DNA of 64,000 nt from a virus. Position numbers and translations under genes: made by a program. A model generated the notes under the pieces. That model was given only the letters and a program-made list of their open reading frames with translations. It was not told the origin of the DNA and made no database searches. The stretch covers positions 101,610-165,609 of the IMG/VR virus record IMGVR_UViG_3300025168_000034; one strand, 5' to 3'. This document shows, piece after piece, positions 1 through 64,000 of this stretch (within the stretch, counting starts at the first letter, position 1; every line of letters starts with the position of its first letter).

Positions 1-591
1 TATTAGTGAATGGATTCTAGTGTGTTTGTTGTTGTTATTTGAATTGGTGTTTTCGTTTAAAGATGAATTCATAAAAGCACCTTGTGTAGATGGATTACTG
101 ACCAAATCCCAACATACGATTTCAAAGTCGTCTTGTACTTCTACCTTTCCCTCTCCTAACTCCTTAACAGATCCCATTCCTCTTGAGCTGATGCCTAATC
201 TGATTCCAGATTTCATTAACTCCTTTGCAATGTTTCCTGAGGGTGTAGATAATATCTCAATCTTTCCCATTAAGTCAGTCCCTTGCCACCACAAATCAAG
301 TACATTGTGAGACACGTTTGATAGGTTTACCACTTGAGAATCTGGATGATCTAATTCGCCTAACGCTCTACGCTCCTTTACAAAAGTGTTTTTGTAAGTT
401 TCACATTCTTTTTTCAAAATAGGTAAAGGATAGCTCCTTCCATTTTGGTTAAAGTTTTCATCATCGCCAGTACTGGCTCTCTGCATAATTCCTGACACGA
501 TTAGCTTTCCATTGTTTTTGTTCATGGATTCGTTGATCTGTGTAGGTGTTACTTGGATTGATCCTATATAATCTACTAATACTCTTTTCAT
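1..591 (-). CDS. gp21: Prohead core protease (T4 gp21-like), 3' end runs off window
   Basis: Not in the ORF track. Manual translation from ATG at 591: MKRVLVDYIGSIQVTPTQINESMN...NQNGRSYP...RALGELDHPDSQVVNLSNVSH...STPSGNIAKELMKSGIRLGISSRGMGSV...DFEIVCWDLVSNPSTQGAF. The GELDHP and GISSRGxGS motifs are gp21 hallmarks. ATGA overlap with the upstream ORF. Confidence 0.95.
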   Translation of the reverse strand, partial: MKRVLVDYIGSIQVTPTQINESMNKNNGKLIVSGIMQRASTGDDENFNQNGRSYPLPILKKECETYKNTFVKERRALGELDHPDSQVVNLSNVSHNVLDLWWQGTDLMGKIEILSTPSGNIAKELMKSGIRLGISSRGMGSVKELGEGKVEVQDDFEIVCWDLVSNPSTQGAFMNSSLNENTNSNNNNKHTRIHSLI

Positions 592-1343
592 GATATCATG
601 TGTTTTTGTATGTTAGCAATGACTTCTTCAGGATTATCGATGTTTCCTAATGGTATTTCTTCACTGTAATCTTGGTACGTTAAGTTTCCTTTATCCCAAT
701 CAATAGCGACTGGTTCTCCGTTAAGCATAACGTCAAATTCGAAATGATCAGCACCTATAGGGTTGTGGTCTATGTCGGTAGATCGTATAGCGTCAAACTG
801 CGGATCACCAACACTATTAAGTAGTGATAGTAGATCTCCTTGAGCTTGCTGTGCAGTCGCTTCTGTTAAGTTATATAGTTGGTTAGCTTTTTCAGATAAT
901 ACCGATATGCGTTGATGCATTTTAGCTAAAGCTTCGTTTGTACGTTTCCAATGGATATTGTTATCCATCTTAGATTCATTTTTTAACTTAATGCTGTGTT
1001 GAAGCATTCTTGCTAACTCTCTAATATTCTTGTTTACTTCTAAGATGTTTGCGTTTACCTTTTGTACTGTCGATCGTGATTCGTCTCGTTTAAAAGCTTT
1101 ATATGATACTTCGTTTAATTTTACCGAATATTTAGGATTCCGTTTTTTTGGTCCTTTGATTGAGTATGCATATTCTGGATCAGTTAAATCAACCGATTGT
1201 GTTCCGTCATCATCCTCATCGCCAGTAAACGCGTTTGGTGTATCGTAGGAGCCAACATTTGCTGTTGTGTTTTCTTTCATCTGAGCAGCCTGCTCTTTGA
1301 TGTACTTCTTTAACTCTTCCTTTTCTTCTAAGCTCAATCCCAT
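588..1343 (-). CDS. Hypothetical head-associated protein (possible core/scaffold or internal protein)
   Basis: 251-aa ORF in the head operon with coiled-coil segments and (I/L/M)-x-E sites (IKE, MKE, LNE, LTE). Confidence 0.6.
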   Translation of the reverse strand: MGLSLEEKEELKKYIKEQAAQMKENTTANVGSYDTPNAFTGDEDDDGTQSVDLTDPEYAYSIKGPKKRNPKYSVKLNEVSYKAFKRDESRSTVQKVNANILEVNKNIRELARMLQHSIKLKNESKMDNNIHWKRTNEALAKMHQRISVLSEKANQLYNLTEATAQQAQGDLLSLLNSVGDPQFDAIRSTDIDHNPIGADHFEFDVMLNGEPVAIDWDKGNLTYQDYSEEIPLGNIDNPEEVIANIQKHMIS

Positions 1344-1344
1344 G

Positions 1345-2175
1345 TTATAGTTCTTTAAGAAGTTCGTGATACAACAATAATGAATGAACGTGATCTTCTT
1401 TAACGCGTTTTATTCTTTTGTTGTTGTCGAGTAGCGACATTACCTCTGTCAGTTTAATAGATATAACTTGGTCTTTAACTTTTGAAAGTTTTTTTGATAA
1501 TTGAGATTGCAGGTTAATGCTTTCTTTTATTACAAAGTCGCGAAGATTAGTTGTGTTGCTGATATTGTTTATATACTCTCGTAAAACTATCTGCTGGCTT
1601 TCGGATAATTTAGCATACTTAGTGTTAAACTTTTCTAACATTAATTTGTATGCTAACACTCTGACTTCTTCATCTTCCTTAAGAAATTCAACTTTCTTTG
1701 CTACCGGTCTTTCAGTTGTTTTGGTTATGTGTTCTGTAATAGCAACTCTACTTCTAACTACGTCAGCAGCTTGTGCTATTGATGCACCTTCAAATACTCT
1801 GTAAACAGAAGCGTATATTTTGTAGTTGCTTATTGTTGACTTAAAAAAATCTTTTAGATCGTACTTGTTTTTGATCTCTTTGATTAAGTTGTATTTTGAA
1901 TCATTAAGAGATTTTTCGTTTAGCTTTCTGCGCATCTTAATTGTCGTGTTCAGAAGCATAGTAGCTTTTTGAGGCTCTTTAAACTGTTCGTTTAGCAGTG
2001 TTTGATATAATACCAATTCCTTCGCTAAAGCTGTTTTTGCTGCGAAATATTCCTTTATTATCTTGAGTGCGGGAGAGTTTTTTACGCCAGTCATTGTGTC
2101 TGCTGTAATTTGTCTCGTTAGCAACTCAAAAAGAATTCCGGTGTTCTTTATCTTCGAGTGTGTCGACTTCTTCAT
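1345..2175 (-). CDS. Hypothetical helical protein of the head module
   Basis: 276-aa ORF between portal and protease, preceded by the late motif at 2194-2201. Confidence 0.65.
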   Translation of the reverse strand: MKKSTHSKIKNTGILFELLTRQITADTMTGVKNSPALKIIKEYFAAKTALAKELVLYQTLLNEQFKEPQKATMLLNTTIKMRRKLNEKSLNDSKYNLIKEIKNKYDLKDFFKSTISNYKIYASVYRVFEGASIAQAADVVRSRVAITEHITKTTERPVAKKVEFLKEDEEVRVLAYKLMLEKFNTKYAKLSESQQIVLREYINNISNTTNLRDFVIKESINLQSQLSKKLSKVKDQVISIKLTEVMSLLDNNKRIKRVKEDHVHSLLLYHELLKEL

Positions 2176-2219
2176 ATAATGTAATTACCTAATAATAAAT
2201 ATGGCGGTTTTTTTTATTA

Positions 2220-4061
2220 CTACTCATCTAACAGGTTTTCTTCGTTGAGAAGACCAGGTTTTTTCTTATCTTTACTGTATGTGCTTTGTAATGCAGCAGC
2301 TTTGTTAAGATTGTCTTTTAATCCTTTGTAATTGCCAAGGTTTTGTGCTTCATACATTACACGACCTGCAGATTTGTTTTGTTTGTGACCTGCTGGATCC
2401 CACCCTAATGGATGTGTGTGTTTGCCAAATGTGCCAGGTTCTTTAGGTCTTCCTGCTCCAGGCCATCCACCCTCAGGTACTTCTTTTTCATCATATCCTT
2501 TTGGCACTCCCTCATCTCCTTTATACAAGCTGGCTATGTCGTGTGGTGTACCAAATGACTGACCACTCTCTTTTGGATCATTACCTTCAGTCTTGATCTG
2601 TTCTAATCGGAAGAATTCTTTTGAATCAGCTGCAATACGATCTTGCTCTTCCATCCACTGTTCTGGTTGCATGTTGAATAAGTGTTCGTAACACCAAAAT
2701 CTACTGAATAGTTTCTTTTCAACTAGATCTCCTGCTAACGTAGATTTAGATGTCCACAACTCTAACTTTTCTCTTTCGTAATACGTAGACGGTGGTGTTA
2801 GTTTTAATGAAAAATCGACAATCTCTTCATCAGTAAATCCTTGAGAATATAAGTGTACAATTGCAATCTTAGTAAGCTCGCTTACAATAATTTTTTGTAC
2901 TCTTTCAATTGTTCTTGCAAATCTGAAATCTTGTGATGCTAATGAGGCTTTTCCAGTAGTATCTTCTAAATATCCTAAATATGCTTTTGGAATTTTTAAC
3001 GCACCTAACATTCTATTCTGCAAATACTCAATGTCAGGAATTGAATCCATTTGTAGTCCAGGAGTGGTTTCAATCATTGTTCCGCTTTCTGCACCACGAA
3101 CTGGTAAGTAGAAGTCTTCAAGAATATTTTGCATGTTGTACTTGAGGTTGTAATCTCCCGTACTCTCATCTATAAATGGAACCTTTTTCATTTTGTTAAT
3201 CATACCTTCCATAAAAGCGTCAACTTCGTTTGGTGGTATGTTACCAATATCTATTTTAAAAATTCGTTTGTCTGGAGCTCTCATGATACGATGAATTAAC
3301 ATTGCATCTTCCATTAGTGTGAGTTGTTTCCATACCTTTCTTGCTGGCTCTAATAAAGATCTACCGTATGGTAAAAAGTTAGTATCATTTAATAATCTAA
3401 AGTGAGCAATCTCATAATTATCATATTCTTCGGTTGAGTTACGATGTATTGTAGTTGTAGCAATCCCTGACATCATGTCTCTTTTAAAAGTGACTTTGTT
3501 TGGATTTTGTGGATCCATACCCTCTTCTCGTACCATCTCATAAGCTGAGATTGGTTCCACGTTTGTGATTCCATACTTCTCGGTGATGTTTAGGTGTAGG
3601 TAAAAATCACCATATTTCAACGTACTACGTACCCATGGCCATAAATTAAATTCAACATTAAGAATGTCGTAAAATAGATTGTGAAGTACTTTGTGAATCT
3701 TATCATTGTTTGTCATGATAGTAAGTGTATCTTCAAATTCATCTTTAGCGGTACACTCGTCTGAATAAATATCTAATGCTGAAGATATGATACTATCAGA
3801 GTCCATTGCTTCATAATCTTTGAATAACTCAATTCTAGTAGCTTGTAATATTTCACCTTGATTGTATGCGGTAGTAATACCAGTTCCATACATTCGATTG
3901 AATCGATCAATACGACTATTATTCTGTAAGTTTCCTACAGATTGAAGATTGTCGGTGTCAACCACTTTAAGTTGTTTTCCACCAACATTACGAATAATTA
4001 CATCAGTACTAAATAATTTTCGTAGTCTGCCAAATAAGTTAGGTTTTTTCTCTTCTGCCAT
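2220..4061 (-). CDS. gp20: Portal protein (T4 gp20-like)
   Basis: ALDIYSDE, YGRSLLEPAR, LMEDAMLIHRIMRAPDKRIFKIDIGNIP, EDFYLPVRG, ALKIPK and DFRFARTIERVQ are gp20-family motifs. Confidence 0.96.
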   Translation of the reverse strand: MAEEKKPNLFGRLRKLFSTDVIIRNVGGKQLKVVDTDNLQSVGNLQNNSRIDRFNRMYGTGITTAYNQGEILQATRIELFKDYEAMDSDSIISSALDIYSDECTAKDEFEDTLTIMTNNDKIHKVLHNLFYDILNVEFNLWPWVRSTLKYGDFYLHLNITEKYGITNVEPISAYEMVREEGMDPQNPNKVTFKRDMMSGIATTTIHRNSTEEYDNYEIAHFRLLNDTNFLPYGRSLLEPARKVWKQLTLMEDAMLIHRIMRAPDKRIFKIDIGNIPPNEVDAFMEGMINKMKKVPFIDESTGDYNLKYNMQNILEDFYLPVRGAESGTMIETTPGLQMDSIPDIEYLQNRMLGALKIPKAYLGYLEDTTGKASLASQDFRFARTIERVQKIIVSELTKIAIVHLYSQGFTDEEIVDFSLKLTPPSTYYEREKLELWTSKSTLAGDLVEKKLFSRFWCYEHLFNMQPEQWMEEQDRIAADSKEFFRLEQIKTEGNDPKESGQSFGTPHDIASLYKGDEGVPKGYDEKEVPEGGWPGAGRPKEPGTFGKHTHPLGWDPAGHKQNKSAGRVMYEAQNLGNYKGLKDNLNKAAALQSTYSKDKKKPGLLNEENLLDE

Positions 4062-4075
4062 TCTTGTTTATTTTA

Positions 4076-4083
4076 TATAAATA
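4076..4083 (-). promoter_or_regulatory. Late promoter motif TATTTATA (representative of 14 copies)
   Basis: TATTTAT(A/T) 3-25 nt upstream of starts; copies begin at 2194, 4076, 5655, 9094, 12667, 16797, 25303, 27239, 31943, 41753, 49942, 54581, 57400, 63205. Confidence 0.8.
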
Positions 4084-4085
4084 GG

Positions 4086-5648
4086 CTACAATAACCAATT
4101 TAAGTCTTCGTCTTTGCCTTTTACATCCATTTTCCATGAATCAGTTTTGTGAGATGTTCTATACACTGCGGTTGATTTTGCATGATCTAAAGCTCTCTTT
4201 GTTAGCTCGATTCCTGCTTGACGTAGCTTTAATGCTGTGTCTCTTACCCACAATGCCATACACCAACTCATTACCAAATCATCATTGTATCCTAATTGTG
4301 CTTCAGGTCTTGCGTTTCTCCATATGAAAACGCCAAGTTCATCAAGAAGCCTTCTACTCCTTATTATACAACTTTTTTCCCTCATATACAACTCCATCTT
4401 GGAAATAATTAATGGTCGTACTTTTGAAGACATTGTAAAGCCAGCTACCTGATCTTTGGTACGTTGTACATCTGTTGCTCGAGCTAGATATCTATCTGAA
4501 TCTAATCCTATATCTTTTGGTGTGTAATATAGGTTTTTATATGAACGATCAATTACTTGTTGTATAGTTGCCCATCCTATATTTGCATTTTCAATAACAA
4601 GCAGTGCATCATTATACTCTGTAGCAATAGACACCAGCATGTTGCCATAATCCTTTGTTGTTACTTGCCCTTTATATTCAGCTACTTGTGTTGCCTCTTC
4701 TAAATCAAACACGTGGAATGCTGAGTAATCTGTTCCATCTCCACGAGCAACATCAGCTACTACCACATAATCCTTTGTATAATTTGGGATCTCCCACACA
4801 TGTAAATTACTATCAAATCCTCGTTTTTCAATTGGATCTTGCATGTAGGTTTGTCTGTAGAAGTTTAACATGTCTGGATGTACAACAGTATTACCTGATG
4901 TACTGAAATCGCAATCACACTCTTGTGCAGCTAGCCTAGCTCCTAACTCATCATCTTGCCTATCTCTCCACTCCTGATCTCTTTCTGGATGTACTTGCCA
5001 TGGAAGTCTTTTGGTAAAAAATTGATTCTCTCCTTCTTCTGATTTCATCCATATCTTATGAAAGAAGTTACCGGTACCGTTTGGTGTACTTAATATAACG
5101 CCTCTACCTCCAGTTGCTAAGGTTTGTTGTAGGGATGCCCACAACTCTTCTGCATTATCAACGAATGCTGCCTCATCAATTATTACTAATGATAATGCTT
5201 CTGAACGTCCTGATGTTCCTGAGCTGGCAACAGCTTTGATTTGTGATCCGTTTGTTAATCGTAGTGACAGTTTATTTTTTTCTGTTGTCTTTAATCGCAG
5301 CCAACTTGGTAAGTTTTCAAACATTACACTAACCTTTGTTACAAGGTTTTTAGATGTGTTTTGGTCAATTGCAACAACAAGAATGTTTTTATCGCTATGA
5401 AATAACATTGTCCACAAAGAGTATCCTGCAGATAATGTTGATATTCCTAGCTGACGTGACTTGAGTATGATAACCCTGTCATTGTCTTGCATGTCATTGG
5501 TAAGCTCTTCTTGGTAGGGATACAACTTAAATGGTATCTTTCCTTTTGATGGATGCTGGATTAGACAGTATTTTTTCATAAAGTATACTGGATCCTTAGC
5601 ACATTTTACGTACTCAGTCCTTATTAGCTTTTTTAAATCTACACTCAT
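4086..5648 (-). CDS. terL: Terminase large subunit (T4 gp17-like)
   Basis: LYPYQ, Walker A KSRQLGIST, Walker B IIDEAAF, STPNG, nuclease ADVARG-DYSA and NDDLVM. Confidence 0.97.
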   Translation of the reverse strand: MSVDLKKLIRTEYVKCAKDPVYFMKKYCLIQHPSKGKIPFKLYPYQEELTNDMQDNDRVIILKSRQLGISTLSAGYSLWTMLFHSDKNILVVAIDQNTSKNLVTKVSVMFENLPSWLRLKTTEKNKLSLRLTNGSQIKAVASSGTSGRSEALSLVIIDEAAFVDNAEELWASLQQTLATGGRGVILSTPNGTGNFFHKIWMKSEEGENQFFTKRLPWQVHPERDQEWRDRQDDELGARLAAQECDCDFSTSGNTVVHPDMLNFYRQTYMQDPIEKRGFDSNLHVWEIPNYTKDYVVVADVARGDGTDYSAFHVFDLEEATQVAEYKGQVTTKDYGNMLVSIATEYNDALLVIENANIGWATIQQVIDRSYKNLYYTPKDIGLDSDRYLARATDVQRTKDQVAGFTMSSKVRPLIISKMELYMREKSCIIRSRRLLDELGVFIWRNARPEAQLGYNDDLVMSWCMALWVRDTALKLRQAGIELTKRALDHAKSTAVYRTSHKTDSWKMDVKGKDEDLNWLL

Positions 5649-6071
5649 CTATTTTATAAATAGTACTAGAATAGTTGTTAAAATTGCTGCTCCACAACCT
5701 GCTCCTAACCAACGCTGATTGCGTTTAAGTTTTTCATTTTGTCTTTGCAAATCTTCTAGTCCAGTAACATATATGTTGATTTGTTGAGATTGAGCATTAA
5801 CCTGCTTTCTGCATAATATTGATTTTTCTGTGCTATGTTGTATTAGACTATCCTGCTTTGCTATTTTTTCATTAGCTAGCTCTAAAAGCAAGTAAGTGTA
5901 GTCAAACATTTCAACACACTGATCATACTTAATTAGATCTTCTGCTATTTGTTGTGCTGTACTGTATGGTAAAACTACGACAGAATCTTCGTTATTTTGG
6001 GTATCGGTCTGCGAAAAACTGGTCAAGGTCAGTGACAGTAAAACGCTCAATATCATTAAGCTCTTCTTCAT
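5649..6071 (-). CDS. Secreted coiled-coil protein with C-terminal TM helix; putative spanin-like partner
   Basis: Likely start MKKSLMILSVLLSLTLTSFS|Q (signal peptide, Gln+1), coiled coil, C-terminal hydrophobic WLGAGCGAAILTTILVLFIK; overlaps the next ORF. Confidence 0.55.
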   Translation of the reverse strand: MKKSLMILSVLLSLTLTSFSQTDTQNNEDSVVVLPYSTAQQIAEDLIKYDQCVEMFDYTYLLLELANEKIAKQDSLIQHSTEKSILCRKQVNAQSQQINIYVTGLEDLQRQNEKLKRNQRWLGAGCGAAILTTILVLFIK

Positions 6072-6348
6072 GTTGTTTTTGTATTTGTATGATTTGAGTT
6101 TCAGTAGCATTTATCTCCACGTCAAGTAAAGATATGTCTTGCTGGAAGCTTGTTATTAGGCTATCTTTTTCAAATTGTTGATATTCTAAAACAGAAATTG
6201 CATTTGAAAGACTGTCTACAAGTTGCTGATTTTCTTTTGTTAATCCGGTGTTGCTTGTAGGTTGCGGTTTGACAAAATACCATACGGCAAATACCACAAC
6301 GACTGTGTATAGTGCCAGGAAGATAAGGTGGAATCTATTTAGAGTCAT
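5992..6348 (-). CDS. N-terminal TM plus coiled-coil protein; putative i-spanin-like
   Basis: TM segment LIFLALYTVVVVFAVWYFV followed by a heptad-rich region; overlap with the downstream gene resembles Rz/Rz1. Confidence 0.55.
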   Translation of the reverse strand: MTLNRFHLIFLALYTVVVVFAVWYFVKPQPTSNTGLTKENQQLVDSLSNAISVLEYQQFEKDSLITSFQQDISLLDVEINATETQIIQIQKQHEEELNDIERFTVTDLDQFFADRYPK

Positions 6349-6362
6349 AACTTGTTTTATTT

Positions 6363-7391
6363 CTACTCGCCTTTGGCTTTGTAGTTTTTGTCAACGTAGT
6401 TGAAGAATTCTTTCTTCTTCTTATCACTCAAACCTTTTGGTGATTTTACGCCAAACTTGTCCATTGCCGATTTGAAAAACTTTTGGTATTCGGTATCTTC
6501 TTTTAATCGGTTTACGATTGATTCTGTTTTTGTGTTCATGTCGTTTTCTTTAAGATTTTTCAAAAGTCTGTCGTCTAAAAAGTCAATTTTATCCGCCATC
6601 TGTCCTACTAATCCATATACTTTACTCCAGATTTCTTCTGGTACTTTTGGTGGTTTGTTTGCTCCTAAAATTCTATCAAGCTCATTAACATGTTTATATA
6701 CTTGATCGTAAAATGTTTTGTATTTTGGATCTATTGCTTCGTTCATAGTGCCTCCTAGATGATTCATTATTTCTTTTTTAAATTCTTCTAATTCTTGATC
6801 GTTAAGATTTCTATATACTTTTTCTCGTAAATTTTTAATGAGTTTAGATGCTTCGGTTAAACCTTTACCCTCGTTGAGAGACTCACTAATTCTCTTTCCC
6901 AACATTCCTAATCTGTCTAAGTCTTTTAAATCTTTTATATACTCATCCGTTGCTGCAAGAATCACTCCCATCTTATCCTTTTGATTTTCGCCACTATAAA
7001 AGTTAAGCTCAGTCACTCTTGGATTGAATTTTTCTCCTCCTGGCTTATCCTTGAAGTTAGAGTTGTAATATTGAGTTTGATGTACTGCGAATGTTTGTCC
7101 AGAAGTTTCCGTAAATGTGTGATATTGAACATGTACAAACATTGGAGCATATTGTCCCATTCTTTTTTTGATAGGACTTGCATCAGAAGCTTTCAAATTC
7201 GCTTCAGCTTTTGACATGCTCTTTACAGCGTTTGGAAAATATTTTGTAATAAACTCCATATCTTCGCTGTCAGGCTTCTTCTGCATAGCATCTGCTATGA
7301 CCTTTGCTCCGGAGAAGTCATCGTCTGTATATTCTTTTAGAGGTGTCATTGCTTTGACTGTGCTTTCTATTAGTTTGTCCAGTTTTTTCAT
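6363..7391 (-). CDS. Modular putative capsid-internal protein
   Basis: 342 aa; short modules separated by LIE/LKE/ISE/LNE/LTE/MNE sites; C-terminal YQKFFKSAMDKFGVKSP...KKEFFNYVDKNY module. Confidence 0.55.
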   Translation of the reverse strand: MKKLDKLIESTVKAMTPLKEYTDDDFSGAKVIADAMQKKPDSEDMEFITKYFPNAVKSMSKAEANLKASDASPIKKRMGQYAPMFVHVQYHTFTETSGQTFAVHQTQYYNSNFKDKPGGEKFNPRVTELNFYSGENQKDKMGVILAATDEYIKDLKDLDRLGMLGKRISESLNEGKGLTEASKLIKNLREKVYRNLNDQELEEFKKEIMNHLGGTMNEAIDPKYKTFYDQVYKHVNELDRILGANKPPKVPEEIWSKVYGLVGQMADKIDFLDDRLLKNLKENDMNTKTESIVNRLKEDTEYQKFFKSAMDKFGVKSPKGLSDKKKKEFFNYVDKNYKAKGE

Positions 7392-7792
7392 CGTAAGCTG
7401 TCTTCTTTTATTCTTTGTAGGATTGTTAGCTTGTCCTGGTTTCCGTAACCAAAACTCTCTAACATGTCAACCACTATTGCAATTATGTCAGTTTGATCCA
7501 CTTCAGCAGTGGCGTCTTTGAGTTTCTTAATATAAAGATCAGTAAGATTTTGTAGTTCCTCATCAAGACCTGGCTCTTCCTCTTCTTCCGGCTCTTCGGT
7601 CGGTTCCTCAGTCGGTTCCTCAGTCGGTTCTTCAGGTTTAGCATCCGGCTCATCAGAAACGTCAGCTGCTGCTTCTTCCTCTTCCTCTTCGGGTGGTGCA
7701 CCGCCTGCTCCTTCCATAAGAGCTTTGTGCAATTCTCGTTTTACGAGCTCTCTAATTAAGGCTTGTTGTAGTTGTTTTTTTGTACGCTTCAT
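7388..7792 (-). CDS. Acidic protein with EEPT repeats (putative head core/internal protein)
   Basis: Leader LIRELVKRELHKALME, then an E/P-rich linker. Confidence 0.55.
   Translation of the reverse strand: MKRTKKQLQQALIRELVKRELHKALMEGAGGAPPEEEEEEAAADVSDEPDAKPEEPTEEPTEEPTEEPEEEEEPGLDEELQNLTDLYIKKLKDATAEVDQTDIIAIVVDMLESFGYGNQDKLTILQRIKEDSLR
7590..7636. repeat. 12-bp tandem repeat encoding (EEPT)n
   Basis: Two exact ggttcctcagtc units plus degenerate flanking units. Confidence 0.7.
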
Positions 7793-8196
7793 TTAATTAC
7801 GTTTTTAAATTTAACATCATCTCCTGAGAAGTTCTTTTTGTCTTCTGAGTCGAACATTATGCCTTCAAGAGTGGCGTGTCCATCTTTTTCTTTTCGCTTA
7901 ATCTTACAGATTGTTGCATCTAGCTTTTCTAATCCATTAAGAACATACACTAATCCAAACATGCACTGCTTCTTAGAACATTTAGCAACAATATATGCTT
8001 TAGATACTACCAAGCTCATATCTCCAAAATTGGTAAGATCGGCTGTGTATATTTTTACATCATCCTTTACACCAACATAATCAAATAGTACGTCGTATCC
8101 GTCACTAAGTTCGCCAAACTTACGAACATAATCTAACCACTCTGTTCCGTCGTTTTCATTAATTTGTTGTAAGGGCATTAAATCTCTAAGCTTCAT
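7789..8196 (-). CDS. Hypothetical protein with MKLxxL...INE leader (putative internal head protein)
   Basis: 135-aa ORF starting MKLRDLMPLQQINE. Confidence 0.55.
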   Translation of the reverse strand: MKLRDLMPLQQINENDGTEWLDYVRKFGELSDGYDVLFDYVGVKDDVKIYTADLTNFGDMSLVVSKAYIVAKCSKKQCMFGLVYVLNGLEKLDATICKIKRKEKDGHATLEGIMFDSEDKKNFSGDDVKFKNVIK

Positions 8197-8199
8197 ATT

Positions 8200-9090
8200 T
8201 TATTTTTTAATTCCAGCTCTATGTTGGAATGTTTCTTTTAAGTGTGATTCTACATCTTTACTGTAGGGTGGAAGAACATCTGCTGTTCCTTTTTCTAAAT
8301 ATTTTACAACCGCATTCACCTTTTCTGCATCAATAACCGGCATATCCTTTCTTTCTGGAGCACCTTGCATTTTTTGTTTTACAAGTTTTCCGGCATTGTC
8401 TGCCATAATAGCCATTCCTTTTTCCGAATCTCCATCAGCTCCTGGAACCTTTCCTAATGCTACTTTTACTTCTTCCGATGACAGATGAGGCCATTGTTTT
8501 AAACCTTGTTCTGTACCATCTTTCAAAGCATACTTAATTGCATTTTGTACTTTATCTCCAGTAAAGTTTGCTACGTCACCTTTTCCTTTGTTTCCTACAT
8601 CAATACCCAACTTACCCTTCGTCATTGCGTTGAGTGCTGTTATAAGTTGTTGGCCTGGTAAGTCTAACTTTGTTATAGCTACTTTAGCTCCTGGATAAAG
8701 AAGAGTTGCTGCTGCCCATCTATGGTGTCCATCCATAATAAAATCGTCATTAGAAACTATAGCTTCCATATTTGCTAAGTCAGGAGCGCCGTTTTTTGCC
8801 TTTGCTTCTTTAAAGTCATTAAACGCATATCCTAAAGCAAATGCTACTGCTTTTGAAACAATTACTTCCTTTTGTGCAGGCTTGAGCTGGCTTACTGGGA
8901 CTGCATCTGGACCACCATTAATAATATCATCCTCTTTGTCGCCATCCTCTAATCCACCTCCAACTGCATCTCCTGCTAGATCTTTATCCATCTTACTTAG
9001 CCCAACTGCTTTTGGATTGTTGAATACATCCGCTTCAGATAAAATATCTTTACGCATGTTATTGATAGTATTGCCTAACGACTTCTTCAT
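8200..9090 (-). CDS. ParB/Srx-like domain protein, putative internal head protein
   Basis: VPVSQLKPAQ...IVSNDDFIMDGHHRWAA ParB-N motif. Start placed at 9090, just downstream of the late motif; leader ends ILSE. Confidence 0.7.
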   Translation of the reverse strand: MKKSLGNTINNMRKDILSEADVFNNPKAVGLSKMDKDLAGDAVGGGLEDGDKEDDIINGGPDAVPVSQLKPAQKEVIVSKAVAFALGYAFNDFKEAKAKNGAPDLANMEAIVSNDDFIMDGHHRWAAATLLYPGAKVAITKLDLPGQQLITALNAMTKGKLGIDVGNKGKGDVANFTGDKVQNAIKYALKDGTEQGLKQWPHLSSEEVKVALGKVPGADGDSEKGMAIMADNAGKLVKQKMQGAPERKDMPVIDAEKVNAVVKYLEKGTADVLPPYSKDVESHLKETFQHRAGIKK

Positions 9091-9101
9091 ACTTATAAAT
9101 A

Positions 9102-9575
9102 TTACCATTTTCTGCAAGACCAATATCTTGCTTTAGTTTTTGGTCCTGGATTATCACAATTATGTCTTGCTCTGAACGATTTACGTCTTGCGGGATTACT
9201 CTTTTTTATCTTCATTCCTTTTTGACCAAAATTTACTTTTTTTGCTTTTATAGTACCGTCTGCATTCTTTTTTCCAGAATTTACATGTACTTTAAATTTC
9301 TTAACATCGCCACGCATTATTTTGTTAAGCTTAACAGTACGTCCATTATACTTAGCTTCTTGAAATAATACTGGTTCTGAGTGTTCTATTATTTCAAGTC
9401 TCAAACCTTCATTTCGGTAAACAACGGATTCTTTGGCATTAATCTTCTTGCCAGCTTTGACTGCAGCCTTATACGCTTTAGAGCCTTTAGGAGATGATTT
9501 TCCTCCTCTAGCTTTTTTAGCTCTAATGTTAGCCCACAATCCTTTATTCTCCTTTAGGTTGTTCTTTTTGTTCAT
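9102..9575 (-). CDS. Basic hypothetical protein (DUF6321-like C-terminus)
   Basis: KKVNFGQKGM...NPARRKSFRARHNC...ARYWSCRKW module recalled from large phages; modules split by LKE/AKE/FQE. Confidence 0.6.
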   Translation of the reverse strand: MNKKNNLKENKGLWANIRAKKARGGKSSPKGSKAYKAAVKAGKKINAKESVVYRNEGLRLEIIEHSEPVLFQEAKYNGRTVKLNKIMRGDVKKFKVHVNSGKKNADGTIKAKKVNFGQKGMKIKKSNPARRKSFRARHNCDNPGPKTKARYWSCRKW

Positions 9576-10077
9576 TAATTTTATCCTTTAACTCACCGAC
9601 AACACCTTCTAACTTTTCGATTTCTTTATCTATCATGTCGCTAATTAGTGCGTTGTCTGGGTTAGCCCATTTTTCAATTTTTCCTTTTTCTGAAACATGT
9701 GTGTTCTCAGCTGAGCTTTCTTTAAACTCTTGCAAGCCGGCTTTAACATCTCTCAAATACGATTTAGCATTTTCATACTTTTTCATCGCATTAAATTCTT
9801 TTTTTAACCCTTTTGCTCTCAACTTATGTTGTTCATCAACAACACAATTAAAACACTTTCGATCAGTTTTCCAAAATTTGGCATCTAATCGATTGTTCAT
9901 CTTCTTACCACAACATGGACATGCTAACGGGACTAAAAAGTCTTTTCTAGCTTTATCCATTCTTGTAACTGTTTTTTTTATGCCGTTTTTGATTGTCCAC
10001 GTTTTACCGCTTTCCTCCCAAACATCACCCTCATGACGCTCGACATATTTGTTTCTCGTAACCTTAATTTTTTTCAT
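9544..10077 (-). CDS. Zn-finger-containing hypothetical protein
   Basis: CPCC...CFNC plus an EGDVWEESGKTW motif. Confidence 0.6.
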   Translation of the reverse strand: MKKIKVTRNKYVERHEGDVWEESGKTWTIKNGIKKTVTRMDKARKDFLVPLACPCCGKKMNNRLDAKFWKTDRKCFNCVVDEQHKLRAKGLKKEFNAMKKYENAKSYLRDVKAGLQEFKESSAENTHVSEKGKIEKWANPDNALISDMIDKEIEKLEGVVGELKDKINEQKEQPKGE

Positions 10078-10376
10078 TATCGTGCTTTTACATTAAATTT
10101 TTCTAACACCGCCTCTACTCTCTTGTCAAACTTTCTCAAAGCTCTACGTAGTTCTAATTTCATAGCTTCTGCAAGTTTCTTTTCTTCGTCCTTATTAGCT
10201 ACTGTTCTGTAAAACTCTTTACCACCGACTGACGACATTGTTACGTCAAATGAGAATTCTGGTTTTCCATCCTCTCCTACTTCAGTGAACTGTGGGTCGT
10301 AGTGTAACGTCATATTTGTGTTTGGTGACGTTGCGATTGCTTCTTTCTTTTCGCTTAAAAGTTTTTTTAATTCCAT
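10077..10376 (-). CDS. Hypothetical protein with MELKKLLSE leader
   Basis: 99-aa ORF, translationally coupled to both neighbours. Confidence 0.55.
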   Translation of the reverse strand: MELKKLLSEKKEAIATSPNTNMTLHYDPQFTEVGEDGKPEFSFDVTMSSVGGKEFYRTVANKDEEKKLAEAMKLELRRALRKFDKRVEAVLEKFNVKAR

Positions 10377-12649
10377 TATCTTCCGAATTTTATGTATCCT
10401 ATAATTTGATTGACTGGTGCAAAGGCTCCAGTTAATTTGTATAATTTTCCTTTGTGTTTAAACACTATACCTTCTGATGGTACTATTGCATCGAATCCTC
10501 CAATCTTATCCAAGCGTTTAAGTTGTGCTTTGAGAAATCTCAAAGGTGCATCATCGTCTTGAAGTTTATCATTGTTTGCTTTTGCCTTTAATTGTTCGAT
10601 AGAGCTTGCCAACTCTCTTTTCATTTTTGAAATAGAATCGTTAGGGTTGATTGCTACTAATCCTTCTAAACTTTTCAATACAAAAACTCCTAATTTTAGA
10701 AAGATGTCTTCTACCGGTTCGACAGCTATCTTTTTTTGATCTCTAACACCACTTCCCTTATCCATAGTAGTAAACCACTCTAAGAATTCTGGATTGTCTA
10801 TTGATTTTTTTAACTCTCGTAGATTTGGTTGTTTTTGACCAAAAGCCCATCTGTTAATGATATTCTGCAATACGTCGTCAGGCACTGCGTATTTGTAGGT
10901 TTTAGCATTATTTTTTATAAAAGCAGACCAAAAATTTTGAAAGTATAATCCTAACTTACTTTCCTTAGTTAGCTGGTACTTGCCTCTAACATTACCAAGA
11001 TCTTTAAGTAGTTCTTGCTTTTGTTTTTCGTAATCTTTAGTTTGTTTAAGATCCACTAAGTCAGTGGCTCTTATTTCATACGTATCTTGTTTAGAAGCTT
11101 CTACTCGATCTAAGGCTTGTTGTATTTTAGTAGGTGCTTCACTATCACTTCCTATGACGTTTCCATTCTCATCATACTCCTGCACGTTGTGCATTCTTAG
11201 TTGAGTTACTCCGTAAGCAGCTACATTTTCACTGGAAGGATGTAAGAGTTCCATGTTTATAAACTTGGTACCGTTTCCAAAAAACTCTTCTTTTTCGGTT
11301 GGATTAAGTTTGGATATCGCATCCGTCATATCTTGCATTGCATCAAGAAATGCATTACGAACATTATCTGGTAAGTGCTGCATTGACTTTTCCATATCAT
11401 TCTTAGTCATTGCTTTTTCAGCTGCATTCTTCAGTTGTCCTTTGTTTCTTGCTGAAAGCACTTTGCCGTCTTTATATGTTACCATAAGATTCTGTCCATC
11501 TAACTTCTCTTGAGCATACTCCACTTTTCCGGTTAAAGCTGCATCAATCATATCTTCGATATCATCAAAAGTCATATCCATATCTTCATACGGATGAGCC
11601 ATGTGTCCAGCTGCTCCTCCCTCTTTTAAAAGATTGCGACCCTCACTGACAGCCATAAATTCTGCTGGAGTCTCTATATCTAGAAATGCTGAGGGTGTTA
11701 GTGTTTTTTTTAGTATTGGCAGACGAGCTAAGAGTAGGTAGATTACTCCTCCAGGTAACACAGATGCTGCTGTAAATCCAGCTAATTTCAAAACATCTTT
11801 CATTTGATCGCCAATCTCTTTTCTTTCGTGATTTGGTAACTTTTGACCTTTCTTTACCGCGGAATACAGCTTTATAAATGCGTCTTTAGTTTCTTGCTTT
11901 TCAACCTTTAGTTTGTCAATAAAAGCTCCAAACTTACTTTTTAATTGTTCAAATTGTTTACGTAAGACAGCAGGAATTTCTATCTCATCCAAAGTAGATT
12001 GGGAGAGGTCCTCCTTGATCTTTTTTTTTGATAATAGATCGAATATGTCTCTAAGCTGTTGATCAGATTTTATGCTTGGATAATTTGTTTTAAAATTTTC
12101 AAAATCCTGAGCTGCTAAGTCAGATCGTAGCTGCGACGCTGAGGTTGGCTTACCGTTTTGATCATCAGTTCTATTTTTGTAGAATAATGGTTTTGATTTA
12201 TCAAGTGGCAACTCAACAACACTCACACCATCTTTATAATATTTTCCATCATTTTGGTGTTGATCTACAAAGCCACGAATACGATCGTAATCACTACCTT
12301 TGCTGCTTGACCCTAAAGCATACGATTCTCCTGATTGAGCTTTCTCTTCAATATATTTGTATGCAGTGAGTAGTGGACTTGGGTATCTTGATCTCTCTAC
12401 TCTAATCTTTTTGGTTCCAGCTAGTAGTTTTTCCCATATTTTTTCGCTATCTTCAAGAGTAATACCATCACGTTCTTTTGGTCCTATTAGAATAACAACT
12501 TCTTTTACTTGTGGCATATCTTCATAACCCTTTGCAAGCATTAAGTGTCCTTCGTGTGGAGGTTTAAATCCACCAGGCAACATTACTGTAATTCCCTCTT
12601 CAACTTCGTTGAGAATACTATCAACTAGAAATTTTGATAAATCGTTCAT
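10376..12649 (-). CDS. Multidomain protein: HIGH-family nucleotidyltransferase + LETM1-like region + RNA-ligase-like (DUF6267-like) domain
   Basis: PGGFKPPHEGH and TSASQLR (HIGH/SxTxxR); QMKDVLK...VLPGG...LTPSAF (LETM1-like); GHMAHP, EKLDG, PSEGIVF, YKLTG (ligase motifs I, IV, V). Confidence 0.75.
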   Translation of the reverse strand: MNDLSKFLVDSILNEVEEGITVMLPGGFKPPHEGHLMLAKGYEDMPQVKEVVILIGPKERDGITLEDSEKIWEKLLAGTKKIRVERSRYPSPLLTAYKYIEEKAQSGESYALGSSSKGSDYDRIRGFVDQHQNDGKYYKDGVSVVELPLDKSKPLFYKNRTDDQNGKPTSASQLRSDLAAQDFENFKTNYPSIKSDQQLRDIFDLLSKKKIKEDLSQSTLDEIEIPAVLRKQFEQLKSKFGAFIDKLKVEKQETKDAFIKLYSAVKKGQKLPNHERKEIGDQMKDVLKLAGFTAASVLPGGVIYLLLARLPILKKTLTPSAFLDIETPAEFMAVSEGRNLLKEGGAAGHMAHPYEDMDMTFDDIEDMIDAALTGKVEYAQEKLDGQNLMVTYKDGKVLSARNKGQLKNAAEKAMTKNDMEKSMQHLPDNVRNAFLDAMQDMTDAISKLNPTEKEEFFGNGTKFINMELLHPSSENVAAYGVTQLRMHNVQEYDENGNVIGSDSEAPTKIQQALDRVEASKQDTYEIRATDLVDLKQTKDYEKQKQELLKDLGNVRGKYQLTKESKLGLYFQNFWSAFIKNNAKTYKYAVPDDVLQNIINRWAFGQKQPNLRELKKSIDNPEFLEWFTTMDKGSGVRDQKKIAVEPVEDIFLKLGVFVLKSLEGLVAINPNDSISKMKRELASSIEQLKAKANNDKLQDDDAPLRFLKAQLKRLDKIGGFDAIVPSEGIVFKHKGKLYKLTGAFAPVNQIIGYIKFGR

Positions 12650-13189
12650 TTATAAAGAGTCTTTTGTATAAATAGGCTGCGTTTTCACTTTAGCCTTTAA
12701 TTGTGCAACTTCTTTTGTGAGCTGATCAACTCTATCTAGCAGTTTTGTAATCACACTAGATAATGACTTGTGTTTTAAATTTTCATTCTTATATAAGTAA
12801 AGGTCTTCTAGGACTGCACTTCCGTTTACAATTAACTTACACTGATCATACTCACCCTCTATTGTAGATTGTCCGACATAGAATTTTTCCATAACTCGTC
12901 TGGATATTATATCTCTGTTTTCAAGATCTTGTGTGATTGGATTGTAAGCGAGGTAGTGTGAAATAAAGTATATGTTGTCGGATTGAAGTTTAGCATCTGT
13001 GTTAGGTGTGCCTATTCTTACTAGATAGGGATTAGTGTTATGCTTTGCTTTTATGTCAGACACACTCTCTCCATTCCAACTTGTATAAATATTCTTTAAG
13101 CGAATCTTACCCAAAGTTTCTCCAGTTGCTAATCCTTCAATTGGTTTGAAAGGTGTTGTTGTGTTTCTTACTTTATTATTATTTATCAT
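12650..13189 (-). CDS. Hypothetical virion-associated protein with C-terminal coiled coil
   Basis: 179-aa ORF ending in the heptad KLLDRVDQLTKEVAQLKAKV. Confidence 0.55.
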   Translation of the reverse strand: MINNNKVRNTTTPFKPIEGLATGETLGKIRLKNIYTSWNGESVSDIKAKHNTNPYLVRIGTPNTDAKLQSDNIYFISHYLAYNPITQDLENRDIISRRVMEKFYVGQSTIEGEYDQCKLIVNGSAVLEDLYLYKNENLKHKSLSSVITKLLDRVDQLTKEVAQLKAKVKTQPIYTKDSL

Positions 13190-14652
13190 GATCTGTCTGC
13201 TGGAAATGCCACTTCATTTGTAATATTACCTCCAATCGTTGTCGGTGCTAGTAAGGATGGATCAGTTGCTACACCTACTTGGCAAAATTCAATATCATCA
13301 ATAATACATCCAAAGTAAGAATCAGAATCTAAACTACCACTAGCTTCAAACACTATTTGAGCATCTAATCCATACTGCACAACGTTGATATTGAAAGATT
13401 CTAATTGGAATCCTGTCGCAGGGTTTATAAAAGACATTGCTGGATTAACGTTTTTTATTCTCACAATATTATTATCAGGTGGATAAAATCCCGCTGTTCC
13501 TGCTACTCGCTCATTTATAAGACCAACATTTGGTTGAATATTAAAAATGTAAATTAACAATTCACTACCTGCGCCTGTGTCAGGATACATATCTATATTA
13601 AGGTTTCTTTTTAGATTGAACTTAACATTAAAAATTCCTCCATTTGTATTAAAAATACCTCCAGTACTTTGAATTGGATTTGGAAGTGGATACATGTCGC
13701 TACAAAACCAATTCACTCCTGAGGACGGATCAGCAGTAATCGAATCATCTCTCGTTGCTGTTACAGTGGGGAAAAATAATCGTCGTCGTTTTAATTCGTT
13801 TGACAGGTTTATTTGAACAGCAGACGTTTGTAGATGGGATTGTGAAGCATATCCAGCTAAGGATGCACTCACATCTTGTCTTGAAATTCCAATACCTCCT
13901 GCAAGATCGTAGAACCTTCCATCAAACGATCCAGTTGAAGCATCTCCAAATGTTATCATGCCTGGATTAGTTCCGTTTGCTAATGGAACACCTCCTCCTA
14001 GAGTTACACCTCCTACTTCAGTGTATTTAGGAATACCTGCACTAAACGCTGATGGTTGAGCGTAAACGTCCGAGGGTGTTGGTTTGTTAATAGTAGCTGG
14101 ATATTCTACGGTTCCACCTCCAACACTACTAGCAAATGTTTTATATATCATATTTGAAGCTGTCATTAAAGGCTCTACAGCTTTCCAGCTTGAAGTTATT
14201 GGATATTTTACAAAGCCATAATCACCTCGTAAGTCACCTCTAAAAAAACTAGCACTGTTATAGGTAAAAGTAAAAATCATAGTATTGTTAAAACTACCAC
14301 CACCTCTGGCTGTTGAGTCAATACTAAATCCAGATTGAGTTGGTACAAGACAATTCCATAAATAATCTGCTGCAGGAGATCCCCACGGCAATGCTCCTGC
14401 ACTACCAGATATAATTGCAGGTTCTCGTGTAAGAGCTGTGAGAGTGTCAAAGTCGAGCGAGGTGGCAATGGCGTTGTTGTAATAAGCATTTGATATACTT
14501 CGATTTTGTCCATCCCAATCTTCGTTTACATTTGCCATGTTATTAGGCCATCCTCCAACTATTTTGTTGCTGCCAGTAGGACACCACTTATAATAAAAAT
14601 CAAATGCATGACTATATGTCACTCTTTTATTTTTTAAATCTGTAAAACTCAT
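13186..14652 (-). CDS. Putative virion structural protein
   Basis: 488 aa, G/S/T/N-rich beta composition, in a late operon. Confidence 0.6.
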   Translation of the reverse strand: MSFTDLKNKRVTYSHAFDFYYKWCPTGSNKIVGGWPNNMANVNEDWDGQNRSISNAYYNNAIATSLDFDTLTALTREPAIISGSAGALPWGSPAADYLWNCLVPTQSGFSIDSTARGGGSFNNTMIFTFTYNSASFFRGDLRGDYGFVKYPITSSWKAVEPLMTASNMIYKTFASSVGGGTVEYPATINKPTPSDVYAQPSAFSAGIPKYTEVGGVTLGGGVPLANGTNPGMITFGDASTGSFDGRFYDLAGGIGISRQDVSASLAGYASQSHLQTSAVQINLSNELKRRRLFFPTVTATRDDSITADPSSGVNWFCSDMYPLPNPIQSTGGIFNTNGGIFNVKFNLKRNLNIDMYPDTGAGSELLIYIFNIQPNVGLINERVAGTAGFYPPDNNIVRIKNVNPAMSFINPATGFQLESFNINVVQYGLDAQIVFEASGSLDSDSYFGCIIDDIEFCQVGVATDPSLLAPTTIGGNITNEVAFPADRS

Positions 14653-14664
14653 ATTTTATATTTA

Positions 14665-16791
14665 TTAAAACGATCCACTCTCTATGGACTTAAAAGATTG
14701 GAATATAAAGTGGTTAGTTTGACAAGTGTTTGATGGTATTTCAGCTTTCACATTAACCGATAGATCATTTAAAAACGTTGTATATTCTGATTGCTCTCCT
14801 GTAAAGTTAAAGTACTCTATTTTAAAATCAAGGGACTGTGATATAGAAAGTATGTCGCCAATCTCTGTATTCATTGGAATTTGAAATTGTACTAAGTTTG
14901 GTGAAAATCCATTTATAGCTAAGGGTTTTATGCTAATCTCACTGCAATAAGCACTTCCAGTCACATTAACAAAATCTATAGGTTTAACTCTAAAGACTGG
15001 TCCTCCTAATCCAGACGAGTCTGTTTTAAAATCAAACTCAACTCTACCATAACCTTTCTTAACATCTCTATTGTTTTGCACCCTTCCAACAAACTTTCCA
15101 AAACGATTAACTCCTCCTCCGTATCTATCCTTCTCAAGATTGATATCTTTTAGAAATGCTTTAGGAGATGCGTTTGGAATTGCTGTGTTTGTGTTTAAAG
15201 GATCACTATTCATATACACTTCAAGTTCTGTATTAGGTTCTAAGGTTAGGTTAAAACCTAATGTATATAATTGTTCTAAATTATAGTTTTGATCAAATTG
15301 TGTTGTAAACAAACCAGAGTGTGTAAAATCAGCTTCTATCTGTACACTCTCGTGCAACGATGAGCTGTTAATTGATGGAATTGTTCCTTGATATATAGCG
15401 TTTGGTGTTTCTACAAGATAGGACCAATAACTATCTGCAATTTGCTGAGATGTGAAGTGACCTATTAGTCTAAAGTCTGAATCCCTTTTTGCATATGTAG
15501 TTTGGTTTGGGAATGCTGCATCTGTCAAGTATTCGACAGGCTTAATTATAGAGTCATATATCACCTTAAAATCTCCAGTAGAAGTTCCTTTTCGATAGGA
15601 TGTTTTAATTCTATAAACATCTCCACCTATAGGCTTCATATCAGAAAACGTAGTCTCTAAATAATTCATGTTTACAGTTGAGCTAGTTACAAACTCTTGA
15701 TCAGACGGTAAATACGCAATGCTTGCAGTAAATTTGCTTGTTTCACGAATTCGTTGAATTGTTGTTGATCCACCACTTAAAGCATTAGCGTTAAGTACAA
15801 CCAACTCAATTGGTTTGCTAATTCTCATTTCTGTGTCAGTCATTATTTCTACAATGTTGGCTGTGAACAGTGTTAATTGATCTGATGTGCTGCCTGATAT
15901 AGCAAAGTGGGATGGTAGTGTTGGTTTAAATTCTGCAGGTGTACTGGCGGCATCAAAAAATTGAAATGTGCCTCCTAGAAAATCTTTTTGTATAGACTTA
16001 TTTGCAGACTTAACCGTCGTACTAAATCTAGTTGTCAAATCTCTACGATATCCGTTTTGGATTTCAGAAATTTCTGATCGTAGTGAAGAGTTCACACTAT
16101 TAACTGTTCGTGGTTTTTGTAGTGGGTTGAGTAATATTCTTTGAAGATTAACATCTAAAATCTCTTCGCTTGATTGGAAATCTAAGTCGTATCCTTTAAA
16201 ATTAGGTGTCAGTATTGTAAAATCATCTGCACTAGACGTGTATTGTAAAAACTGACTACCACTCAAAGCCGCAGCGTTTGTAAACTCTCTTTCTGGTGTT
16301 TGTACTTGTACAATGTCAATTAATGGTGGGTCGTTAAACACCAACTTAGAAGTGTTTCTTTCCATCGGAACAATATTAACAGCTCTTGACCATCTAACAT
16401 TGTAATCTCTGTTGACTGTTTTTGGGATTGGATTACCTTCCAAATCAACCACAGCTTCACCTACCAAATACACAACTGCTAGACCTTTTGCAGTAATATC
16501 GTACACTTCGATAGTTATGTAATAATCGTTAAAACGATCTACATAATTTGTAACTTCTGCAAACATATTATCACCATTTGCATCAATCACCTCTATATCG
16601 ATATCACTATCTGCTCGAAGGTTTAGACCGTTTCCTTTTAATCTCATTATGTAGCGACCACCACCTAAAGTGTCAGAAAACTCTGTGATCTGAAAGTAGT
16701 TAGGTGAGTCAGGACTCGTATCTTCTATAAGATAATCTCTCGTTGAGTATCCTCTCGGTTGTGGTTTTTTATAAAAAGAAACAAAGCTCAT
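14665..16791 (-). CDS. Putative virion structural (tail/baseplate) protein
   Basis: 708 aa, beta-rich, preceded by the late motif at 16797-16804. Confidence 0.6.
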   Translation of the reverse strand: MSFVSFYKKPQPRGYSTRDYLIEDTSPDSPNYFQITEFSDTLGGGRYIMRLKGNGLNLRADSDIDIEVIDANGDNMFAEVTNYVDRFNDYYITIEVYDITAKGLAVVYLVGEAVVDLEGNPIPKTVNRDYNVRWSRAVNIVPMERNTSKLVFNDPPLIDIVQVQTPEREFTNAAALSGSQFLQYTSSADDFTILTPNFKGYDLDFQSSEEILDVNLQRILLNPLQKPRTVNSVNSSLRSEISEIQNGYRRDLTTRFSTTVKSANKSIQKDFLGGTFQFFDAASTPAEFKPTLPSHFAISGSTSDQLTLFTANIVEIMTDTEMRISKPIELVVLNANALSGGSTTIQRIRETSKFTASIAYLPSDQEFVTSSTVNMNYLETTFSDMKPIGGDVYRIKTSYRKGTSTGDFKVIYDSIIKPVEYLTDAAFPNQTTYAKRDSDFRLIGHFTSQQIADSYWSYLVETPNAIYQGTIPSINSSSLHESVQIEADFTHSGLFTTQFDQNYNLEQLYTLGFNLTLEPNTELEVYMNSDPLNTNTAIPNASPKAFLKDINLEKDRYGGGVNRFGKFVGRVQNNRDVKKGYGRVEFDFKTDSSGLGGPVFRVKPIDFVNVTGSAYCSEISIKPLAINGFSPNLVQFQIPMNTEIGDILSISQSLDFKIEYFNFTGEQSEYTTFLNDLSVNVKAEIPSNTCQTNHFIFQSFKSIESGSF

Positions 16792-16810
16792 ATACTAATA
16801 AATAGTATTG

Positions 16811-19800
16811 TTAACAGTTTATATACGACAATTCGTTTTTTCTGTCTATTGTTATAATATTGTCAACCATATCTCTTACTACATCAATGTGTGAGATAAC
16901 TAAACTAAACCTGAAAGTGTCCTTCATATTAGTAAATAGTGTGTGCATTGAGTTTAGATTGGTGCTATCTAAAACACCTAATCCCTCATCAATAGCAATA
17001 AAATCAGGCTTCGGTAGGTTTGTGATCTTAATTAATGCTATACGCAAAGCTATAGAAGATAAGAATTTTTCCATCCCAGAACTCAACTCTAACGGCCACT
17101 TTTCGTCTTCATAACATATGAATCCATTTATATTCTTGCCATCTGTTTCTAATGCAATCTCAAAATCAATTATCTGATTTAGTATAGTGTTGGCGTGTTG
17201 CTCTATGAATGGAACAGCCTTTGATATAAGCTGAAATGGTATGCCATCCTTATACATAGCTTTGCAGTAGATATCATATATTGCTTGATCTTCTACTAAC
17301 TGAGTCATGTGTTGGATTGTTTTTGTACTCTCTTCAATTGTCTCCTCAGCTACACACTTTTTACCATAGAAATCACGTACAGACTTGTTAGTTTTCTGTA
17401 CGACTATAGTTTGTTTATTTTTTTCTATGTTCAACTTACTTAACTTGTCATTCGTTTTATTGTTACGTTCTATGACTTTTACAGCCTTGTTGTATTGTTT
17501 GATTTGCGATTCGGTTTCTGCAATATTGACTTCGCATGCTGCTATGTCTTTATTAAGACGTTCATACTCAGACTCAGCATCACCTTTATCAGCTCGTGCG
17601 CTATTATAGTCAGTTGCAATGTCTCTTATGTAGTCCGCTTGTGCTTGTATTTCTTTATTGTTTTCGATAAAATCAACGATTCGCATACGCTTTTGTAAAA
17701 AGTCAGCTACTGTTGTTTTATCTTCCTCAAGCTCTAGTTTCGTCTTCATTGCATCTTGTACAAACACATTTGACACGCAGTGCTTGCAGTTCGGATCATA
17801 CTCATGTTTATTAAGTTTTTCAAGTTTTGACAACTTGTTTTTGATTGTAATCTTTAACTCTCCCAACTCCGTATCTAGCTCAATCTTTTCTAGTACCTTT
17901 GCTTTGTGGGTAGTGTATAGATCCTGATCAAAGCTGTTCAATGCACGCTCCTTATCATACTCTAATCCAGTTAATCTCTTCTTAGACTCCTCCCACTTCT
18001 TTGTCGATACTTTTTTGTCTTCTTGCAAAGATGTCAATTCTTGTTCGTATTCTTCAAGTGATTCTGATACATCAGAAATATCTATACTATCTTCTTCACA
18101 CGGCTCCAATTGCTCAGATAACACTAACATTTTATCGATCTGATCATCAAGTATAGCTTTCTCTTTTTTATGCACCGCTATAGCATCGTCATGCTTTATA
18201 GTGTATTCATCTAAAGACTTTTCTGCATCACCTAGTTTAGTTTCAAAGTCTTGCTTTTGGTACTCTTCTAGTATAATTGATGCATTTCTATTGCTTCTAT
18301 TGGCAAGGTCATGGAGTTGATCAAATATAGTAACATCTAAGAAGTTGGCTAGCAGATCCTTTCTTTCGCTCTGAGTCTTGTCAATAAAGTTGGAGTTGTT
18401 CTGTTGCAGTGATAATGCAGTTAGGATAAAGTCATCAAACGTACCTACATAGGATTGTATGATCTTACCAGTGTCACGTCTCATCTCACCATTCAGTGAC
18501 ACCTTGTTTCCATCCTCGTTGATGTACCAAAAGTCAATCTCCACACGCAATCTACCCTTTAACGCACCACTACGGTACTTGAAGGCTTTTTTGTGAATGA
18601 AATAGTCCAATCCTTCGAGCTCAAAGTTGAAGGTACACTCGAATGATTCTTTCTTGCGATTAAGTACTTGGTCAGCTTTACTAGCTCTGAACGAGTGATC
18701 GAAGAGGCAGAAGCATAGAGCGTCTAATATGGCAGACTTGCCGGCATGGTTAGGTGCAAATATACCACAAGTACCCATCTTAGTGCTGAAGTCAATGGTG
18801 TTGTCCTCTCCATAGCTGAACATGTTGCTAAACTCGAACTTCTTAGGTTTCCAGATTACACTGCGAGCTACCTCAGGCTGCTGCAACTCACCATTAAGCT
18901 TCTTATTGATTTCTAAAACTTTGGCAATCGAGTCTTCATCTACACCTTCATCGGTTAGGTATTCTGTTAGTAGTTGGTTCTGGTATTGTATGTTACGTAC
19001 GTCTCCTTGGTCTAGTTGTGTACCTAGATGTTCATCACCGTTCCGGCCACCTTTGTCGAGTTTGATAACTATTGCATCTCGGTTTTTGTACTTCTTACGT
19101 ATCGTTGCAAGAACACGCTTCATCTGAGCCGCATCTGTTTTCATTGTCTTGATGCGTAGTCTTGTGTGCTTTGTGATAGGTAGATTGTCTGGCAATACAC
19201 CATCAGTAATCTCTAACGTATAATACCCGTATTCGTTAGGTAAATCGTGAAACTCACATTTGATATCTTTTCGGTCTCGTACATCAATGATACCATATCC
19301 ATGTCCTTCATACGCTTCTCCAAAGTTTTGTTGTACAGTTGAGCCTGGATAGAACATCAACGGATTTGCTGTAGATAATGTTTGACGTTTATGTATATCT
19401 CCTAGTGGTGCTACATCAAAACCAGCAAACGTATCCCAGCTCAATCCATGTTCAATATTCATACCACTATCCACTTTACTATTGGCAACTGTGCCATGAT
19501 ACAAAGCCATTAGTAAATCGTATTGGTCTGGATTATCTATCTTATCGTATGTGATATATTTGTCAGTTTCACCTAATAAAGAAAATACACTGAGTCCTAT
19601 TTTCTGATCTGGTGTGTATATATCATACAATCCTGAGTCTCTTAGGTACCAAAGGTTTCGATGTTTCAGTCCTTGAACGATTGGAGTTAATGCATCTAAT
19701 CTGTGTGGATTATTTAGGTTTGCATCGTGGTTTCCTGTGATCACAAATGTGGGTCTTCTATCTGCCAATCTTTTGAATAGGTAGGATACCATGCTGATAA

Positions 19801-20002
19801 GCTCTGGACTCATCTCTGTTTTAGCATGCACAATATCACCTCCAACTGTTACGATGGTGTTAGGAGAACACTTGTCTAATTCCTCAAACATTCTGTCAAA
19901 CACCTGCTTAAACTCTTTGTGCCGTTTCCAGTTCCTAATGTGTACATCAGCGATGTGAAAGATGTAATCAACATTGTTGGGTAGTGTAATTCCTTGGCTC
20001 AT
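16811..20002 (-). CDS. Fused Mre11/SbcD nuclease-Rad50/SbcC ATPase (gp47-gp46-like)
   Basis: Phosphoesterase motifs ADVH, GGDIVH, GNHD, GDIH; Walker A APNHAGKS; coiled coil with CKHC zinc hook; signature SSGME; Walker B IAIDEG; ISH. Confidence 0.93.
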   Translation of the reverse strand: MSQGITLPNNVDYIFHIADVHIRNWKRHKEFKQVFDRMFEELDKCSPNTIVTVGGDIVHAKTEMSPELISMVSYLFKRLADRRPTFVITGNHDANLNNPHRLDALTPIVQGLKHRNLWYLRDSGLYDIYTPDQKIGLSVFSLLGETDKYITYDKIDNPDQYDLLMALYHGTVANSKVDSGMNIEHGLSWDTFAGFDVAPLGDIHKRQTLSTANPLMFYPGSTVQQNFGEAYEGHGYGIIDVRDRKDIKCEFHDLPNEYGYYTLEITDGVLPDNLPITKHTRLRIKTMKTDAAQMKRVLATIRKKYKNRDAIVIKLDKGGRNGDEHLGTQLDQGDVRNIQYQNQLLTEYLTDEGVDEDSIAKVLEINKKLNGELQQPEVARSVIWKPKKFEFSNMFSYGEDNTIDFSTKMGTCGIFAPNHAGKSAILDALCFCLFDHSFRASKADQVLNRKKESFECTFNFELEGLDYFIHKKAFKYRSGALKGRLRVEIDFWYINEDGNKVSLNGEMRRDTGKIIQSYVGTFDDFILTALSLQQNNSNFIDKTQSERKDLLANFLDVTIFDQLHDLANRSNRNASIILEEYQKQDFETKLGDAEKSLDEYTIKHDDAIAVHKKEKAILDDQIDKMLVLSEQLEPCEEDSIDISDVSESLEEYEQELTSLQEDKKVSTKKWEESKKRLTGLEYDKERALNSFDQDLYTTHKAKVLEKIELDTELGELKITIKNKLSKLEKLNKHEYDPNCKHCVSNVFVQDAMKTKLELEEDKTTVADFLQKRMRIVDFIENNKEIQAQADYIRDIATDYNSARADKGDAESEYERLNKDIAACEVNIAETESQIKQYNKAVKVIERNNKTNDKLSKLNIEKNKQTIVVQKTNKSVRDFYGKKCVAEETIEESTKTIQHMTQLVEDQAIYDIYCKAMYKDGIPFQLISKAVPFIEQHANTILNQIIDFEIALETDGKNINGFICYEDEKWPLELSSGMEKFLSSIALRIALIKITNLPKPDFIAIDEGLGVLDSTNLNSMHTLFTNMKDTFRFSLVISHIDVVRDMVDNIITIDRKNELSYINC

Positions 20003-20922
20003 ATGTTCATTTTATATTTTATCAAATCAAAAAAGCTAAGCTGTTGAGCTTGCTCTAACATGCTTAGCATGCCTTTGTGTCCAGTTTCATTTGGATCTTT
20101 ATCTTTCAAGTCTGTGTAGTACACCTCTATGCCATTGTTGATGAAGTACTCTATCTCTTCCAGACTATCCTTATATGCGTCTGGATCCAAGGCTAGGTAA
20201 AGCTTAGGAGGTCGCTCACTTAAAATACGTGATCTTAGTGTTGGAAGTATCTTTTTACCAAACAATGGAATCACGTTACGCTTTGTTGATATTGCATCGA
20301 ATGCACCCTCCACTATTACAATAGGCTCTTTCCAGTTTATATGGCTACCAAATCCAATAACATCCTTTGATACTGGAGGATTCTTGTGTTTATGGTCTGT
20401 ATCATAGAAGCTTCTACCAGCATAGTAGTTTAGGAATCCATCTTCATCAAAGCTAGGCACTACTAACATGCCTCCATAAGGGCCATCTTCACAATATCCT
20501 ATCTCATACTTGACTATATCAATAGGAGAAAGCCCTCTCTTATGTACTGCATAATGTATAGCGTTTCTATAGTGTGGAGTGTTCCTTTGGTTGTGTAGTG
20601 GTTTGTATTGCTCTGGCAAAGAGTATAGTTTGTTGGATTTCTTCTTTTGTGTTGTAACCTTTACATCACCATAGACTTCTCGTATTTTAGGGAAAACATA
20701 CTCAGGAGCTTTGCTTTTCTTTAGAAGTGAGTTCACAGTCTGACCACGCGCATTGCATACCCAACAATGCCATTTTTGCGTCAAGACATTAACTTGCAGC
20801 TTCTTTTTGTGATGATTACAGAATGGACAGTGAAAGCTCTTTTCTCCATTTTTATGTGGCGTAGATCTTCCTAAATGTCCATGTAGTACCTTCATCACAA
20901 CCTCAGTTTGTGATACATTCAT
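19999..20922 (-). CDS. DNA primase (Zn finger + TOPRIM)
   Basis: CPFC...HCWVC zinc domain; IVEGAFDA; ALDPDA; KDPNE. Confidence 0.9.
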   Translation of the reverse strand: MNVSQTEVVMKVLHGHLGRSTPHKNGEKSFHCPFCNHHKKKLQVNVLTQKWHCWVCNARGQTVNSLLKKSKAPEYVFPKIREVYGDVKVTTQKKKSNKLYSLPEQYKPLHNQRNTPHYRNAIHYAVHKRGLSPIDIVKYEIGYCEDGPYGGMLVVPSFDEDGFLNYYAGRSFYDTDHKHKNPPVSKDVIGFGSHINWKEPIVIVEGAFDAISTKRNVIPLFGKKILPTLRSRILSERPPKLYLALDPDAYKDSLEEIEYFINNGIEVYYTDLKDKDPNETGHKGMLSMLEQAQQLSFFDLIKYKMNI

Positions 20923-20926
20923 AGAC

Positions 20927-20959
20927 TAAATATACGGAAAACTATTCGTTTAACCAACT
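20927..20959 (-). promoter_or_regulatory. Putative host-sigma (Bacteroidota-type) early/middle promoter AGTTG-N20-TATATTTA
   Basis: Same bipartite motif and 20-nt spacer at 53193-53223 and 55115-55145; resembles the TTG...TAnnTTTG consensus. Confidence 0.6.
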
Positions 20960-21349
20960 ATTTGGTATCTCTTTGTTACTGTAAATAAAGTTGTTTTTTA
21001 CACACCAATCTGCGTATGTGGTTTTTGACCCTTTTCTAATCTTGTTGTTTGCATTTTGAAACACAAACCTTATATCTAACTCAGGATGCTGACTTTTTAT
21101 TAAGACATGCTTCTGCCTATCTGCTAATACAAATCTACCCTTTGTCTCAATAAAAATTCCATTTGGAAGTTTGAAGTCGGGAGTGTATGTGTGGTTGGTA
21201 GCTGGTTTTGAGTATGATATTTTGTGTTGTTCATACTCACCACTGACACCACGACTCTTGAGTGATTTATCTATATCCTCCTCTAAGCCACTCCTAAACC
21301 CATGCTTCTTAGCTATTGCTCTTTTGCTTGATTTTTTTCTTCTGGCCAT
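20942..21349 (-). CDS. T7 endonuclease I-like Holliday junction resolvase
   Basis: FRSGLE, YTPDFKLPNGIFIETKGRF, QHPELDIRFVF, TTYADWC. Confidence 0.93.
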   Translation of the reverse strand: MARRKKSSKRAIAKKHGFRSGLEEDIDKSLKSRGVSGEYEQHKISYSKPATNHTYTPDFKLPNGIFIETKGRFVLADRQKHVLIKSQHPELDIRFVFQNANNKIRKGSKTTYADWCVKNNFIYSNKEIPNSWLNE

Positions 21350-21708
21350 AACTGTTTTATTTTGTAGTTTCGATCGAATAACTTAGCTGATGTTTCTTTC
21401 ATTCCGTACAGACTGATTACCAAATCTATACTATCCTTCTCGAAGGTCTTGCATGAATAAATATCTAGTTGATAGTCCAAACTATCGTCCCACGTATGTA
21501 TAGCAATGTGTGATGTTGTAATGATACCAACTCCAGATACTCCTGGATATTCGTTGGGTTCGTATCCTACAACTGGATTCATAGGCATTCCTTCTACATA
21601 ACGCATATCAAGAGCTATTACCAATTTATCAATCAAATCCTTCACTTGATCTGTTGTAAGCTTTTCGCTAAGCGTTCCCTTGGATATGAGGTGTTTGTGG
21701 TCTAACAT
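21313..21708 (-). CDS. speD: S-adenosylmethionine decarboxylase proenzyme (pyruvoyl)
   Basis: GVSGVGIITTSHIAIHTW...LDIYSCK; Ser cleavage site in T-S-H. Confidence 0.85.
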   Translation of the reverse strand: MLDHKHLISKGTLSEKLTTDQVKDLIDKLVIALDMRYVEGMPMNPVVGYEPNEYPGVSGVGIITTSHIAIHTWDDSLDYQLDIYSCKTFEKDSIDLVISLYGMKETSAKLFDRNYKIKQLWPEEKNQAKEQ

Positions 21709-21709
21709 G

Positions 21710-22372
21710 TTAGTAAACTTTTAAAAATGATAGCATTTTAGGTTCGTGCAAATATTCTAAGTGATCAATTCCAAAGTACTTTGCTTTAGTCTTGGACTGC
21801 TCATACTCGTCAAAACTGTCTTCCGCAATGAGTGGTTTGAGATCTGCATATACCTGCTCCCAATCTTGGTTAAGAATTAGATCTTCTAAAAAGACAACAT
21901 GTTGCTTGTATAACTCAAAATCGTGAAAGTCGTGTTCGATGTGCATTAATTCAAAAACCTTGCCATCTTCTATCCAATCGATACAAAAGTCAGCCATATA
22001 CTTAGGTTTAATGTTAACTAACTTTTGGAGACGTTTGTTGTGTTTTGCAAACTCTTTAAGTTGTTCTAAAGCTTCGCCAGCGTATCCGTATCTGGTGTTT
22101 AGGTGGCAGTGGTCTAAGAAGATGTGTGCGTGTGGCACGTCTTGAGACATCCAGTCTTGAAAACATGCTGAGGCGTCTGTTGGACGTCCAGGTACGAGTA
22201 TGTGTCCAGGAATGTTTGACTGTTTGTGATACTCTCCCTCTACGTAAGTTAGCTCATAGCCAATACGATCGAAAAAGTCTGGAATAATCATTTTATCAAA
22301 GACGGTTTCATCTTCTAAAGGTTTTGTAATATATGGATAATCGACTAGTTTGTAATTAAGTTTATTTATCAT
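21710..22372 (-). CDS. Hypothetical protein
   Basis: 220-aa ORF coupled to speD; no recognisable motif. Confidence 0.6.
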   Translation of the reverse strand: MINKLNYKLVDYPYITKPLEDETVFDKMIIPDFFDRIGYELTYVEGEYHKQSNIPGHILVPGRPTDASACFQDWMSQDVPHAHIFLDHCHLNTRYGYAGEALEQLKEFAKHNKRLQKLVNIKPKYMADFCIDWIEDGKVFELMHIEHDFHDFELYKQHVVFLEDLILNQDWEQVYADLKPLIAEDSFDEYEQSKTKAKYFGIDHLEYLHEPKMLSFLKVY

Positions 22373-25298
22373 ATCTGACTATAAAGGTTGTATCTACGTT
22401 ACTTGGTAATTTTAATGGGAATCCTAGTTTTGCAACTGCTAACATTTCTCCATACTCATTATATAATCCAATTGCTGTTACGTATGGTTTGAAGTCTGAT
22501 CCAGTTGTGAATGGTCTAAACTCGTATTGGTTTGATGCAGGATTGTATTCTTGTACTGTTGGATTATTACTTCGATTAAACTCTCCTGCCCCAACTGTGC
22601 ATGCTATTTCTTTTTCATAAATTGTATGAGTTCCTCTTGCTACGACTTCTTTTATGTCCATGTATCTTGATATAATTGATCCAAGTACCATTTGTCCGTG
22701 ATTATAAAACACATTGCCTACAATTGTTGTAGCTCGTCCTAGTGTATGGTAAGATAAAAATCTATCGTTACTACTCATTAATCCAGCATACATTTTAATA
22801 TTGTCAATTAACCCATCAAATCCTTGGTCCGCTGACACACTGTTACCTATGTGTATATCAGACTTATTAGAGCATGCAGCTCCATCTATAACATCAGGTG
22901 AGGTTGTTTGTAGTACGTTATCAATATACATCATCAACGTAGAAGAGCTTAGTTGGCATGTTACGTGATGCAGTTGATTCAATGTTAAGCTACCAGAAAC
23001 TTGGGCTTGTTCAAATAAATTATCGCGCTTAAAACGTAACATCGTACTTCCAGAATCCATAGTAATAGCATATGGTGTTCGATTGTCGCTTTTGTATGTG
23101 AAGACATTACCATTTATATCTACTCCATGATTTTCAGAGGTGCCTTGTTTGTTTAAGATAGCAGACCCTGAAGGATGTATTGAGTGAGCGGTAGGTCTTA
23201 TCATGAAAGTGATTGTAAAATCGTTATTCTCAAAATTGTAAGACTGTCTATAGTTTTGTACAGTTGAAGGTTGTATGTGTATGCTTGATGATAAGCTGCT
23301 ACTAAACGTAGGAACAACTCCTAGTAAGTCAATAGGTTGAGGTATTGGTATAGTGGCTCCAGCAATATCTGTGAATTTTATATTTTTGTAATGAGTTTCC
23401 ATTACCCAATTACCGCGATTAAAGCTGCTAGTTAAGTTAATTGCACCTTTACCGTTGTATTTGTACAAATCTCGAGTAGGCCACTCTCCTACACTATTAA
23501 TCGATAACGACTCGCTCACCCTTGTAGATGGAGATATTGGTGAAATTAATCCTCCAGACACAAAAAGATTACCACTTAGGTCGTCTTTTATTTCTATGGA
23601 TTCATTATTACTACCACTTATATTGTAATTTGCTTTAATTGACAAAGAGGATTGCTGAATACCCTCTCCAAACTTTGTTTGTGCAAGATTAACAATATAT
23701 GCTTGATCTTCTAAATCTCTAATTTGAGTGTTTATATTCCCATTACCAAATGCTGCTTTTGTGTTGCTATAAAAATCTTCATAAAATAAATGGTTTACAG
23801 ATTTGTGTACAACACGTTGAAATTTTTTATTAACTGTAACGGGTTCGTAGTATTGGAAGTGTGGATTGCCTTGGTCGAATAGTGTGTTAAGGGGGTTGTA
23901 GCTTGGATGTGATGGTGTTGGATTGTAATCTGCTTTATACACAGAAAAGGTTGGTTCTGAGTTTACATCAAATTGAATAAACCTTTCGCTATATGATGAG
24001 CTAAATCCTATAAAAATATCTGAACTTGATGCATTAGTTTTTAATGTGGTTCCAATTTGCAAATCTCCTTTTGTAGCTCCAAAATGATCTGGGTCAGATA
24101 TTGCATATGTGTCGGGGTTAATTGTGAAAAACACAGACTCTTTCAAGCTGTTAGTAGATCCAGCAAATATTCCTATTGTTGCTGGTGTTTGATTGGTTTG
24201 GATTGTGGCTTTGACTTTGGGCTTTAATGCTACCCACTGTCTTGCATCAATTACTTTATCAAATGACGCTACATTGTACGGTGTATCTACAGCATATAAA
24301 TCAATACCAACTTGTCCATCATTATATACAACATGCACTTTACTCTCTTGTAAAGTTGACGATCCAGAAATAAAGTTAGTTTTATCTATTAAAATGTCTG
24401 CAACGTTGGATGTTATTAGTTGAGATATTGCGGTGTCCTTAACACAAAACAATTTTCCGTCCTCAAACAATGCAAAATATCTATTCTGGGTTCCACAATA
24501 TAAAAAGGTTTTGAGAGCTGTTGGTGTTGTAGCTCCATAAACACTTGCTCCATATACAGCGTATCCAAACGCACTACCTGGACTTACTGATGAGCTAAAG
24601 CTAGCTGTTAGAGCTTGTGGAAGTGATCCAGTAAATGATACGGCATAAGCTCCTAATGATCCGGAAGCTGCTATTGCTAACACTTTGTCGTTTATAGTTT
24701 TACCTTCTGCATTTACAGCACTAAACGACGCTGTTAAGCCTGCATCAATAGACGAAGGCATAATTAACCCTTCAACACCTCCAAAGTTTCCTGTGCTAAC
24801 AGCAAAAGTCTTTGATGTTACACCTAGAGTTCCAGCAACAAAAACAGTATCTTTTGCTCCGCTGGATAACTCGCACACGGATATACTCTTTACGTCTGTT
24901 ACCTTTGAGCTTGTGTATGGTGTTCCTTTTACAAGTAGATTGTTGTATGGATCTACTGCTCCAAAACCATTTGCAGTTGCTGCTGCATGTATATATTGCT
25001 GTGTGTGCCCTATACCATAAGCAGTTACTCCGTTTGGATTTGGTGTTATTACATCGTTTAGAATTTCATAACCGTCATCCTGGTTTAGACGTAATAATCT
25101 GCTACTACTAACATCAGTGACGTAAAGTCCTCTAACTCCAGCCTTACTTGATCCTTCTAATGATCCAACACTAACTGGGCTAGCCTGAACATTTGAGTAA
25201 TAGGTTTTATAGCAAACAGTGCTAAACCATTTCTTATGTGCTCGAAAAGGCGTAAGCCTTATATCGGATGCGTCTAAATTTTTAAAAACTCCTGCCAT
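22362..25298 (-). CDS. Virion structural protein with LamG/concanavalin-like domain
   Basis: DFTITFMIRP...LHHVTC...MYIDN...IHIG...FDGLIDNIKMY; C-terminal PYVTAIGLYNE...LAVAKL shared with 25376-26455. Confidence 0.75.
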   Translation of the reverse strand: MAGVFKNLDASDIRLTPFRAHKKWFSTVCYKTYYSNVQASPVSVGSLEGSSKAGVRGLYVTDVSSSRLLRLNQDDGYEILNDVITPNPNGVTAYGIGHTQQYIHAAATANGFGAVDPYNNLLVKGTPYTSSKVTDVKSISVCELSSGAKDTVFVAGTLGVTSKTFAVSTGNFGGVEGLIMPSSIDAGLTASFSAVNAEGKTINDKVLAIAASGSLGAYAVSFTGSLPQALTASFSSSVSPGSAFGYAVYGASVYGATTPTALKTFLYCGTQNRYFALFEDGKLFCVKDTAISQLITSNVADILIDKTNFISGSSTLQESKVHVVYNDGQVGIDLYAVDTPYNVASFDKVIDARQWVALKPKVKATIQTNQTPATIGIFAGSTNSLKESVFFTINPDTYAISDPDHFGATKGDLQIGTTLKTNASSSDIFIGFSSSYSERFIQFDVNSEPTFSVYKADYNPTPSHPSYNPLNTLFDQGNPHFQYYEPVTVNKKFQRVVHKSVNHLFYEDFYSNTKAAFGNGNINTQIRDLEDQAYIVNLAQTKFGEGIQQSSLSIKANYNISGSNNESIEIKDDLSGNLFVSGGLISPISPSTRVSESLSINSVGEWPTRDLYKYNGKGAINLTSSFNRGNWVMETHYKNIKFTDIAGATIPIPQPIDLLGVVPTFSSSLSSSIHIQPSTVQNYRQSYNFENNDFTITFMIRPTAHSIHPSGSAILNKQGTSENHGVDINGNVFTYKSDNRTPYAITMDSGSTMLRFKRDNLFEQAQVSGSLTLNQLHHVTCQLSSSTLMMYIDNVLQTTSPDVIDGAACSNKSDIHIGNSVSADQGFDGLIDNIKMYAGLMSSNDRFLSYHTLGRATTIVGNVFYNHGQMVLGSIISRYMDIKEVVARGTHTIYEKEIACTVGAGEFNRSNNPTVQEYNPASNQYEFRPFTTGSDFKPYVTAIGLYNEYGEMLAVAKLGFPLKLPSNVDTTFIVRYDK

Positions 25299-25311
25299 TA
25301 CATATAAATAT

Positions 25312-25351
25312 GTCGATAAAGCAAATCCCTTCCATTATGTTGAAAGGGATT
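25312..25351 (-). terminator. Rho-independent terminator
   Basis: AATCCCTT/AAGGGATT inverted repeat (25324-25351), followed on the minus strand by T-rich TGCTTTAT. Confidence 0.6.
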
Positions 25352-25375
25352 ATTGGCTAGTTTGATTATGTGATT

Positions 25376-26455
25376 TTAGTAGTCTAGCTTAACCTTCACT
25401 AACGCCTCTCTGTTAAAGCTTTTTAGTAATGGTTTGCTTAATTTAGCTACAGCTACCAGTCTATTATTGTCATCGTACATTCCGATTGTTGTAACATATA
25501 CACTTGGATTTCTCAACATGCTTGCATGTTTAAATTGGCCAGTGCTTCCAGATACAAAGGTTGGATTGTTTGAAAAATTAAAATTCTTATTCGTTACACG
25601 GACAAAGTAGTGTGTAGACGTTATTTTCTCTTCGCTTCTTGCGGCAAAGTATGTAGATGCTGAGATGTACATTGAAGCAGTTACAGAGTTTTTAGGTTGT
25701 GTTCCAGCTGCTGATAATGTTGTTGCATTACCAGTATTAAAGTCCATCCCTGTCTCTGTTTTTAGTCTTGTTGCGTTAAACACTAACACACCATGATCTG
25801 GATAAAATAATCCATACTGAGTATTAGATGCTGTTACAGCTCCGGAGCCACTAAAAATACCAACTACACGTCCAGCTTCGTTTACTGTAGGTGTTTCTTC
25901 TTCTCCACTATTATCAATAAATGTTAGGTATGAGTTGATTCCATTAAAAGCAGTTAAGGCTTCTGATGCAGATGCTATTCTTAACTCCCAGTTTCCTGGA
26001 TCAATTTTTTGTCTGAATCTAGCTCTAGCAACATTAATTACTAAAATATCGTCAGGTGTATCACTTCCAAAAGTAAATGCAGTATCTGTGGGTGGTAAGA
26101 GTTGGTTTCGGTATTGTGAGTATATTGCTCTGGTAGGAGTATCGTTTGCGTTTTGTCCTACAGTATTAGGATCTCCAAAAGACCCGCTTCCTAGTCTGTT
26201 TCCATAAGCTACAGCAAACTGGACAGCTGCAGTAGCTGACTCATTCGTGTCTTGTGGATTTCTGTGAAATGTATTTACATAATAATCACCAGACTGCGAC
26301 ACCTGTGCTGATGATGTAAAGAACCCTATTCCATAGGATCCACCGTAAGACTGTGAATATGGATTCATATTTTCAGACCATACTGGTTGTGACACTGTTT
26401 GAGTATCTCCAGGTACTATGTCATCTCCTTGAAAATCTTTATATATTTCTGCCAT
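25376..26455 (-). CDS. Virion structural protein (baseplate/tail), paralogous C-terminus to 22362-25298
   Basis: NFNFSNNPTF...VYVTTIGMYDDNNRLVAVAKLSKPL...VKLDY. Confidence 0.7.
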   Translation of the reverse strand: MAEIYKDFQGDDIVPGDTQTVSQPVWSENMNPYSQSYGGSYGIGFFTSSAQVSQSGDYYVNTFHRNPQDTNESATAAVQFAVAYGNRLGSGSFGDPNTVGQNANDTPTRAIYSQYRNQLLPPTDTAFTFGSDTPDDILVINVARARFRQKIDPGNWELRIASASEALTAFNGINSYLTFIDNSGEEETPTVNEAGRVVGIFSGSGAVTASNTQYGLFYPDHGVLVFNATRLKTETGMDFNTGNATTLSAAGTQPKNSVTASMYISASTYFAARSEEKITSTHYFVRVTNKNFNFSNNPTFVSGSTGQFKHASMLRNPSVYVTTIGMYDDNNRLVAVAKLSKPLLKSFNREALVKVKLDY

Positions 26456-26466
26456 TTTGTTTTTAT

Positions 26467-27213
26467 TTATCTAATAGATGTTGCTGTAGTGATGTCTAAT
26501 GTTGTGAATTGAGTTGGATCTACAGTCACAACTACTGTTTTAAATCCACCAGTTTCGTTTCCTACAATTGTAAGTAATGCTTTTACGGTTTTGGTTGTAT
26601 CAGCTTGTGGCTTAGCTTTAATAATAAACTTGCTTCCAGTTCTAGTAATTGTTTTACCAGTCGTTGAGGTGCCAGTAATTTCGTCATCTATAAAGCTAGT
26701 TGCTGCTGCTGATAAATCTGCGTTTCCTGGATTGCTTCCAATAGCTGATGTTTGTCTTCGTGCTTTAGATACGGCACCATCTGGAGCTACTTCTAAAGTT
26801 GCAACAGTATCGTCGCTTAGAATACAAGTGTATCCATTTGTAGAATTAGCACCTTGCAAGTTTAGTGTGCTTGGCGCAACAGTTATCTCTTGTGTTAGAG
26901 ATGTGAATGTTACAGCTGATGGTGTAACACTAATGACTGGAATACCGATAACATCCTTAGGCAAAGTAATTAGCTTGTATCGCAACATTTGCGTTTCATC
27001 GGGAAGTGCTTCTAAAACTGGCATGTCTTCTATAACTTTGCCATAAAAATTAGTCCCTAATGTATGAGCTGGATTCCATAAATCGTAATCTACTTCGTCA
27101 TCTGATAATGCGAATTTTACGATGTTTAGTCGGCCTCCTGCCGCCAGGATCTCTCGTCCTTTATTGGTTAAGATTGCGTCTACTGTGACGGTTGTATTAT
27201 CTAAATATCCCAC
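26467..27213 (-). CDS. Virion structural protein
   Basis: GTG start; VDAILTNKGREILA...KFALSDDEVDY motif typical of tail/baseplate proteins. Confidence 0.65.
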   Translation of the reverse strand: MGYLDNTTVTVDAILTNKGREILAAGGRLNIVKFALSDDEVDYDLWNPAHTLGTNFYGKVIEDMPVLEALPDETQMLRYKLITLPKDVIGIPVISVTPSAVTFTSLTQEITVAPSTLNLQGANSTNGYTCILSDDTVATLEVAPDGAVSKARRQTSAIGSNPGNADLSAAATSFIDDEITGTSTTGKTITRTGSKFIIKAKPQADTTKTVKALLTIVGNETGGFKTVVVTVDPTQFTTLDITTATSIR

Positions 27214-27266
27214 GTGTAATAAGTTTTATCTTGTTTTATATAAATATGCAGTTATTAAGAAAAACG

Positions 27267-30200
27267 TTATCTAATATCAAACGTACCTGCCTGCTTTCCT
27301 GGTTTAACTGCTAATTGTTTTCCTCCACCTTCTGTTATTGTAATTACCGGTCCTCCATCTACTGTATCTGGACTATCTACATTATAATCTGTAGATGTTA
27401 GTTTACATCCTTCGTATCGAGCATTCACCATTCCTTTAGCATTCCATAAGTGGTAATCTTGCACAGATTCGAAGTAGTTTAGTGGTTGCACATGAAGATC
27501 TTTGACCACAACAAATCCAGCTCCTATTTTTCTTGTTTCGATTGTAATTACTAAATTTGGCCCATCTGCTTGTGTTATAAAATTAAAAGATCCTGTTCCT
27601 GATGTCACTGCAAAATTTAAGTCGCTAATGCTTACAGCTTTTGTATATTGTGATCCTTCTTTTCCAAACTGGAATGTTACTACTGCATTGTCATTACCTC
27701 CGCCAGTAGCTGAAGTTCTAAAGTTTCCGGAAACTCTGTAGCGGTAATCTTTTGTAGATGCATCTTGTCTTTCACTAAAAAAGCTATTAAGCAAAACTGA
27801 TCCAGTAAAGCGTCCACTAGTGGTGTTTCTAAAATTTAATCCGTTATAAGGTCCGTTGTTTGGATCTACACCACTTCGGGATCCACTTAATTGCCAGTAC
27901 GTTGTAGTGTTAAATGGCGAAGCATATTGTGTAATATTATCGTAAGAGCTTGATAATCGTAAGCCAAAATTAGTTATCCATACATTTTTATCGACATCAG
28001 CTGAAGATGTGAGTAGTGTGTTAATGCTTGCTGTTACTATTCCGCTATATGCTACGGGATACAATTGTTCAAGTGCTTTGTAGCTCCAAATGTCTTTTTG
28101 ATATTTAGCTTCGTCTGGAGAGCTTCGTTCGCTAAATCGACTTGTTAATATTGTTGGGTTTATTGCTTCCCAAGCGTCATAACGACTTGCTGTTACAGAT
28201 CTCAATACTCGAGGATTACTACCACTCGAATTGTAAGTCATATAAATATACTTACTTCCTTCGTATCGTGAGTTGTGGCCTGCACCATTAGTTCCTAAAT
28301 CTACAGCAGTACCGTCTACCATTTCAAAGAATGTTCCAGTAGGTTCACCGGTCATATCAATAGGAGGAGTGGTTTCTGCAACTACACCGTATATGCCTGT
28401 TGGTTTTAGTATGTTGAGATCAATAGAAGCTGTATTTTGCTTTGGCAATAAATCTTGTGCTGTTCCTTCAATTTCTAAATAATCAGATAGATCACCTCCT
28501 ATGGTTGCTGCAGCCACATAATGAGTTAGTGGTTGGTTTGTTGGATCTTCTACCTCACCTTTTATAGGAAACACTTTTTCTGGACTTAAATCTAAAGATG
28601 CTGTTAGTAGTAAATCTTCAGCTACCGGGGGTGGAGTTGGTAATTTACTACGCTCTAAGATTGTAGGCTCAATTAACAGTCCAGTTTGTGTGTTTGCTCT
28701 ATATGGAACGAACTGCTTAATTAGCTTAAACAGTGCTGCATTGTAGTGTTGTAGTAGTCGAATATATTCGTTTGGTTTATTTGTTCCTTTGTATTTTTTA
28801 GAATAAACTCTGGCTAATGATTGCAAATCTGTATAGTCATCTAAGCCTAGTTGTGCTGGATTACCTATAAAATCATCAATGCTAATTCCACCAAATTGCT
28901 CTGCAATGTCTTGGTTGACTTCGTTTGTTGGTGATAAGAATACACCTAACTTTGAATTGTCGGGAGGGTTGTTATCGGTAAGAGGTTTTTCTACTTTATT
29001 GTCTTTAAATAATTGATTGCTAGCTAAAGTAGTGTTGTCGATGCGAATTTTTGTGGAAACACTTCTGTTTGCTCCTAAGTCAGGCCATTCTAGTGAGTTT
29101 TGTTCTATTACTCTAAAGTAAGCTGAGCTTGTTACGTTGTAAAAAGATGCTGATGGTTGTACTAAATTTTGATTAGGATGCTGAGAGTTAAAGCTGCTAG
29201 TTGTTGGATAATAATCATCTAGCGTTGTTTTATTGTCTGTACCTAATGTTAATCTATATAGTAAGCTGTCAAAACTTGAAGTGCTTCCAGTAAACACGCC
29301 ATCAGTATTACCTTGAAAGCTAGTTGGTGTTAGTGTGTGATTGTCTAAAATTGCATCTTGCAACTCTGATGACCACATTCTAAATTCCTGAACACTACCT
29401 GATAGGATATTCATTGAATGCGAGTCTGCTAATTCAAAACTTCCAGATCCAGGTATCCACAAAGATCCGGTGGTTAGAAAGCTTCCATTATACGATTCAG
29501 ATGTATTTCCGTCAATAAACAAAGAAGCAGTTGTTGTTGATGTTATTTTATTGTATCGTGACGTTTTGACAATTAAAGTGTATGTTTGATCACTTCCAGA
29601 TAATTCAGTTTGGTTCTCTCTACGTAACGCTACATGATGCCATCTTGTGTCTTGATCGGTGTATGGGTCTTCTGTGTTAGTATCGTATATTGATGAACTT
29701 ACACTTGCAGTAGCCCATTGATTTGCAGCTCCACTTCCGCTTAAGAAAATTCCTATATGCTTTTTGCTTGCGCTCTGAAATGCTTCAATTTTCCACTTGC
29801 CAGGAACCTCCATAATGGTTTGATTCTTGGTTTGATTGTCAGCCATGCGGACACGCATTTCAATAGTTTGTGCAAACTTACTACTACCACTTAATGGTTG
29901 CCACGGTACTTCAATTTGTTGCGCTGGTAGTCCTGAGGTTTGTCTATTGTATCCAGCTACAAAAGCGTAATAGAAACGATCATATACAAGATCTGATTTT
30001 TTATCAAAACCTCCCTCATGTCCTCCATATTCTTTTATACGTAGGATTGTTTCTGGGATTCCAAAACACGTAATTAAAGCTCGTAAACACCTTTCGGTAC
30101 CTTTAGTTCGTACAAGAAAAGGAAGGTTGTTAATTAAACGCTTCCAAGTCTCTTTCATGGTATCTTCTGTGGACGTTTGGTATAGTGTGCTTACGCTACC

Positions 30201-31928
30201 CGTTGCATCTGTACCTAATGTATAATTCCACAAATCATCTAAAGCAGCTCCATTTTCAAACTCAAACCCTAAGTTTTGACCTATAAGGTACAATAAATCC
30301 TTACTTAAACCAGCTGATAGTTCTTGACTTTTATTATATTGATTTGTATATTCGTCAATGTAAGGAATTATGTCATCAAAATAATGACCTGCTAGTTTTA
30401 CAACTTGATTAAAAGTTTCGTTATCCGAATCCTCCACGATGTGTGCAGGTACATTTCGTAACAAAGAATTTGTATTATTGCCGTCGTATAGGCTTGCTGA
30501 TGAAATAGCTCCATTATACCACTCAACAGCTTCCGATGAAGTTACTGGCAAATTTGTGAATGGCTTTGTTGAGTTGGATTTTGGCCATGTTGATGGGTAA
30601 AATTCACCATAAGAGCTAGTTTCATAGCTAGCTGATTCATAATACAAATATCGTTCGTAAGCATCAAAGCCACCAATAACAGAACTTTTACGCTTAGCGT
30701 TTATTAGTATGTTTGTTTGTGCTGCGTTGCTTGCAGATGTTGATGAGTTTGGTAATCCGTTTAAGTCGGTAGTCAGAGCTGCTACTCGAGCATCATAGGA
30801 TTCAATTAATCTAAGTTTGTATCTAAAATTAAATAACCGAGACTCGGCATTAGAATAAGTTATGAAATTTTCATATTTGCGAAAATCAACATTCATACTT
30901 ATATTCTCTACTAGAGAGCTACTTGAAATTCTATCTTGCAACTGATAGTAAACACTGTTGAGTGATCCAGATTCAGCTCCTACAAGGGCTTCTTTACCTT
31001 TATATTCAGTCGAAATCCCAGTCCTAACTCTAGCTAATATATCAAAATTTGGTGAGGCAATTTCTAAAGTTGTAGGTTTTAGATCAGGTGGTATTAGTGT
31101 TATGTCTGTGGTAAAATCTCCACTAACTTCTTGCGCTAACCACAACTCATCTCCAACTACAATGGATGGAGGAATAGGAGCAGCAAGTTTAAATATTATA
31201 CTGTACGGAGAGGAGTTTACAGTAAATTTATCTTGCACATAGTCAAAAACTGGGAAGAATAAATTGGCTTCTCTAAATAAGTAAAGGTTGCTTAGCAATT
31301 CGCTTTTTGGAGTGACAAACAAACCAGTTTCAAATTGGTTCAAAAAGCTGGTATTATCTAAAGTGGATGATAGTATTGGTCGTACTCTTACCTCTAGTCC
31401 GTTTGAACTTATCTCTTGTACAACAATTTTATGACCATCTCCAGATCCTAATATGTTTCTGTGAAACTTGTATACTGGTTTATATCTTCCAGCAATGTAT
31501 CCTAACTCTTGTATATCTTCCTCTACGTTGAGTAGTACGGATACGTTTGGTGATGGATCATTTGAAAGGCTAGACTGTCTACCCTCCTCCTTAAATCTTT
31601 CAATTGTAAAGTCTGGTACGCGGTAATTCGTTCCAAGATAATTAAGTGTATTTCCGTTTTGGTCTGCATTAAAAAGGTCTAACCTAACTACATCATTTGG
31701 ATAGTTAGCTAGTGTTTGTGGTTTGGTACCAAACGCCTGTACTGGACGTGTGTTGTCCTGTTGCGGGATTTCGCGGTCACGTGACGAGGTCACTACCGCT
31801 GTAGCTTTTATTGAAGTATCTCCTGATGTTGGTGGAGGTGTTAAGGGTACTCGCTCTTGTTGCTTTACAGCTTGTGAAGGTGAAGCACCTCTAACAATTT
31901 GACTAATATTTTTAGATCCGTATGCCAC
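27267..31928 (-). CDS. Large virion structural protein (baseplate wedge-like) with LamG-like region
   Basis: 1553 aa; RTKGTERCLRALITCFG...IKEYG wedge-like motif; WHHVALRR...SGSVQEFRMW LamG-like; late motif upstream. Confidence 0.7.
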   Translation of the reverse strand: MAYGSKNISQIVRGASPSQAVKQQERVPLTPPPTSGDTSIKATAVVTSSRDREIPQQDNTRPVQAFGTKPQTLANYPNDVVRLDLFNADQNGNTLNYLGTNYRVPDFTIERFKEEGRQSSLSNDPSPNVSVLLNVEEDIQELGYIAGRYKPVYKFHRNILGSGDGHKIVVQEISSNGLEVRVRPILSSTLDNTSFLNQFETGLFVTPKSELLSNLYLFREANLFFPVFDYVQDKFTVNSSPYSIIFKLAAPIPPSIVVGDELWLAQEVSGDFTTDITLIPPDLKPTTLEIASPNFDILARVRTGISTEYKGKEALVGAESGSLNSVYYQLQDRISSSSLVENISMNVDFRKYENFITYSNAESRLFNFRYKLRLIESYDARVAALTTDLNGLPNSSTSASNAAQTNILINAKRKSSVIGGFDAYERYLYYESASYETSSYGEFYPSTWPKSNSTKPFTNLPVTSSEAVEWYNGAISSASLYDGNNTNSLLRNVPAHIVEDSDNETFNQVVKLAGHYFDDIIPYIDEYTNQYNKSQELSAGLSKDLLYLIGQNLGFEFENGAALDDLWNYTLGTDATGSVSTLYQTSTEDTMKETWKRLINNLPFLVRTKGTERCLRALITCFGIPETILRIKEYGGHEGGFDKKSDLVYDRFYYAFVAGYNRQTSGLPAQQIEVPWQPLSGSSKFAQTIEMRVRMADNQTKNQTIMEVPGKWKIEAFQSASKKHIGIFLSGSGAANQWATASVSSSIYDTNTEDPYTDQDTRWHHVALRRENQTELSGSDQTYTLIVKTSRYNKITSTTTASLFIDGNTSESYNGSFLTTGSLWIPGSGSFELADSHSMNILSGSVQEFRMWSSELQDAILDNHTLTPTSFQGNTDGVFTGSTSSFDSLLYRLTLGTDNKTTLDDYYPTTSSFNSQHPNQNLVQPSASFYNVTSSAYFRVIEQNSLEWPDLGANRSVSTKIRIDNTTLASNQLFKDNKVEKPLTDNNPPDNSKLGVFLSPTNEVNQDIAEQFGGISIDDFIGNPAQLGLDDYTDLQSLARVYSKKYKGTNKPNEYIRLLQHYNAALFKLIKQFVPYRANTQTGLLIEPTILERSKLPTPPPVAEDLLLTASLDLSPEKVFPIKGEVEDPTNQPLTHYVAAATIGGDLSDYLEIEGTAQDLLPKQNTASIDLNILKPTGIYGVVAETTPPIDMTGEPTGTFFEMVDGTAVDLGTNGAGHNSRYEGSKYIYMTYNSSGSNPRVLRSVTASRYDAWEAINPTILTSRFSERSSPDEAKYQKDIWSYKALEQLYPVAYSGIVTASINTLLTSSADVDKNVWITNFGLRLSSSYDNITQYASPFNTTTYWQLSGSRSGVDPNNGPYNGLNFRNTTSGRFTGSVLLNSFFSERQDASTKDYRYRVSGNFRTSATGGGNDNAVVTFQFGKEGSQYTKAVSISDLNFAVTSGTGSFNFITQADGPNLVITIETRKIGAGFVVVKDLHVQPLNYFESVQDYHLWNAKGMVNARYEGCKLTSTDYNVDSPDTVDGGPVITITEGGGKQLAVKPGKQAGTFDIR

Positions 31929-31965
31929 TTAGTTGTCTTTTATATAAATAGGTGTGTTAAATAAT

Positions 31966-34434
31966 TTACGGATCTTCTATGTCCACATCTCCCTTATCAA
32001 AATCAATACCTTCTTGATTAATCTGAGCTTCTCCGAGATCTGCTTCTTCTTTTGGAGAGAATCGTGAAGGTGGGTTTGTATATTCGCCCAAGTTTCCTGC
32101 GTCTATTGCATCTGTGTAATCTTGTTTTCCGCTCTCAACCGTATCTAGTGTTGGTTGTGGCGATGCAGGAAGGGGTTGTGGTTGTATGAGTTTGTATTTG
32201 AATTCTGATTTGCCTGCTGTATTCCATAAAGGTTGCTGTATTAGATTTTTTGCTATTCCAGCTACAGTAACATTATTTGGTGGTATTGTGAATGTTGAGT
32301 GTTTTTCGGATGCTATGTCTCTATTTGGTACTAGCTGTAGTTTCATTTTTGTGATAGCACACCTTGGCTCACCATATGCAAAGTATGGTTGAGGTACATT
32401 TTGTGCAGTACCCTCTACACTAAATAAATTGTTGTATATGTCTGTTCGGTTCCAGTTTTTAGAAGTGGCAGAATTGTCATTTCTAGACGGTGTATCGTTT
32501 TTAAACTTTACTGTTATAGATATTTGTCGGGTTCCTAATGGAATATCAATATCTCTTCCAACAGCAAAAAACGCTTCAGCTCCAGCACCTTGATCAACTG
32601 CAAGTCCTTTACGCTTATCATCTACTATATCAATATACCAAGGTTGTACGGATGCATCATTTGAATCAGTTTCTTTGATCCACGTACTTTTGGGATATGC
32701 TTTGTTCCATTGTGAATAAAATGATCCATATCTCTTTGCTAAAAATCTAATATTAATGTCATCAATGTTGGGAGATATTACTCCAGTAAACTGTCCAGCT
32801 GTACCACCTCCTGGACCAGTGGAGTTGCTTATTACGGCATCATTAAACATTCCTAAACCACTCTCAGCTTCCTCTGACAAAAGTTTAAATAACGCTCTTG
32901 TGTTTGTGTACTTTTGACCATAGATTAGTATATCATGACCCGAATCGTTATCGTCATCATCATCAAAAAAAGCATATATTGGAAATAACATTAACCCAAT
33001 ATCTACCTTCTCTTTTACTGCCCACAAATCAATAGCTTCAGGTCCTTTTAGGATTTCTTCGCTACTCTCTGCTAATTCTTGATCAAAATACTTAATACTA
33101 ATTTCTGTTGTGTCGTCTGTACATGGTATTATTTCAATAGGTGTTAATGGATCACAAGTAATAGGAGATACTCCTCCTCCAGCTAAAAAGCTTTTATAGC
33201 TTTCGTAATCATAAACAAGCCATGGATACTCTACAACATCTCCGTCTCGTATTACTCTAATTTTGTATCTACTTAACGCAATTCCAACATATGAAAAGAA
33301 TTGTGCTGTCATGTAGTCAACACCCCCCACCTGCCCATCGATCAAACTAGCCGCTTCACTAATGTCAATTGTTTGTGTAAACTCATGCTCTTCATCTTCA
33401 TTAAACTCAATTAAATCTCTTGTAAAATAGCTTGTTGGTCTAACTCCCTTCTTTAACTCCTCTTCTAATGGAAAAAAGCCTTTTTGAGTGTTTCCATTTC
33501 TGTTGTAGCGATCAATAAAAGCTGGCGCAGGGAAAAATCCTTGAGGTGTGTTTTCATTGTTGATATCTTCATTTGGAATAATGCTTACACGTCGGCTAAT
33601 ACTAGTGTAGTGGTACCAATTAGCTAACTTAGCTTTCATTGCGTCAGATGTTGGTATATCTAAATTGAGCAAATCTGGCTCTGAATTAACCCATGTATTA
33701 TACATTGGATAAAATAACTGCCATTTGTTAGTTTGAGTGCTAAATCTAAAAGGTAGTGGTGGCGTGTATTCTGGATCGTTAATTGGAATGACTGGATAAT
33801 CAGACAAGTATCTTGTCATTGTGTTAGGATTATATCTTTTTGAGGTATTGCTAACAACTGATAAAATTTTGCCACTTGCACTTGTCCAATGTTCTAACCC
33901 CAATTCTCCATCACCATTTTTAACTAGATTGGTATACAAAAATCCACTACTATCTAAATCCAGTACATTTAATGTAAAAGGTACAGTTTGAGATGTGCCA
34001 AACTCGTTTGATATCTCACACACATATTCACCTTCAATTTCGCCGGTGCATTGATCTTCTGAGAATTCTATAGTAGTTGTGCCAAGTCCATCGTTTTGAT
34101 TATTGATTGTGAATAAGGAGTTTCCATCTCTTTTCCATACAAATTGCAAACTTGAAATATCATTTATATTGTTAACATTAGATGGATCAACACAAAAGAA
34201 TTCAAACCTAACTCGTGTACCCTTTCTCACAGTAAACACATCAAATATAGGATTAACCTCTTTAAATGCTAGACCACCATCTGGCAATACGGATGCCCAT
34301 GTTAATTGAGAAAAGTTACGTATTGGGTGTGAGGTGATTACCGGTGGTTGTGGATTATCCGGTAATAAAGCAAAATCTCCTACACGTAATGCGTCGTCTG
34401 GCTTAGCTGTTTTTATATTTACTCTTTGCTTCAT
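31966..34434 (-). CDS. Ig-like domain virion protein, paralog of 34443-37775
   Basis: FVWKRDG...EGEYVCEISNEFG (I-set Ig), then LYTNLVKNGDG and QTIDI...IDGQVGGV. Confidence 0.7.
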   Translation of the reverse strand: MKQRVNIKTAKPDDALRVGDFALLPDNPQPPVITSHPIRNFSQLTWASVLPDGGLAFKEVNPIFDVFTVRKGTRVRFEFFCVDPSNVNNINDISSLQFVWKRDGNSLFTINNQNDGLGTTTIEFSEDQCTGEIEGEYVCEISNEFGTSQTVPFTLNVLDLDSSGFLYTNLVKNGDGELGLEHWTSASGKILSVVSNTSKRYNPNTMTRYLSDYPVIPINDPEYTPPLPFRFSTQTNKWQLFYPMYNTWVNSEPDLLNLDIPTSDAMKAKLANWYHYTSISRRVSIIPNEDINNENTPQGFFPAPAFIDRYNRNGNTQKGFFPLEEELKKGVRPTSYFTRDLIEFNEDEEHEFTQTIDISEAASLIDGQVGGVDYMTAQFFSYVGIALSRYKIRVIRDGDVVEYPWLVYDYESYKSFLAGGGVSPITCDPLTPIEIIPCTDDTTEISIKYFDQELAESSEEILKGPEAIDLWAVKEKVDIGLMLFPIYAFFDDDDDNDSGHDILIYGQKYTNTRALFKLLSEEAESGLGMFNDAVISNSTGPGGGTAGQFTGVISPNIDDINIRFLAKRYGSFYSQWNKAYPKSTWIKETDSNDASVQPWYIDIVDDKRKGLAVDQGAGAEAFFAVGRDIDIPLGTRQISITVKFKNDTPSRNDNSATSKNWNRTDIYNNLFSVEGTAQNVPQPYFAYGEPRCAITKMKLQLVPNRDIASEKHSTFTIPPNNVTVAGIAKNLIQQPLWNTAGKSEFKYKLIQPQPLPASPQPTLDTVESGKQDYTDAIDAGNLGEYTNPPSRFSPKEEADLGEAQINQEGIDFDKGDVDIEDP

Positions 34435-34442
34435 ATGTTGTT

Positions 34443-37400
34443 TTAAGGCTCTCCTATTGACGGAGTATATCCGCTGTAATTTAAGAGTGGATCTTCCTCG
34501 CTTCCTTCTTGATAATCAACTCGGTCTATTTTAATGTTTTTTACTAGGTAGTTTATGTTTCGAGATGCATCACTACCTGCCAAAGGTGTTCCTACAAATG
34601 TATCAGTAAGCAGTACATCACTTCCGTTATCAGCTTCTGTAAATCCTTCTATCTTATTAGCTAGTGTTGCAGGCCGTACTCCGTATAAGCATACAAAATA
34701 ATTTGAAGCAGGACCCATTGAGCCACTTCCATCTATATCCTCCATAGGTATGCCTAAACCTCCTTGAAGTCTTGAACGAGTTAAAAACTCATCAGGTAAT
34801 CTTATTGTAGCTGTTTTTATATTTGATCCCGCTGTTTTACCTATATCTATTACAACGGGCTTCATGTTAATAGACGCACTACCAAACGACTTATATACTT
34901 TTGTACCACCATCAGTCGTATTGTTTTCTGGAGTTAATCCTTGCACTGCAAATGCGGTGTTGGCGTTTGGATTAGCAAGATTAGTAATATCGTTTTCTGA
35001 TGGATACTCAAACTTATCAAAACTTGGCAAATACTCAACACCTCCTAGGTTTGGTGTTTTGTGTATAATAGCTTGATCTGGTTTGCAGTCTAAATAATAA
35101 TTATCTACAGCAAATAAACTTCCGGTATTATCTACACTCTCACTGACATAATGCACACCTAATGTTATAATGAATCTACTCTCCTGCATCCAAGTAGTTT
35201 CTTTTTCATCCATCTTAGGCTTAAAGAAACCTTGACCCGGTGAAAAAGGCCCGTTATTCCAGTTTTGTATATATTGTCCGTAGTTGAGATCTGAACCCGG
35301 GACAGCCCAGTATGTGTATTTTTCTAAAGCACCGGTTGTTACAGATCCTGTTTCGTATATGTTTATCTTATCCTCATCTTTAAGAGTGTACCAGTATATT
35401 GGAAACCTTGGAGCTATTGTTGGATTTGGATCAAATAGTCTATTTGTTACTCCTTTGTCTAGAGTTTGAGTGTGTAGCTGCGTATATCTAGTTTGGAGTG
35501 GATCGTCTATAGGTTGTATGTATATTGGGGACAATAAACCGTTTGTTTTTGTCATGTTATTAAACAATCCTCCAGGAGGGTTGGTGTTTAGATTATCACC
35601 TCCTTGTATTGTGGGAGCGGACGGTAGTGTTGTTGTTGAGCTTGGTAGGAATGGAAATAATCCTGCTATATACTGTTCTACCTCTTTATTAGATGGTTTA
35701 CTTGGATCATAACTCTCAACTTTTACATTAATAATACTAGTGAATTTGTCTAAACCAAAACTCACATCAATATGTTTATATTTTGTTTGTTCAGTGGCAG
35801 TAGTGTCTTCTATTGGACCAGGTACAAGTGCTTTTACTGTTTGGTTTTGTGTATATATGTTATCTACAGTTGCTCTTATTTCTGCCTCTTTTCCTGTTTC
35901 ATTGGGGATTAAACATAAGTTGAATCCCGTCGCAAACGCTTTTGATGATGGTGATTTTGGTAATCGTTGTTCTACCGAATTAGGCCAAGATGCGCTTGTT
36001 CTGTATTCGTTTTTTATGACATCAATAATTCTACGCTCCGAGGATGGTTGATTTGTCTTATTGGATGGACTGTTTTGAGCAAATGTGCCCTGCCAACCAG
36101 GTTGAGCAAACACGCCACTTCGTAAAGATGTGACTGGTAATCCTATTTTCGTTTCTTGCATTACAAATCCAAGATCACCCATTACTTCAATAGTAAAATT
36201 AATACGAATTTTGTTAGTTTTAGGATTCAAGAACGGAAGTTCTATTTTGTGAAATTCGGCATACTGACCATAGGTATAGCGATCTGCTGGGTTTGGATTC
36301 AATTCATCTATAACATACAGATGTTGATCCCGGCTATCACCGTCTATTGAAGCAGGTCTTCCATCTTCTTCAGGATCAGCAAAGTATCTTTGATTGTAAT
36401 ATTTTGGAATACGACTATTCCATGGATCAACTATACGATCTAATGTTTTTCGTGGATTACCAGTTGGATCTAAACTAAGTAATCTTTCTTCACGATCATA
36501 TTCTTCAATTTCAACATAAATTCTTTCTTGCACAAAACCCGGACCCATCCTTCTAAAGTTGAAATAACCCATTCTTGGATTATTAATGTCGTAGTTTTCG
36601 ATGTCTGTTGCTGCGTCAGGAGTAATGTTTGGCCATGCTGGGATAAAGTTGTGTACAGCCATTCCTAGGTAAAAGGAAATTATTGCTCGAACGCCACCTA
36701 CTCCATAAATAGATCCATTTATTTGATTTCGTATGTCTATTAGATCGATATCTTGATACACTTCTAAAGTGGTTGATCCACCGTTAAGAATATATTCATG
36801 ATTTTCTTTAGCAAAGTAAGAATCAATTCGTTTTAGAGGATTGTTTTGTAAGACACCTCCTTCAAGTTGATATGGCTTAGGGTGTAGCATCTCTTTAGTC
36901 CAACGAAAATCTGGATTCATAGAATCTACAGCTATTCTCTTGTCGCGAAATCCATTACTTTTTTGTATTAATTTTCGTGAAATAACATCACCACCTACAG
37001 TATTCCAATTATCTGCTGAAAGCTCACCTCCTACTCTACCATTAGGATTTTGTATAAGGTTGGTATAAAAAAAACTATCAAGGTCTGAGTTGAATACCTC
37101 TAGGTTAATAGAACCACCATCTGTTGCACCTATGTCATTAGAGACTATGCATCCATAAGTGCCAGCAAATTGTGGACAAATATTTTTAATTGTAAGCGTG
37201 TTGCCATTTACTATCCTTGATGATCGCAAGTCTGGTACTGCATCATTGGCAACAATATTATCACCGTCTAAATTCCATCTATAAGTGAGTTCTGTTTTAG
37301 GTGGAATTATCTTTAACACTCCGTTTTCAACATTAAATACATCAGGTTGTTCAGCTTCAATTCTCAACACAATTGTAGTTCCAGCATGAACTTTAACAGT

Positions 37401-37775
37401 TCCGTCAGGAAACTGGTACATGTGATTTCCTTTTAGTGAAGTTTTTGCAGCTGCATAAGGTTTTACAGATGGAGTTGATGCGTTTGTAATTGGGTTTGTT
37501 ATAATGGGAGGTTTATTTACTAGCACGGGTAGCAAATCATACACTGTGTTGTTTTCGTTTAAATCCGTGTTTGGTGAAGTAGTTTCGAGAGGATCCGAAT
37601 TCACTGTTCGTCTGTTTGTAAATAACACAATCACCTCAGAAGTGTCAGAGTGTCCAGTTCCGGTCATAAGAGCTCCAGATGGCATCTTATGAAAAGCGCC
37701 AATGTAAGGTTGGCCAGTTAGTGTAACGTACTCGCCTTCCTTTGCATAGAATATGTTTTGTTGATTGTATTCCAT
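34443..37775 (-). CDS. Ig-like domain virion protein
   Basis: YRWNLDG...GNTLTIKNI...AGTYGCIVSNDIG (I-set Ig), then FYTNLIQNPNG and QDIDL...INGSIYGVGGV. Confidence 0.7.
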   Translation of the reverse strand: MEYNQQNIFYAKEGEYVTLTGQPYIGAFHKMPSGALMTGTGHSDTSEVIVLFTNRRTVNSDPLETTSPNTDLNENNTVYDLLPVLVNKPPIITNPITNASTPSVKPYAAAKTSLKGNHMYQFPDGTVKVHAGTTIVLRIEAEQPDVFNVENGVLKIIPPKTELTYRWNLDGDNIVANDAVPDLRSSRIVNGNTLTIKNICPQFAGTYGCIVSNDIGATDGGSINLEVFNSDLDSFFYTNLIQNPNGRVGGELSADNWNTVGGDVISRKLIQKSNGFRDKRIAVDSMNPDFRWTKEMLHPKPYQLEGGVLQNNPLKRIDSYFAKENHEYILNGGSTTLEVYQDIDLIDIRNQINGSIYGVGGVRAIISFYLGMAVHNFIPAWPNITPDAATDIENYDINNPRMGYFNFRRMGPGFVQERIYVEIEEYDREERLLSLDPTGNPRKTLDRIVDPWNSRIPKYYNQRYFADPEEDGRPASIDGDSRDQHLYVIDELNPNPADRYTYGQYAEFHKIELPFLNPKTNKIRINFTIEVMGDLGFVMQETKIGLPVTSLRSGVFAQPGWQGTFAQNSPSNKTNQPSSERRIIDVIKNEYRTSASWPNSVEQRLPKSPSSKAFATGFNLCLIPNETGKEAEIRATVDNIYTQNQTVKALVPGPIEDTTATEQTKYKHIDVSFGLDKFTSIINVKVESYDPSKPSNKEVEQYIAGLFPFLPSSTTTLPSAPTIQGGDNLNTNPPGGLFNNMTKTNGLLSPIYIQPIDDPLQTRYTQLHTQTLDKGVTNRLFDPNPTIAPRFPIYWYTLKDEDKINIYETGSVTTGALEKYTYWAVPGSDLNYGQYIQNWNNGPFSPGQGFFKPKMDEKETTWMQESRFIITLGVHYVSESVDNTGSLFAVDNYYLDCKPDQAIIHKTPNLGGVEYLPSFDKFEYPSENDITNLANPNANTAFAVQGLTPENNTTDGGTKVYKSFGSASINMKPVVIDIGKTAGSNIKTATIRLPDEFLTRSRLQGGLGIPMEDIDGSGSMGPASNYFVCLYGVRPATLANKIEGFTEADNGSDVLLTDTFVGTPLAGSDASRNINYLVKNIKIDRVDYQEGSEEDPLLNYSGYTPSIGEP

Positions 37776-37784
37776 GCTTTGGTT

Positions 37785-38906
37785 TTACTGTCTTTCTATT
37801 TTGAATATAAAATTATGATCCCGTACTTCGTAGCTTACATTATCGTCTTCTGGCACTTTAATCATTATTCGATAATATCTTTCAGGTTGAAAACTGTCAA
37901 GATGCAATCTAAAAAAGCTTCCTCTACTATCAGATGCCATATAGGTGTATTCAGAAAATGGGATTACTGCATCATCGGAATTTGCATAATACACAGCATA
38001 TTGCGATCCAGTTGGAAGTCTGTAAGAGTCTAAGAATAGTGAGGATGTCTGAAATAATAAAGCTGGATACCTGTATCGCGGAGCGAAGTTAAATTTTGGT
38101 CTAGCTGTTTCTTTATAAACTTCTCTTAAATTTGTACATACTAAATTATAATCTTCTTCTGTATCTAATACTGTGAGCGATCCGGTGTTGGTTTGATAAT
38201 TTGATTCGTCAAACCGTGCTTCAAGTACCGGTGCATATATTGTATGCGTCTCCTTACTGTAGAAGCTTAGGTTTCCAAACTTAGTTAGAGATTTTTCGTC
38301 AGTATCTGTCTTTTTTATTATAATTCCATTGAAATCTACAGCTCCACTTTGCACTTCACGAATAATGCTTGTAATGTCCATATCAACGTCAGTCGTTGTG
38401 TAACTAAACGATTGTGATGCTTGACTCGATGTGTACCATGTACCACCTCCTGGATTCACAGACCAAGAGCCAGTTGATAATTCTGCAAATGATTCAGTCA
38501 GCCACGCAGTGGTTGGTGTTGTTTTCCCTTGTCTATAATACCAACTACAACCCTCTGTCGTTGCAGGAGTTGTTCCTTTTTTGCCAATTCCCATATTCCA
38601 TGATTGTGATATAGGAAAAGCTTCTAGTGAGTAGTCTAAAGGAATTTCAGATGCTTCTGTAGCGTATAGTTTTACACCAAAATCAAAAGTATTTGGATCA
38701 TATCCCAAATCTACAATACTCTTTGAAACTGCAGTATAATCAAAATCCAACAATATTCTCGAGTTAAAACTTGATGTAGCTGCTGCTCCAGTTGATCCGG
38801 TAGCTGCTGCTTTGGATATATCTAATACACTATCTAACCCAGCGTTTGTTTCTGGTGAGTTTTCGTATATTGTTGTGTCTTTTTTTGGATAGAATCTTAG
38901 TATCAT
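37785..38906 (-). CDS. Virion structural protein
   Basis: PKKDTTIYE...SRILLDFD...W.MG.G...FYSKETHTIYAPVL; follows the baseplate wedge gene. Confidence 0.65.
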   Translation of the reverse strand: MILRFYPKKDTTIYENSPETNAGLDSVLDISKAAATGSTGAAATSSFNSRILLDFDYTAVSKSIVDLGYDPNTFDFGVKLYATEASEIPLDYSLEAFPISQSWNMGIGKKGTTPATTEGCSWYYRQGKTTPTTAWLTESFAELSTGSWSVNPGGGTWYTSSQASQSFSYTTTDVDMDITSIIREVQSGAVDFNGIIIKKTDTDEKSLTKFGNLSFYSKETHTIYAPVLEARFDESNYQTNTGSLTVLDTEEDYNLVCTNLREVYKETARPKFNFAPRYRYPALLFQTSSLFLDSYRLPTGSQYAVYYANSDDAVIPFSEYTYMASDSRGSFFRLHLDSFQPERYYRIMIKVPEDDNVSYEVRDHNFIFKIERQ

Positions 38907-38907
38907 A

Positions 38908-40854
38908 TTAATAATTTACTACTCGTCCTTTAATATTGTTAGATGGAAATTTTACTTCAAATATCATTGGGTCAAGGCTTGGGTATATAATTCCATTTCT
39001 AGTTGAATCTTGTATGTTGTAAGCAATATTGCTATATCCTAAACTTGAATCATTAAGGTTATTGATTATAACATTTGTTACTGTCTGTACACCAGGTACT
39101 TGCAGAAGTGTGTTGTAAATATCTGTATATTGTATCGGCTGGTTTATTTGCCATTTATCAATATTAAAAAAGTCTTGTACTTTATTAATACAATTAAGCA
39201 GTACTTCGTTTGCATTACGATCTCTCAAGGGTATAATGTCAAAGTTTACTTGTATATTTACAACAAAAGCGTCACGTAAGTTAATGCTGTCAGTCAACAT
39301 TCGGTATTGGGAAAGATATGTTTTAAGATTCTCTTTGATAGCATTGTTTGTTGTCATTAAGCTTTTATTGCTATTATAACCTAACACATACATATTCATT
39401 GCAAGAGGGTTTGACACCGTATCACCTACATCACTTGTTAGTAGGTTATTTTGTTCGTCTGGGGTGATGAAAACTTTGCTAACGCTTCCAAATTTTGGAG
39501 GCATAGTCATCGCTCTTATTAAATAATCGTCTCGCGTTACTGCTCTATTTTGTGTTGAAAGCTGCTTAATGGCGTTTTGTCGAACCTCTTCTAAAGTCTC
39601 TTGCGATCTTCCTCCAACAGCTGGGGTTGGATTGTTGCATGCAATTGAGTTTAACACTGTTGTGTTTAACATTCCAGTGGTTATAGGAAAACTATCAGTA
39701 TTTGTATCTACAGCTGTCAGGTTTGTTATCTGATCACTAGCTATATTTGATTTTATACCTCCTCCAGTCAAATAAGTTACAGTAAGGGTTGTGTTAGATG
39801 GTGCAATACCATAAGCTTTTGTAATTCCAGGTGAGTTGGGATCAATAGCTTGGTCTATATCTATTTTTCCAGTTGGTAAATTCAATCCTATGTTTTCTGG
39901 AGTTGGTAGCAATTCTTCATCTGCTGAGTTACTTATCCCACTACCAAACTGTATCTCAATACCGTCGTCTAGTATTCGTGTAACAAATCGTCGTGGTACT
40001 TTTTTTAGCTTTAGAAGATAAGGAATCTCATCGCTATATACAGCTGCATCTGGATCGTTTAATGCTGTATTGGTTACAGCTTCAAATATTGTGTCTTGAG
40101 CTAAGTATGGAACTTCTGTCCATGTGTTTCCGTCTGAATCTATGATCGAATCTATTCCAATAAAGTTAGGATTGTTTATATCGTTAAAAGGTATTTTGAA
40201 TTTATAAAACTTTTTAACTGAACCTACCTCTTCTTCATATACTTGAGGAGTTGCGGACACAGCTTTAACAGTTTTTTTAGCTAAAAAGTATTCGTAATTT
40301 CCAGTTCCATCTATGCTATAAACTTGAAATTCAATTGGATCGTCTGCTGTATTGATTGAAAAATCAACCGCTTCTTGAACATAAAAATCTACTACATTAG
40401 ATTGGTCTGTACTATTAGCATTGTAAGAGTTCTCGATGAGTTGAGATAGCACAGCTTGAGCTTGCATGCCAGGCTGTATCTTTAAAGCATATCTTGTGTC
40501 TGGGACTGCGTTGTCTCCAGTTCCTGTAGAAGGCATTAGTTGAAACACGTCTAAATCTACAGTAGCAGGAACACTGATTAACGGCTTATATCCCATAGCA
40601 GCTGCGATTGCTAGTACGTTTCTTCTTTCAGTTGCTTGAAGGAGTTGGGATTCTTTAAATTGAGAATCTATATAATAATTTAATGTATCTCCAACATAGG
40701 CTATCAACTCAAGAAACATCATACCAGGCGATGCTTCGTTAAAATCATTAGCTGTGTTAGGGTAGTAGTTTTTGACAAACTCTACCAATCCTTCTTTGAT
40801 CGTATCAAAGTCTCTTCCTAAATATTGTATATTTTTTGATGGCTCTGTTGGCAT
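38908..40854 (-). CDS. gp6: Baseplate wedge protein (T4 gp6-like)
   Basis: RDFDTIK...DFNEASPGMMFLELIAYVGD, IQFGSG, YLTGGG, GGRSQET, QNRAVTRDDY. Confidence 0.9.
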   Translation of the reverse strand: MPTEPSKNIQYLGRDFDTIKEGLVEFVKNYYPNTANDFNEASPGMMFLELIAYVGDTLNYYIDSQFKESQLLQATERRNVLAIAAAMGYKPLISVPATVDLDVFQLMPSTGTGDNAVPDTRYALKIQPGMQAQAVLSQLIENSYNANSTDQSNVVDFYVQEAVDFSINTADDPIEFQVYSIDGTGNYEYFLAKKTVKAVSATPQVYEEEVGSVKKFYKFKIPFNDINNPNFIGIDSIIDSDGNTWTEVPYLAQDTIFEAVTNTALNDPDAAVYSDEIPYLLKLKKVPRRFVTRILDDGIEIQFGSGISNSADEELLPTPENIGLNLPTGKIDIDQAIDPNSPGITKAYGIAPSNTTLTVTYLTGGGIKSNIASDQITNLTAVDTNTDSFPITTGMLNTTVLNSIACNNPTPAVGGRSQETLEEVRQNAIKQLSTQNRAVTRDDYLIRAMTMPPKFGSVSKVFITPDEQNNLLTSDVGDTVSNPLAMNMYVLGYNSNKSLMTTNNAIKENLKTYLSQYRMLTDSINLRDAFVVNIQVNFDIIPLRDRNANEVLLNCINKVQDFFNIDKWQINQPIQYTDIYNTLLQVPGVQTVTNVIINNLNDSSLGYSNIAYNIQDSTRNGIIYPSLDPMIFEVKFPSNNIKGRVVNY

Positions 40855-40856
40855 GC

Positions 40857-41300
40857 TTAGTAGTTTGTTGGTGTTTCACTATCATTATCAAACGTAACAT
40901 CTATCTGTCTTGTATCGAATTCGTTTCCAATTAAATTTATACTTAATGAAATGCCTAATAAGTTTGGATTAGTTTCTGATCTTAATACTTCTAGTTTTTG
41001 AATATTAATATACGGCAATTGCACCTTAAAACTCTCACGAATTAATTCATCTATTTCTTCTACAAATTCATCTGTATTATTGTTAAATAAAACTCCTCGC
41101 AAATTACAACCAAAAGTTGGACGCATAGGTCTTTCGCCATGGTTGGTGAGTAGTAGATTTTTAGCATTAGCCACCGCTTGATCTAGTGATGTGTAATTTA
41201 GAGCAAAACCAGACCCGCGGGATGAATTCATAGGTAAATCAAAACCTATTGCTACATCTCGTTCAAAATCTAATGCTGGTTGGTTTATCTCTATTGCCAT
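40857..41300 (-). CDS. gp25: Baseplate wedge protein (gp25-like)
   Basis: KNLLLTNHGERPMRPTFGCNL. Confidence 0.9.
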   Translation of the reverse strand: MAIEINQPALDFERDVAIGFDLPMNSSRGSGFALNYTSLDQAVANAKNLLLTNHGERPMRPTFGCNLRGVLFNNNTDEFVEEIDELIRESFKVQLPYINIQKLEVLRSETNPNLLGISLSINLIGNEFDTRQIDVTFDNDSETPTNY

Positions 41301-41734
41301 TATCTATTATACTTTTTATCGTGTATTGCTTCTGCTGACTTCATAATTGATGAGTAGTCTTTAACAAAAGCGTCTGTTCCAGATGGAGGCATAGCTGTCT
41401 GTTGGCTAGCCATGTGTCCAAATCCTTGCGCTTGATCAGCTGTAAATTGTGGTGCCATTTCTGGATATGCTCCATCATCACCAAGTGGAGCTGCTTGACC
41501 ATTTCTCATGGCATTTGCAGTTTCCATTAATATTCCATCCAAACTAGCATTTCCAGTCTTGTGAATTGGTTGCTGAGTTACTGGAGCGTGTGTGGTGCTA
41601 TGTATATCATTAGCGCGCTCTTTGATTGGTTGTTTGTTTGTTTTTAGTGCTTCTCGTAACTCTTGTCGTATAACCGTTCGCACTTCCTTTCTGATAATCT
41701 CCTTTAGGAGTTTTGCAAAATCTATTGCTTTCAT
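41300..41734 (-). CDS. Hypothetical late protein
   Basis: LLKEIIRKEVRTVIRQELRE leader; late motif at 41753-41760. Confidence 0.6.
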   Translation of the reverse strand: MKAIDFAKLLKEIIRKEVRTVIRQELREALKTNKQPIKERANDIHSTTHAPVTQQPIHKTGNASLDGILMETANAMRNGQAAPLGDDGAYPEMAPQFTADQAQGFGHMASQQTAMPPSGTDAFVKDYSSIMKSAEAIHDKKYNR

Positions 41735-41769
41735 AATAATAGTGTTGTTTTATATAAATAGGCAAGTTT

Positions 41770-44700
41770 TTATTTATATCCAGTAAATGGAAACGGAGGA
41801 ATTCCAGTTGCTGGATTAGGGATACATAATCCTTGCATTTGTGTTAATTGTGATTCAAAGTTTTTTGCTAACTCTCTTACTGATGGAGCTGTTCCCTCTA
41901 ATCGTCCATCAATTCTTAGTTTTTTAAACGGTGGAATAGTGATTACTTGAAAAGTCGCTCCAGTTGTATTTGTCCACACAGCTCCAGTCCAAAACAATAA
42001 TGACGCTATGTTGTAAGTTATAGATTGAGGAATTAAGTCGTTTTGTAGTTTCTTTTTGAGGATAGCTTGCAGTCGATCTTCGTATTGCTTTTTTTCTTTA
42101 TCAACTCTTCCTTTGACTTCTTTTTTTATAAAAGAAACAACTTTATCTATTTGTGTACGTACAAACACCTCAAAGCGTTCGAGTAGTTCTGTTATTTTTT
42201 CTATTAAAAATATTACAAACGAACCTCTGCCTTCATTTAGAATTTTATACATATCTCGTAGCACTTTGTACATTTTATTATCAGCAAGCTTTTCTCTTGC
42301 GGCTTGCAATTTTCTTTCCTTTGCCTCTTGCTTGTTTTTAAAACTGCTAGTAATCAGTCCTTCGTTAGTTCGATCTTCTTCCTTCTGCTCCTCTTCTTCA
42401 GGCTCTACAGCTCCTATCATTTGAGCTAGTAACTTTTTGACTTTTATTAAATATTTTTGTTCTAAATTCATTAGAGGTGGGCCAAAGGATACTGGTTTAA
42501 TCACCTCACTTAACAATCGTCCTTTAAGTTCAGTTTTCATATCTGTTATAGTAGCAATAAGTCCTTTTGGATTATTAGTTGGTCCTTCTATAAAATTTCT
42601 AAGAATTTCAAACGATTTATCAACTCCGCTTTGCGCTGCACCAGTTAAATCAATCTGTGGTTGATTTTGGATTCTTTTCACTAATAATTCTAAATCACGT
42701 TTGAGTTCTTCAACAAAATTTGTTGGTCCATTTGCAATTTTAGTAGGATTATCTTTCAAACCTTTAAGAGTTAGAGTTGCAATAGATACCAATGTTTCAA
42801 TTTGTTTTAAAGTAGTAATTTCTTTTAAAAAACGCTTTTTGTCATCTTCTTGTTTTTTGTATGTAGCACTTTTAGCATCTACACCTACAGTAAAGAATTG
42901 GAATTTGGCATTAGCAATTTTTTGCAGAGGTTGTTCGTTTGAGGCGGAAGAAAAATCCTTTCCTGCTAGATTCTGTCCTATTAATACTGCGTTAGATGCT
43001 AGTAATGCACTTGCTTGTATTTTTTGTTTTGTTTGTTGTAATTTTACTTTATACTGCTTGATTGTTTCTTTTTTTTCTTCTATTGCAGCTCTTCTAGTTT
43101 CAACATCTTTTAACTCTTCTGGAATAGGTAGTGAGTTGATTATTGCAATTTCAATTTGTTTTGCTAGCACCTTTGCTTTTGCTATCTGCTCGTTAGCGAA
43201 TTTTTCGGCTCGTTGCAGTTGTTTGTTCATAAAAATTTTTAGACGTAGCAATAATACATCTAGCTTTTGTAAAACAGTTATAAGTGTGTTTCTAGCTCTA
43301 CGCTCTCTTTTAGTTTTTGTTCGTGCTGGTCTTTGTTTTTTGGGGAGGTTTTGTAACTCTCTTACTGCGTTTTCAATTTTTATAAACTGATCTTCTAACG
43401 AAAATATTTTATCCTCATATTGATCGTATTTGTTATCTGTTTTTTCTAGCAATTTTCTTATATCGATAAAATCAATTGTCAAAGATCCTACCGCTGCATT
43501 TATTGGTTGGTAAACTTGCTCAAGTCCACGTTTTGTTAGATAAGATCTCAATCGACCTGATGTATTTGAGCCAGACAAACTTATACTCTTAACCTCTTCA
43601 ACATCGTTTTTAGTACGTTCTGCTATTGTTTTAAACTCTGTCTTTAGGGTTTCAACTTCATTTATAACATCTTCTGTCAATTTTGTACCTGCTGCTAATA
43701 TTGCGGTTCCTTCCTTTGCTATGGTTGCTACTAGCTTTATTGTTTTTTTAGCCTTAATAATATTAGCTTCATTTTCTTTTTTTAACCGCTTGGCATCGTC
43801 TATATATTTTTCAAACAACTTCACTCTCTCAGACTTCAGCTTTTTTCCAGTTATTTCACTAGCTTTTTTAGCAATTGCTTCTTTTTGTGCATCAAGTTGT
43901 TTGTTAATTCTAGTCTTTATGTTTGTTTTTTGGATTTCTATTTTTTTCTTTAATACTGCTATTTGAGGCTCTACAATAAATTTAATAAACTTAATAGCTT
44001 CTACAGCTTGATCAGCTTGTCTTAGTCTTTTTTTTGTAGCTTCAGTTATATATGATTTGTCAGCTATAAATTCAGTCATAATATCACTAAAGCTCTCAGG
44101 CTCTATTAATGATGTTACAATTTTTACAATTTTTTGAGCTGCTGTTGATAGTCGTTTTTTTATATATCTTTTAGTTTCGTTTTCGTTAGACGCTACACGA
44201 TTAGCTTTCTCTATATACTGCGTAACAGTTAAAATATTATTGAAGGTTTGACGAATTTCATCAATTGAGCTAGCTTTAAATTCTAGATTTTTTAAGGTTT
44301 CTATCACGGCATACTCTTCTGGAAAGGTGTCTTTGAAGCTAACATTAACATCAATGTCGGATGCGGCAATTTGTTCTATCTCGTCAACGACTTTTAGTAA
44401 ATCTGCTTTATATGATGCATACATTTCTTTAGCAGTATCACCCAATTCTTTTATGTAGATTGGAAGTTCTTTCACTTTTTGAGTTAAAGTCTTAATCAGA
44501 GTTATCTGACCTTGTATTAATTCTTTTTGATACTTTGCTTTTCTTATAATACCCTCTAATGCTCTCTTTTTCTGTTCTAAATTTCCTTTTTGTAATATTA
44601 GTTCTTTTGTATTGAAATAAGCAAACACAGCTCTATTAAACTTTTGCTTACTAACATCGTTAAACGGTAATCGAAAGCTGTCACCGGTACCGGTTCCTAC

Positions 44701-44889
44701 TGGAGCAGGGGCTCCGGATGCTGCTGGTGCTGGAAGTGTTGGTGGTATTCCTATTGGTGCTCCTTTTTCTATTGTTCGCACATAATACTTAGTTACACCA
44801 TTTGCAAAATCCTCAACGTCTTTAAAGCTGCCGTTTTGCAGATCTTTTAATAAAGGCTGGACAAAATCTAGTTCAAAGTTAATTGGCAT
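41770..44889 (-). CDS. Long coiled-coil protein in the baseplate-spike cluster
   Basis: 1039 aa; K/E/I/L-rich helical core with Pro-rich termini. Confidence 0.65.
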   Translation of the reverse strand: MPINFELDFVQPLLKDLQNGSFKDVEDFANGVTKYYVRTIEKGAPIGIPPTLPAPAASGAPAPVGTGTGDSFRLPFNDVSKQKFNRAVFAYFNTKELILQKGNLEQKKRALEGIIRKAKYQKELIQGQITLIKTLTQKVKELPIYIKELGDTAKEMYASYKADLLKVVDEIEQIAASDIDVNVSFKDTFPEEYAVIETLKNLEFKASSIDEIRQTFNNILTVTQYIEKANRVASNENETKRYIKKRLSTAAQKIVKIVTSLIEPESFSDIMTEFIADKSYITEATKKRLRQADQAVEAIKFIKFIVEPQIAVLKKKIEIQKTNIKTRINKQLDAQKEAIAKKASEITGKKLKSERVKLFEKYIDDAKRLKKENEANIIKAKKTIKLVATIAKEGTAILAAGTKLTEDVINEVETLKTEFKTIAERTKNDVEEVKSISLSGSNTSGRLRSYLTKRGLEQVYQPINAAVGSLTIDFIDIRKLLEKTDNKYDQYEDKIFSLEDQFIKIENAVRELQNLPKKQRPARTKTKRERRARNTLITVLQKLDVLLLRLKIFMNKQLQRAEKFANEQIAKAKVLAKQIEIAIINSLPIPEELKDVETRRAAIEEKKETIKQYKVKLQQTKQKIQASALLASNAVLIGQNLAGKDFSSASNEQPLQKIANAKFQFFTVGVDAKSATYKKQEDDKKRFLKEITTLKQIETLVSIATLTLKGLKDNPTKIANGPTNFVEELKRDLELLVKRIQNQPQIDLTGAAQSGVDKSFEILRNFIEGPTNNPKGLIATITDMKTELKGRLLSEVIKPVSFGPPLMNLEQKYLIKVKKLLAQMIGAVEPEEEEQKEEDRTNEGLITSSFKNKQEAKERKLQAAREKLADNKMYKVLRDMYKILNEGRGSFVIFLIEKITELLERFEVFVRTQIDKVVSFIKKEVKGRVDKEKKQYEDRLQAILKKKLQNDLIPQSITYNIASLLFWTGAVWTNTTGATFQVITIPPFKKLRIDGRLEGTAPSVRELAKNFESQLTQMQGLCIPNPATGIPPFPFTGYK

Positions 44890-46310
44890 TATATTGGTAT
44901 ATTATCTAGTCCAAGATCTGAGTACCACAACTTTGTACACTTGGCTTTTGGTCCTTTCAATGCCATTTGAGGTCTATATTCAAAGTGCCATTCCTCCGAG
45001 TTTACTGTTCTTATAAATCCAAATTTATGAGCATTAAACGCTAACCATTTATAAACAGCTACATTAAGAGATCCTCCAAATCCGGTACGAGAGCCGGTGT
45101 TAAAATCTAAAGAGATTCCACTACCATGGTTTGATCTTCCTGGAGGAGCAGTTGCTGCAATGAATGCACCTGACGTAGCATACCATATAAAAGCCTCTTT
45201 GCCGCTTTTTGGACCAAACAATCCGCTAGCGCCTACACTTCCATTATTGGTTACGTATTTTGTCCAGTGTGGGTGGAGTGGTTTAGTTACGGTTTTACCT
45301 TTACTATTTTTATATGTTGAGCCATCCTTCCATCTACCAGGATCTCTTCTTAAACTTTCTTGTGTTGTAAATTTACCATTTACTCCACTATCTGATACCC
45401 ATTTTACACTTGGACCTGCTGCCGGTCGGAAACCTGAGTTGCACGTCAAGGTTACACCTGCTGCTTTTGCAGCTACATTCATTCTTTGGAATGCTGTAAT
45501 GGTTTCCTTAGTTCCAGATTGTTTGTTTATTCGATATAATATACTGAAAGCCTTTCCGTTATTGTCTTGTACCGATGAGCCACCTAATCTTATTGGATCC
45601 AAGTCTCCAGATACTGGATCTTTTGCTGCTTGAATTGCTGAAGATTTTAGTTGAATTGCTGATGCTGGTATTGCTGTTTGTTGGAATCTATTTACTAGAT
45701 TAATAATAGCTGTTGTGCTAGTTGCTTGCTCTTTTGTTTGCTTAAATCCTATGTAGTATAATCCAACATTTCCATAGAAAGTTAAGCCATATAGTAGAGC
45801 ATTGTTTTGTAACCATTTTTTTATTGCACCATCATACTCTTCAATCATAATAATACGACCATGTCGTCTTGGGTCTAAGTCTGTTGTGTTGGGTACACTA
45901 TACACATTTGCAGGAGCTGCGCTTCCGCTTGCTGCAGATTTGAAAGGAACAGCTAGTGGTGGATCAAACGCTCCTTTTGCTTTAGTGACACAATCGTTAA
46001 TATACGTTTCTAGTTTTGAGTAGTCCGATCCTTGTGCAATCTCCAACATCTCTTTTGCTGGATCTAATAATGGGGACAATGCAGCATCAAAACTCTCCAC
46101 TCCTGGAGGTGCTGCTGTTTTAAACTCATCTCGCAGTTTTTTGCGGAGATCATCAACTACCTCAAACTTTGATAAGTAGCTTGGTTGCAGCACCAACTCT
46201 TTTGTAGTGCTTTCTCGTAGTTTTGCATTTAGTGCTTGAAAATAGTCATATGCTTCTCTAAATACTACATTATCTCCAAATTGTGCTAATTTTCCTTCTA
46301 ATGATGCCAT
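44889..46310 (-). CDS. M15-family (VanY-like) D,D-peptidase, virion-associated peptidoglycan hydrolase
   Basis: NSGFR, APPGRSNHGSGISLDF (SxHxxGxxxD), WLAFNAHKFGF, EEWHFEY. Confidence 0.85.
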   Translation of the reverse strand: MASLEGKLAQFGDNVVFREAYDYFQALNAKLRESTTKELVLQPSYLSKFEVVDDLRKKLRDEFKTAAPPGVESFDAALSPLLDPAKEMLEIAQGSDYSKLETYINDCVTKAKGAFDPPLAVPFKSAASGSAAPANVYSVPNTTDLDPRRHGRIIMIEEYDGAIKKWLQNNALLYGLTFYGNVGLYYIGFKQTKEQATSTTAIINLVNRFQQTAIPASAIQLKSSAIQAAKDPVSGDLDPIRLGGSSVQDNNGKAFSILYRINKQSGTKETITAFQRMNVAAKAAGVTLTCNSGFRPAAGPSVKWVSDSGVNGKFTTQESLRRDPGRWKDGSTYKNSKGKTVTKPLHPHWTKYVTNNGSVGASGLFGPKSGKEAFIWYATSGAFIAATAPPGRSNHGSGISLDFNTGSRTGFGGSLNVAVYKWLAFNAHKFGFIRTVNSEEWHFEYRPQMALKGPKAKCTKLWYSDLGLDNIPI

Positions 46311-46314
46311 AATA

Positions 46315-47271
46315 TTAACTTAATTCATCTCCATACAGTGGTGATGCAGGTGTATCGTAAAATCCTGGAACTGCTGCCATTGGGTTAGTTACTGGATTTG
46401 GTGGTGGTCCTGCTTGTCCAGGTCCTCCAGGTCCAACTGTACCCGTAGTTACTCCAGTTAAAGTTCTTGGTGGAACATAATCTTTAGCTTTTTCTTTGGC
46501 TGCTTTTACAGTCTTCAATCTCTCTGCATCAACTGTTCCATGAGTTAAACCGTCTATATATCCATATTCACTTATGATTTCAGGTAATCTAGTTTTTAAT
46601 AACTCAAACTCTGCCAAAGATGATGGTTGAAATACTCCATTACCTAATGGTCCAGCTATTTCTGAATTTTCTAGGGTTACAATAAAGTCTTCTAGAAAAT
46701 TAATAAGTTTAATGCCTAAGGCTAAAGGCTCGTATAATTCGTCTGGTGTTGGATCTCCTACCGACTTTCCTGGATCTCTTGCTTTGCTCAAGTCTTCGGT
46801 TATTTCCTTGCCTCGATTAGGAACACCTATAAACACCTGCTCATGACCAAATAATGTTATAGCTTTTCCAGAATCAACATTAACTGCTTCTGGTGATGCT
46901 ATTGCTACTCCTTTTTTTCCAAACATCATTGCGTAATCGTCTTTAGCGTTTATAACAACACGACTACTGTTTAAAAATATGCTACCGCCAACTGCTCCAG
47001 GAGCGTATGTATTAAAGCTTCGTTCGTTTATTCCAAGAAGCTTTTCTACATCTTGCGCTGTTCCTTTGACTTTTAGATCGAAGGTTGTGTCAGATTCTTC
47101 AGCAAAGGAAAGAGCCATTACTTCGTCTTGATACTTACCTATATCAATAGTCGTCTTTCCGGTGAATTGTTGACCAGGTTGTGGTGCTGTCACGGTAGCT
47201 GCTATGGCAGGAGGCAGTCCTCCATTTTGAGCGACAATCTGCTTTATCTGATCGTAAGTGTATACTGCCAT
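46315..47271 (-). CDS. Baseplate spike (gp5-like), C-terminal beta-strand part
   Basis: IFLNSSRVVINAKDD...IASPEAVNVDSGKAITL...EPLALGIKL. Confidence 0.55.
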   Translation of the reverse strand: MAVYTYDQIKQIVAQNGGLPPAIAATVTAPQPGQQFTGKTTIDIGKYQDEVMALSFAEESDTTFDLKVKGTAQDVEKLLGINERSFNTYAPGAVGGSIFLNSSRVVINAKDDYAMMFGKKGVAIASPEAVNVDSGKAITLFGHEQVFIGVPNRGKEITEDLSKARDPGKSVGDPTPDELYEPLALGIKLINFLEDFIVTLENSEIAGPLGNGVFQPSSLAEFELLKTRLPEIISEYGYIDGLTHGTVDAERLKTVKAAKEKAKDYVPPRTLTGVTTGTVGPGGPGQAGPPPNPVTNPMAAVPGFYDTPASPLYGDELS

Positions 47272-48407
47272 TAGTCTCCTATTTCGAGTTTGAATTGAGC
47301 AGCTAACGCAGCTGCCATTGCTTTCATTCTAGCTCCACATTTGGGTGAGTATTGAAATTCATTTGCTCCATTATTGTGAACGCGCTCATTTATTATGATT
47401 AGCATATTAACAAGCGATTTTGGATTCTTGAAAAATCTATCAAACCACCCCTGATAAAAATCTTTGTTTTCGTTTGTTTTTTGTGCTTGTATCCATTTGT
47501 ATTGTGCTTGTATAGCTGCTACGCAACATCCTATACTCTTTACATCATGAGATGTAGGACTATCATTAAATGTAAACTTATTTGAATCAAATGGAAAGAT
47601 ACTAAACGATTTTTTTTCTTCTGCTTGGATACCTCTTTTAATTAAAGCAGTATCACCTCCATTCCAACCAATCATCATATTAAAATAACCCAAATATGAA
47701 TTTAGATTAGCACCTGTCAGTATTGGACGTCCTAGTGTGGGATTGTTTCCGTATTGGCTAATCCACCAAACCTTTGCTGCTTGTTCGGTTGTAAACACTT
47801 CTTGCAGAAATGCTTTAGTTTTGGATTGATCTACATCTCCTGCATTACTAGATGTTCCTGACTTATTATCAAACGCTGTCTTAGGCGTGTATCGTGTGTA
47901 AGACTTGGTCCACATCATTATTTCAGTATACGCTTGTGTAAGGTCACTAAAGTATCCTGCTTCTAAAGGTGCAAAAGCAAAGTCTAATTTTCTAGCATAA
48001 GGTTTTCCACGACCACTGCTGTGCATCTTCATCACAGTTTTCATAGCAATTCCTCTCATAGAGGTCAGCTCCTTTGCTGTTGGATGATCTACTAATGCCA
48101 CATCAACTTCCTTAATACTAGGCCACCAAACTCCATCAACAATTTTCCACATTGTATCTGGATCAATTCCGTTTATATCTTCTGTTTGGTACCTTGCTTT
48201 ATTCTTTGCAATAATTTCTTGGATTCTTGTGTTTAGAACATCCTTAGCAGTTGCAGGTCCCGCTCTTAACACTTTTAAATAATCTGCCCATAAGGTAGAA
48301 TTAGTTCCAGCTACAATACGAATCACATGAGCACGCGCAAGCTCATCACCCTTCTCAGTTATGAGTCCGTTAAACTTATCAATTGTATCTTTTGGTATTG
48401 CTCCCAT
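47271..48407 (-). CDS. Putative divergent GH108-like peptidoglycan hydrolase
   Basis: E-x6-DHP...TSMRGIAMKT resembles the GH108 N-terminal motif; ENKDFYQGWFDR resembles the FxxGWxxR PG-binding motif. Confidence 0.45.
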   Translation of the reverse strand: MGAIPKDTIDKFNGLITEKGDELARAHVIRIVAGTNSTLWADYLKVLRAGPATAKDVLNTRIQEIIAKNKARYQTEDINGIDPDTMWKIVDGVWWPSIKEVDVALVDHPTAKELTSMRGIAMKTVMKMHSSGRGKPYARKLDFAFAPLEAGYFSDLTQAYTEIMMWTKSYTRYTPKTAFDNKSGTSSNAGDVDQSKTKAFLQEVFTTEQAAKVWWISQYGNNPTLGRPILTGANLNSYLGYFNMMIGWNGGDTALIKRGIQAEEKKSFSIFPFDSNKFTFNDSPTSHDVKSIGCCVAAIQAQYKWIQAQKTNENKDFYQGWFDRFFKNPKSLVNMLIIINERVHNNGANEFQYSPKCGARMKAMAAALAAQFKLEIGD

Positions 48408-48409
48408 AA

Positions 48410-49585
48410 TTAATCTTGTGCTCCACTTAAACCAGTTTGACCTTGTGTATAGAATCCGTTGTATCCTTCGCTAGCTGGGTCATTTGATTCTCCATCTGAA
48501 ATTGGTGTTTCGTCTTGAGAAGTTGTATCGTCTGGTGATGGTTGTTCTGAGGGTGGCTCTTCGTTTACTTTAACATCCTCGCCCTTGTTTCCTTCCTTCG
48601 GTGCTGTTTTATTTGCTCCACTCCTAGCATCCTCTCCATCCTTAGCTTTGTTAGCAGTTTTTTTGACATCAGTGGAAAGCTCAATACCATATGTATTAGC
48701 CCAAGAAGCTAATGGATGAGCTAAATCATTTCCATCAGGTAAGGCTAATTTTATTGGTATTTGTTGTGTAGAAGTTAAGTACATTGAAGTTGCATCAACA
48801 TTAACATCTTCTGATTGGTATGATTTGTTTTCACTCTCAGACGCTGTGTTTTTATCATTATCTACTCGCATAAGGATAATAGGATCTCCAGGCACTCCAG
48901 CTTCTGTTTGAGCAAATTGTTGCTCTTTTATTACCTTAGTAAGGTTTGCAGGGTCGGGTGTTCCTGCAAATCTGATACTTCCTCCAAACCGACCTTGCAA
49001 TACAAAATCACCCTCATTCAATGCTACTTGCTTATGTACAATAGATTTGTTTTGGTTGTTTTTAAATGCGCCTAAACTTTTAATTTTTTTATCAAATCTG
49101 CGAGACAACTCTCCTACTGTTCTCTGTCCTGGAAGGAATGGATTAATCCTATCAGGATCAATTCCAATAAATGGTGCAGAGTTTGATGTGATGTTAGCAC
49201 TAGTACCAACTACTGGACCGTAGAAGGTTTCTGTAGTCATGAATACGTCAGGGCCATCAAGTTTGCTTGATTTAGCATCAAAGATTAAAACCTGCTCTCC
49301 CGGTAACGGTACTTTAAAATTACTACGATCGAGCGGATTTGCTTGTCGTGCTAACAAAGCTTCCATGAAACTAAAAGAAGTTCCTCCAGGTGACGCAAAA
49401 GCGTTTCGATAAAATACAGTACCTATTATTCTGTTTTGATCTGGATCATAGGAGGGGTGATTTTCATTTAGGATAACATCCAACACATGACCCACTCCAG
49501 ACCGATTAAATGGTAAATACGGTTGAGGTGGTACTGGTGCTGGCGATGCTTTAAGAGCGCCAAATAATCCGCTGAAAAATCCCAT
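48410..49585 (-). CDS. Baseplate hub/spike (gp5-like), N-terminal OB-fold part
   Basis: VPLPGEQVLI, EGDFVLQGRFGGSIRF, GDPIILM, EDVNVDATSMYLTSTQQIP. Confidence 0.6.
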   Translation of the reverse strand: MGFFSGLFGALKASPAPVPPQPYLPFNRSGVGHVLDVILNENHPSYDPDQNRIIGTVFYRNAFASPGGTSFSFMEALLARQANPLDRSNFKVPLPGEQVLIFDAKSSKLDGPDVFMTTETFYGPVVGTSANITSNSAPFIGIDPDRINPFLPGQRTVGELSRRFDKKIKSLGAFKNNQNKSIVHKQVALNEGDFVLQGRFGGSIRFAGTPDPANLTKVIKEQQFAQTEAGVPGDPIILMRVDNDKNTASESENKSYQSEDVNVDATSMYLTSTQQIPIKLALPDGNDLAHPLASWANTYGIELSTDVKKTANKAKDGEDARSGANKTAPKEGNKGEDVKVNEEPPSEQPSPDDTTSQDETPISDGESNDPASEGYNGFYTQGQTGLSGAQD

Positions 49586-49588
49586 ATT

Positions 49589-49930
49589 CTATCCTTTATC
49601 TAGTAAATCTTGTGCTGCATCCATTAATTGTTGCTTTTCAGCCTCAGACAACATGCCATCATCTGTGTTAGTATTCTTATTGCTGGATACTAGCAATCGT
49701 TGCACAATCGCTGTCAATTTCACTAAATTGTCATCGTTTTTCACTGAGACCTCAAGATACTCTTTAACTAAAGGAACCATCATAGATGCATCAGTCATAT
49801 TACGAATCATTGGTTTGAGTTGATTGATCAGCTCAGTGATTTGCTTCTCTTTCTTTTTAGTGTTATTGTAAATGTCTGCTAAAAGATCAGAAAAGTTTTT
49901 ATTATCAAATAGTGGTGAATCTTTATCCAT
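49589..49930 (-). CDS. Helical hypothetical late protein
   Basis: Start reassigned to MDKDSPLF (49930), downstream of the late motif at 49942-49949. Confidence 0.6.
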   Translation of the reverse strand: MDKDSPLFDNKNFSDLLADIYNNTKKKEKQITELINQLKPMIRNMTDASMMVPLVKEYLEVSVKNDDNLVKLTAIVQRLLVSSNKNTNTDDGMLSEAEKQQLMDAAQDLLDKG

Positions 49931-49964
49931 AGTGCTTTTTATATAAATAGGTGAAAAGTAAGTT

Positions 49965-50207
49965 TTACGAAACTCCTCTACTTTCAATATCCTCTAAATA
50001 CTCATACAACTTCTTGATGCGAATACCAGCTGTCCAAGCTATTCTATTTTCATAGAATCCCAACTCTGTTAACTTACCCTCTATGTCTGGCTCTAAAGGA
50101 TCAAACTCAAATGCGTGCAAGTTTGGTGTACCACAAACATCTTCCCATGCTTTGATTTCATCTAAAATAAAATCTCGAATATAGTCTTGAGATACGTTTA
50201 TTAACAC
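49965..50207 (-). CDS. Hypothetical protein
   Basis: 80-aa ORF adjoining the sigma gene. Confidence 0.45.
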   Translation of the reverse strand: MLINVSQDYIRDFILDEIKAWEDVCGTPNLHAFEFDPLEPDIEGKLTELGFYENRIAWTAGIRIKKLYEYLEDIESRGVS

Positions 50208-50941
50208 TACCTTTCAATTTCGTATATTTTTTCTTTAGGGATGTAGCCTTTTTCTAAGAAATCACTATACATATGCTTCCAACGCAATTTCATGTCTTTT
50301 ACAACTTTGGTGATTTGCTGAGTGTTAGCGTTGGTCATCTCGCGAATATAAACGTACAATGCTTTTTTGTTAAAAATTTCAATTCTATCTCTCTTTCTAA
50401 ACAATTCCAATACTGCTTCTGCTAACCTTTGATCACGCTCTTTTTTGTAGTATAATTCAACCTTATCATCCCAATACTCTAAATACTTTTCAAAAAACTT
50501 TTCTAAATCTGGACCTTCTTCATCTGCTGTAGGTGTTGAATCTGCAATCTCTATGGAGAGGTCATAATCAATACGTTTTGTTTCGATTAACTTTTTATAG
50601 TTTTTTCTATTCTTTAAAATGCAGTAATTTTTTGCAACCATGCTGAAATAACTGAACGCTTTGCTTCCCTTCTCTGGTTTGAATTTACCTAGCTTTTCAC
50701 ATAAAAAAGATACAACTTCATGTTGAACTTCATGCAACGGAACATTGTCGGTGTAATAAAACTTGAAGGTGTGAATGATGTTTTCAACCAACTTCTCCAT
50801 TGGTTTTCTAATACCTCTTTCGTATATTCTACTCTTTACTTCTGTATCCTCTGTTGCGTTATATTCGATTATAGCCACATCAACCTCAGGACCGAAATAT
50901 TGTTTTTTACTTTTTCTCGCTCTTTTCTTCTTTTGCATCAT
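50207..50941 (-). CDS. Phage sigma factor (T4 gp55-like late sigma)
   Basis: KFKPEKGSKAFSYFSMVAKNYCI resembles the gp55 region-2 F(A/S)YF motif; helical. Confidence 0.75.
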   Translation of the reverse strand: MMQKKKRARKSKKQYFGPEVDVAIIEYNATEDTEVKSRIYERGIRKPMEKLVENIIHTFKFYYTDNVPLHEVQHEVVSFLCEKLGKFKPEKGSKAFSYFSMVAKNYCILKNRKNYKKLIETKRIDYDLSIEIADSTPTADEEGPDLEKFFEKYLEYWDDKVELYYKKERDQRLAEAVLELFRKRDRIEIFNKKALYVYIREMTNANTQQITKVVKDMKLRWKHMYSDFLEKGYIPKEKIYEIER

Positions 50942-51218
50942 TGCTTATGTATTTTTTAACAAACTCATCTAAGTCTGTGGTTGCTGCTTTTATCTCTTGA
51001 AATATATATCCAGTTTCGTCGTCAGCTTCAAATGAACCTAAACGATCAATTTCCTGCATTCTCTTGTATGCTTTATCAGTACGAAGTGCTATGACAGATA
51101 ACATTCTGACATACAATTCAAGAAATCCCATTAATTTTTCTGATTTTTTAAACTGAACGATTAGAAGCCATAATGCTACGGCTAACAATACAGACAGTGT
51201 TATAACTACTACTAACAT
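50907..51218 (-). CDS. Membrane-anchored hypothetical protein
   Basis: N-terminal TM; GSFEADDETGYIF motif. Confidence 0.6.
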   Translation of the reverse strand: MLVVVITLSVLLAVALWLLIVQFKKSEKLMGFLELYVRMLSVIALRTDKAYKRMQEIDRLGSFEADDETGYIFQEIKAATTDLDEFVKKYISNDAKEEKSEKK

Positions 51219-51219
51219 A

Positions 51220-51963
51220 TTATTTGAATAATTTATCGAATGTATTTTTCAGATTATCTTTATCTGAGTCTGTGATGCTTCCTTTTTTCTTAGCAGTTTT
51301 CTTTTCTGGAAAAGTAGTTACCGGTTCTTCTTTCATCATATTAGATTCAATACGAGCTGCCATTGCATCCGCTTGATGTAACACGTAAGGAAGATTAGTA
51401 CGTAAGGCGCTGTCTGGATTCCAACTAACATAATATGGCTTGTTAGATTCTTCATACATACCATCATGTAATTTAATTCCAAACCATTCATTGTCAGTAA
51501 TAGTAATACCTCTATCGTAAAGAAGTTTTAATCCTCTATCTGGAACAGTCATAAAAGCATTTACCGGATTGTTAGTGTACAGCTTTCCTTGATTCTTTCT
51601 ATGCCAATCAGACGGATTATGAATATACTGCTCAGCTTCTTCTGTTCCTATCTTTCCTAAGTCATGATTCATTGCAGAAAAGATTAATTCTTCTGTAGTG
51701 TAATCTTTTGTTGCTCCATGCTTACTCCAAAGCTTATCTACATCCAATGCACACTCCATAACACGTATAACGTGATCCACATAACCACCAATAAAGCAAT
51801 TGTGGTAGTGAGCTGTGCCTGAGGCAGGCATCATCATAATACGCTCCTCATGATCTTGATATAACTTCTTTAACTTTTCTTTTCTATCTCCTGTGACGTA
51901 CTCGTCTATAAAAGACAAAAACTTTTTATAATTATCTTGTAATTCTTCTGCTGTGTAACTCAT
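51220..51963 (-). CDS. HD-domain phosphohydrolase
   Basis: HYH...GGYVDHV...NHDLGK...LHDG...HQAD. Confidence 0.85.
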   Translation of the reverse strand: MSYTAEELQDNYKKFLSFIDEYVTGDRKEKLKKLYQDHEERIMMMPASGTAHYHNCFIGGYVDHVIRVMECALDVDKLWSKHGATKDYTTEELIFSAMNHDLGKIGTEEAEQYIHNPSDWHRKNQGKLYTNNPVNAFMTVPDRGLKLLYDRGITITDNEWFGIKLHDGMYEESNKPYYVSWNPDSALRTNLPYVLHQADAMAARIESNMMKEEPVTTFPEKKTAKKKGSITDSDKDNLKNTFDKLFK

Positions 51964-52379
51964 AACTGCTTGCTTAGTTTTTTTAACTGTGATTCTAATT
52001 TACGTCTGTATGTAACGCGTTTCTCTTTTTTAATTTGCTTTTTTAACTTACTTATATTGACAAGAAGTTCTTGATGATCTCGCCTTTTTTGAGATTTACT
52101 TCTTGTGTCTTTTTTAGGTTCTTTTCTAGGCGTTGCAGGCAGTGTTCCTTTTAATTTAGGCTGCTCCACTCCTTTATAATACACTGTGCCATTCTCATGC
52201 ACAAACACCTTCATAAACTTCCATCCTCTATGGAATCCGGAAGGTCTTTTAGGTTTTGGAAGATCATTTGGATCCCACATCTCTCTTACGCAATCAGAAC
52301 AGTGTTTTAGTATAGTACCTGGAGTAATCTGATCTCTGTACTCCATTTGTCCGCAATTTTGACATTCTAAATAAGGCAT
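51960..52379 (-). CDS. Zn-ribbon basic hypothetical protein
   Basis: CQNC...CSDC, GWKFMKVFV, Lys-rich tail. Confidence 0.6.
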   Translation of the reverse strand: MPYLECQNCGQMEYRDQITPGTILKHCSDCVREMWDPNDLPKPKRPSGFHRGWKFMKVFVHENGTVYYKGVEQPKLKGTLPATPRKEPKKDTRSKSQKRRDHQELLVNISKLKKQIKKEKRVTYRRKLESQLKKLSKQL

Positions 52380-52437
52380 AGCTTTCTACTTGTGTGACTA
52401 TTATAGTAGTAACTATACAACTTTTTTCTCAAAAATG

Positions 52438-52887
52438 CTAATTTTCACTAATAGGTTGGAAGGGAAACACAGTCCAAGTTAAACAAAACCATAAAAACTG
52501 GCCATTTACCTTACGTTTTGTAACGTAATATGGCAACATTCCTTGCTCTTTAAAATCTAAATTAATCGATTTTTTTATGGATTTTTTGTGAGGACTCACG
52601 TATATAAGGATATCAAACGCGTTCAAAACCATGATATCATGCTCTTTGTCGAGTTCATCTAAGTGATCAGTAATATGATCAAAAAGAGATAATTCCTCGC
52701 ACAGATAGTCAAAATCCAGCTTCTTTTCACTGCGACTAAAATGCCACATCCACTCACCTTTGACATTTTCTATAGATGGTGATTCCCCGAAAGCATTTAG
52801 GTCTAGACTAGCAGCTGCTTTTGTTATTTGATGCTTTGCCTTTGACAAAAAACCATTATCCACTAAAGCATCGTAGTAGCTATTCAT
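52438..52887 (-). CDS. Hypothetical protein
   Basis: 149-aa ORF co-oriented with its neighbours. Confidence 0.5.
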   Translation of the reverse strand: MNSYYDALVDNGFLSKAKHQITKAAASLDLNAFGESPSIENVKGEWMWHFSRSEKKLDFDYLCEELSLFDHITDHLDELDKEHDIMVLNAFDILIYVSPHKKSIKKSINLDFKEQGMLPYYVTKRKVNGQFLWFCLTWTVFPFQPISEN

Positions 52888-52888
52888 A

Positions 52889-53155
52889 CTACTTTTTTGA
52901 TTTTTTAGAAGAGCGTCTTGTTGGTTTTTTATTCGTTGCAGGCTTCACTGGCTTATCCATATTAGCTACATGCTCGAGAAGAGAATTTCTTGTTTCTTCT
53001 AGCTTTGCTATTTTTTGGTAAGCTTGGTCAGCCCACCCTTGTATGGCTTTAACCTTGAATTGTAAATCTTTAGTATTTGTATTATTTCTATATAAGACAA
53101 TAGCTAGCCCTATATTAACAAATACACTAGTAATTAATAATGAAGTAAATAACAT
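52889..53155 (-). CDS. Small membrane-anchored protein
   Basis: N-terminal TM, basic C-tail; putative early promoter upstream. Confidence 0.55.
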   Translation of the reverse strand: MLFTSLLITSVFVNIGLAIVLYRNNTNTKDLQFKVKAIQGWADQAYQKIAKLEETRNSLLEHVANMDKPVKPATNKKPTRRSSKKSKK

Positions 53156-53192
53156 AGTATTATGTGTTTTTAAATGTTAATGTATAAACTTT

Positions 53193-53223
53193 AATATCAG
53201 AAAAATAATCCAGAAAGTCAACT
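53193..53223 (-). promoter_or_regulatory. Putative early/middle promoter AGTTG-N20-GATATT
   Basis: Same architecture as 20927-20959 and 55115-55145. Confidence 0.55.
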
Positions 53224-53247
53224 ATTTTGTCAGATAAATTTAATTTA

Positions 53248-54564
53248 TTATGATATTGCGCCACCAAAGTAACACAACCATCTGAGGTCAGTATACTTTG
53301 TTACTACTAAAACTGCACCTGCAGGCACTGTTGCTGGGCCGTTGGTAGGTAGCATTGGTAGTAAGTTATCATCCACTCCAGGATACACTTCTAATGTTCT
53401 ATTACTAACAGTATTGTGAATAGTGTATGTTGTTCCACGTGAAACTGCCGACACTAACGGAAGCTTGACACCTTTAGAATTATCAGCAGATGTAACAAAC
53501 ACTCTTGACATACCTGCAGCAATCTGAGTAGCACTATCTTGATTATTTCCAGCAGCTGCAACATCTTGAACCGCTTCTACATATCTAGCGGCTGAAATCT
53601 CAACACTTGCAGATATGTTTGGAGCAGTAATAAAGCCTGATGCTGTTACGTGAGTTGTTTTTACATTGGCTAGAGCACCAACAGTTAACACACCACTTTG
53701 AATGCCTGGATTAAAGGAGAGGCTACTAGTTACATTAACTCCATCATTTCCAGACGTAGCATTTCCAAAGTGTATGTTGAAAGCAGCATTTGAATTTTCT
53801 GTAGTTATAGCTACGTTAGTTGCGTTAGTTGCAGTTGTAGCAGTAATTGCATTTCCAGTTAAATCTCCAATAAAACCAACCGACGCACTTATAATGGAAG
53901 CTGTTACGTTTCCATTTAAAAATTGAAAACTTTGATTACTGTCTTTTACTTTAAATATAGTCTCAGCTGAAGCTCCATCTACATCTCCAATATCTACATC
54001 AAAGTTTGTTGCTCCTGCATTTAGTTTTATGGATGGATCATCAGCACCCACTGAATAAATAGAATCTTTAATAAATAAGTCATCTATTACAGTTATATCA
54101 GTACCTACTATATTACCACTCGCACTCACATTACCTGAGGCTGTCATGTGGCCAACTACATCTAAGTTATCAAGGACTTGTAAAACACTTGTAGCACTCT
54201 TTACGATTGGGGTCGTAATTGATATGTCTGCCGTTACTTTCCCAACAGTATCAAAATTAGCTGCTGTTATGTCTCCACTTGAACTTATATTACCAGATGC
54301 TGTCAGATTAGCTGTAATAACTAACGATCCAGTAATCTGTGCGTTACCGTTATGGGTGCCATCCCACTCAGCAGTTACTCCAGTTATGTTTGTTCCGTCT
54401 CCCGAAAAGTCTCCAACGTGAGATCCAGTAAATGATCCAGAAAAAGATCCAGAAGCTACTACTTCAGTGGCTGTTGCACCGTCTAGCGCATCAATGATTC
54501 GTGTAATATGCTCTGCGTCGATTGTTGAAGTATTGCTAATACCAGTTCTTGAAATTGTTGCCAT
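53248..54564 (-). CDS. Tail fibre/decoration-like protein with TASGNISAS repeats
   Basis: Repeated LTASGNISSSG, MTASGNVSASG, VTASIISAS; late motif upstream. Confidence 0.65.
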   Translation of the reverse strand: MATISRTGISNTSTIDAEHITRIIDALDGATATEVVASGSFSGSFTGSHVGDFSGDGTNITGVTAEWDGTHNGNAQITGSLVITANLTASGNISSSGDITAANFDTVGKVTADISITTPIVKSATSVLQVLDNLDVVGHMTASGNVSASGNIVGTDITVIDDLFIKDSIYSVGADDPSIKLNAGATNFDVDIGDVDGASAETIFKVKDSNQSFQFLNGNVTASIISASVGFIGDLTGNAITATTATNATNVAITTENSNAAFNIHFGNATSGNDGVNVTSSLSFNPGIQSGVLTVGALANVKTTHVTASGFITAPNISASVEISAARYVEAVQDVAAAGNNQDSATQIAAGMSRVFVTSADNSKGVKLPLVSAVSRGTTYTIHNTVSNRTLEVYPGVDDNLLPMLPTNGPATVPAGAVLVVTKYTDLRWLCYFGGAIS

Positions 54565-54601
54565 TTATGTACGTGTTTATTATAAATAGCTTGGAATATA
54601 A

Positions 54602-55108
54602 TTAAACTTGGAAAATAGAGTCGCTTAATCTTCCTAATCCATCCGGATGATCCATGCCATACCCAAACACCCACTCATCTTGTAGAGTGTATCCGCAAAA
54701 GTCTAGCTCCATTGGACAGTCATGTCTCTTTAATAAAGTTGCTTTGTAAACGTGTTTTGCTCCTCTATCGTAAGCGAGTTTTTCTAAATATGCCATCGTC
54801 TTTCCAGAGTCACAAATATCATCTACCAACCAAACATCCTTATCTGCCAAATTAATATTCCAATCTTTATATAAGTTAATCTCACCTCTAGCTTGACCTT
54901 TATATGACTCAACTCCTACACAATCCACATAAGCGTCGAATAGTAGGTTTTTAGCTACATCCTGAAAGAATGTAATACCTCCTTGCAGGATTGGTGTTAA
55001 TACTGGATACAGTGCTTTTGGTTCGTCTGGATAAAGACCGTTCATTTTTTCTGCCAGCTCTAAAACTTTGTCCTCTATTGCATGAGGACCAAATAATATT
55101 TTTTCCAT
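54602..55108 (-). CDS. hpt: Hypoxanthine phosphoribosyltransferase
   Basis: ILQGG, ESY, PRPP-binding loop LVDDICDSGKT, WVFGYGMD. Confidence 0.9.
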   Translation of the reverse strand: MEKILFGPHAIEDKVLELAEKMNGLYPDEPKALYPVLTPILQGGITFFQDVAKNLLFDAYVDCVGVESYKGQARGEINLYKDWNINLADKDVWLVDDICDSGKTMAYLEKLAYDRGAKHVYKATLLKRHDCPMELDFCGYTLQDEWVFGYGMDHPDGLGRLSDSIFQV

Positions 55109-55114
55109 ACACTT

Positions 55115-55145
55115 AATATACGAAAATTATATTATACTTTCAACT
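55115..55145 (-). promoter_or_regulatory. Putative early/middle promoter AGTTG-N20-TATATT upstream of hpt
   Basis: Bipartite motif with a 20-nt spacer shared by three loci. Confidence 0.6.
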
Positions 55146-55518
55146 TTTTACCCGATGTTTTAAAATTAAGTTTACGCATAACTGTTTTAGATATTAAGTC
55201 CAGTTTTTTGGTTCTAGGATTGAATCTAAGAACAAACGGTACGTTAATATTAGATTCCATATCAGTGATTACAGCCTCTCCACTAGCTCCTAAACTCTTT
55301 ATCTCCTGTCCGTGATCCTCATATGTCTTTGTAAACAGATCCTCAATCTCTTCTGGCTCTATTGATTTACGATTACGTATATCGTTTACTCGATCCATAA
55401 AATGTCTTGTGAATTCTATATCAATTCCAATAGCAGCAAACATCTTATCTAAGTAAGCTTCCACTTCATCTAATTCAGCTTGGTTTACTGATTCTAATAT
55501 TTGTTGTAGCTTAATCAT
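55132..55518 (-). CDS. Putative internal head protein, possible BECR-fold RNase
   Basis: Leader MIKLQQILE; EFTRHFMDRVND...LISKTVMRK pattern. Confidence 0.5.
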   Translation of the reverse strand: MIKLQQILESVNQAELDEVEAYLDKMFAAIGIDIEFTRHFMDRVNDIRNRKSIEPEEIEDLFTKTYEDHGQEIKSLGASGEAVITDMESNINVPFVLRFNPRTKKLDLISKTVMRKLNFKTSGKKLKV

Positions 55519-55519
55519 G

Positions 55520-56518
55520 TTATCCTGGTACATCTTCTTCAAACACTATTCCCTCTCCGGTGAGTGTACCATTAACACTACCTACCTGATCAGTTACTGT
55601 TGTTCCAGTACCTCCATCATTATCACCCATTCTATAATAATGTTGGATAGCTATAAATTGGTTACTATAATCAATGCTAGTAGCATCTGTAGGAACACCA
55701 CTATTATATAAGTTACTTACATCAGATTGAGCCAAAGATCCAGTAAAGTATACAAATTCATCTATATTGCCGTTCATAAAATCACTTGCACCATTACGTG
55801 AACCAATGTGGAATGGTGTTGTGTCATTGGTAGAAGATCCTGGAGTCATGTTGCTGGTATCAAATGATTCCGCGTGTGTCCCATTTGATGATTGTGATAC
55901 ACGACTAATACCATTTACATATATATCCATTCCAGAACTACTAAAATTTCCATTATATGTTACTACCAGATGATACCAACCAAGTGATGCGTTTGGAATA
56001 ATATTACCTCCTCCAGCATTGTCTGATCCACTGTGTACAGCAGATCTTACAGTTAATCCCTTAGGATTGTTGGTGACGGGCTCCCGTCCTTGAATTAAAA
56101 CTTTTACTCCACTAAAACTATCTACAGTTAAACTTAATCCTTTATATTCTACACCTCGACCTGAAGCTACTTTACTAGCAATTCTAACTCCGCTTTCTCC
56201 TGGATTTGAATCATGTTTTACCCATGTACTTATACTAAAAGAACTGGAAGGTGAGATTACCATATTATCACCAAACCCTATAGTACTATCCGCTACATCT
56301 CCATCAAATTTAGCAGAGTAGGTGTTTGTAAAACCACTGGCTGCAGCTGTTCCAGTATTACTACCGTAAGCCTGTAGATGTTGTTGATATCGCAAAAAAG
56401 CCTCTTTCCTTCTTCTTTGATCTTGTTTCTTTTTAGCTTTAAACGCTCCTTCCTCCTGCAACTTTTGTTTTTTTGCTAACTCACGAATATAATCTGCATT
56501 CCTTAGAAAATCTTTCAT
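55520..56518 (-). CDS. LamG/concanavalin-like domain virion protein
   Basis: SFSISTWVK, WYHLVVTY, IYVNG, HIG, MNGNIDEF, YYRMGD. Confidence 0.8.
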   Translation of the reverse strand: MKDFLRNADYIRELAKKQKLQEEGAFKAKKKQDQRRRKEAFLRYQQHLQAYGSNTGTAAASGFTNTYSAKFDGDVADSTIGFGDNMVISPSSSFSISTWVKHDSNPGESGVRIASKVASGRGVEYKGLSLTVDSFSGVKVLIQGREPVTNNPKGLTVRSAVHSGSDNAGGGNIIPNASLGWYHLVVTYNGNFSSSGMDIYVNGISRVSQSSNGTHAESFDTSNMTPGSSTNDTTPFHIGSRNGASDFMNGNIDEFVYFTGSLAQSDVSNLYNSGVPTDATSIDYSNQFIAIQHYYRMGDNDGGTGTTVTDQVGSVNGTLTGEGIVFEEDVPG

Positions 56519-57387
56519 TTATCTGTAGTAGTTTCTATTGTAACTTGTATTTTTGGTTCATATCCTTGTGGTAATTTATTTACCAATCCTTTAAAAGTGG
56601 AGTTGCCAGCATCATGTCTAAACTCAAATTTAAGATTACTAAGATCCATCATCACTTGTGAAGATGTTGTAAATCCAAAACTATTATCTCGTCTATACGG
56701 ATTCATCCACTTATCACTATCATGTTGCTTCGATAGAGCATCCAATACCTGCTCTTGCGATGAAATATCCGACAATGCATCGTAAGCTATTTGTTGCCTA
56801 GACAAAGAAGATTTTCTTTTTAATCCACCCGTATAACCAGTATCAGGATACTCAACTCCATGGTTAGTTCTTGTCACTACTTCATCAGGACCTATTCGCT
56901 TTATTATAGGAACATGTTGTGAAGTCATTTCAATAATATAGCTATGCTTAGCGTTTGATACAATTGTAAGCCCCTTGACCCCAACATCATCTTCATCATC
57001 ACCTCTAAAATTAATCACCGATCTCATAGATTGTGATAATTTAGATTGTTGTAATGCGGTTCTGATTTTTAATCCATCATAAGAAGGCTTACCATTCTTA
57101 CCTTTTTTAGCTTTATCTTTTGCTAAATCTCCCTCTTTTTCATCAAAACCAACCATTAAAGATGCATTTACTACACCAATACCCTTCTCATTTAGACCTT
57201 CACTCCAATCGGTTAAGACGTCTCGCATATAAACCATCTCTATACCATTCACAATTTCGTGCACTACTTCAAGATCTGGAGCATACATTCTATCGCGGTT
57301 CTTTGCCAAAACTACATTGCCATCAACACGGCAGCGCGCAATCACACACTCGTTTAATTCGTGAAGAAGGTTACGTAATTTTATCAT
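56515..57387 (-). CDS. Ntn-hydrolase (C45/NRDE-like) with cleavable leader
   Basis: MIKLRNLLHELNE|CVIA...LAKNRDR, WSEGLNEKGIGVVN, RTNHG, SSLSR, TTSSQVM. Confidence 0.75.
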   Translation of the reverse strand: MIKLRNLLHELNECVIARCRVDGNVVLAKNRDRMYAPDLEVVHEIVNGIEMVYMRDVLTDWSEGLNEKGIGVVNASLMVGFDEKEGDLAKDKAKKGKNGKPSYDGLKIRTALQQSKLSQSMRSVINFRGDDEDDVGVKGLTIVSNAKHSYIIEMTSQHVPIIKRIGPDEVVTRTNHGVEYPDTGYTGGLKRKSSLSRQQIAYDALSDISSQEQVLDALSKQHDSDKWMNPYRRDNSFGFTTSSQVMMDLSNLKFEFRHDAGNSTFKGLVNKLPQGYEPKIQVTIETTTDK

Positions 57388-57412
57388 GACAGGCTTTCTA
57401 ATAAATAGTCAA

Positions 57413-57820
57413 CTATTCTTTAGTTTCCTTATGCTGATCAATCTTTTCTAGTATTTTCTTGAAGAGGTCTGTTTTTATCCATCCACTCAGCGACGCATTC
57501 TTTAATGCGCTAACTATTTGGAAAATTAAAAATGGCACAATAACTGTTTCACTTAACCAAGAGGTTCCTACAAAACTCTTCTCTATAGAAAGGAGTACAC
57601 CTAATATAACCCACCACAAAGCTAAAGTTCTTAAAACTTTTATTGCTTTATATGTTCTAAATCCTTCTCTTTTAACACCTGCTATAACACCAAAAAAGCC
57701 ATCCAATAATACAACACAACCTACTGATAAAAATTGTTCTGCATTATCCATAGCAAGACCTAGGAAGTAAGAACACACAAAGGCGCATGTAGTTGTTATT
57801 GAGATTACTGCAGTTTTCAT
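57413..57820 (-). CDS. Holin (phage holin 4-like)
   Basis: 3-4 TM segments, LDGFFGVIAG, SALKNA; overlaps the endolysin stop. Confidence 0.75.
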   Translation of the reverse strand: MKTAVISITTTCAFVCSYFLGLAMDNAEQFLSVGCVVLLDGFFGVIAGVKREGFRTYKAIKVLRTLALWWVILGVLLSIEKSFVGTSWLSETVIVPFLIFQIVSALKNASLSGWIKTDLFKKILEKIDQHKETKE

Positions 57821-58788
57821 AAAGCTTTAAGCATATCAACTAATTCTAATTGTGGAAAGCAATCAAACTTATCTTTACGAACATTTGTGTGAGTCCATAA
57901 TCCAAATTGCTTTGCATTATAAGCATCTGAGTTAAACTCAAAAGCATCTTTAGGATGTACTCCCTCTTTTAGGAGTTTAGGTAATCCATTAACCAGATCC
58001 ATTTTTGGATAAATGTCTTTAAGATGTAATATAAGCAATCGAAGAGCTTCAATCTGCTTTTCTGTATAAGCATGCCAGTATTGGTGTCCTCTAAACTTAT
58101 AACCTAAATCACAAACAAATTCCGGTTTAACTTCTGTATTAACATATGTGTAATATTTGTCTCCAGAGGTCGAAGGTTTCTTAGTTAGGTATCCAAAGTT
58201 ATTAAGCTCTACTCCTCCAGACATCTTTGAAATTGCAAACTTACCCACTTTACCTAAGTGCCAACCTACGTAATTATTAGGAAAACACTCTACGACAGTT
58301 CCGTCGTATTTAGCTTCTTTACCCTTTACATTAGAACCTCCAATACAGTACTGAGTAGCTACTCTTCCTCGCTTATCCTTGTTCCAGCTGTGTATGGTGT
58401 TGTATGGATTGTCCCAACCAGCAGTGTGATGTATAAAGAATCCTAACGGTTCAATCTTGCCATAATCTCTTACATACTCATCAGAATCCAAATACACCTT
58501 ATCAATCACAAGACCACCTTTAGTTGTGTATGTTCCGTGTTTTGCTAACTTATCATCTTTATCATACGCTGTATCTTCAGCCGTAGTGTCCTTAGTGTTA
58601 TCTGTGTCAATTCCTGCAGCTTCCCATGTTGCTCGACCCACAATTCCATCTGCTACCAAGCCATTTTTCTTTTGCCACTCAACTGTCAACTTCTCTGTAC
58701 CTGCACCAAATATTCCATCTGCTGGCGTACCTATCACCTTCTGCCACTCCTTTACTTCTAAACCTCTACTTCCTTTTTTTAACAACAT
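57817..58788 (-). CDS. Endolysin: PG-binding domain + N-acetylmuramoyl-L-alanine amidase
   Basis: LKKGSRG...DGIFGAGT...DGIVGRATW; IHHTAG, GVEL, THTNV...KFDC. Confidence 0.9.
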   Translation of the reverse strand: MLLKKGSRGLEVKEWQKVIGTPADGIFGAGTEKLTVEWQKKNGLVADGIVGRATWEAAGIDTDNTKDTTAEDTAYDKDDKLAKHGTYTTKGGLVIDKVYLDSDEYVRDYGKIEPLGFFIHHTAGWDNPYNTIHSWNKDKRGRVATQYCIGGSNVKGKEAKYDGTVVECFPNNYVGWHLGKVGKFAISKMSGGVELNNFGYLTKKPSTSGDKYYTYVNTEVKPEFVCDLGYKFRGHQYWHAYTEKQIEALRLLILHLKDIYPKMDLVNGLPKLLKEGVHPKDAFEFNSDAYNAKQFGLWTHTNVRKDKFDCFPQLELVDMLKAL

Positions 58789-58802
58789 ATTTTATTTTTT
58801 TA

Positions 58803-59132
58803 TTAGAAATCACTCATCATAGACTCATCCACAAACTCTTGCACATCTTCTTGCTTTGCATCAATTTGCATCATAATATTAGCCTGATATCTTTTCTTTT
58901 CCTCTCCATCAACAAACACTATTATAGTAGGTAATACCACTATTTTATATTTTGTTTTTAGTTTAGGATATTTGGTAAGATCATAATACTTAACACTGCA
59001 GTCTGTTAACTTTCCGAGCCAAGCTACCTTATTAGCATCATTCCACGAAGCATTAAAATGTTTAACAACCACTTGAGAATAACTCTTCGTAGCACACAAA
59101 CATATTAACGCAAACATCAATATTAATCTCAT
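58803..59132 (-). CDS. Secreted thioredoxin-fold protein lacking CxxC
   Basis: Signal peptide ...KSYS|Q; FNASWN in place of FxAxWCxxC; KYKIVVLPTIIVFVDGEEKKR cis-Pro region. Confidence 0.7.
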   Translation of the reverse strand: MRLILMFALICLCATKSYSQVVVKHFNASWNDANKVAWLGKLTDCSVKYYDLTKYPKLKTKYKIVVLPTIIVFVDGEEKKRYQANIMMQIDAKQEDVQEFVDESMMSDF

Positions 59133-59137
59133 AGCTT

Positions 59138-59422
59138 TTATCTTAGTTTGTCAATTTTTTCCTCTATACGATCCATATCTTCCTTCAACTCTGTGACATC
59201 TTCTTGAGTTGTCATAATAGTTTGTCGAACCAACTGATCTTTCATATCGTACTCCATCCGTGTCACTTCAGGATCTGGAGGGATCGGAAGCTCTTTTGCT
59301 TCTTGTATATCTGCTTGTAATGCAAACCACATTCCTACTATGGTCGCAATTGCAAAAGCAAGACCTACCAAAGTTTTGATACTTATCTTAAAACCTGTAT
59401 CCTCATTTAACTCTTTTGCCAT
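59138..59422 (-). CDS. Single-TM coiled-coil membrane protein
   Basis: TM LVGLAFAIATIVGMWFAL followed by a coiled coil. Confidence 0.6.
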   Translation of the reverse strand: MAKELNEDTGFKISIKTLVGLAFAIATIVGMWFALQADIQEAKELPIPPDPEVTRMEYDMKDQLVRQTIMTTQEDVTELKEDMDRIEEKIDKLR

Positions 59423-59424
59423 TT

Positions 59425-60489
59425 TTAAAAAATTATGTAATTGACACCAACACTAAAGTTGTGCCAACTACGATTCCAGTACTTGTTATATTTGCCTTCT
59501 AGGAACACTCCTAAGCTTTTATTGAACTTGTAACCGAAAATTAATCCTCCAGAATAGTCGATCCACTGACCGCTGTTAAAGTTGTGATATGAGTAATCAC
59601 CATCTGCCTTTAGGTGCACTGGCATTACATTACCCCATGAGTGCAACCAAAAATCTTTAGTATAATGATAGAAGTCAAACCCTATAACAAGGGAATGATT
59701 CCACTGTAAAGGTAGAGCACTTCGCTCTTCCTCTGTGTATTTTGCTAACACTTCTGGAACAACAACCGCTTCCCACACTTGAGTGTTTTCTGCTACTAAC
59801 TCTCCTGCTGGATCAAAATATGTAACACCACCAAAACCATCAAATTCAACTGAATACCCTTCTTGTATTGCTAACTGAGTGTAGTGCAGATTACCATCGG
59901 ATAACAACCAACTTTCTAATGGATTGTATCCATATGGCTCCGATATACGCTGTACTGCTCCTATATTAAACGACAACTTATCGCCTACTTTTTGTCTATA
60001 TCTTTCTGAAGATTCAAAATATTGAATATCTGCAAATCCATCTTGGACATACTCAACCTTAGCTATCCAATGATTAGCTACATATCGTAAAAAATGATCT
60101 TGATTAAAAAACGACGTTCCTTGCTGTCTAGTCCAATCTGCCTCAAATAAAAATTCAAAGCCATTTATTTTTCCAATTGTAGCAGCGTCTCCGTATGATT
60201 TTTCTGTACCGTCATAAAACACATTAGCTCGATTTTCATAACCAAATCTAGCAATCTTTCTCACACCTATTGCAATAGAATAATCAAAAGGTGTTTTAAC
60301 TGTGTTTGTCTGCAATCCATCTGTCACTGAAAATACATCGACATCTGAAATTGAGTTACCACCCGAGACTGCTCCATAAAACGTAGAGTATTTGACTAAC
60401 TTTTTAACAGTCTTAGAGAATTTAGATTGCTCTTCTTGACCGAATAATATTGTTGGTATTAGTAAGAATAGTATTAAAAGCTGCTTCAT
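59425..60489 (-). CDS. Putative outer-membrane beta-barrel protein
   Basis: Signal peptide ...ILFG|Q; amphipathic aromatic-rich strands; C-terminal beta-signal SVGVNYIIF. Confidence 0.75.
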   Translation of the reverse strand: MKQLLILFLLIPTILFGQEEQSKFSKTVKKLVKYSTFYGAVSGGNSISDVDVFSVTDGLQTNTVKTPFDYSIAIGVRKIARFGYENRANVFYDGTEKSYGDAATIGKINGFEFLFEADWTRQQGTSFFNQDHFLRYVANHWIAKVEYVQDGFADIQYFESSERYRQKVGDKLSFNIGAVQRISEPYGYNPLESWLLSDGNLHYTQLAIQEGYSVEFDGFGGVTYFDPAGELVAENTQVWEAVVVPEVLAKYTEEERSALPLQWNHSLVIGFDFYHYTKDFWLHSWGNVMPVHLKADGDYSYHNFNSGQWIDYSGGLIFGYKFNKSLGVFLEGKYNKYWNRSWHNFSVGVNYIIF

Positions 60490-62888
60490 TGTTTTATAAT
60501 TCTTTTAGTAAATCTCTTTTCTTCATGTATTAGTGTTAAGAGATATACACCGGTTTCATATATACCCAACTCTAAACGATTATCCTTTCCAGTCAACATT
60601 AGTTTACCCATCATATCTCTCAACTCATAATTAAATGTTAGATGTGTTTCAATAGTGACGGTGTTGTCTGTTGGGTTTGGATATACGAGAATTCCATTAA
60701 TATCCATCTCGTCAATACCCACTGGCCACCCTTGTTGACAGTAATCATACATAGATTGACATGATGCATCCCATTCATTTTCACAACAATAAACATCTAC
60801 ATCTATTACCCAAGCATAGCATCCATCATTTAACCAGTAAGGGTTTCCAGGACCACCTACACATCCTGCGTCATATAGACAAGCTAATGAGTCTGTTACA
60901 TTTGCTGTTGGATCATAATTAAATGCATTTGGATCTGTACATCCAGCAACTGGCAATATACATGTCCCATTATCTGTATTAGCTAGGGGATCGAAGTTTA
61001 ATGCTGTTGAGTCTATACACCCAAAAGTGACTGGTATACAAGATCCATTATCCGTATTGGCTAATGGATCGTAATTAAATTGTGTAGGGTCCATACAACC
61101 ATAAATAACATCTATACAGCTTCCATTGTCGGTGTTTGCGTTTGGATCGTAATTAAAGGCGTTAGGATCTGTACATCCATATATTGGATAAATACATGTA
61201 CCATTATCGACGTTTGCTGTAGTGTCATAATTTAGAGCAGTTGAGTCTGTGCATCCAAAATATATACAAGAACCGTCATCAACATTAGCAAGAGAATTGT
61301 AGTTGTAAGATATAGAATCCATACAACCATATACTGTAGCAATACATGAACCATCATCAACGTTTGCATTTGGATTATAGTTAAATGCTAGGTTATTTGT
61401 ACAACCTTCTATGATTGCAATACATGAACCATCATCGGTATTGGCTAATGAATCGTAATTAAATGAAGTAGAATCCATACAACCATATATTTTAGGTTCA
61501 CAATAATCTCCACAGAATGGCAATGCAGAATATGTAATCCATGTTGGTTCTTCAAAAGGCTGTAATGCTCCTTGTCCATTATTTGCAAATGGATTAGCAC
61601 CTTCTTCTAACAGCACAACACCATCTGCATTTTCTAACTTAAATGAATTATGCCAGGTCTGGAATTGTACTTGAGAAGGTGGTTGTTGTGGTCCACCTAC
61701 TTCAAAGTAATATACCTTGACTGGTTTATCAGTATCTAATTGTAATGGAAAGGTTTGGCTAGATGCACCTGGTCCCATAGTATAAGTCCATAAATTTGTT
61801 CCTTGAGCAACACCTAAATAAGAATTACCCCATCCATCACTAGCATCATCTTCTATTGTTAGTGTGTAGTTACAAGTTGGAATTATAGCTTGCATTGTAG
61901 CATTAGAGTCATAATTAAATGCTGCAGTATCAATACACCCATACACGTGCAGATTAGCACATGTACCATCATCTATATTAGCTAGCGAATCAAATTCTTG
62001 ATATGCAGGATCTGTACATCCTAACACAGGAGTTATACCGCTACAAGGAACACCAAATACTGGTCCCGAATATGCTGTAGAACCGAAGTTAGGATTACCT
62101 AATTGCCATAAGACACTACCATTGCAATCATATATAGTAATATCACCATCAACCGTACCGCCAGTAGTTGATCCAGCTAAACCATCACCATAAGAATCAC
62201 TAAATATTAACTCTGCACCTGCAGGATCAACACATACAGTATAGCTGTAGGTTTGTCCTATATCATTAAAATCGTAAGTACCTTGTCCATTGTTTTCGAG
62301 CTGATTCCCGTTTGACAGGTCTACTAATATCCACGAAGTTTCGCTTGGATAGCTGTCTAAAGTTACCTCTACTGTTATTTCAAAATCTCCAGGATCACAG
62401 CCACTACTCCCACCTCCACCAACACAAGAACCATCATCTTCTGTCGCCCATGGATTATATGCTATAGAGTTAACATCCATACATCCAGGTATACAAGCAG
62501 ATGGAGTGTATGCTATAGTATCGGATTGTGTTCCGTTAGAATAATTTAAAATTAGATAATGTTCTACAGACCAGTTTGGAGGCATATTCGGTGTTCCGGC
62601 AAATACACCAAAGTTGCCTTGAGGTGAACTTGAAGGATATCCTATTGGATATATAAATGGTCCAACTCCTGCGGCAGTTGAATACTCTACCGAAACAACA
62701 TCCTCATTGCAATTAGCAGTAGTATCGTTAAACCATTCAAATATAATAATTACTTGACTTCCACCATTAATGCATTGTTGATATGCATTTGAACTTATAA
62801 AGTTGCAAGGTGTTTGCGCAATAGAAATTATTGGCAATAAAACCGCTAACAGAAACGCACTAAAACTCTTCGTCAGAAACTTCTTCAT
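60486..62888 (-). CDS. T9SS (Por) cargo protein with Cys-rich GCxD...DDGSC repeats
   Basis: Start MKKFLTKSF (62888), signal ...ISIA|Q; 11 repeats; C-terminal VYPNPT...RDMMGKL...GVYLL...TKRIIKQ type-A CTD. Confidence 0.85.
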   Translation of the reverse strand: MKKFLTKSFSAFLLAVLLPIISIAQTPCNFISSNAYQQCINGGSQVIIIFEWFNDTTANCNEDVVSVEYSTAAGVGPFIYPIGYPSSSPQGNFGVFAGTPNMPPNWSVEHYLILNYSNGTQSDTIAYTPSACIPGCMDVNSIAYNPWATEDDGSCVGGGGSSGCDPGDFEITVEVTLDSYPSETSWILVDLSNGNQLENNGQGTYDFNDIGQTYSYTVCVDPAGAELIFSDSYGDGLAGSTTGGTVDGDITIYDCNGSVLWQLGNPNFGSTAYSGPVFGVPCSGITPVLGCTDPAYQEFDSLANIDDGTCANLHVYGCIDTAAFNYDSNATMQAIIPTCNYTLTIEDDASDGWGNSYLGVAQGTNLWTYTMGPGASSQTFPLQLDTDKPVKVYYFEVGGPQQPPSQVQFQTWHNSFKLENADGVVLLEEGANPFANNGQGALQPFEEPTWITYSALPFCGDYCEPKIYGCMDSTSFNYDSLANTDDGSCIAIIEGCTNNLAFNYNPNANVDDGSCIATVYGCMDSISYNYNSLANVDDGSCIYFGCTDSTALNYDTTANVDNGTCIYPIYGCTDPNAFNYDPNANTDNGSCIDVIYGCMDPTQFNYDPLANTDNGSCIPVTFGCIDSTALNFDPLANTDNGTCILPVAGCTDPNAFNYDPTANVTDSLACLYDAGCVGGPGNPYWLNDGCYAWVIDVDVYCCENEWDASCQSMYDYCQQGWPVGIDEMDINGILVYPNPTDNTVTIETHLTFNYELRDMMGKLMLTGKDNRLELGIYETGVYLLTLIHEEKRFTKRIIKQ
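60879..61484 (-). repeat. Eight tandem ~24-26-aa GC(T/M/I)DxxAxNYDxxANxDDGSC coding repeats
   Basis: Visible in the translation and in recurring ggatcgtaattaaa-like DNA. Confidence 0.85.
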
Positions 62889-63198
62889 TTTTATTGTTAC
62901 TTTTGTTGTTACTAAACACCTTACCAATCTCAGCAATACCAAAACTACCTAAGGTTACTATTAAAAATGAGTTATAAATAAACTCCGAAATAACTAGATG
63001 GTTACCTAACACACCAGTTATAATGTCTGTGATTGCAAATATTGCCATCATACCAAATGAAAGAAAACCAACTATAGTTTTCTCATTGATACCATTATCG
63101 TCTTTGAAAATATCTCTAAAAGCCATAAATTTTCTATTTAAGAACATCACAATTCTTGAAACCTTTATAGCATTATATAACCTCTTAAAGATGCTCAT
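62860..63198 (-). CDS. Two-TM membrane protein (holin-like)
   Basis: NEKTIVGFLSF TM1, FLIVTLGSFGI TM2, charged C-tail; alternative start at 63126. Confidence 0.6.
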   Translation of the reverse strand: MSIFKRLYNAIKVSRIVMFLNRKFMAFRDIFKDDNGINEKTIVGFLSFGMMAIFAITDIITGVLGNHLVISEFIYNSFLIVTLGSFGIAEIGKVFSNNKSNNKNEEVSDEEF

Positions 63199-63204
63199 GT
63201 TAAT

Positions 63205-63212
63205 TATAAATA
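63205..63212 (-). promoter_or_regulatory. Late promoter motif heading the envelope/lysis operon
   Basis: TATTTATA immediately after the terminator and 6 nt before the 63198 ATG. Confidence 0.7.
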
Positions 63213-63216
63213 GCTC

Positions 63217-63249
63217 TGAAAAATAGAAAATGCCGGTCTTGCCGGCATT
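63217..63249 (-). terminator. Rho-independent terminator
   Basis: AATGCCGG-N5-CCGGCATT hairpin (63229-63249), then TTCTATTTTT on the minus strand. Confidence 0.8.
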
Positions 63250-63270
63250 AACTTTAAGCTGTTTATTGTT

Positions 63271-64000
63271 TTATAAAATAAATTCTTGAATATTAAACGC
63301 GTTCTTAATCTCTCGCACTTCTTGCATGAAATCTCGTCGATTTTCATCGGGTAACTGTTTAGAAATGTGCAATATAAGAGCGGTACTTGTCTTGAATTTT
63401 TTCGTAATTTTTTTGTCAAATCCATTAGCCTCAGCCACCTCACATATCGTGTTAAAAACACCTAAATCCATCGGATTTTTGGTGATTTCTGCCATCGTAT
63501 CTTGCGCATCAAAAAGCTTTTTTAGAAAGTCTTTAAAGGTAGGATCGGTGGTTTTTACTTGCGGAAACTCTTGCTGAACTTTACCTAAAAATTCGTTAAA
63601 ATCACTCGATTCATCCGCTAAAATGTCTAATTCTGAAAATGCTCCTTCGTCTAGCTTTATTGCATATCTACCTAGATTCTCTTTAAGATCATCCTTACGC
63701 ATATACCCTTGAACCACAGTACGAGGATTAGCTATACTCTTCATTTTATCAAGAAATTTCAATCTCTCACCTAACACGTTTTGCATGAGCTCTATCGTTT
63801 CAGAATCGAATTCATCATTAACATATGCAACGAACTCCTTAGCTGTGAATTTGGGTGCTGCCCCTTCATTAACTGATTCTTTCTCATAAATCTCTACAGC
63901 ATCATCGCCATATTGTTTTATCTTCCAGCCTCTCAGTTTTCCAAGCCTCATAACAGATTTTACAAATAGAGTTTTGTCGCTAGCTGATATATTAGTATCA
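63271..64000 (-). CDS. Putative internal head protein, probably 5'-truncated by the window edge
   Basis: Frame stays open upstream of the 63951 ATG to the window end; modules separated by VNE/LKE/LDE/MAE. Confidence 0.55.
   Translation of the reverse strand, partial: DTNISASDKTLFVKSVMRLGKLRGWKIKQYGDDAVEIYEKESVNEGAAPKFTAKEFVAYVNDEFDSETIELMQNVLGERLKFLDKMKSIANPRTVVQGYMRKDDLKENLGRYAIKLDEGAFSELDILADESSDFNEFLGKVQQEFPQVKTTDPTFKDFLKKLFDAQDTMAEITKNPMDLGVFNTICEVAEANGFDKKITKKFKTSTALILHISKQLPDENRRDFMQEVREIKNAFNIQEFIL

Follow-up and report, generated by a model that had tools for sequence, protein, structure and literature searches.

The phage studied here is an uncultured T4-like virus of marine origin; its genome measures 165.6 kb, of which the window covers the last 64 kb, and Flavobacterium phage immuto is the closest relative with a name. 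The window raises the question of why unrelated late genes of this phage should begin with similar short amphipathic leaders that end in glutamate. The comparisons described below make it likely that these leaders are T4-type capsid-targeting propeptides that are removed by the prohead protease.

All of the N termini quoted in the initial annotation are present, on the minus strand. They are MKKLDKLIE of p342 (positions 7391 to 7365), MKLRDLMPLQQINE of p135 (8196 to 8155), MKKSLGNTINNMRKDILSE of a 296-residue protein with a DGHHRW motif (9090 to 9034), MELKKLLSE of p99 (10376 to 10350), MNDLSKFLVDSILNE of p757 (12649 to 12605), MIKLQQILE of a 128-residue protein (55518 to 55492), and MIKLRNLLHELNE of an Ntn-hydrolase-like protein (57387 to 57349). 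Among the nine proteins encoded at positions 6363 to 12649, six have an N-terminal (L/I)-x-E that is kept by their orthologs while x varies; a conserved leader was not found at the N termini of the other three (p177, p179, and p157). The bare tripeptide carries little information and is weakly enriched at N termini (49 genes versus 32.6 expected). A fuller pattern (hydrophobic-x-x-hydrophobic-hydrophobic-x-E, with the Glu no later than residue 18) occurs in 18 of the 195 genes of this phage genome (4.0 expected), in 23 of 228 in phage immuto (4.8 expected), and in 82 of 634 in 80 related IMG/VR loci (10.7 expected), where a control window at residues 41 to 58 gave 5 matches in 590. A six-frame scan with a PSSM built from seven leaders outside the window, with Met left unscored, placed nearly all of the best coding-strand matches at the starts of open reading frames. 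The clearest form is MIKLKDILxE, with hydrophobic residues at positions 4, 7, and 8, and it has the same length and register as MKTYQEFIAE of T4. The leaders in the window are loose variants of this consensus, which is a point against reading them as capsid tags; we regard them as real because orthologs conserve them and not on the strength of the motif alone.

As had been claimed, the tagged proteins are mutually unrelated: when cargo was compared with cargo, no similarity was found past the leader. The leader codons of neighboring genes differ synonymously and no conservation was found in the DNA upstream of leader genes, so selection acts on the peptide and not on the DNA. The leaders had been described as a feature of late genes, and they are indeed not equally common among replication genes, none of which was found to carry one. 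All 17 leader genes assigned lie behind CTATTTATA, the motif that precedes the portal and large terminase (TerL) genes, and the other promoter-like motif, CCGTATATT, precedes none of the 17; these classes were drawn from motifs only, and the "late" class is a crude one that takes in 146 of the 195 genes. A copy of CTATTTATA, a candidate late promoter, stands 25 nucleotides upstream of p757 (12667 to 12675, minus strand), and the motif is also found 11 to 28 nucleotides upstream of the portal, TerL, and tail genes. TATTTATA (9094 to 9101, minus strand) lies 11 nucleotides upstream of the ATG of the DGHHRW protein, and this spacing is repeated at the first gene of a nine-gene leader operon (genome position 14449).

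The machinery that such leaders would need is encoded in this phage genome. In T4, gp21 cleaves after L/I-X-E; capsid-targeting sequences are 10 to 19 residues long (7 in the Alt propeptide), with residues 4 and 7 responsible for targeting and residues 8 and 10 directing processing (PMC9026906), and the T4 targeting sequence is MKTYQEFIAE (PMC8442874). A prohead protease of the gp21 type occupies positions 1 to 591 of the window on the minus strand (genome 101586 to 102200), starting at 591 and running off the window start. It matches Pfam Peptidase_S77 above the cutoff (E value, 7.6e-26) and retains the equivalents of T4 His85 and Ser140. The QINE reported near its N terminus is part of TQINE at residues 17 to 21, which gives an N-terminal site INE↓S (the arrow marks the candidate cut); the immuto counterpart reads LTE↓S. 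A gp23-type capsid protein is also encoded (E value, 3e-75), and the end of its propeptide, LKE↓G, aligns with the T4 gp23 cleavage site LTE↓A. The head module is anchored, within positions 2220 to 5648 on the minus strand, by the portal (2220 to 4061; PHROG portal, E value of 4.8e-62) and TerL (4086 to 5648; PHROG TerL, E value of 2.5e-48), the latter 56% identical to TerL of immuto.

The proteins at positions 6363 to 12649, all on the minus strand, show how closely (L/I)-x-E follows module boundaries. p342 (6363 to 7391) consists of its leader, a body built of modules, and, after LKE↓D at residue 298, a C-terminal module that is conserved (phrog_28651; E value, 2.8e-8); LIE is retained in all homologs whose N terminus is present and the L[KR]E at residue 296 in 15 of 15, and most of the protein is predicted to lack structure (Atlas pLDDT, 0.43). 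p134 (7388 to 7792) opens with a basic 27-residue helix ending in LME↓GAGG; the region behind it is acidic and rich in Glu and Pro, and the mature part has a pI of 4.1; L-x-E stands ahead of G or A in 7 of 10 orthologs, and fused junctions read LKE↓A, LLE↓N, or LRE↓A. Every full-length ortholog of p135 (7789 to 8196), for which a family search gave no match, has L/I-x-E at residues 9 to 14 (INE, LQE, LKE, or LRE). The DGHHRW protein (8200 to 9090) keeps the leader L-x-E in 8 of 10 orthologs and a C-terminal L-x-E, here LKE↓T, in 11 of 11, and it is at this C-terminal site that further modules are fused in five related loci (L020, L024, L025, L028, and L030). The very basic p157 (9102 to 9575; pI, 10.7) lacks a conserved N-terminal leader by ortholog comparison, its N-terminal NLKE being retained in only 2 of 15 orthologs; an I-x-E inside the protein, at residue 62, is retained in about 12 of 13, and in other phages (L056, L066, and L033) the C-terminal domain of p157 is headed by true leaders. 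p177 (9544 to 10077), a leaderless protein resembling a Cys4 zinc ribbon in whose orthologs a conserved (L/I)xE was sought and not found, lies just downstream of the p757 homolog in all 14 listed loci that hold both, directly adjacent in most. In orthologs of p99 (10077 to 10376), L-x-E always directly precedes a conserved KKEAIATS block, and in L033, L036, and L037 the p757 homolog has this module fused onto its C terminus, with NLTE↓EKEIVATA as the junction. Across related loci L-x-E thus persists where leader-bearing modules are fused or split, which bears out the earlier observation that internal modules are delimited by this motif.

The largest of these proteins, p757 (10376 to 12649), consists of the leader (residues 1 to 15), an NMNAT/PPAT-class nucleotidyltransferase domain, a helical middle part, and an RNA-ligase-like domain. 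The first enzymatic label holds well (NMNAT 2qjt, E value of 6.4e-5 for the profile against PDB; Foldseek probability of 1.0 for NaMNAT/PPAT), and the ligase-like label is moderately supported by a Foldseek probability of 0.96 for T4 Rnl1 (9do4) and by the invariance of K382, D384, and G385 across orthologs. The leader (12605 to 12649) ends in (L/I)xE in 15 of 16 leader-bearing orthologs, with N, K, G, A, T, L, P, or S as the middle residue; in the AF2 model residues 2 to 15 form a helix with pLDDT below that of the following domain. The leader is an add-on, since three orthologs lack it and start at the Rossmann strand, and solved NMNAT/PPAT structures begin 3 to 10 residues ahead of that strand. 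The leaderless orthologs also mean that the enzyme can do without the tag, which counts against our reading. Two internal sites are conserved, and they sit in the sole disordered linkers of the model. LDE↓I (residues 220 to 222; 11984 to 11992), a candidate cut after the nucleotidyltransferase domain, lies within a segment of pLDDT <50 (residues 210 to 225) and is retained in 6 of 7 close orthologs. LKE↓GGA (residues 341 to 343; 11621 to 11629), where a candidate cut would separate the ligase-like domain from the middle part, lies within another such segment (residues 332 to 349) and is retained in 18 of 19 orthologs. However, E343 is the first residue of an invariant EGGAxGHMxHP motif that the leaderless orthologs keep too, so that enzyme function could account for this conservation. 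The remaining (L/I)xE sites of p757 are retained in just 2 to 3 of 19 orthologs.

Two leader genes lie elsewhere in the window, also on the minus strand. The 128-residue protein (55132 to 55518) matches phrog_23027, of unknown function, a PDB search found no relative, and its ATG falls 1 nucleotide after the stop of the upstream gene. The Ntn-hydrolase-like protein (56515 to 57387) begins MIKLRNLLHELNE↓C, and its label finds moderate support in a Pfam AAT match below the cutoff (E value, 4.6e-4) and in its family. Among 120 homologs, 110 of which entered the count, Glu directly precedes the conserved Cys, the presumed nucleophile, in 109 and (L/I)xE does so in 94; prepeptides range from 5 to 100 residues, and the Glu-Cys pair holds whatever their length. 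As to the other labels in the initial annotation, a ParB-like fold finds weak backing in the DGHHRW protein (SerK 5x0j, E value of 0.017, with no Pfam match), and an RNase-like protein found no support.

Beyond this genome, no fewer than 53 protein families (cargo clusters) in IMG/VR begin with the exact tag. The tag occurs together with Peptidase_S77 in 9 of 9 large contigs tested, which were chosen as tag carriers only. Two or more leader genes are present in 29 of the 80 related loci, and leader-gene arrays exchange cargo between relatives. A presumably removable tag on about 20 unrelated late proteins, six of them in the window, suggests that ready-made enzymes are probably packed into the head alongside the DNA. 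Late in infection, tagged proteins would bind the core of the assembling prohead through the amphipathic helix; once the shell had closed, the gp21-type protease would cut after the Glu of (L/I)-x-E, the leader would be lost, and the mature protein would remain in the head with the DNA. Module junctions would reuse the same site, and from this reuse we propose that multidomain precursors such as p757, and the fusions found in related phages, are cut into separate products, and that an Ntn-hydrolase-like zymogen gains its N-terminal Cys through cleavage. The generalized T4-style packaging tag of the initial annotation is borne out in part. Its central idea agreed with all of the tests applied, and the enrichment and portability of the tag, the S77 protease, the gp23 site, the (L/I)xE of orthologs, and the S77 co-occurrence all speak for it, whereas we infer the core binding, the cleavage, the retention in the virion, and the ejection into the host with any role there. 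That such a role is in host takeover or anti-defence is conjecture.

It is also conceivable, if unlikely, that the leaders mark prohead-core proteins and protease substrates that serve as assembly or scaffold accessories, fragmented and expelled, or as enzymes of the maturing head, rather than as cargo for the next host. T4 gp22, gp67, and gp68 share these sites, and all three are degraded and lost (PMC9026906); similar leaders, among them MKTNILKQLSE and MKLVTNKNTLVDILGE, are seen on known core genes adjoining the protease; and both the acidic, scaffold-like p134 and the largely unstructured p342 would suit such a role. However, a scaffold is unlikely to take the form of a folded nucleotidyltransferase, a ligase-like domain, an Ntn-like hydrolase, or a HAD phosphatase, the folded enzymes have single conserved sites at ends or linkers and not many throughout, and highly variable cargo (53 clusters) better suits accessory functions than assembly roles. 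Somewhat less likely again is an N-terminal helix with a noncapsid purpose (oligomerization, membrane association, or a favored AT-rich start of translation where the host lacks Shine-Dalgarno sequences) whose final Glu is incidental. With a genome G+C content of 36%, AT-rich Lys, Ile, and Leu codons are common at gene starts, and the looser leader pattern matches the N termini of TerL in relatives and of a baseplate-module protein (41300 to 41734), neither of which is expected inside heads, a point that also weighs against the capsid tag. Yet the leader freely uses Leu codons with G or C (CTT and CTA), and such a helix leaves unexplained the fixed Glu and L/I around a free middle residue, the L-x-E at fused internal junctions, the Glu before Cys, and the co-occurrence with S77. 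That selection is on the DNA, with the conserved 5' ends serving as joints at which cassettes recombine and the peptide inert, is very improbable despite the swapping of cargo in leader-gene arrays and a 20-codon remnant at genome position 65588 that duplicates the beginning of the gene at 64381, given the synonymous differences, the unconserved flanking DNA, and conservation at the level of amino acids, and such joints would in any case be compatible with capsid targeting and not exclusive of it.

The capsid-targeting reading finds its closest parallel in T4 itself. Both systems have N-terminal propeptides, 7 to 19 residues long, that finish with L/I-X-E and whose consensus places hydrophobic residues at 4, 7, and 8 and Glu at 10. 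Each also has a Peptidase_S77 protease and a gp23 capsid protein whose propeptide site is homologous, and in each the unrelated cargo proteins have only the tag in common; reviewers have already suggested the tag as a general route by which T4-like phages load varied proteins. The tag here is MIKLKDILxE and its variants rather than MKTYQEFIAE, about 20 genes carry it versus four in T4, a good part of the cargo consists of enzymes of 15 to 85 kDa versus small basic proteins, the host lineage is of the Bacteroidota type, and a multidomain precursor has candidate interdomain cuts. Phage P1 offers a functional parallel, in that its Dar antirestriction proteins are accessory, are loaded into the capsid, and are delivered with the DNA against host defences. 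Loading of the Dar proteins follows a hierarchy among themselves, they are not known to use a short protease-removed tag, and no homology to them was seen here. Capsid targeting is reportedly discussed in a P1 virion study (PMC9024508). The ejection and inner-body proteins of the giant phages phiKZ, 201phi2-1, and SPN3US are likewise processed by gp21-like proteases (PMC5694885, PMC7411985, and PMC10052503). There too, a diverged gp21 homolog cleaves after Glu in a three-residue motif within the propeptides of many proteins of the head interior, enzymes among them, and a single propeptide can contain several sites; those genomes exceed 200 kb, and cleavage was demonstrated by mass spectrometry, whereas here it is predicted. 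Their motif is different, with a small residue at P3, and their propeptides are long and dissimilar rather than one portable 10-residue tag. Finally, the polymorphic internal-protein locus of T-even phages is also made up of tandem, fast-swapping genes with only the tag in common (PMC9026906 and PMC3012670), but its cargo is small, basic, and directed against restriction, whereas the tag described here heads at least 53 unrelated families that include enzymes.

Short N-terminal amphipathic leaders ending in (L/I)-x-E, the clearest form of which is MIKLKDILxE, probably constitute a capsid-targeting propeptide system of the T4 type in this phage, as judged by comparative sequence analysis. The record is 165,609 bp long and an estimated 98% complete, the window being its bases 101610-165609, and the minus strand carries all genes. 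It represents a T4-like myovirus whose large terminase (TerL; 4086-5648, minus strand) shares 56% identity with its counterpart in Flavobacterium phage vB_FspM_immuto, the nearest named relative, in whose record the gp20 portal, gp21 protease, and gp23 capsid protein are annotated in the same order as here. The open reading frame (ORF) extending from position 591 and running off the start of the window matched Peptidase_S77 (PF03420), the gp21-type prohead protease, with an E value of 7.6e-26 and 91 bits against a cutoff of 27. Its GELDHP and GISSRG motifs align with His85 (GELxHP) and Ser140 (SSRG) of T4 gp21, numbered by count, which we take to be the catalytic residues of that enzyme. The major capsid protein matched Pfam Gp23 from residue 69 onward (E = 3e-75), and its propeptide ends in LKE/GSAT at residues 53 to 55 (a slash marks the candidate cut after Glu), the aligned column in T4 being LTE/AEIGG. 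An S77 protease with the His/Ser pair and a gp23-type capsid propeptide site together indicate that this phage encodes the T4 head-maturation machinery.

Two ORFs between the portal and protease genes (588-2175, minus strand; 276 and 251 aa) had no family match. Both are dense in (L/I)xE sites (12 and 8, respectively), as would be expected if the protease broke them down as scaffold or core components, and the 276-aa ORF contains IKNTGILFE at residues 9 to 17. Directly upstream of TerL, two small ORFs (5649-6348, minus strand) whose position is conserved in relatives have signal-peptide- or membrane-like N-termini (MKKSLMILSVLLSLTLTSFSQ and MTLNRFHLIFLALYTVVVVFAVWYF); as called, the two have 119 nt in common, and the 153-aa ORF therefore probably starts at an internal Met.

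The N-termini quoted in the initial annotation were all found in the sequence. The clearest leaders lie outside the window, in a nine-gene run at genome positions 14438-8609 whose members open with MIKLKDIL[NLFYK]E or near variants of it; further examples occur at genome 44113 and elsewhere. A position-specific scoring matrix built from seven of these out-of-window leaders, with Met left unscored, was used in a six-frame scan; beyond its seeds it matched more N-termini, including MIKLRNLLHE at window position 57387, and nearly all of its best in-frame matches on the coding strand lay within a few codons of a stop. The full pattern, defined as hydrophobic-x-x-hydrophobic-hydrophobic-x-E ending no more than 18 residues from the start, occurred in 18 of 195 genes of this genome, compared to 4.0 expected from its internal frequency, and in 23 of 228 genes of immuto, compared to 4.8 expected. 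Across 80 related IMG/VR loci it was present in 82 of 634 nonredundant ORFs (10.7 expected), compared to 5 of 590 at control residues 41 to 58. Leaders are 9 to 19 residues long and sit on otherwise unrelated cargo, no similarity among the tagged proteins being detectable outside the leader; the L/I and E are kept in orthologues, x is free, and the leaders of the 6363-12649 interval are looser than the consensus.

Conservation of the DNA itself as the source of this recurrence was rejected: leader codons vary synonymously (ATT/ATC/ATA, CTT/CTA/TTA, and GAA/GAG) and the upstream DNA is unrelated, so that selection appears to act on the peptide. Chance or composition was likewise dismissed, the leader being restricted to N-termini and kept in orthologues. 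The bare (L/I)xE triplet was dropped as a classifier, since its count at N-termini (49, with 32.6 expected) is weak when taken alone. A further observation outside the window concerns genome positions 65588-65529, 64381, and 66187. The 13 opening codons of a 454-aa gene starting at genome 64381 recur in a 20-codon ORF, MEINDILLEWSYRIK..., which lies just upstream of two tandem genes with another common leader, MKLxRKRLMExAGL; the arrangement resembles a scar left by duplication or recombination at a leader.

Upstream regions were subjected to an unbiased k-mer search, and each gene was then assigned to its nearest upstream motif. The motif CTATTTATA lies 11 to 28 nt before the portal gene, TerL, and many tail genes, and also before the first gene of the nine-gene operon and the genes for p757 and the 296-aa DGHHRW protein, two of the nine proteins encoded at 6363-12649. 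Promoter-like motif sites are located at window positions 12667-12675, 9094-9101, 5662-5669, and 4076-4083, with 30 more genome-wide. As a separate observation, TATTTATA is the reverse complement of the T4 late promoter TATAAATA, yet it lies on the coding strand here. A second motif, CCGTATATT, is found 13 to 37 nt before other genes, including a GroES-like gene and a 748-aa gene, which are taken from their position to be of the replication type. By nearest motif, 17 leader genes fell in the CTATTTATA class and none in the CCGTATATT class (Fisher P = 0.008), but the "late" class so defined is crude and not strong evidence because it takes in 146 of the 195 genes. On the basis of these candidate promoter motifs, leader genes may, as a crude assignment, be late genes expressed with the head genes. 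The initial annotation would have been contradicted by a leader equally common among replication genes; none of the large genes in the presumed replication part has one at its N-terminus, and the contradiction therefore did not arise.

Counting against the propeptide reading, leader-like helices also occur on TerL of relatives and on a 144-aa baseplate-module protein (41300-41734, minus strand). The latter starts MKAIDFAKLLKE, its immuto counterpart starts MKLDLLKKLIKE, and the CTATTTATA motif is directly upstream; this is either a spurious match to the leader pattern or a case of a tagged protein whose gene lies amid those of the tail.

IMG/VR was searched with TerL and its 10-kb flanks, which yielded the homologous pre-terminase module from many relatives. 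Of the nine proteins encoded at 6363-12649, six fit the candidate set of capsid-packaged, injected proteins proposed in the initial annotation; p177 and p179 have no (L/I)xE conserved among orthologues, and p157 has none at its N-terminus. The leader of p757 (10376-12649, minus strand), MNDLSKFLVDSILNE, keeps its (L/I)xE end in 15 of the 16 orthologues that have a leader; at x these carry N, K, G, A, T, L, P, or S. Three further orthologues are leaderless: the protein opens directly with the first Rossmann strand, its start being MIKHIIAIYPGRF, and in-frame stops lie upstream. In solved structures of NMNAT and PPAT the chain starts 3 to 10 residues ahead of that strand, and the p757 leader is therefore an add-on. 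In the AF2 model (mean pLDDT, 77) it forms a separate helix at residues 2 to 15. Three of the seven (L/I)xE sites of p757 are conserved, namely, the leader, LDE at residues 220 to 222 (6 of 7), and LKE at 341 to 343 (18 of 19); each of the other four is kept in 2 or 3 of 12 to 19 aligned orthologues. The two internal conserved sites fall in the sole regions with pLDDT values below 50 (210 to 225 and 313 to 349). However, E343 opens an invariant EGGAxGHMxHP motif that is present in the leaderless orthologues too, and the conservation of LKE therefore need not reflect cleavage.

The N-terminal domain of p757 (residues ~16 to 210) can be assigned to the NMNAT/PPAT class of nucleotidyltransferases, in line with the label "NTase" of the initial annotation, by profile (NMNAT 2qjt in a search against PDB; E = 6.4e-5), by Foldseek (probability, 1.0; TM score up to 0.66 on the target), and by invariant motifs. 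The last comprise P30 and H35 in PPHEGH (PPHxGH), which contains H-x-G-H, and S170 and R175 in the C-terminal S-x-x-x-x-R, the two motifs that accompany the Rossmann fold in this class. Residues 344 to 757 contain invariant K382, D384, and G385 (KxDG motif I) and, near the C-terminal end, E726, G727, V729, and K738. Foldseek matched this domain to T4 Rnl1 (9do4) with a probability of 0.96 but a TM score of 0.25, and family and PDB searches gave no sequence-level match. Its identification as RNA-ligase-like, in comparison with the Rnl1/Rnl3-like ATP-dependent class, is moderately supported by the predicted structure. Between the two domains, residues ~273 to 316 (window 11700-11830, minus strand) form a hydrophobic stretch, LAGFTAASVLPGGVIYLLLARLPIL, that includes the invariant G291 and G300 and might lie in a membrane or bind the core.

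The idea that L-x-E also delimits internal modules held up in relatives, in which it is kept at fusion junctions. Protein p99 (10077-10376) starts MELKKLLSE/KKEAIATS, and the leaders of its orthologues vary in length, all ending in L-x-E just before that block. At three related loci the p757 homologue continues at its C-terminal end into the p99 module, the two meeting at NLTE/EKEIVATA. The DGHHRW protein (8200-9090) closes its 19-residue leader with an L-x-E that 8 of 10 orthologues share, and a second L-x-E, at the C-terminal end, is present in 11 of 11. Five relatives have a longer form of the protein that runs past the latter site into more modules, the last of which is a p134 homologue, with L-x-E at each junction. 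Its name-giving motif, of the DGxHR type, is invariant in orthologues, and its sole PDB profile match was marginal (free serine kinase 5x0j, a protein of the ParB/Srx fold; E = 0.017). Pfam returned no match, and thus no ParB domain, for 10 orthologues, and the AF2 model (pLDDT, 54) was too poor for a fold search. The label "ParB-like," drawn from the motif and this one profile match, is therefore a weak one.

In p135 and p342 the N-terminal L-x-E is kept in every full-length homologue, and p134 has a basic 27-residue helix ending LME/GAGG followed by an acidic region. The ESM Atlas matches of p342 were limited to viral clusters without names, all scoring below 0.8. Searches of the nine interval proteins against Pfam, PHROGs, and NCBIfam returned almost nothing except PHROGs of unknown function, and among cultured phages the region had no near-identical DNA match. 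Single-sequence PDB searches with p757, the DGHHRW protein, the 128-aa protein starting MIKLQQILE, and the Ntn-like protein gave no significant match, and the label "RNase-like" is thus left without support.

Of the proteins that lack a conserved N-terminal site, p177 (9544-10077, minus strand) is zinc-ribbon-like, with four Cys residues, and lies just downstream of the nucleotidyltransferase/ligase gene in 14 of 14 listed loci with both, directly adjacent in most; this linkage persists down to ~30% identity. Its N-terminus in distant relatives reads MKKSISE or MKKFIPE, which could be a 7-residue propeptide comparable to the one on T4 Alt. Protein p157 (9102-9575, minus strand) is extremely basic (pI 10.7) with a weak match to DUF5754, and in fused forms from other phages clear leaders (MIRLKDLLKE and MKKSQLFNIIKE) precede its C-terminal domain. 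It may be an analogue of the basic DNA-associated internal proteins of T4.

An argument for cleavage can be drawn from the function of AAT/C45-like Ntn hydrolases, in which removal of the prepeptide leaves the nucleophile Cys at the N-terminus. It concerns the Ntn-hydrolase-like protein (56515-57387, minus strand), which starts MIKLRNLLHELNE/C and matched Pfam AAT weakly (E = 4.6e-4, below the cutoff); some homologues carry PF03417. Across the family (120 homologues), the prepeptide ranges from 5 to ~100 residues, Glu precedes the conserved Cys in 109 of 110, and (L/I)xE precedes it in 94 of 110. A fixed P1 Glu before the presumed nucleophile Cys, whatever lies upstream, would be what a gp21-type cut requires.

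The tag is widespread, the exact back-translated MIKLKDILxE pattern being present in at least 119 stretches in IMG/VR. Among the 88 matches listed, 86 start ORFs of at least 50 residues, and for 82 there is no in-frame ATG further upstream; grouped by similarity, the cargo of the 86 forms at least 53 clusters, with N, L, K, T, S, and others as x. Two or more leader genes are present at 29 of 80 loci. All nine large tag-bearing contigs tested (115 to 369 kb) encode Peptidase_S77 above the Pfam cutoff, a count taken among tag-bearing contigs. In the literature, we found no virion proteomics of immuto or Mel-JY01, and reports of capsid-targeting sequences were confined to T-even phages, giant phages, and P1.

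Delivery of the tagged proteins to the host is less certain than the propeptide reading, and a role of the cargo in NAD salvage, RNA repair, or counter-defense is conjecture. We can join these elements only tentatively. Uncultured marine T4-like phages of a large clade might share one standard 10-residue address tag (MIKLKDILxE and variants) through which an arsenal of more than 50 rapidly exchanged protein families enters the head. As a general maturase, the prohead protease would remove tags, cut multidomain precursors at L-x-E linkers, and activate zymogens such as the Ntn hydrolase, and ready-made enzymes (e.g., the NMNAT-class nucleotidyltransferase and the RNA-ligase-like enzyme) would be injected as a first-minute counter-defense before phage gene expression. 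If so, phage heads would be effector-delivery devices with a readable signal, and the injected set could be predicted from sequence across metagenomes. Capsid-targeting loading would then be a general modular system for large enzymes, polyprotein splitting, and zymogen activation rather than a T-even curiosity, and the cargo, from the nucleotidyltransferase, the RNA-ligase-like enzyme, the Ntn-like amidase, and the HAD phosphatase to many unknowns, would amount to a list of candidates for first-strike counter-defense functions. Should the tag work as in T4, proteins carried into the cell, normally invisible without virion proteomics, could be read from the genome, an approach that would extend to uncultured marine phages of a widespread group, and the tag could serve for loading proteins into phages of Bacteroidota.

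In T4, gp21 cuts after L/I-X-E, capsid-targeting sequences are 10 to 19 residues long, and the Alt propeptide has 7 (PMC9026906). In IPIII, targeting depends on residues 4 and 7 and processing on residues 8 and 10, and reviewers have suggested the tag as a general protein-loading route of T4-like phages (PMC9026906). Like the T4 tag, MKTYQEFIAE (PMC8442874), MIKLKDILxE has 10 residues, with hydrophobic residues at 4, 7, and 8, an acidic one at 6, and Glu at 10. This register is matched by MIKLKDILxE and by MIKLRNLLHE (57387), whereas the leaders at 6363-12649 (9 to 19 residues) fit loosely. The predicted mature products, unlike the basic internal proteins of T4, have mixed pI values, both acidic and basic, and pI therefore does not discriminate. 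Neither tag nor cargo showed homology to T4 IPI, IPII, IPIII, or Alt by Pfam, PHROG, or NCBIfam, and the tag sequence differs. What the two phages share is an S77 protease, a gp23-type capsid propeptide ending in L/I-X-E, and (L/I)xE propeptides on unrelated proteins; the likeness thus appears to lie in mechanism and not in descent of the cargo. The surprise is limited because the mechanism itself is textbook T4; compared with T4, the logic would be unchanged, but the tag is new, the cargo is much more numerous and larger, and module junctions are apparently processed as well.

What the first reader, a model, noticed from the sequence alone, without database searches (positions are those of the whole stretch)
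10376..12649. Polyprotein: HIGH nucleotidyltransferase / LETM1-like / RNA-ligase-like domains separated by protease sites
Seen: three motif-defined domains whose junctions carry ILNE, KIKE and AVSE-GRNLLKE. Inference: it is cleaved into an NMNAT/cytidylyltransferase-like enzyme, a LETM1-like membrane or ribosome-associated module and a KxDG ligase-like enzyme. NAD regeneration and RNA repair would counter NAD-depleting and tRNA-cleaving defences if delivered preformed. The substrates cannot be determined from sequence.
Basis: partly seen in the sequence, partly recalled or inferred. Interest (0 to 1): 0.72.

Follow-up and report, generated by a model that had tools for sequence, protein, structure and literature searches.

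The report
Tagged phage adenylyltransferase–ligase-like fusion protein
A large T4-like phage encodes, next to its DNA-packaging genes, one 757-residue protein joining an NAD-synthase-like enzyme, a short hydrophobic hairpin and a new kind of RNA-ligase-shaped enzyme; tags and cut-site motifs suggest, but do not prove, that it is loaded into the capsid, cut up and injected as a nucleic-acid repair kit.

Summary

- Residues 20-210 fold as an HxGH nucleotidyltransferase closest to archaeal NMNAT/NadM.
- Residues 344-757 fold with high confidence (pLDDT 94.9) as a covalent nucleotidyltransferase. Its best structural matches are all RNA ligases (Z 8-9.4). It has intact motifs I, III, IV and V, no OB domain, and a roughly 190-residue helical insert.
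- The C-domain family is large (2,558 clusters at 50% identity), has no Pfam model, and I found no paper describing it.
- The middle segment has only sub-threshold LETM1_RBD similarity.

Cleavage is not shown, but circumstantial support is good. The genome has a T4 gp21-type protease and a row of proteins sharing a 10-residue tag that ends L-x-E. L/I-x-E sites are strongly enriched at the domain borders across the family. Free-standing relatives start exactly at those borders. In 69 of 80 related loci the gene lies next to terminase and portal genes.

Fusion partners in relatives (kinase, HAD phosphatase, 2H esterase) point to end-healing and sealing rather than NAD salvage, and the genome has no Nampt.

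The scan has already met this family on other DNA many times.

The parts
10376..12649 (-). Whole ORF, 757 aa (P0001), stop codon included
   Evidence: 100% self-match in the genome record
12667..12674 (-). TATTTATA on the gene strand, 18-25 nt upstream of the ATG; a promoter-like motif shared with the portal and terminase genes
   Evidence: 14 of 15 copies lie on one strand, and the listed copies sit just upstream of minus-strand ORF starts. Promoter function is an inference.
12605..12649 (-). N-terminal leader, residues 1-15 (MNDLSKFLVDSILNE), ending in an L-x-E site; candidate capsid-targeting tag
   Evidence: Conserved between relatives whose enzyme domains barely align. Predicted helix with pLDDT about 60. 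Some relatives lack it.
12011..12604 (-). HxGH (HIGH) nucleotidyltransferase domain, residues 16-213; HxGH motif at 12545-12574, ISxS..R motif at 12125-12145
   Evidence: pLDDT about 90 for residues 20-210. Foldseek: archaeal NMNAT E 1e-4, TM 0.65, then NadD and PPAT. Family profile against PDB: NMNAT MJ0541 6e-8, NadM 1.3e-7.
11984..12022 (-). Border 1: KIKE (residues 210-213) and LDE (220-222), candidate L/I-x-E protease sites after the first domain
   Evidence: family-level enrichment at this position, 50 of 62 against 35% expected
11639..12010 (-). Middle module, residues 214-337: helices plus a hydrophobic hairpin (residues 291-313, window 11711-11779) and a TPSAF motif
   Evidence: Conserved only in the closest relatives and absent in P0006. 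Low-confidence helical model. Kyte-Doolittle mean 1.8 over 19 residues. Sub-threshold LETM1_RBD hit in orthologue P0152. Atlas lead at score 0.78.
11621..11653 (-). Border 2: AVSE (residues 333-336) and LLKE (340-343), directly before GGAAGH
   Evidence: this stretch is poorly ordered in the model (mean pLDDT 47 for model residues 1-10)
10379..11620 (-). RNA-ligase-fold covalent nucleotidyltransferase domain, residues 344-757. GGAAGHMAHP at 344-353; motif I EKLDGQN with K382 (window 11489-11509); ARNKG (11438-11452); motif III E467 (11243-11263); motif IV E726-G727 (10460-10477); motif V K738 (10427-10444)
   Evidence: AF2 pLDDT 94.9, pTM 0.92. VIA Z 9.4 NgrRnl, 8.3 Trl1-LIG, 8.2 REL1, 8.0 T4 Rnl1, 7.9 T4 Rnl2. 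Invariant columns.
10484..11056 (-). Helical insert of about 190 residues (roughly residues 532-722) between the strands carrying motifs IIIa and IV
   Evidence: Secondary structure of the model. Structural alignments to ligases span model residues 1-420 but align only about 170-210 of them.
9544..10077 (-). Context: 177-aa zinc-ribbon/coiled-coil ORF that lies between the ligase-like gene and TerL in relatives; small-terminase candidate by position only
   Evidence: Present in 65 of 80 related loci. Only a weak PHROG hit to a family of unknown function.
4086..5648 (-). Context: large terminase subunit
   Evidence: phrog_2, E 2.5e-48; found in 69 of 80 related loci within 3 kb downstream of the ligase-like gene
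2220..4061 (-). Context: portal protein
   Evidence: phrog_213, E 4.8e-62
1..591 (-). Context: T4 gp21-type prohead protease (Peptidase_S77); the ORF runs over the window edge
   Evidence: PF03420, E 5.9e-27, over the cut-off, at window about 64-468

Best explanation
The gene encodes a precursor that carries two enzymes and is expressed with the head and packaging genes.

Shown:
- An NMNAT-like HxGH adenylyltransferase fold (residues 16-213).
- A new-family covalent nucleotidyltransferase with an RNA-ligase fold and all catalytic motifs intact (residues 344-757).
- A lineage-specific hydrophobic hairpin module between them.
- A gp21-type protease in the genome.
- L/I-x-E sites at all three borders.
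- Conserved position beside the terminase and portal genes.

Inferred:
- The 15-residue leader acts like a T4 capsid-targeting sequence.
- The precursor enters the prohead.
- The prohead protease removes the leader and probably cuts at E213/E222 and E336/E343. That would free an adenylyltransferase, a small hairpin peptide and a ligase that starts at GGAAGH.
- The products leave the capsid with the DNA.
- Together with a separately encoded, similarly tagged HAD-like phosphatase, they heal and seal broken nucleic-acid ends at the start of infection. The substrate is RNA by analogy with the fold neighbours, but this is undetermined. The ligase would act through lysyl-AMP on K382.
- The role of the HxGH domain is unknown. 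Its constant pairing with the ligase-like domain suggests that it serves the same pathway, for example by making or recycling the adenylyl donor.

My estimates: domain identities about 0.9, ligase-type catalysis about 0.7, capsid targeting about 0.55, internal cleavage about 0.45, RNA as substrate about 0.5.
For: Folds and motifs.

Family size, and the NTase + ligase-like pair as the core architecture.

Repair-type partner domains in relatives: Zeta_toxin/AAA_33 kinases, 2_5_RNA_ligase2 and PolyA_pol, and HAD.

HAD link: this phage's own tagged HAD-like ORF is 41% identical (E 8e-39) to the insert that P0007 carries between its two enzyme domains. The insert starts right after an L-x-E site, just as the free protein does after its tag.

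Capsid loading and cleavage:
- A Peptidase_S77 gene is in this genome and in all 4 complete phage genomes that hold a homologue.
- At least 11 ORFs of this phage start M(I)KLKDILxE or a close variant.
- Border-site enrichment.
- 20 free-standing ligase-like representatives carry 10-35-residue leaders that run up to the GGAxGH motif; 17 of them have Glu at P1 (also 72).
- The T4 rules (gp21 cuts after L/I-X-E; a 10-residue CTS is sufficient): PMC9026906, PMC3012670.

Late, head-module context: the TATTTATA motif is shared with portal and TerL, and the order ligase-like gene > p177 > TerL > portal holds in 69 of 80 related loci.
Against: - No virion proteomics or cleavage data exist for any member.
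- Glu at the ligase border is replaced by C or M in 28 of 118 fused representatives. Of the 29 fused forms without Glu there, 11 have no alternative site within 20 residues, while the preceding LL stays conserved. That stretch is therefore at least partly a structural element of the domain.
- The leader of this protein differs from the MIKLKDILxE tag of the other candidate cargo proteins in this genome.
- This genome has no polynucleotide kinase, Tpt1 or other ligase, so a complete heal-and-seal set is not evident.
- The RNA-ligase assignment rests on fold (Z 8-9.4, a range the tool warns is only middling) plus motifs. A sequence profile finds no solved ligase, and Pfam RNA_ligase hits in relatives are below threshold.
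- Conserved synteny may simply reflect gene-order inertia in T4-like phages.
Confidence: 0.45

Rival explanations
1. It is an uncleaved cytoplasmic multi-domain repair enzyme. The protein stays in one piece, is not packaged, and works late in infection as a tethered two-enzyme machine. The L-x-E motifs are helix caps or linker features, and the conserved LL-x-E-GG stretch is part of the ligase domain.
For: Fusion of the two enzymes is the commonest architecture: 29 of 40 long relatives carry CTP_transf_like together with the C-domain, which is unexpected if the parts are meant to separate. Glu at the ligase border is replaced by C or M in about a quarter of fused forms, while LL stays conserved. 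Some relatives have no leader at all.
Against: The leader is more conserved than the enzyme domains between distant relatives. Free-standing ligase-like and HAD-like relatives begin at exactly the fusion borders, behind tag-like leaders. A gp21-type protease is present in 5 of 5 complete or near-complete genomes. The conserved pre-domain stretch is disordered in the model.
Confidence: 0.25
2. It is a packaging-linked DNA nick-sealing ligase. The C-domain is this phage's DNA ligase and seals nicks in concatemeric DNA before or during packaging, or seals the injected genome. That would explain its fixed place beside the terminase genes.
For: No DNA_ligase_A_M, NAD-dependent ligase, Rnl1 or Rnl2 gene was detected in the 98%-complete genome, so this is the only ligase-superfamily gene found. 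The gene sits directly upstream of p177/TerL/portal in 69 of 80 loci. T4 encapsidation is known to need DNA ligase (Zachary and Black 1981; my own recollection, not checked here).
Against: There is no OB domain or motif VI, which DNA ligases normally need. The best structural matches are RNA ligases (Z 8-9.4), while DNA ligases score Z 5-7.5. Some partner domains in relatives are RNA-specific, namely 2_5_RNA_ligase2 and the PolyA_pol/CCA-adding head. From my own knowledge, many marine T4-like phages lack a ligase and use the host LigA.
Confidence: 0.15
3. NAD+ reconstitution is the main function. The HxGH domain is a true NMNAT that rebuilds NAD+ to defeat NAD-depleting defences (Thoeris, SIR2, DSR).
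For: The family profile hits only NMNAT/NadM at the top and the fold is closest to archaeal NMNAT. Phage NMNAT-containing pathways NARP2 and NARP3 are established counter-defences (bioRxiv 10.1101/2024.02.11.579819; PMC13464706).
Against: No Nampt/NAPRTase gene is in the genome, so NARP2 is incomplete. No NadR-like kinase or PnuC partner was seen. The query's own motif is diverged (GGFKPPHEGH) and falls below the Pfam threshold. The domain is tied to a ligase-like domain across more than a thousand clusters, which NAD salvage does not explain. PPAT and NadD folds score almost as well.
Confidence: 0.1
4. It has a morphogenetic role like T4 gp63 (Rnl1), which besides RNA ligation promotes tail-fibre attachment. 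The protein would be an assembly factor of the head or neck module.
For: Conserved position inside the structural and packaging gene block. Precedent of T4 gp63 (my own recollection).
Against: All catalytic residues of both enzyme domains are conserved across the family, which argues for enzymatic function. There is no detectable sequence similarity to gp63.
Confidence: 0.03

Closest known systems
ATP-dependent RNA ligases without an OB domain: Naegleria NgrRnl/Deinococcus DraRnl (Rnl5), fungal Trl1 ligase domain and T4 Rnl1, T4 Rnl2 and trypanosome REL1, archaeal Rnl3
   Same: The adenylyltransferase fold matches: Z 9.4 to 6.8 over 170-210 aligned residues. Motif I reads EKxDGxN, the style I recall for Rnl2/Rnl3/Rnl5. 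An Arg sits about 19 residues downstream, followed by a motif III Glu, a motif IV EG and a motif V Lys. There is no OB domain or motif VI. The associated kinase, phosphatase and 2H domains in relatives resemble Trl1 and T4 Pnkp-Rnl1.
   Different: No significant sequence match to any of them. Pfam RNA_ligase hits in relatives stay below threshold. The family-specific helical domain of about 190 residues is inserted between motifs IIIa and IV rather than appended after motif V. A conserved N-terminal GGAxGHxxHP element is not reported in the descriptions of Rnl1-Rnl5 that I know. The domain is constantly partnered with an HxGH enzyme. No activity has been tested.
Archaeal-type NMN adenylyltransferase (M. 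jannaschii MJ0541, M. thermoautotrophicum NMNAT) and bacterial NadM
   Same: Rossmann-like HxGH fold (TM 0.65). The long relatives carry GRFQPFHxGH and ISGTxxR motifs and their profile hits NMNATs at E 6e-8.
   Different: The query's motif is diverged (GGFKPPHEGH, TSASQLR) and it scores only 12.5 bits against Pfam CTP_transf_like. NMN-binding residues were not examined. PPAT and NadD folds score nearly as well. There is no Nudix or Nampt partner.
T4 internal proteins IPI-III and Alt: capsid-targeting-sequence cargo processed by gp21 and injected
   Same: A short N-terminal leader ends in L/I-x-E. A gp21-type S77 protease gene lies about 10 kb away. Several other proteins in the genome share a 10-residue tag. 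The gene carries the same upstream motif as the head genes and lies in the head gene block (rules from PMC9026906 and PMC3012670).
   Different: In the accounts read here (PMC9026906), T4 cargo proteins lose only the N-terminal tag, and only core proteins are cut into several fragments. Here two enzymes and a hairpin would be released from one chain. Neither packaging nor cleavage has been observed.
T4 Pnkp + Rnl1 tRNA repair, and fungal/plant Trl1 (ligase-kinase-CPD)
   Same: The logic of end-healing modules combined with a ligase. Relatives fuse P-loop kinases, a HAD (DxDxT) phosphatase-like module or a 2H esterase to the same ligase-like domain.
   Different: This phage has no detectable kinase or Tpt1. 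An HxGH adenylyltransferase has no counterpart in those systems.
LETM1 (Pfam PF07766 LETM1_RBD)
   Same: Orthologue P0152 residues 267-336 align to profile positions 1-64 at E 7e-4. The language-model search returns small clusters named Letm1-RBD at score 0.78. From my recollection of LETM1, both share the pattern L(T/S)xxE(R/K) ... hydrophobic P-rich hairpin ... PS(A/T)F.
   Different: The score is below the gathering cut-off. Only a quarter of the profile is covered and the query itself gives no hit. Nothing here indicates ribosome binding or ion transport.

Membership tests
Covalent nucleotidyltransferase superfamily (ligases / capping enzymes) | Motif I KxDG with the nucleotidyl-accepting lysine | tested here: met
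   EKLDGQN at residues 381-387. K, D and G are at least 90% conserved in 93 sequences.
Covalent nucleotidyltransferase superfamily (ligases / capping enzymes) | Motifs III (Glu), IV (EG) and V (Lys) in order on the beta strands of the nucleotide pocket | tested here: met
   E467, E726-G727 and K738 are invariant columns.
Covalent nucleotidyltransferase superfamily (ligases / capping enzymes) | Adenylyltransferase fold | tested here: met
   The 13 top VIA matches are all ligases, Z 9.4 to 6.8. Foldseek top hits are all RNA ligases, probability up to 0.99 but E only 1.7e-3.
Covalent nucleotidyltransferase superfamily (ligases / capping enzymes) | Formation of a covalent enzyme-NMP adduct and strand joining | not testable with these tools
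   Needs biochemistry.
Named RNA ligase families (Rnl1 PF09511, Rnl2 PF09414, Rnl3, Rnl5) | Significant sequence match to the family model or to a solved member | tested here: not met
   The query has no Pfam ligase hit. PF09414 hits in 7 of 28 relatives have a best E of 0.036 and stay below the 27-bit cut-off. The profile against PDB sequences finds no ligase.
DNA ligases (ATP- or NAD-dependent) | OB-fold domain with motif VI after the nucleotidyltransferase domain | tested here: not met
   The chain ends one helix after motif V. DNA ligases score lower, Z 5-7.5.
HxGH (HIGH) nucleotidyltransferases, Pfam PF01467 CTP_transf_like | HxGH motif and ISxxxxR motif | tested here: met
   PPHEGH at residues 30-35 and TSASQLR at 169-175. 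P25, G27, H35, S170 and R175 are invariant in 28 sequences.
HxGH (HIGH) nucleotidyltransferases, Pfam PF01467 CTP_transf_like | Pfam gathering threshold | tested here: inconclusive
   The query scores 12.5 bits against a 21-bit cut-off. 29 of 40 long relatives match, with E as low as 1.7e-10.
HxGH (HIGH) nucleotidyltransferases, Pfam PF01467 CTP_transf_like | Rossmann-like fold of the class | tested here: met
   Foldseek probability 1.0 and TM 0.60-0.66 to NMNAT, NadD and PPAT.
NMN adenylyltransferase (functional class) | Closest sequence relatives are NMNATs; NMN-binding residues; activity | tested here: inconclusive
   The family profile hits NMNAT/NadM first, at 6e-8 to 5e-7, but mostly over the first 60 residues. 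Substrate residues and activity were not tested.
LETM1_RBD (PF07766) | Match over the Pfam gathering score | tested here: not met
   The query gives no hit even at E up to 10. Orthologue P0152 scores 19.6 bits against a 25.3-bit cut-off, over profile positions 1-64 of 229.
T4-type capsid-targeted, gp21-processed cargo | gp21-type (S77) prohead protease in the genome | tested here: met
   PF03420, E 5.9e-27, over the cut-off.
T4-type capsid-targeted, gp21-processed cargo | Short N-terminal targeting leader ending in L/I-x-E | tested here: inconclusive
   The leader MNDLSKFLVDSILNE is present and conserved. It ends like the MIKLKDILxE tag shared by at least 11 other ORFs of the genome but is not the same tag.
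T4-type capsid-targeted, gp21-processed cargo | Presence of the processed protein in virions and its ejection | not testable with these tools
   No cultured relative with a virion proteome was found.
NARP2 NAD+ reconstitution (Nampt + NMNAT) | Nampt partner gene | tested here: not met
   No PF04095 match in the 98%-complete genome.
Heal-and-seal RNA repair (T4 Pnkp-Rnl1 / Trl1 type) | 5' kinase plus a 3' or 2',3' end-healing enzyme plus a ligase | tested here: inconclusive
   The genome has no AAA_33 kinase. It does have a tagged HAD-like DxDxT protein that is homologous to the insert fused between the two enzymes in P0007. Kinase and 2H fusions occur in other relatives.

The most novel reading that the evidence does not exclude
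A capsid-loaded enzyme polyprotein. The prohead protease of T4-like phages would mature not only structural and small internal proteins but also cut a tagged precursor into separate working enzymes: an NMNAT-like adenylyltransferase and the founding member of a new RNA-ligase family that starts at a conserved GGAxGH N-terminus. These would be injected with the DNA as a pre-made nucleic-acid end-repair kit. The adenylyltransferase may supply or recycle the ligase's adenylyl donor.
Probability: 0.3. Interest if true: 0.8.

Novelty: new variant of a known kind. Interest (0 to 1): 0.6.

Why it matters
The C-terminal domain belongs to a very large virus-borne family: 2,558 clusters at 50% identity, with no Pfam model and, as far as my searches reach, no publication. 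It has the fold and catalytic motifs of RNA ligases but a different build, and it is almost always paired with an NMNAT-like enzyme.

If it is active, it adds a new ligase family with a new domain topology and could be a useful reagent.

If the capsid-loading and cleavage reading holds, it would show that T4-like phages deliver pre-made repair enzymes cut from a polyprotein. That would extend the internal-protein/Alt paradigm and bear on how phages survive RNA- or DNA-cutting defences in the first minutes of infection.

The conserved position beside the terminase genes also raises the possibility of a link between ligation and DNA packaging.

Tried and rejected
- Direct sequence annotation of the query led nowhere. 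Pfam, NCBIfam and PHROGs gave only sub-threshold hits.
- Neither the query alone nor the C-domain profile found a solved ligase by sequence.
- A search for short free-standing relatives of the middle module returned only fragments of the same protein.
- I tried to falsify the cleavage idea by looking for a homologue-bearing complete genome without an S77 protease. All four had one, so the test was uninformative rather than confirming.
- A wider protease co-occurrence test was dropped because most related IMG/VR contigs are only 5-30 kb.
- I considered and rejected a canonical NARP2 role (no Nampt) and a Trl1/Tpt1-type pathway (no Tpt1).
- I considered membership of Rnl1 or Rnl2. No such match exists in the genome or in the query.
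- Literature searches for the fusion, for Mel-JY01, and for RNA ligase together with capsid targeting found nothing relevant.
Full report
**Observation.** Window 10376-12649 holds one uninterrupted 757-aa ORF on the minus strand. It lies in a 165,609-bp viral record that CheckV rates 98% complete.

**C-terminal domain.**
- Residues 338-757 match 2,558 representative clusters (677 below 1e-30). In these the domain stands alone at about 410-435 aa or ends proteins of up to 1,985 aa.
- No source names it and none of the listed relatives has a precomputed Pfam domain.
- With a 93-sequence alignment, AlphaFold2 gives pLDDT 94.9 and pTM 0.92.
- Foldseek's best hits are all RNA ligases: Trl1 ligase domain, Rnl3, T4 Rnl1 and Rnl2. 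The E-values are only marginal, 1.7e-3 at best.
- The Foldseek-independent aligner places thirteen ligases on top: NgrRnl Z 9.4, Trl1-LIG 8.3, REL1 8.2, T4 Rnl1 8.0 and T4 Rnl2 7.9. DNA ligases and capping enzymes score 5-7.5. The tool warns that Z near 8 is middling.
- The assignment therefore also rests on the invariant columns: K382/D384/G385 in EKLDGQN, R401, E467, E726-G727 and K738.
- Unusual features are a helical insert of about 190 residues between motifs IIIa and IV, the absence of an OB domain, and a strictly conserved GGAxGHxxHP element at the domain start.
- A sequence profile finds no solved ligase, and Pfam RNA_ligase hits in relatives stay below threshold.
- I read it as a new family within the RNA-ligase-like branch of covalent nucleotidyltransferases. 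It is not a member of Rnl1-5.

**N-terminal domain.**
- Residues 20-210 are modelled at pLDDT about 90 and match archaeal NMNAT, NadD and PPAT structures (probability 1.0, TM about 0.65).
- The query itself is weak in Pfam (12.5 bits), but 29 of 40 long relatives hit CTP_transf_like.
- The profile of those relatives, with GRFQPFHxGH and ISGTxxR motifs, finds NMNAT MJ0541 (6e-8), NadM (1.3e-7) and M. thermoautotrophicum NMNAT (5e-7). NadD is weaker and PPAT does not appear at E up to 0.01.
- The pair HxGH domain plus ligase-like domain is the core architecture of the family. What lies between them varies.

**Middle module.**
- Residues 214-337 are conserved only in the nearest relatives and are missing in P0006. 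They are modelled as low-confidence helices.
- The module contains a hydrophobic hairpin at residues 291-313.
- The query gives no LETM1 hit even at E up to 10.
- A near-identical orthologue, P0152, hits LETM1_RBD profile positions 1-64 of 229 at E 7e-4 and 19.6 bits. This is below the cut-off and falls exactly in this module.
- A language-model search independently returned clusters named Letm1-RBD at a score that is only a lead.
Its function is unknown.

**Is it a polyprotein?** Evidence in favour:
- The genome encodes a T4 gp21-type S77 protease at window about 64-468. So do all four complete phage genomes that carry a homologue.
- T4 gp21 cuts after L/I-X-E, and a 10-residue N-terminal capsid-targeting sequence is enough for head loading (PMC9026906, PMC3012670).
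- At least eleven ORFs of this phage begin M(I)KLKDILxE or a close variant. Nine of them lie in one row at G000 8.6-14.4 kb.
- My protein's leader ends alike (DSILNE). The leader is conserved between relatives whose enzyme domains barely align.
- Across representatives no more than 50% identical, hydrophobic-x-E sites are enriched at the end of the first domain (50 of 62 against 35% expected) and in leaders (41 of 43 against about 12.7 expected). They precede GGAxGH in 77%.
- Twenty free-standing ligase-like representatives have 10-35-residue leaders that run up to the GGAxGH motif. Seventeen of them have Glu directly before it.
- This phage's tagged HAD-like ORF is 41% identical (E 8e-39) to the insert between the two enzymes in P0007, and that insert begins just after an L-x-E site.
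- The same mature ends would therefore arise from tagged single proteins and from fusions.

Evidence against:
- Glu at the ligase border is replaced by C or M in 28 of 118 fused forms, while the preceding LL stays conserved.
- 11 of the 29 fused forms without Glu there have no nearby alternative site.
- Cleavage at that border therefore cannot be universal, and the stretch is partly structural.
- No proteomic data exist.

I put capsid targeting at about 0.55 and internal cleavage at about 0.45.

**Context.**
- TATTTATA on the gene strand lies 18 nt before the ATG. It also lies directly before the portal and TerL genes.
- In 80 related IMG/VR loci with only 3-kb flanks, TerL is present in 69 and a 177-aa zinc-ribbon/coiled-coil ORF in 65.
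- The order is ligase-like gene > p177 > TerL > portal on one strand, with a median gap of 1,267 nt.
- The gene is thus a fixed member of the head and packaging block in this clade.

**Function.**
- Relatives insert or add P-loop kinases (Zeta_toxin/AAA_33), a 2H phosphoesterase, a CCA-adding/poly(A) polymerase head, a HAD-like phosphatase, an ADP-ribosyltransferase and inteins. This points to healing and sealing of broken nucleic-acid ends.
- This genome lacks AAA_33 kinases, Rnl1, Rnl2, Tpt1, Nampt and both classes of DNA ligase. Three things follow.
- A full canonical RNA-repair set is absent.
- NARP2-type NAD salvage is incomplete.
- This is the only ligase-superfamily gene detected, which keeps a DNA nick-sealing or packaging-linked role alive as a rival.
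- The substrate cannot be decided from sequence.

**Novelty.** The scan has flagged this family on other DNA many times, with similar readings. I found no paper on it.
- the terminase synteny;
- the HAD fusion link;
- the border-site statistics, including the counter-evidence;
- the S77 co-occurrence;
- the absence of any other ligase in the genome;
- a located sub-threshold LETM1_RBD hit.

I class it as a new variant of a known kind: an RNA-ligase-fold enzyme with a new topology, a constant NMNAT-like partner and a probable capsid-cargo context.

Noticed in passing
L093:610-6439 (G000:C1 about 8610-14440; outside the window, about 90 kb upstream), plus window 56515-57387: Nine consecutive minus-strand ORFs, and a few elsewhere, begin with a near-identical 10-residue leader M(I)KLKDILxE. 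They include a DxDxT HAD-like protein and a 360-aa protein with an HELEH (HExxH) motif. This looks like a set of capsid-targeted cargo proteins.
   Followed up: partly
window 4076-4083, 5655-5662, 12667-12674, 25303-25310, 31943-31950, 41753-41760, 54581-54588 and others: TATAAATA occurs 15 times, 14 of them on the + strand. The listed copies lie just upstream of minus-strand ORF starts, so the gene strand reads TATTTATA just upstream of many genes, including portal and TerL. It is a likely late-promoter element. The total count alone is not significant (15 against 8.5 expected).
   Followed up: partly
window 9544-10077 (-): A 177-aa ORF with a CxxC...CxxC zinc ribbon and a coiled coil is conserved immediately upstream of TerL in 65 of 80 related loci. 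It is a candidate small terminase by position only.
   Followed up: partly
whole genome G000: No ATP- or NAD-dependent DNA ligase, Rnl1 or Rnl2 was detected in a 98%-complete 166-kb phage that does encode a primase and an SbcCD-like nuclease (window 16811-20922). An earlier scan note (e1-5726100) also reports polymerases in this genome.
   Followed up: partly
window 8200-9108 (-): A 302-aa ORF contains a DGHHRWAA motif reminiscent of ParB/sulfiredoxin-type nucleases and hits phrog_2859, a family of unknown function. It also carries an early L-x-E (ILSE).
   Followed up: no
L088 (Prevotella phage Lak-B2, W04:C1:499673-499993): The S77 protease match in Lak-B2 is read through 3 TAG codons, which suggests that TAG is not read as a stop in this phage.
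   Followed up: no
P0090 (1,985 aa), P0125 (1,753 aa): Very long relatives add other modules upstream of the same ligase-like domain. P0090 has a Tox-ART-HYD1 ADP-ribosyltransferase-like segment. P0125 has a weak RegB-like endoribonuclease segment, and it also keeps the HxGH domain. These resemble multi-effector proteins.
   Followed up: no

What the first reader, a model, noticed from the sequence alone, without database searches (positions are those of the whole stretch)
56515..57387. Ntn-hydrolase zymogen apparently activated by the prohead protease
Seen: MIKLRNLLHELNE is followed directly by CVIA...KNRDR (Cys codon at 57346-57348), under a late promoter motif. Known: Ntn-hydrolases need a free N-terminal Cys, and T4 gp21 cleaves after Glu in (I/L)-x-E. 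Inference: the leader both targets the enzyme into the capsid and keeps it inactive until head maturation, so an active amidase or peptidase is delivered to the next host. Autoprocessing is an alternative.
Basis: partly seen in the sequence, partly recalled or inferred. Interest (0 to 1): 0.82.

Follow-up and report, generated by a model that had tools for sequence, protein, structure and literature searches.

The report
Phage amidase capped by head-protease tag
A 166-kb T4-like marine phage encodes an amide-cutting enzyme whose essential first residue is hidden behind the phage's own capsid-loading tag, and the tag ends in the head protease's cutting motif, so head maturation probably loads the enzyme and switches it on, though no cut has been measured.

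Summary
ORF 56515-57387(-) encodes 290 aa: a 13-residue leader (MIKLRNLLHELNE), then Cys14. The AlphaFold model (pLDDT 87.5) matches Cys-type Ntn hydrolases at Z about 20, and residue 14 aligns with their nucleophile Cys.

Points for cleavage by the head protease:
- [LIV]-x-E precedes the Cys in 110 of 111 close homologues and in every IMG/VR locus that shows the junction.
- The genome has a gp21-like S77 protease, as do all near-complete relatives tested.
- The leader is the phage's own tag, shared by at least 8 unrelated ORFs here. Two other lineages have their own tags.
- A candidate late-promoter motif lies 13 nt upstream.
- A sister clade has [KR]-x-A|C, matching that clade's own recurrent R-V-A motif, so the junction follows the lineage.
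- Met|Cys forms arose at least three times.

Best reading (about 0.58): T4-style capsid cargo, cut at LNE|C by the head protease.

Points against or left open:
- Self-cleavage, the norm for this enzyme class, is not excluded (about 0.27).
- The substrate is unknown.
- Linkage to the lysis genes is only local.

This scan noted the same layout in at least 12 other genomes. I found no paper describing it.

The parts
57401..57408 (-). CTATTTAT motif, candidate late promoter, 13 nt upstream of the ATG
   Evidence: It is the most enriched upstream 7/8-mer in the genome (20 seen, 1.15 expected). It also precedes portal, TerL, the head of the tag array and other ORFs. Promoter function is inferred.
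57349..57387 (-). 13-residue leader MIKLRNLLHELNE. Residues 1-10 are the phage's shared tag, with L-H-E at 8-10. A second site, L-N-E at 11-13, abuts Cys14.
   Evidence: Eight ORFs of the genome carry a similar tag, against about 0.13 for shuffled tags. The layout matches the T4 CTS, where residues 4 and 7 serve targeting and residues 8 and 10 serve processing (PMC9026906).
57346..57348 (-). Cys14 codon, predicted Ntn nucleophile
   Evidence: Cys14 is invariant in alignment A1. Model residue 14 aligns with Cys103 of IAT, Cys126 of NAAA, Cys143 of acid ceramidase, Cys2 of BSH and Cys1 of PVA.
56518..57345 (-). Rest of the mature Ntn-hydrolase domain (residues 15-290). It includes the invariant K29-N30-R31-D32-R33 (57289-57303), N74, N175-H176-G177 and R232.
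   Evidence: AF2 model with pLDDT 87.5 and pTM 0.88. Foldseek and VIA matches to the AAT/NAAA/CBAH folds. Invariant columns.
56515..56517 (-). Stop codon TGA, overlapping the ATG of the next gene (ATGA)
   Evidence: This suggests translational coupling to the LamG-domain ORF 55520-56518.
55132..55518 (-). Downstream ORF of 128 aa that carries the same tag (MIKLQQILE...)
   Evidence: Its ATG at 55518 lies 1 nt after the LamG stop. Its tag scores above the shuffled range. It stays beside the Ntn gene in relatives down to 74% identity.
1..591 (-). gp21-like prohead protease (Peptidase_S77). The ORF is genome 101586-102200, and its last 8 codons lie before the window start.
   Evidence: PF03420 match with E 5.9e-27 and 90.9 bits, over the cut-off. 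ORF and neighbouring head module.

Best explanation
The gene encodes an inactive precursor of a cysteine N-terminal-nucleophile (Ntn) amidohydrolase, and the protein is capsid cargo.

Proposed sequence of events:
1. The gene is expressed late.
2. The first ten or so residues are this phage's version of the T4 capsid targeting sequence. They carry the protein into the scaffolding core of the prohead.
3. The gp21-like S77 protease cuts after Glu in (L/I)-x-E. A cut at L11-N12-E13 frees Cys14.
4. The free alpha-amino group of Cys14 is needed for Ntn catalysis, so the same cut releases the enzyme from the core and activates it.
5. The active enzyme travels in the head and is ejected with the DNA into the next host. 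There it hydrolyses an amide bond of unknown identity.

Shown here: the fold, the nucleophile position, the conserved junction, the shared tag and the co-occurring protease.

Inferred: packaging, who makes the cut, ejection and the substrate.
For: Fold and nucleophile:
- AF2 model with pLDDT 87.5.
- VIA Z 18-21 to CV2077, NAAA, IAT, acid ceramidase and BSH, with residue 14 on their nucleophile Cys.
- Foldseek E down to 6e-9.

Junction:
- P1 is Glu in 110 of 111 and P3 is L/I/V in 102 of 111, while P2 varies.
- The junction is kept with leaders from 4 to about 170 residues.
- This equals the published gp21 motif L/I-X-E (PMC9026906; PMC12991175).

Protease:
- S77 is present in the own genome.
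- It is present in 6 of 6 LxE-class relatives that are at least 90% complete and in phage MA9V-1.
- The four large S77-negative contigs also lack the gp23 capsid gene, so the head module is simply off the fragment.

Tag:
- The leader matches a genome-specific tag on 8 ORFs in G000, 5 in a 291-kb relative and 10 in a 257-kb relative. Shuffled tags give 0 to 0.13.
- 10 of 33 loci have a tagged neighbour within 3 kb.
- The tag differs between lineages and the Ntn leader follows it.

Second site: the other tagged proteins are expected to be cut at the tag's own site near residue 10. The Ntn protein always carries a further (L/I)xE flush against the Cys.

Lineage tracking:
- The sister clade has [KR]-x-[ASG]|C.
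- That clade's polyproteins carry RVA[SA]R[YFHW] 35 times against 0.18 expected. The LxE clade has none.

The leader is dispensable: Met|Cys forms arose at least 3 times.

The own capsid protein has L-K-E55|G at the position where T4 gp23 is cut.
Against: - No virion proteomics or cleavage data exist for any member.
- The nearest characterised relatives (IAT, NAAA, acid ceramidase, PVA) all self-cleave. NCBIfam names the nearest family 'autoproteolytic'.
- Many relatives in S77 phages have leaders of only 4-8 residues and no recognisable targeting tag.
- Met|Cys versions also occur in S77 phages, so packaging is not a general need of the family.
- One cluster, P0018, has Asp at P1. In T4 IPIII, Asp at that position blocks processing.
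- From memory: B. subtilis PurF, another Ntn enzyme, removes a propeptide ending ...E|C without a phage protease.
Confidence: 0.58

Rival explanations
1. The enzyme cleaves itself. The tag may still load the protein into the capsid, but the E13|C14 bond is broken by Cys14, as in other Ntn hydrolases. On this reading, the conserved L/I at P3 and Glu at P1 fit the enzyme's own groove rather than the protease.
For: The closest structural relatives are self-cleaving enzymes: IAT precursor 2x1c, NAAA, acid ceramidase and the PVA precursor. The nearest NCBIfam family is 'C45 family autoproteolytic'. Leaders of 4-8 residues resemble the short propeptides of self-processing relatives. In fused forms the domain sits inside polyproteins, where a self-cut would also separate the domains.
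Against: The junction tripeptide is clade-specific. In each clade it copies that clade's general tag or linker motif, which self-cleavage chemistry does not predict. In the LxE clade it equals the known specificity of the co-encoded protease family. Met|Cys forms show that the fold needs no propeptide.
Confidence: 0.27
2. The enzyme is not cargo. It stays in the producing cell and is switched on late, by leaked head-protease activity or by itself. It then acts on the dying host, for example on the envelope at lysis.
For: The gene lies directly after the endolysin (57817-58788) and holin (57413-57820) genes. T4 gp21 can cut a cytoplasmic host protein at an L-x-E loop (PMC12991175), so a protein outside the capsid with LxE could be processed. 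The short-leader relatives lack a targeting tag.
Against: Linkage to endolysin and holin is found only in relatives of at least 84% identity, 6-7 of 80 loci. The gene has its own promoter-like motif, and its operon holds another tagged ORF. In other lineages the gene sits inside or beside the tag arrays. The protein has no signal peptide.
Confidence: 0.12
3. The match is a coincidence or an annotation artefact: the leader and the LNE|C junction have no role.
For: [LIV]xE fills 1.5% of tripeptides in this proteome, so one case alone could be chance.
Against: The junction is kept in about 160 cluster representatives and all loci examined. The tag match is far above shuffled controls.
Confidence: 0.01

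Closest known systems
Phage T4 internal proteins IPI, IPII, IPIII (and Alt), with the capsid targeting sequence removed by prohead protease gp21
   Same: A short N-terminal tag of about 10 residues is shared by unrelated proteins of one phage. It has hydrophobic residues at positions 4, 7 and 8 and Glu at 10, and it ends in (L/I)xE. A gp21-family S77 protease is encoded in the head module. The genes appear to be expressed late. The cargo genes are diverse and swappable.
   Different: In T4 the cut only releases the cargo. Here a second (L/I)xE lies flush against a catalytic N-terminal Cys, so the cut would also create the active site. The tag sequence is different (MIKLKDILxE against T4's MKTYQEFIAE, the latter from memory). 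Nothing has been measured.
Peptidase C45 / acyl-CoA:isopenicillin N acyltransferase (Pfam PF03417 AAT; NCBIfam NF040521), with the related CBAH/penicillin V acylase, NAAA and acid ceramidase folds
   Same: The same alpha-beta-beta-alpha Ntn fold. The nucleophile Cys is at the start of the first strand. A basic-Asn-x-Asp motif follows about 15-18 residues after the Cys (KNRD here). Further Asn and Arg residues are conserved.
   Different: The sequence scores fall below both curated cut-offs: 20.4 against 23.2 bits for PF03417, and 35 against 85 bits for NF040521. The family is almost entirely viral. Known members self-cleave at Gly|Cys, or after a hydrophobic residue (Phe or Ile) before the Cys. 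This clade has an invariant (L/I)xE|C.
Processed head and ejection proteins of giant phages (phiKZ, 201phi2-1, SPN3US), cut by gp21-related proteases at S/A/G-x-E
   Same: Many internal head proteins, including multi-domain ones, are cut after Glu at short motifs by a diverged gp21 homologue, often at several sites per propeptide (PMC9026906).
   Different: No Ntn hydrolase cargo and no cut that creates an active site has been reported there. The P3 preference is different.
Polyvalent proteins of phages and conjugative elements (Iyer et al. 2017, PMC5512222)
   Same: Relatives of this domain sit in proteins of 500-2800 aa with RNA ligase, CCA-adding-type nucleotidyltransferase, 2H phosphoesterase, HAD, topoisomerase IB and superoxide dismutase domains. 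This is the architecture of packaged, injected effector polyproteins.
   Different: A search of that paper found no mention of 'Ntn', 'N-terminal nucleophile' or 'acylase'. The window protein is a single-domain form.

Membership tests
Cys-type Ntn hydrolase superfamily (C45/AAT, CBAH, NAAA/acid ceramidase) | Four-layer alpha-beta-beta-alpha Ntn fold | tested here: met
   AF2 model with pLDDT 87.5. VIA Z 20.9 to 3gvz_A (rmsd 3.2, 220 residues aligned), Z 20.7 to NAAA 6dy2_B and Z 19.4 to IAT 2x1d_C. Foldseek probability 1.00.
Cys-type Ntn hydrolase superfamily (C45/AAT, CBAH, NAAA/acid ceramidase) | Nucleophile Cys at the first residue of the mature chain, at the start of the first strand | tested here: met
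   Cys14 is invariant. Model residue 14 aligns with IAT residue 103, human NAAA 126, acid ceramidase 143, BSH 2 and PVA 1.
Cys-type Ntn hydrolase superfamily (C45/AAT, CBAH, NAAA/acid ceramidase) | A free alpha-amino group on the nucleophile, made by removing whatever precedes it | not testable with these tools
   The precursor carries 13 residues before Cys14. Their removal is inferred.
Pfam PF03417 (AAT) / NCBIfam NF040521 (C45 autoproteolytic) | Sequence score over the curated cut-off | tested here: not met
   PF03417: 20.4 bits against a cut-off of 23.2. NF040521: 35.1 bits against 85. Some homologues carry a precomputed PF03417 hit. The protein is a distant relative, not a member by the curated score.
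Pfam PF03417 (AAT) / NCBIfam NF040521 (C45 autoproteolytic) | Autoproteolytic maturation | not testable with these tools
   This needs expression of the precursor and a C14A mutant, followed by mass spectrometry.
T4-type CTS-tagged internal head proteins | An N-terminal tag of about 10 residues shared by unrelated proteins of the same phage | tested here: met
   Eight ORFs in G000 score at or above the threshold, against 0.13 for shuffled tags. The same holds, with different tags, in two other lineages.
T4-type CTS-tagged internal head proteins | The tag ends in the protease motif (L/I)-x-E | tested here: met
   L8-H9-E10 and L11-N12-E13. The paralogous tags end in I-L-x-E at residue 10. The motif is as published.
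T4-type CTS-tagged internal head proteins | A gp21-family (S77) prohead protease encoded by the phage | tested here: met
   PF03420 match with 90.9 bits in the head module. The family is also present in all near-complete relatives.
T4-type CTS-tagged internal head proteins | Late expression together with the head genes | tested here: inconclusive
   The CTATTTAT motif is shared with portal, TerL and the head of the tag array. There are no transcription data.
T4-type CTS-tagged internal head proteins | The processed form is present in mature virions and is ejected | not testable with these tools
   The phage is uncultured. The papers on the cultured relative MA9V-1 turned up in a search but were not read for proteomics.

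The most novel reading that the evidence does not exclude
A whole viral family of Ntn hydrolases has handed its activating cut to the capsid maturation protease. On this reading, the three residues before the nucleophile report the head-protease specificity of each phage lineage. They are (L/I)xE in T4-like S77 phages and [KR]xA in uncultured phages estimated from CheckV completeness at about 400 kb, whose polyproteins are punctuated by RVASRY motifs. The Ntn junction would then be both a new way to activate this enzyme class and a built-in readout of cleavage rules in phages that cannot be grown.
Probability: 0.35. Interest if true: 0.78.

Novelty: new variant of a known kind. Interest (0 to 1): 0.62.

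Why it matters
Ntn hydrolases are textbook self-activating enzymes. Activation of one by a separate, virus-encoded protease would be a new mode of control for the class. I did not find it described in the paper library.

It would also extend the T4 capsid-targeting idea from "load and release" to "load, release and arm". It would show that uncultured T4-like phages of marine Bacteroidota pack enzyme kits into their heads.

The family is large: 452 cluster representatives at E <= 0.001. It is almost entirely viral. A cultured member exists, gene MA9V1_182 of Chryseobacterium phage MA9V-1, so the idea can be tested directly.

The substrate is unknown. Finding it could reveal a host molecule that phages need to destroy on entry.

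Tried and rejected
- Sequence searches of solved structures gave nothing useful. With the single protein there were 0 hits. With the family profile there was one chance hit to isocitrate dehydrogenase at E 0.059. The fold search was needed.
- PHROGs has no family for this protein.
- I tried to identify the head protease of the [KR]xA clade. The 8 IMG/VR contigs are only 6-27% complete and show neither S77 nor S78. This is uninformative, so the class-to-protease correlation could be tested only on the LxE side.
- The four large LxE-class contigs without S77 looked like possible counterexamples. They also lack the gp23 capsid gene, so the head module is off the fragment.
- The lysis-cassette reading is weakened, because endolysin and holin adjacency holds only among near-identical relatives.
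- A link to PurF-type Ntn amidotransferases, suggested by the phosphoribosyltransferase gene at 54602-55108 in the same operon, was dropped. The fold matches are to AAT, NAAA and CBAH, and PurF and GlmS are not among the listed matches.
- The BFVD search gave only unnamed viral proteins and NRDE/TANGO2-like proteins of giant viruses.
- The 270-kb relative G009 shows no shared tag.
Full report
**1. What is there**

ORF 56515-57387 on the minus strand encodes 290 residues. They begin MIKLRNLLHELNE, then Cys14, and AKNRDR lies at residues 28-33. Only seven sense codons lie between the upstream stop and the ATG, and none of them is a start. The stop codon overlaps the ATG of the next ORF, a LamG-domain protein at 55520-56518.

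Upstream lie a holin (57413-57820) and an endolysin with PG_binding_1 and Amidase_2 domains (57817-58788).

The window is bases 101610-165609 of a 165,609-bp virus record that CheckV rates 98% complete.

**2. The enzyme**

- Pfam gives only a sub-threshold AAT hit (20.4 bits, cut-off 23.2).
- NCBIfam gives a sub-threshold hit to 'C45 family autoproteolytic acyltransferase/hydrolase' (35 bits, cut-off 85).
- Sequence searches of the PDB find nothing.
- An AlphaFold model built on 48 homologues is confident (pLDDT 87.5, pTM 0.88).
- Foldseek matches Cys-type Ntn hydrolases: isopenicillin N acyltransferase, CV2077, bile salt hydrolases, NAAA, acid ceramidase, TANGO2 and penicillin V acylase.
- In the VIA re-alignment (Z 16-21), model residue 14 pairs with the nucleophile of each: IAT 103, human NAAA 126, acid ceramidase 143, BSH 2 and PVA 1.

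Cys14 and K29-N30-R31-D32-R33 are invariant, as are N74 (nearly invariant), N175-H176-G177 and R232.

The protein is therefore a Cys Ntn hydrolase, distantly related to C45/AAT. By the established mechanism of the class, it cannot work until residues 1-13 are removed.

**3. The junction**

Among 111 close cluster representatives with the junction present:
- P1 is Glu in 110 and Asp in 1.
- P3 is L in 56, I in 40, V in 6, T in 7, M in 1 and S in 1.
- P2 varies.

Every IMG/VR locus that contains the junction shows the same. So does Chryseobacterium phage MA9V-1, with LNE|C.

The motif is kept with leaders of 4 residues (MINE|C), 5 residues (MKLSE|C), 13-28 residues and about 90-170 residues.

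In this proteome [LIV]xE fills 1.5% of tripeptides, so conservation carries the argument, not the single case.

The motif equals the published specificity of T4 gp21, which cuts after Glu in L/I-X-E (PMC9026906; PMC12991175).

**4. The protease**

The genome encodes a Peptidase_S77 (gp21-like) protein (90.9 bits). It lies in a T4-like head module with small core proteins, an acidic scaffold protein and a gp23-like capsid protein, near the portal gene. That capsid protein has L-K-E55|G about 35 residues before its conserved PLIRRV...VQPM block. By my recollection of the gp23 sequence, this is where T4 gp23 is cut (inference).

S77 is present in all six LxE-class relatives that are at least 90% complete, and in many fragments. 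It is also present in MA9V-1.

Four large S77-negative contigs also lack the gp23 gene, so they are not counterexamples.

**5. The leader is the phage's own address tag**

A scan of all six frames of the genome found at least eight ORFs that start with near-identical tags. Examples are MIKLKDILFE, MIKLKDILNE, MIKLNNILLE, MMKLKNILLE and MIKLQQILE. What follows the tags is unrelated: a HAD-like protein, an HD-like protein and several unknowns. Shuffled tags give 0.13 hits on average.

The tag has hydrophobic residues at 4, 7 and 8 and Glu at 10. This is the layout mapped in the T4 IPIII capsid targeting sequence, where residues 4 and 7 serve targeting and residues 8 and 10 serve processing.

Two distant relatives have different tags, and their Ntn leaders follow them:
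- In a 257-kb phage, MNLKDSIKNILRE... on the Ntn protein matches nine neighbours that start MNLQESIRRILRE.
- In a 291-kb phage, MKNLIRSILNE... matches four others.

A third relative of 270 kb showed no shared tag. Within only 3 kb of flank, 10 of 33 distinct leaders have a significantly similar tagged neighbour.

The leader is therefore a general, lineage-specific module and not an Ntn propeptide.

The Ntn proteins differ from the other tagged proteins in one way. After the tag they always have a further (L/I)xE flush against the Cys. Examples are ...LHE|LNE|C here...ILNE|ELHREVIHE|C and ...ILRE|HIELKTLVE|C. The tag's own site is optional in them: 26 of 81 leaders have an extra upstream site.

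**6. Expression**

CTATTTAT(A) is the most enriched word upstream of ORFs (20 seen, 1.15 expected). It lies 4-21 nt before the ATGs of several genes:
- the portal
- the large terminase
- a 757-aa polyprotein
- a fibre-like protein
- the first gene of the tag array
- the Ntn gene (57401-57408)

It is probably this phage's late promoter. That is an inference.

**7. The wider family**

A search of 1.84 billion cluster representatives found 452 relatives at E <= 0.001. The family is almost entirely viral.

The relatives fall into three junction classes:
- [LIV]xE|C
- [KR]x[A/S/G]|C
- Met|Cys

On a tree of 165 domains (161 with a class label) the classes need only 4 changes, against about 63 when the labels are shuffled. 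Met|Cys arose at least three times, from both other classes. It also occurs in S77 phages. The leader is therefore not needed for folding.

The [KR]xA clade sits mostly in proteins of 500-2800 aa. These also carry RNA ligase, CCA-adding-type nucleotidyltransferase, 2H phosphoesterase, HAD, topoisomerase IB and superoxide dismutase domains. This is the architecture of injected polyvalent proteins (PMC5512222), and a term search of that paper found no mention of an Ntn domain.

These proteins carry RVA[SA]R[YFHW] 35 times against 0.18 expected, at N-termini and between domains. The LxE clade has none. R-V-A itself fits [KR]xA. In both clades, then, the tripeptide before the Cys copies that clade's general punctuation motif.

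Fused forms also exist in the LxE clade: tag-HAD-IEE|C-Ntn, and nucleotidyltransferase-...-Ntn.

**8. Weighing the readings**

For cleavage by the head protease:
- The junction tracks the lineage and copies that lineage's general motif.
- In the T4-like clade the junction equals the known specificity of the co-encoded protease.
- The leader is a shared cargo tag, and a second site is kept exactly at the Cys.

For self-cleavage:
- It is the norm for the nearest known enzymes.
- It would explain the 4-8-residue leaders without a tag.
- From memory, B. subtilis PurF removes a propeptide ending ...E|C on its own.
- One cluster has Asp at P1 (P0018). In T4 IPIII, Asp at that position blocks processing.

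For action in the producing cell:
- A preprint shows that gp21 can cut a cytoplasmic host protein at an L-x-E loop, so an enzyme outside the capsid could be timed by the protease.
- However, the link to the lysis genes holds only among relatives of at least 84% identity.
- The operon also contains another tagged ORF.

My weights:
- 0.58 for capsid cargo cut by the protease
- 0.27 for self-cleavage, with or without packaging
- 0.12 for a late enzyme outside the capsid
- 0.01 for chance

**9. What it does**

The substrate is unknown. The fold relatives hydrolyse non-peptide or N-terminal amide bonds in bile salts, penicillins, N-acylethanolamines, ceramides, dipeptides and acyl-CoA-dependent acyl transfer. 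The company the domain keeps in fused forms (RNA-repair and nucleotide enzymes) suggests a role early in the next infection, perhaps against a host defence. This is speculation.

**10. Novelty and earlier notes**

The paper library has nothing on a packaged phage Ntn hydrolase or on an Ntn enzyme armed by a capsid protease.

Within this scan the same layout was noted in at least 12 other genomes, and the tag array of this genome was noted separately. I reproduced the tag array independently.

What this report adds:
- the lineage-specific tags, with shuffled controls, in three genomes
- the two-site arrangement
- the three clade-bound junction classes, with the RVASRY motif
- the weak link to the lysis genes

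Noticed in passing
window 57401-57408, and genome-wide (for example window 4076-4084, 5656-5663, 12668-12675, 54582-54589): CTATTTAT(A) lies 4-21 nt upstream of many ATGs, nearly all on the gene strand. These include portal, TerL, a 757-aa polyprotein and the first gene of the tag array. It is a candidate late promoter that recalls T4's TATAAATA.
   Followed up: partly
window 55132-55542: The mechanical ORF start (TTG at 55542) lies inside the LamG gene. The likely start is the ATG at 55518, 1 nt after the LamG stop, which gives a 128-aa protein carrying the shared tag MIKLQQILE. It hits PHROG 23027 and PHROG 14518 (both of unknown function) and stays beside the Ntn gene in relatives down to 74% identity.
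   Followed up: partly
proteins P0154, P0232, P0148, P0157 (relatives): These are giant proteins of 850-2800 aa. They join the Ntn domain to RNA ligase, CCA-adding-type nucleotidyltransferase, 2H phosphoesterase, HAD 'Swiss army knife', topoisomerase IB and Fe/Mn superoxide dismutase domains. The IMG/VR contigs found with this clade's alignment have CheckV completeness that implies phages of about 400 kb.
   Followed up: partly
proteins of the [KR]xA clade: The motif RVA[SA]R[YFHW] recurs at N-termini, between domains and at C-termini of these polyproteins (35 seen, 0.18 expected). It may be a processing or docking signal. The protease of these phages was not found.
   Followed up: partly
proteins P0070, P0130, P0178, P0216, P0239, P0173, P0195, P0217: A small beta-rich domain with the signature GDxVxxGKFKNKxxxV sits just upstream of the Ntn domain in fused forms of both junction clades. 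P0154 and P0148 gave Pfam DUF5661 hits that probably mark the same domain. Its role is unknown.
   Followed up: no
genome 97172-98803 (L243), outside the window: The gp23-like capsid protein has L-K-E55|G about 35 residues before the conserved PLIRRV...VQPM block. This is the likely maturation site, by analogy with T4 gp23.
   Followed up: no
window 54602-55108: A type I phosphoribosyltransferase gene (Pfam Pribosyltran, E 4e-15) lies downstream on the same strand as the Ntn, LamG and tagged 128-aa genes and may be co-transcribed with them. It stays linked in relatives down to 60% identity.
   Followed up: no
protein P0018: This is the one cluster with Asp instead of Glu before the Cys (LND|C). 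It was seen on 15 contigs. It would be a natural test case for whether P1 Glu is needed.
   Followed up: no
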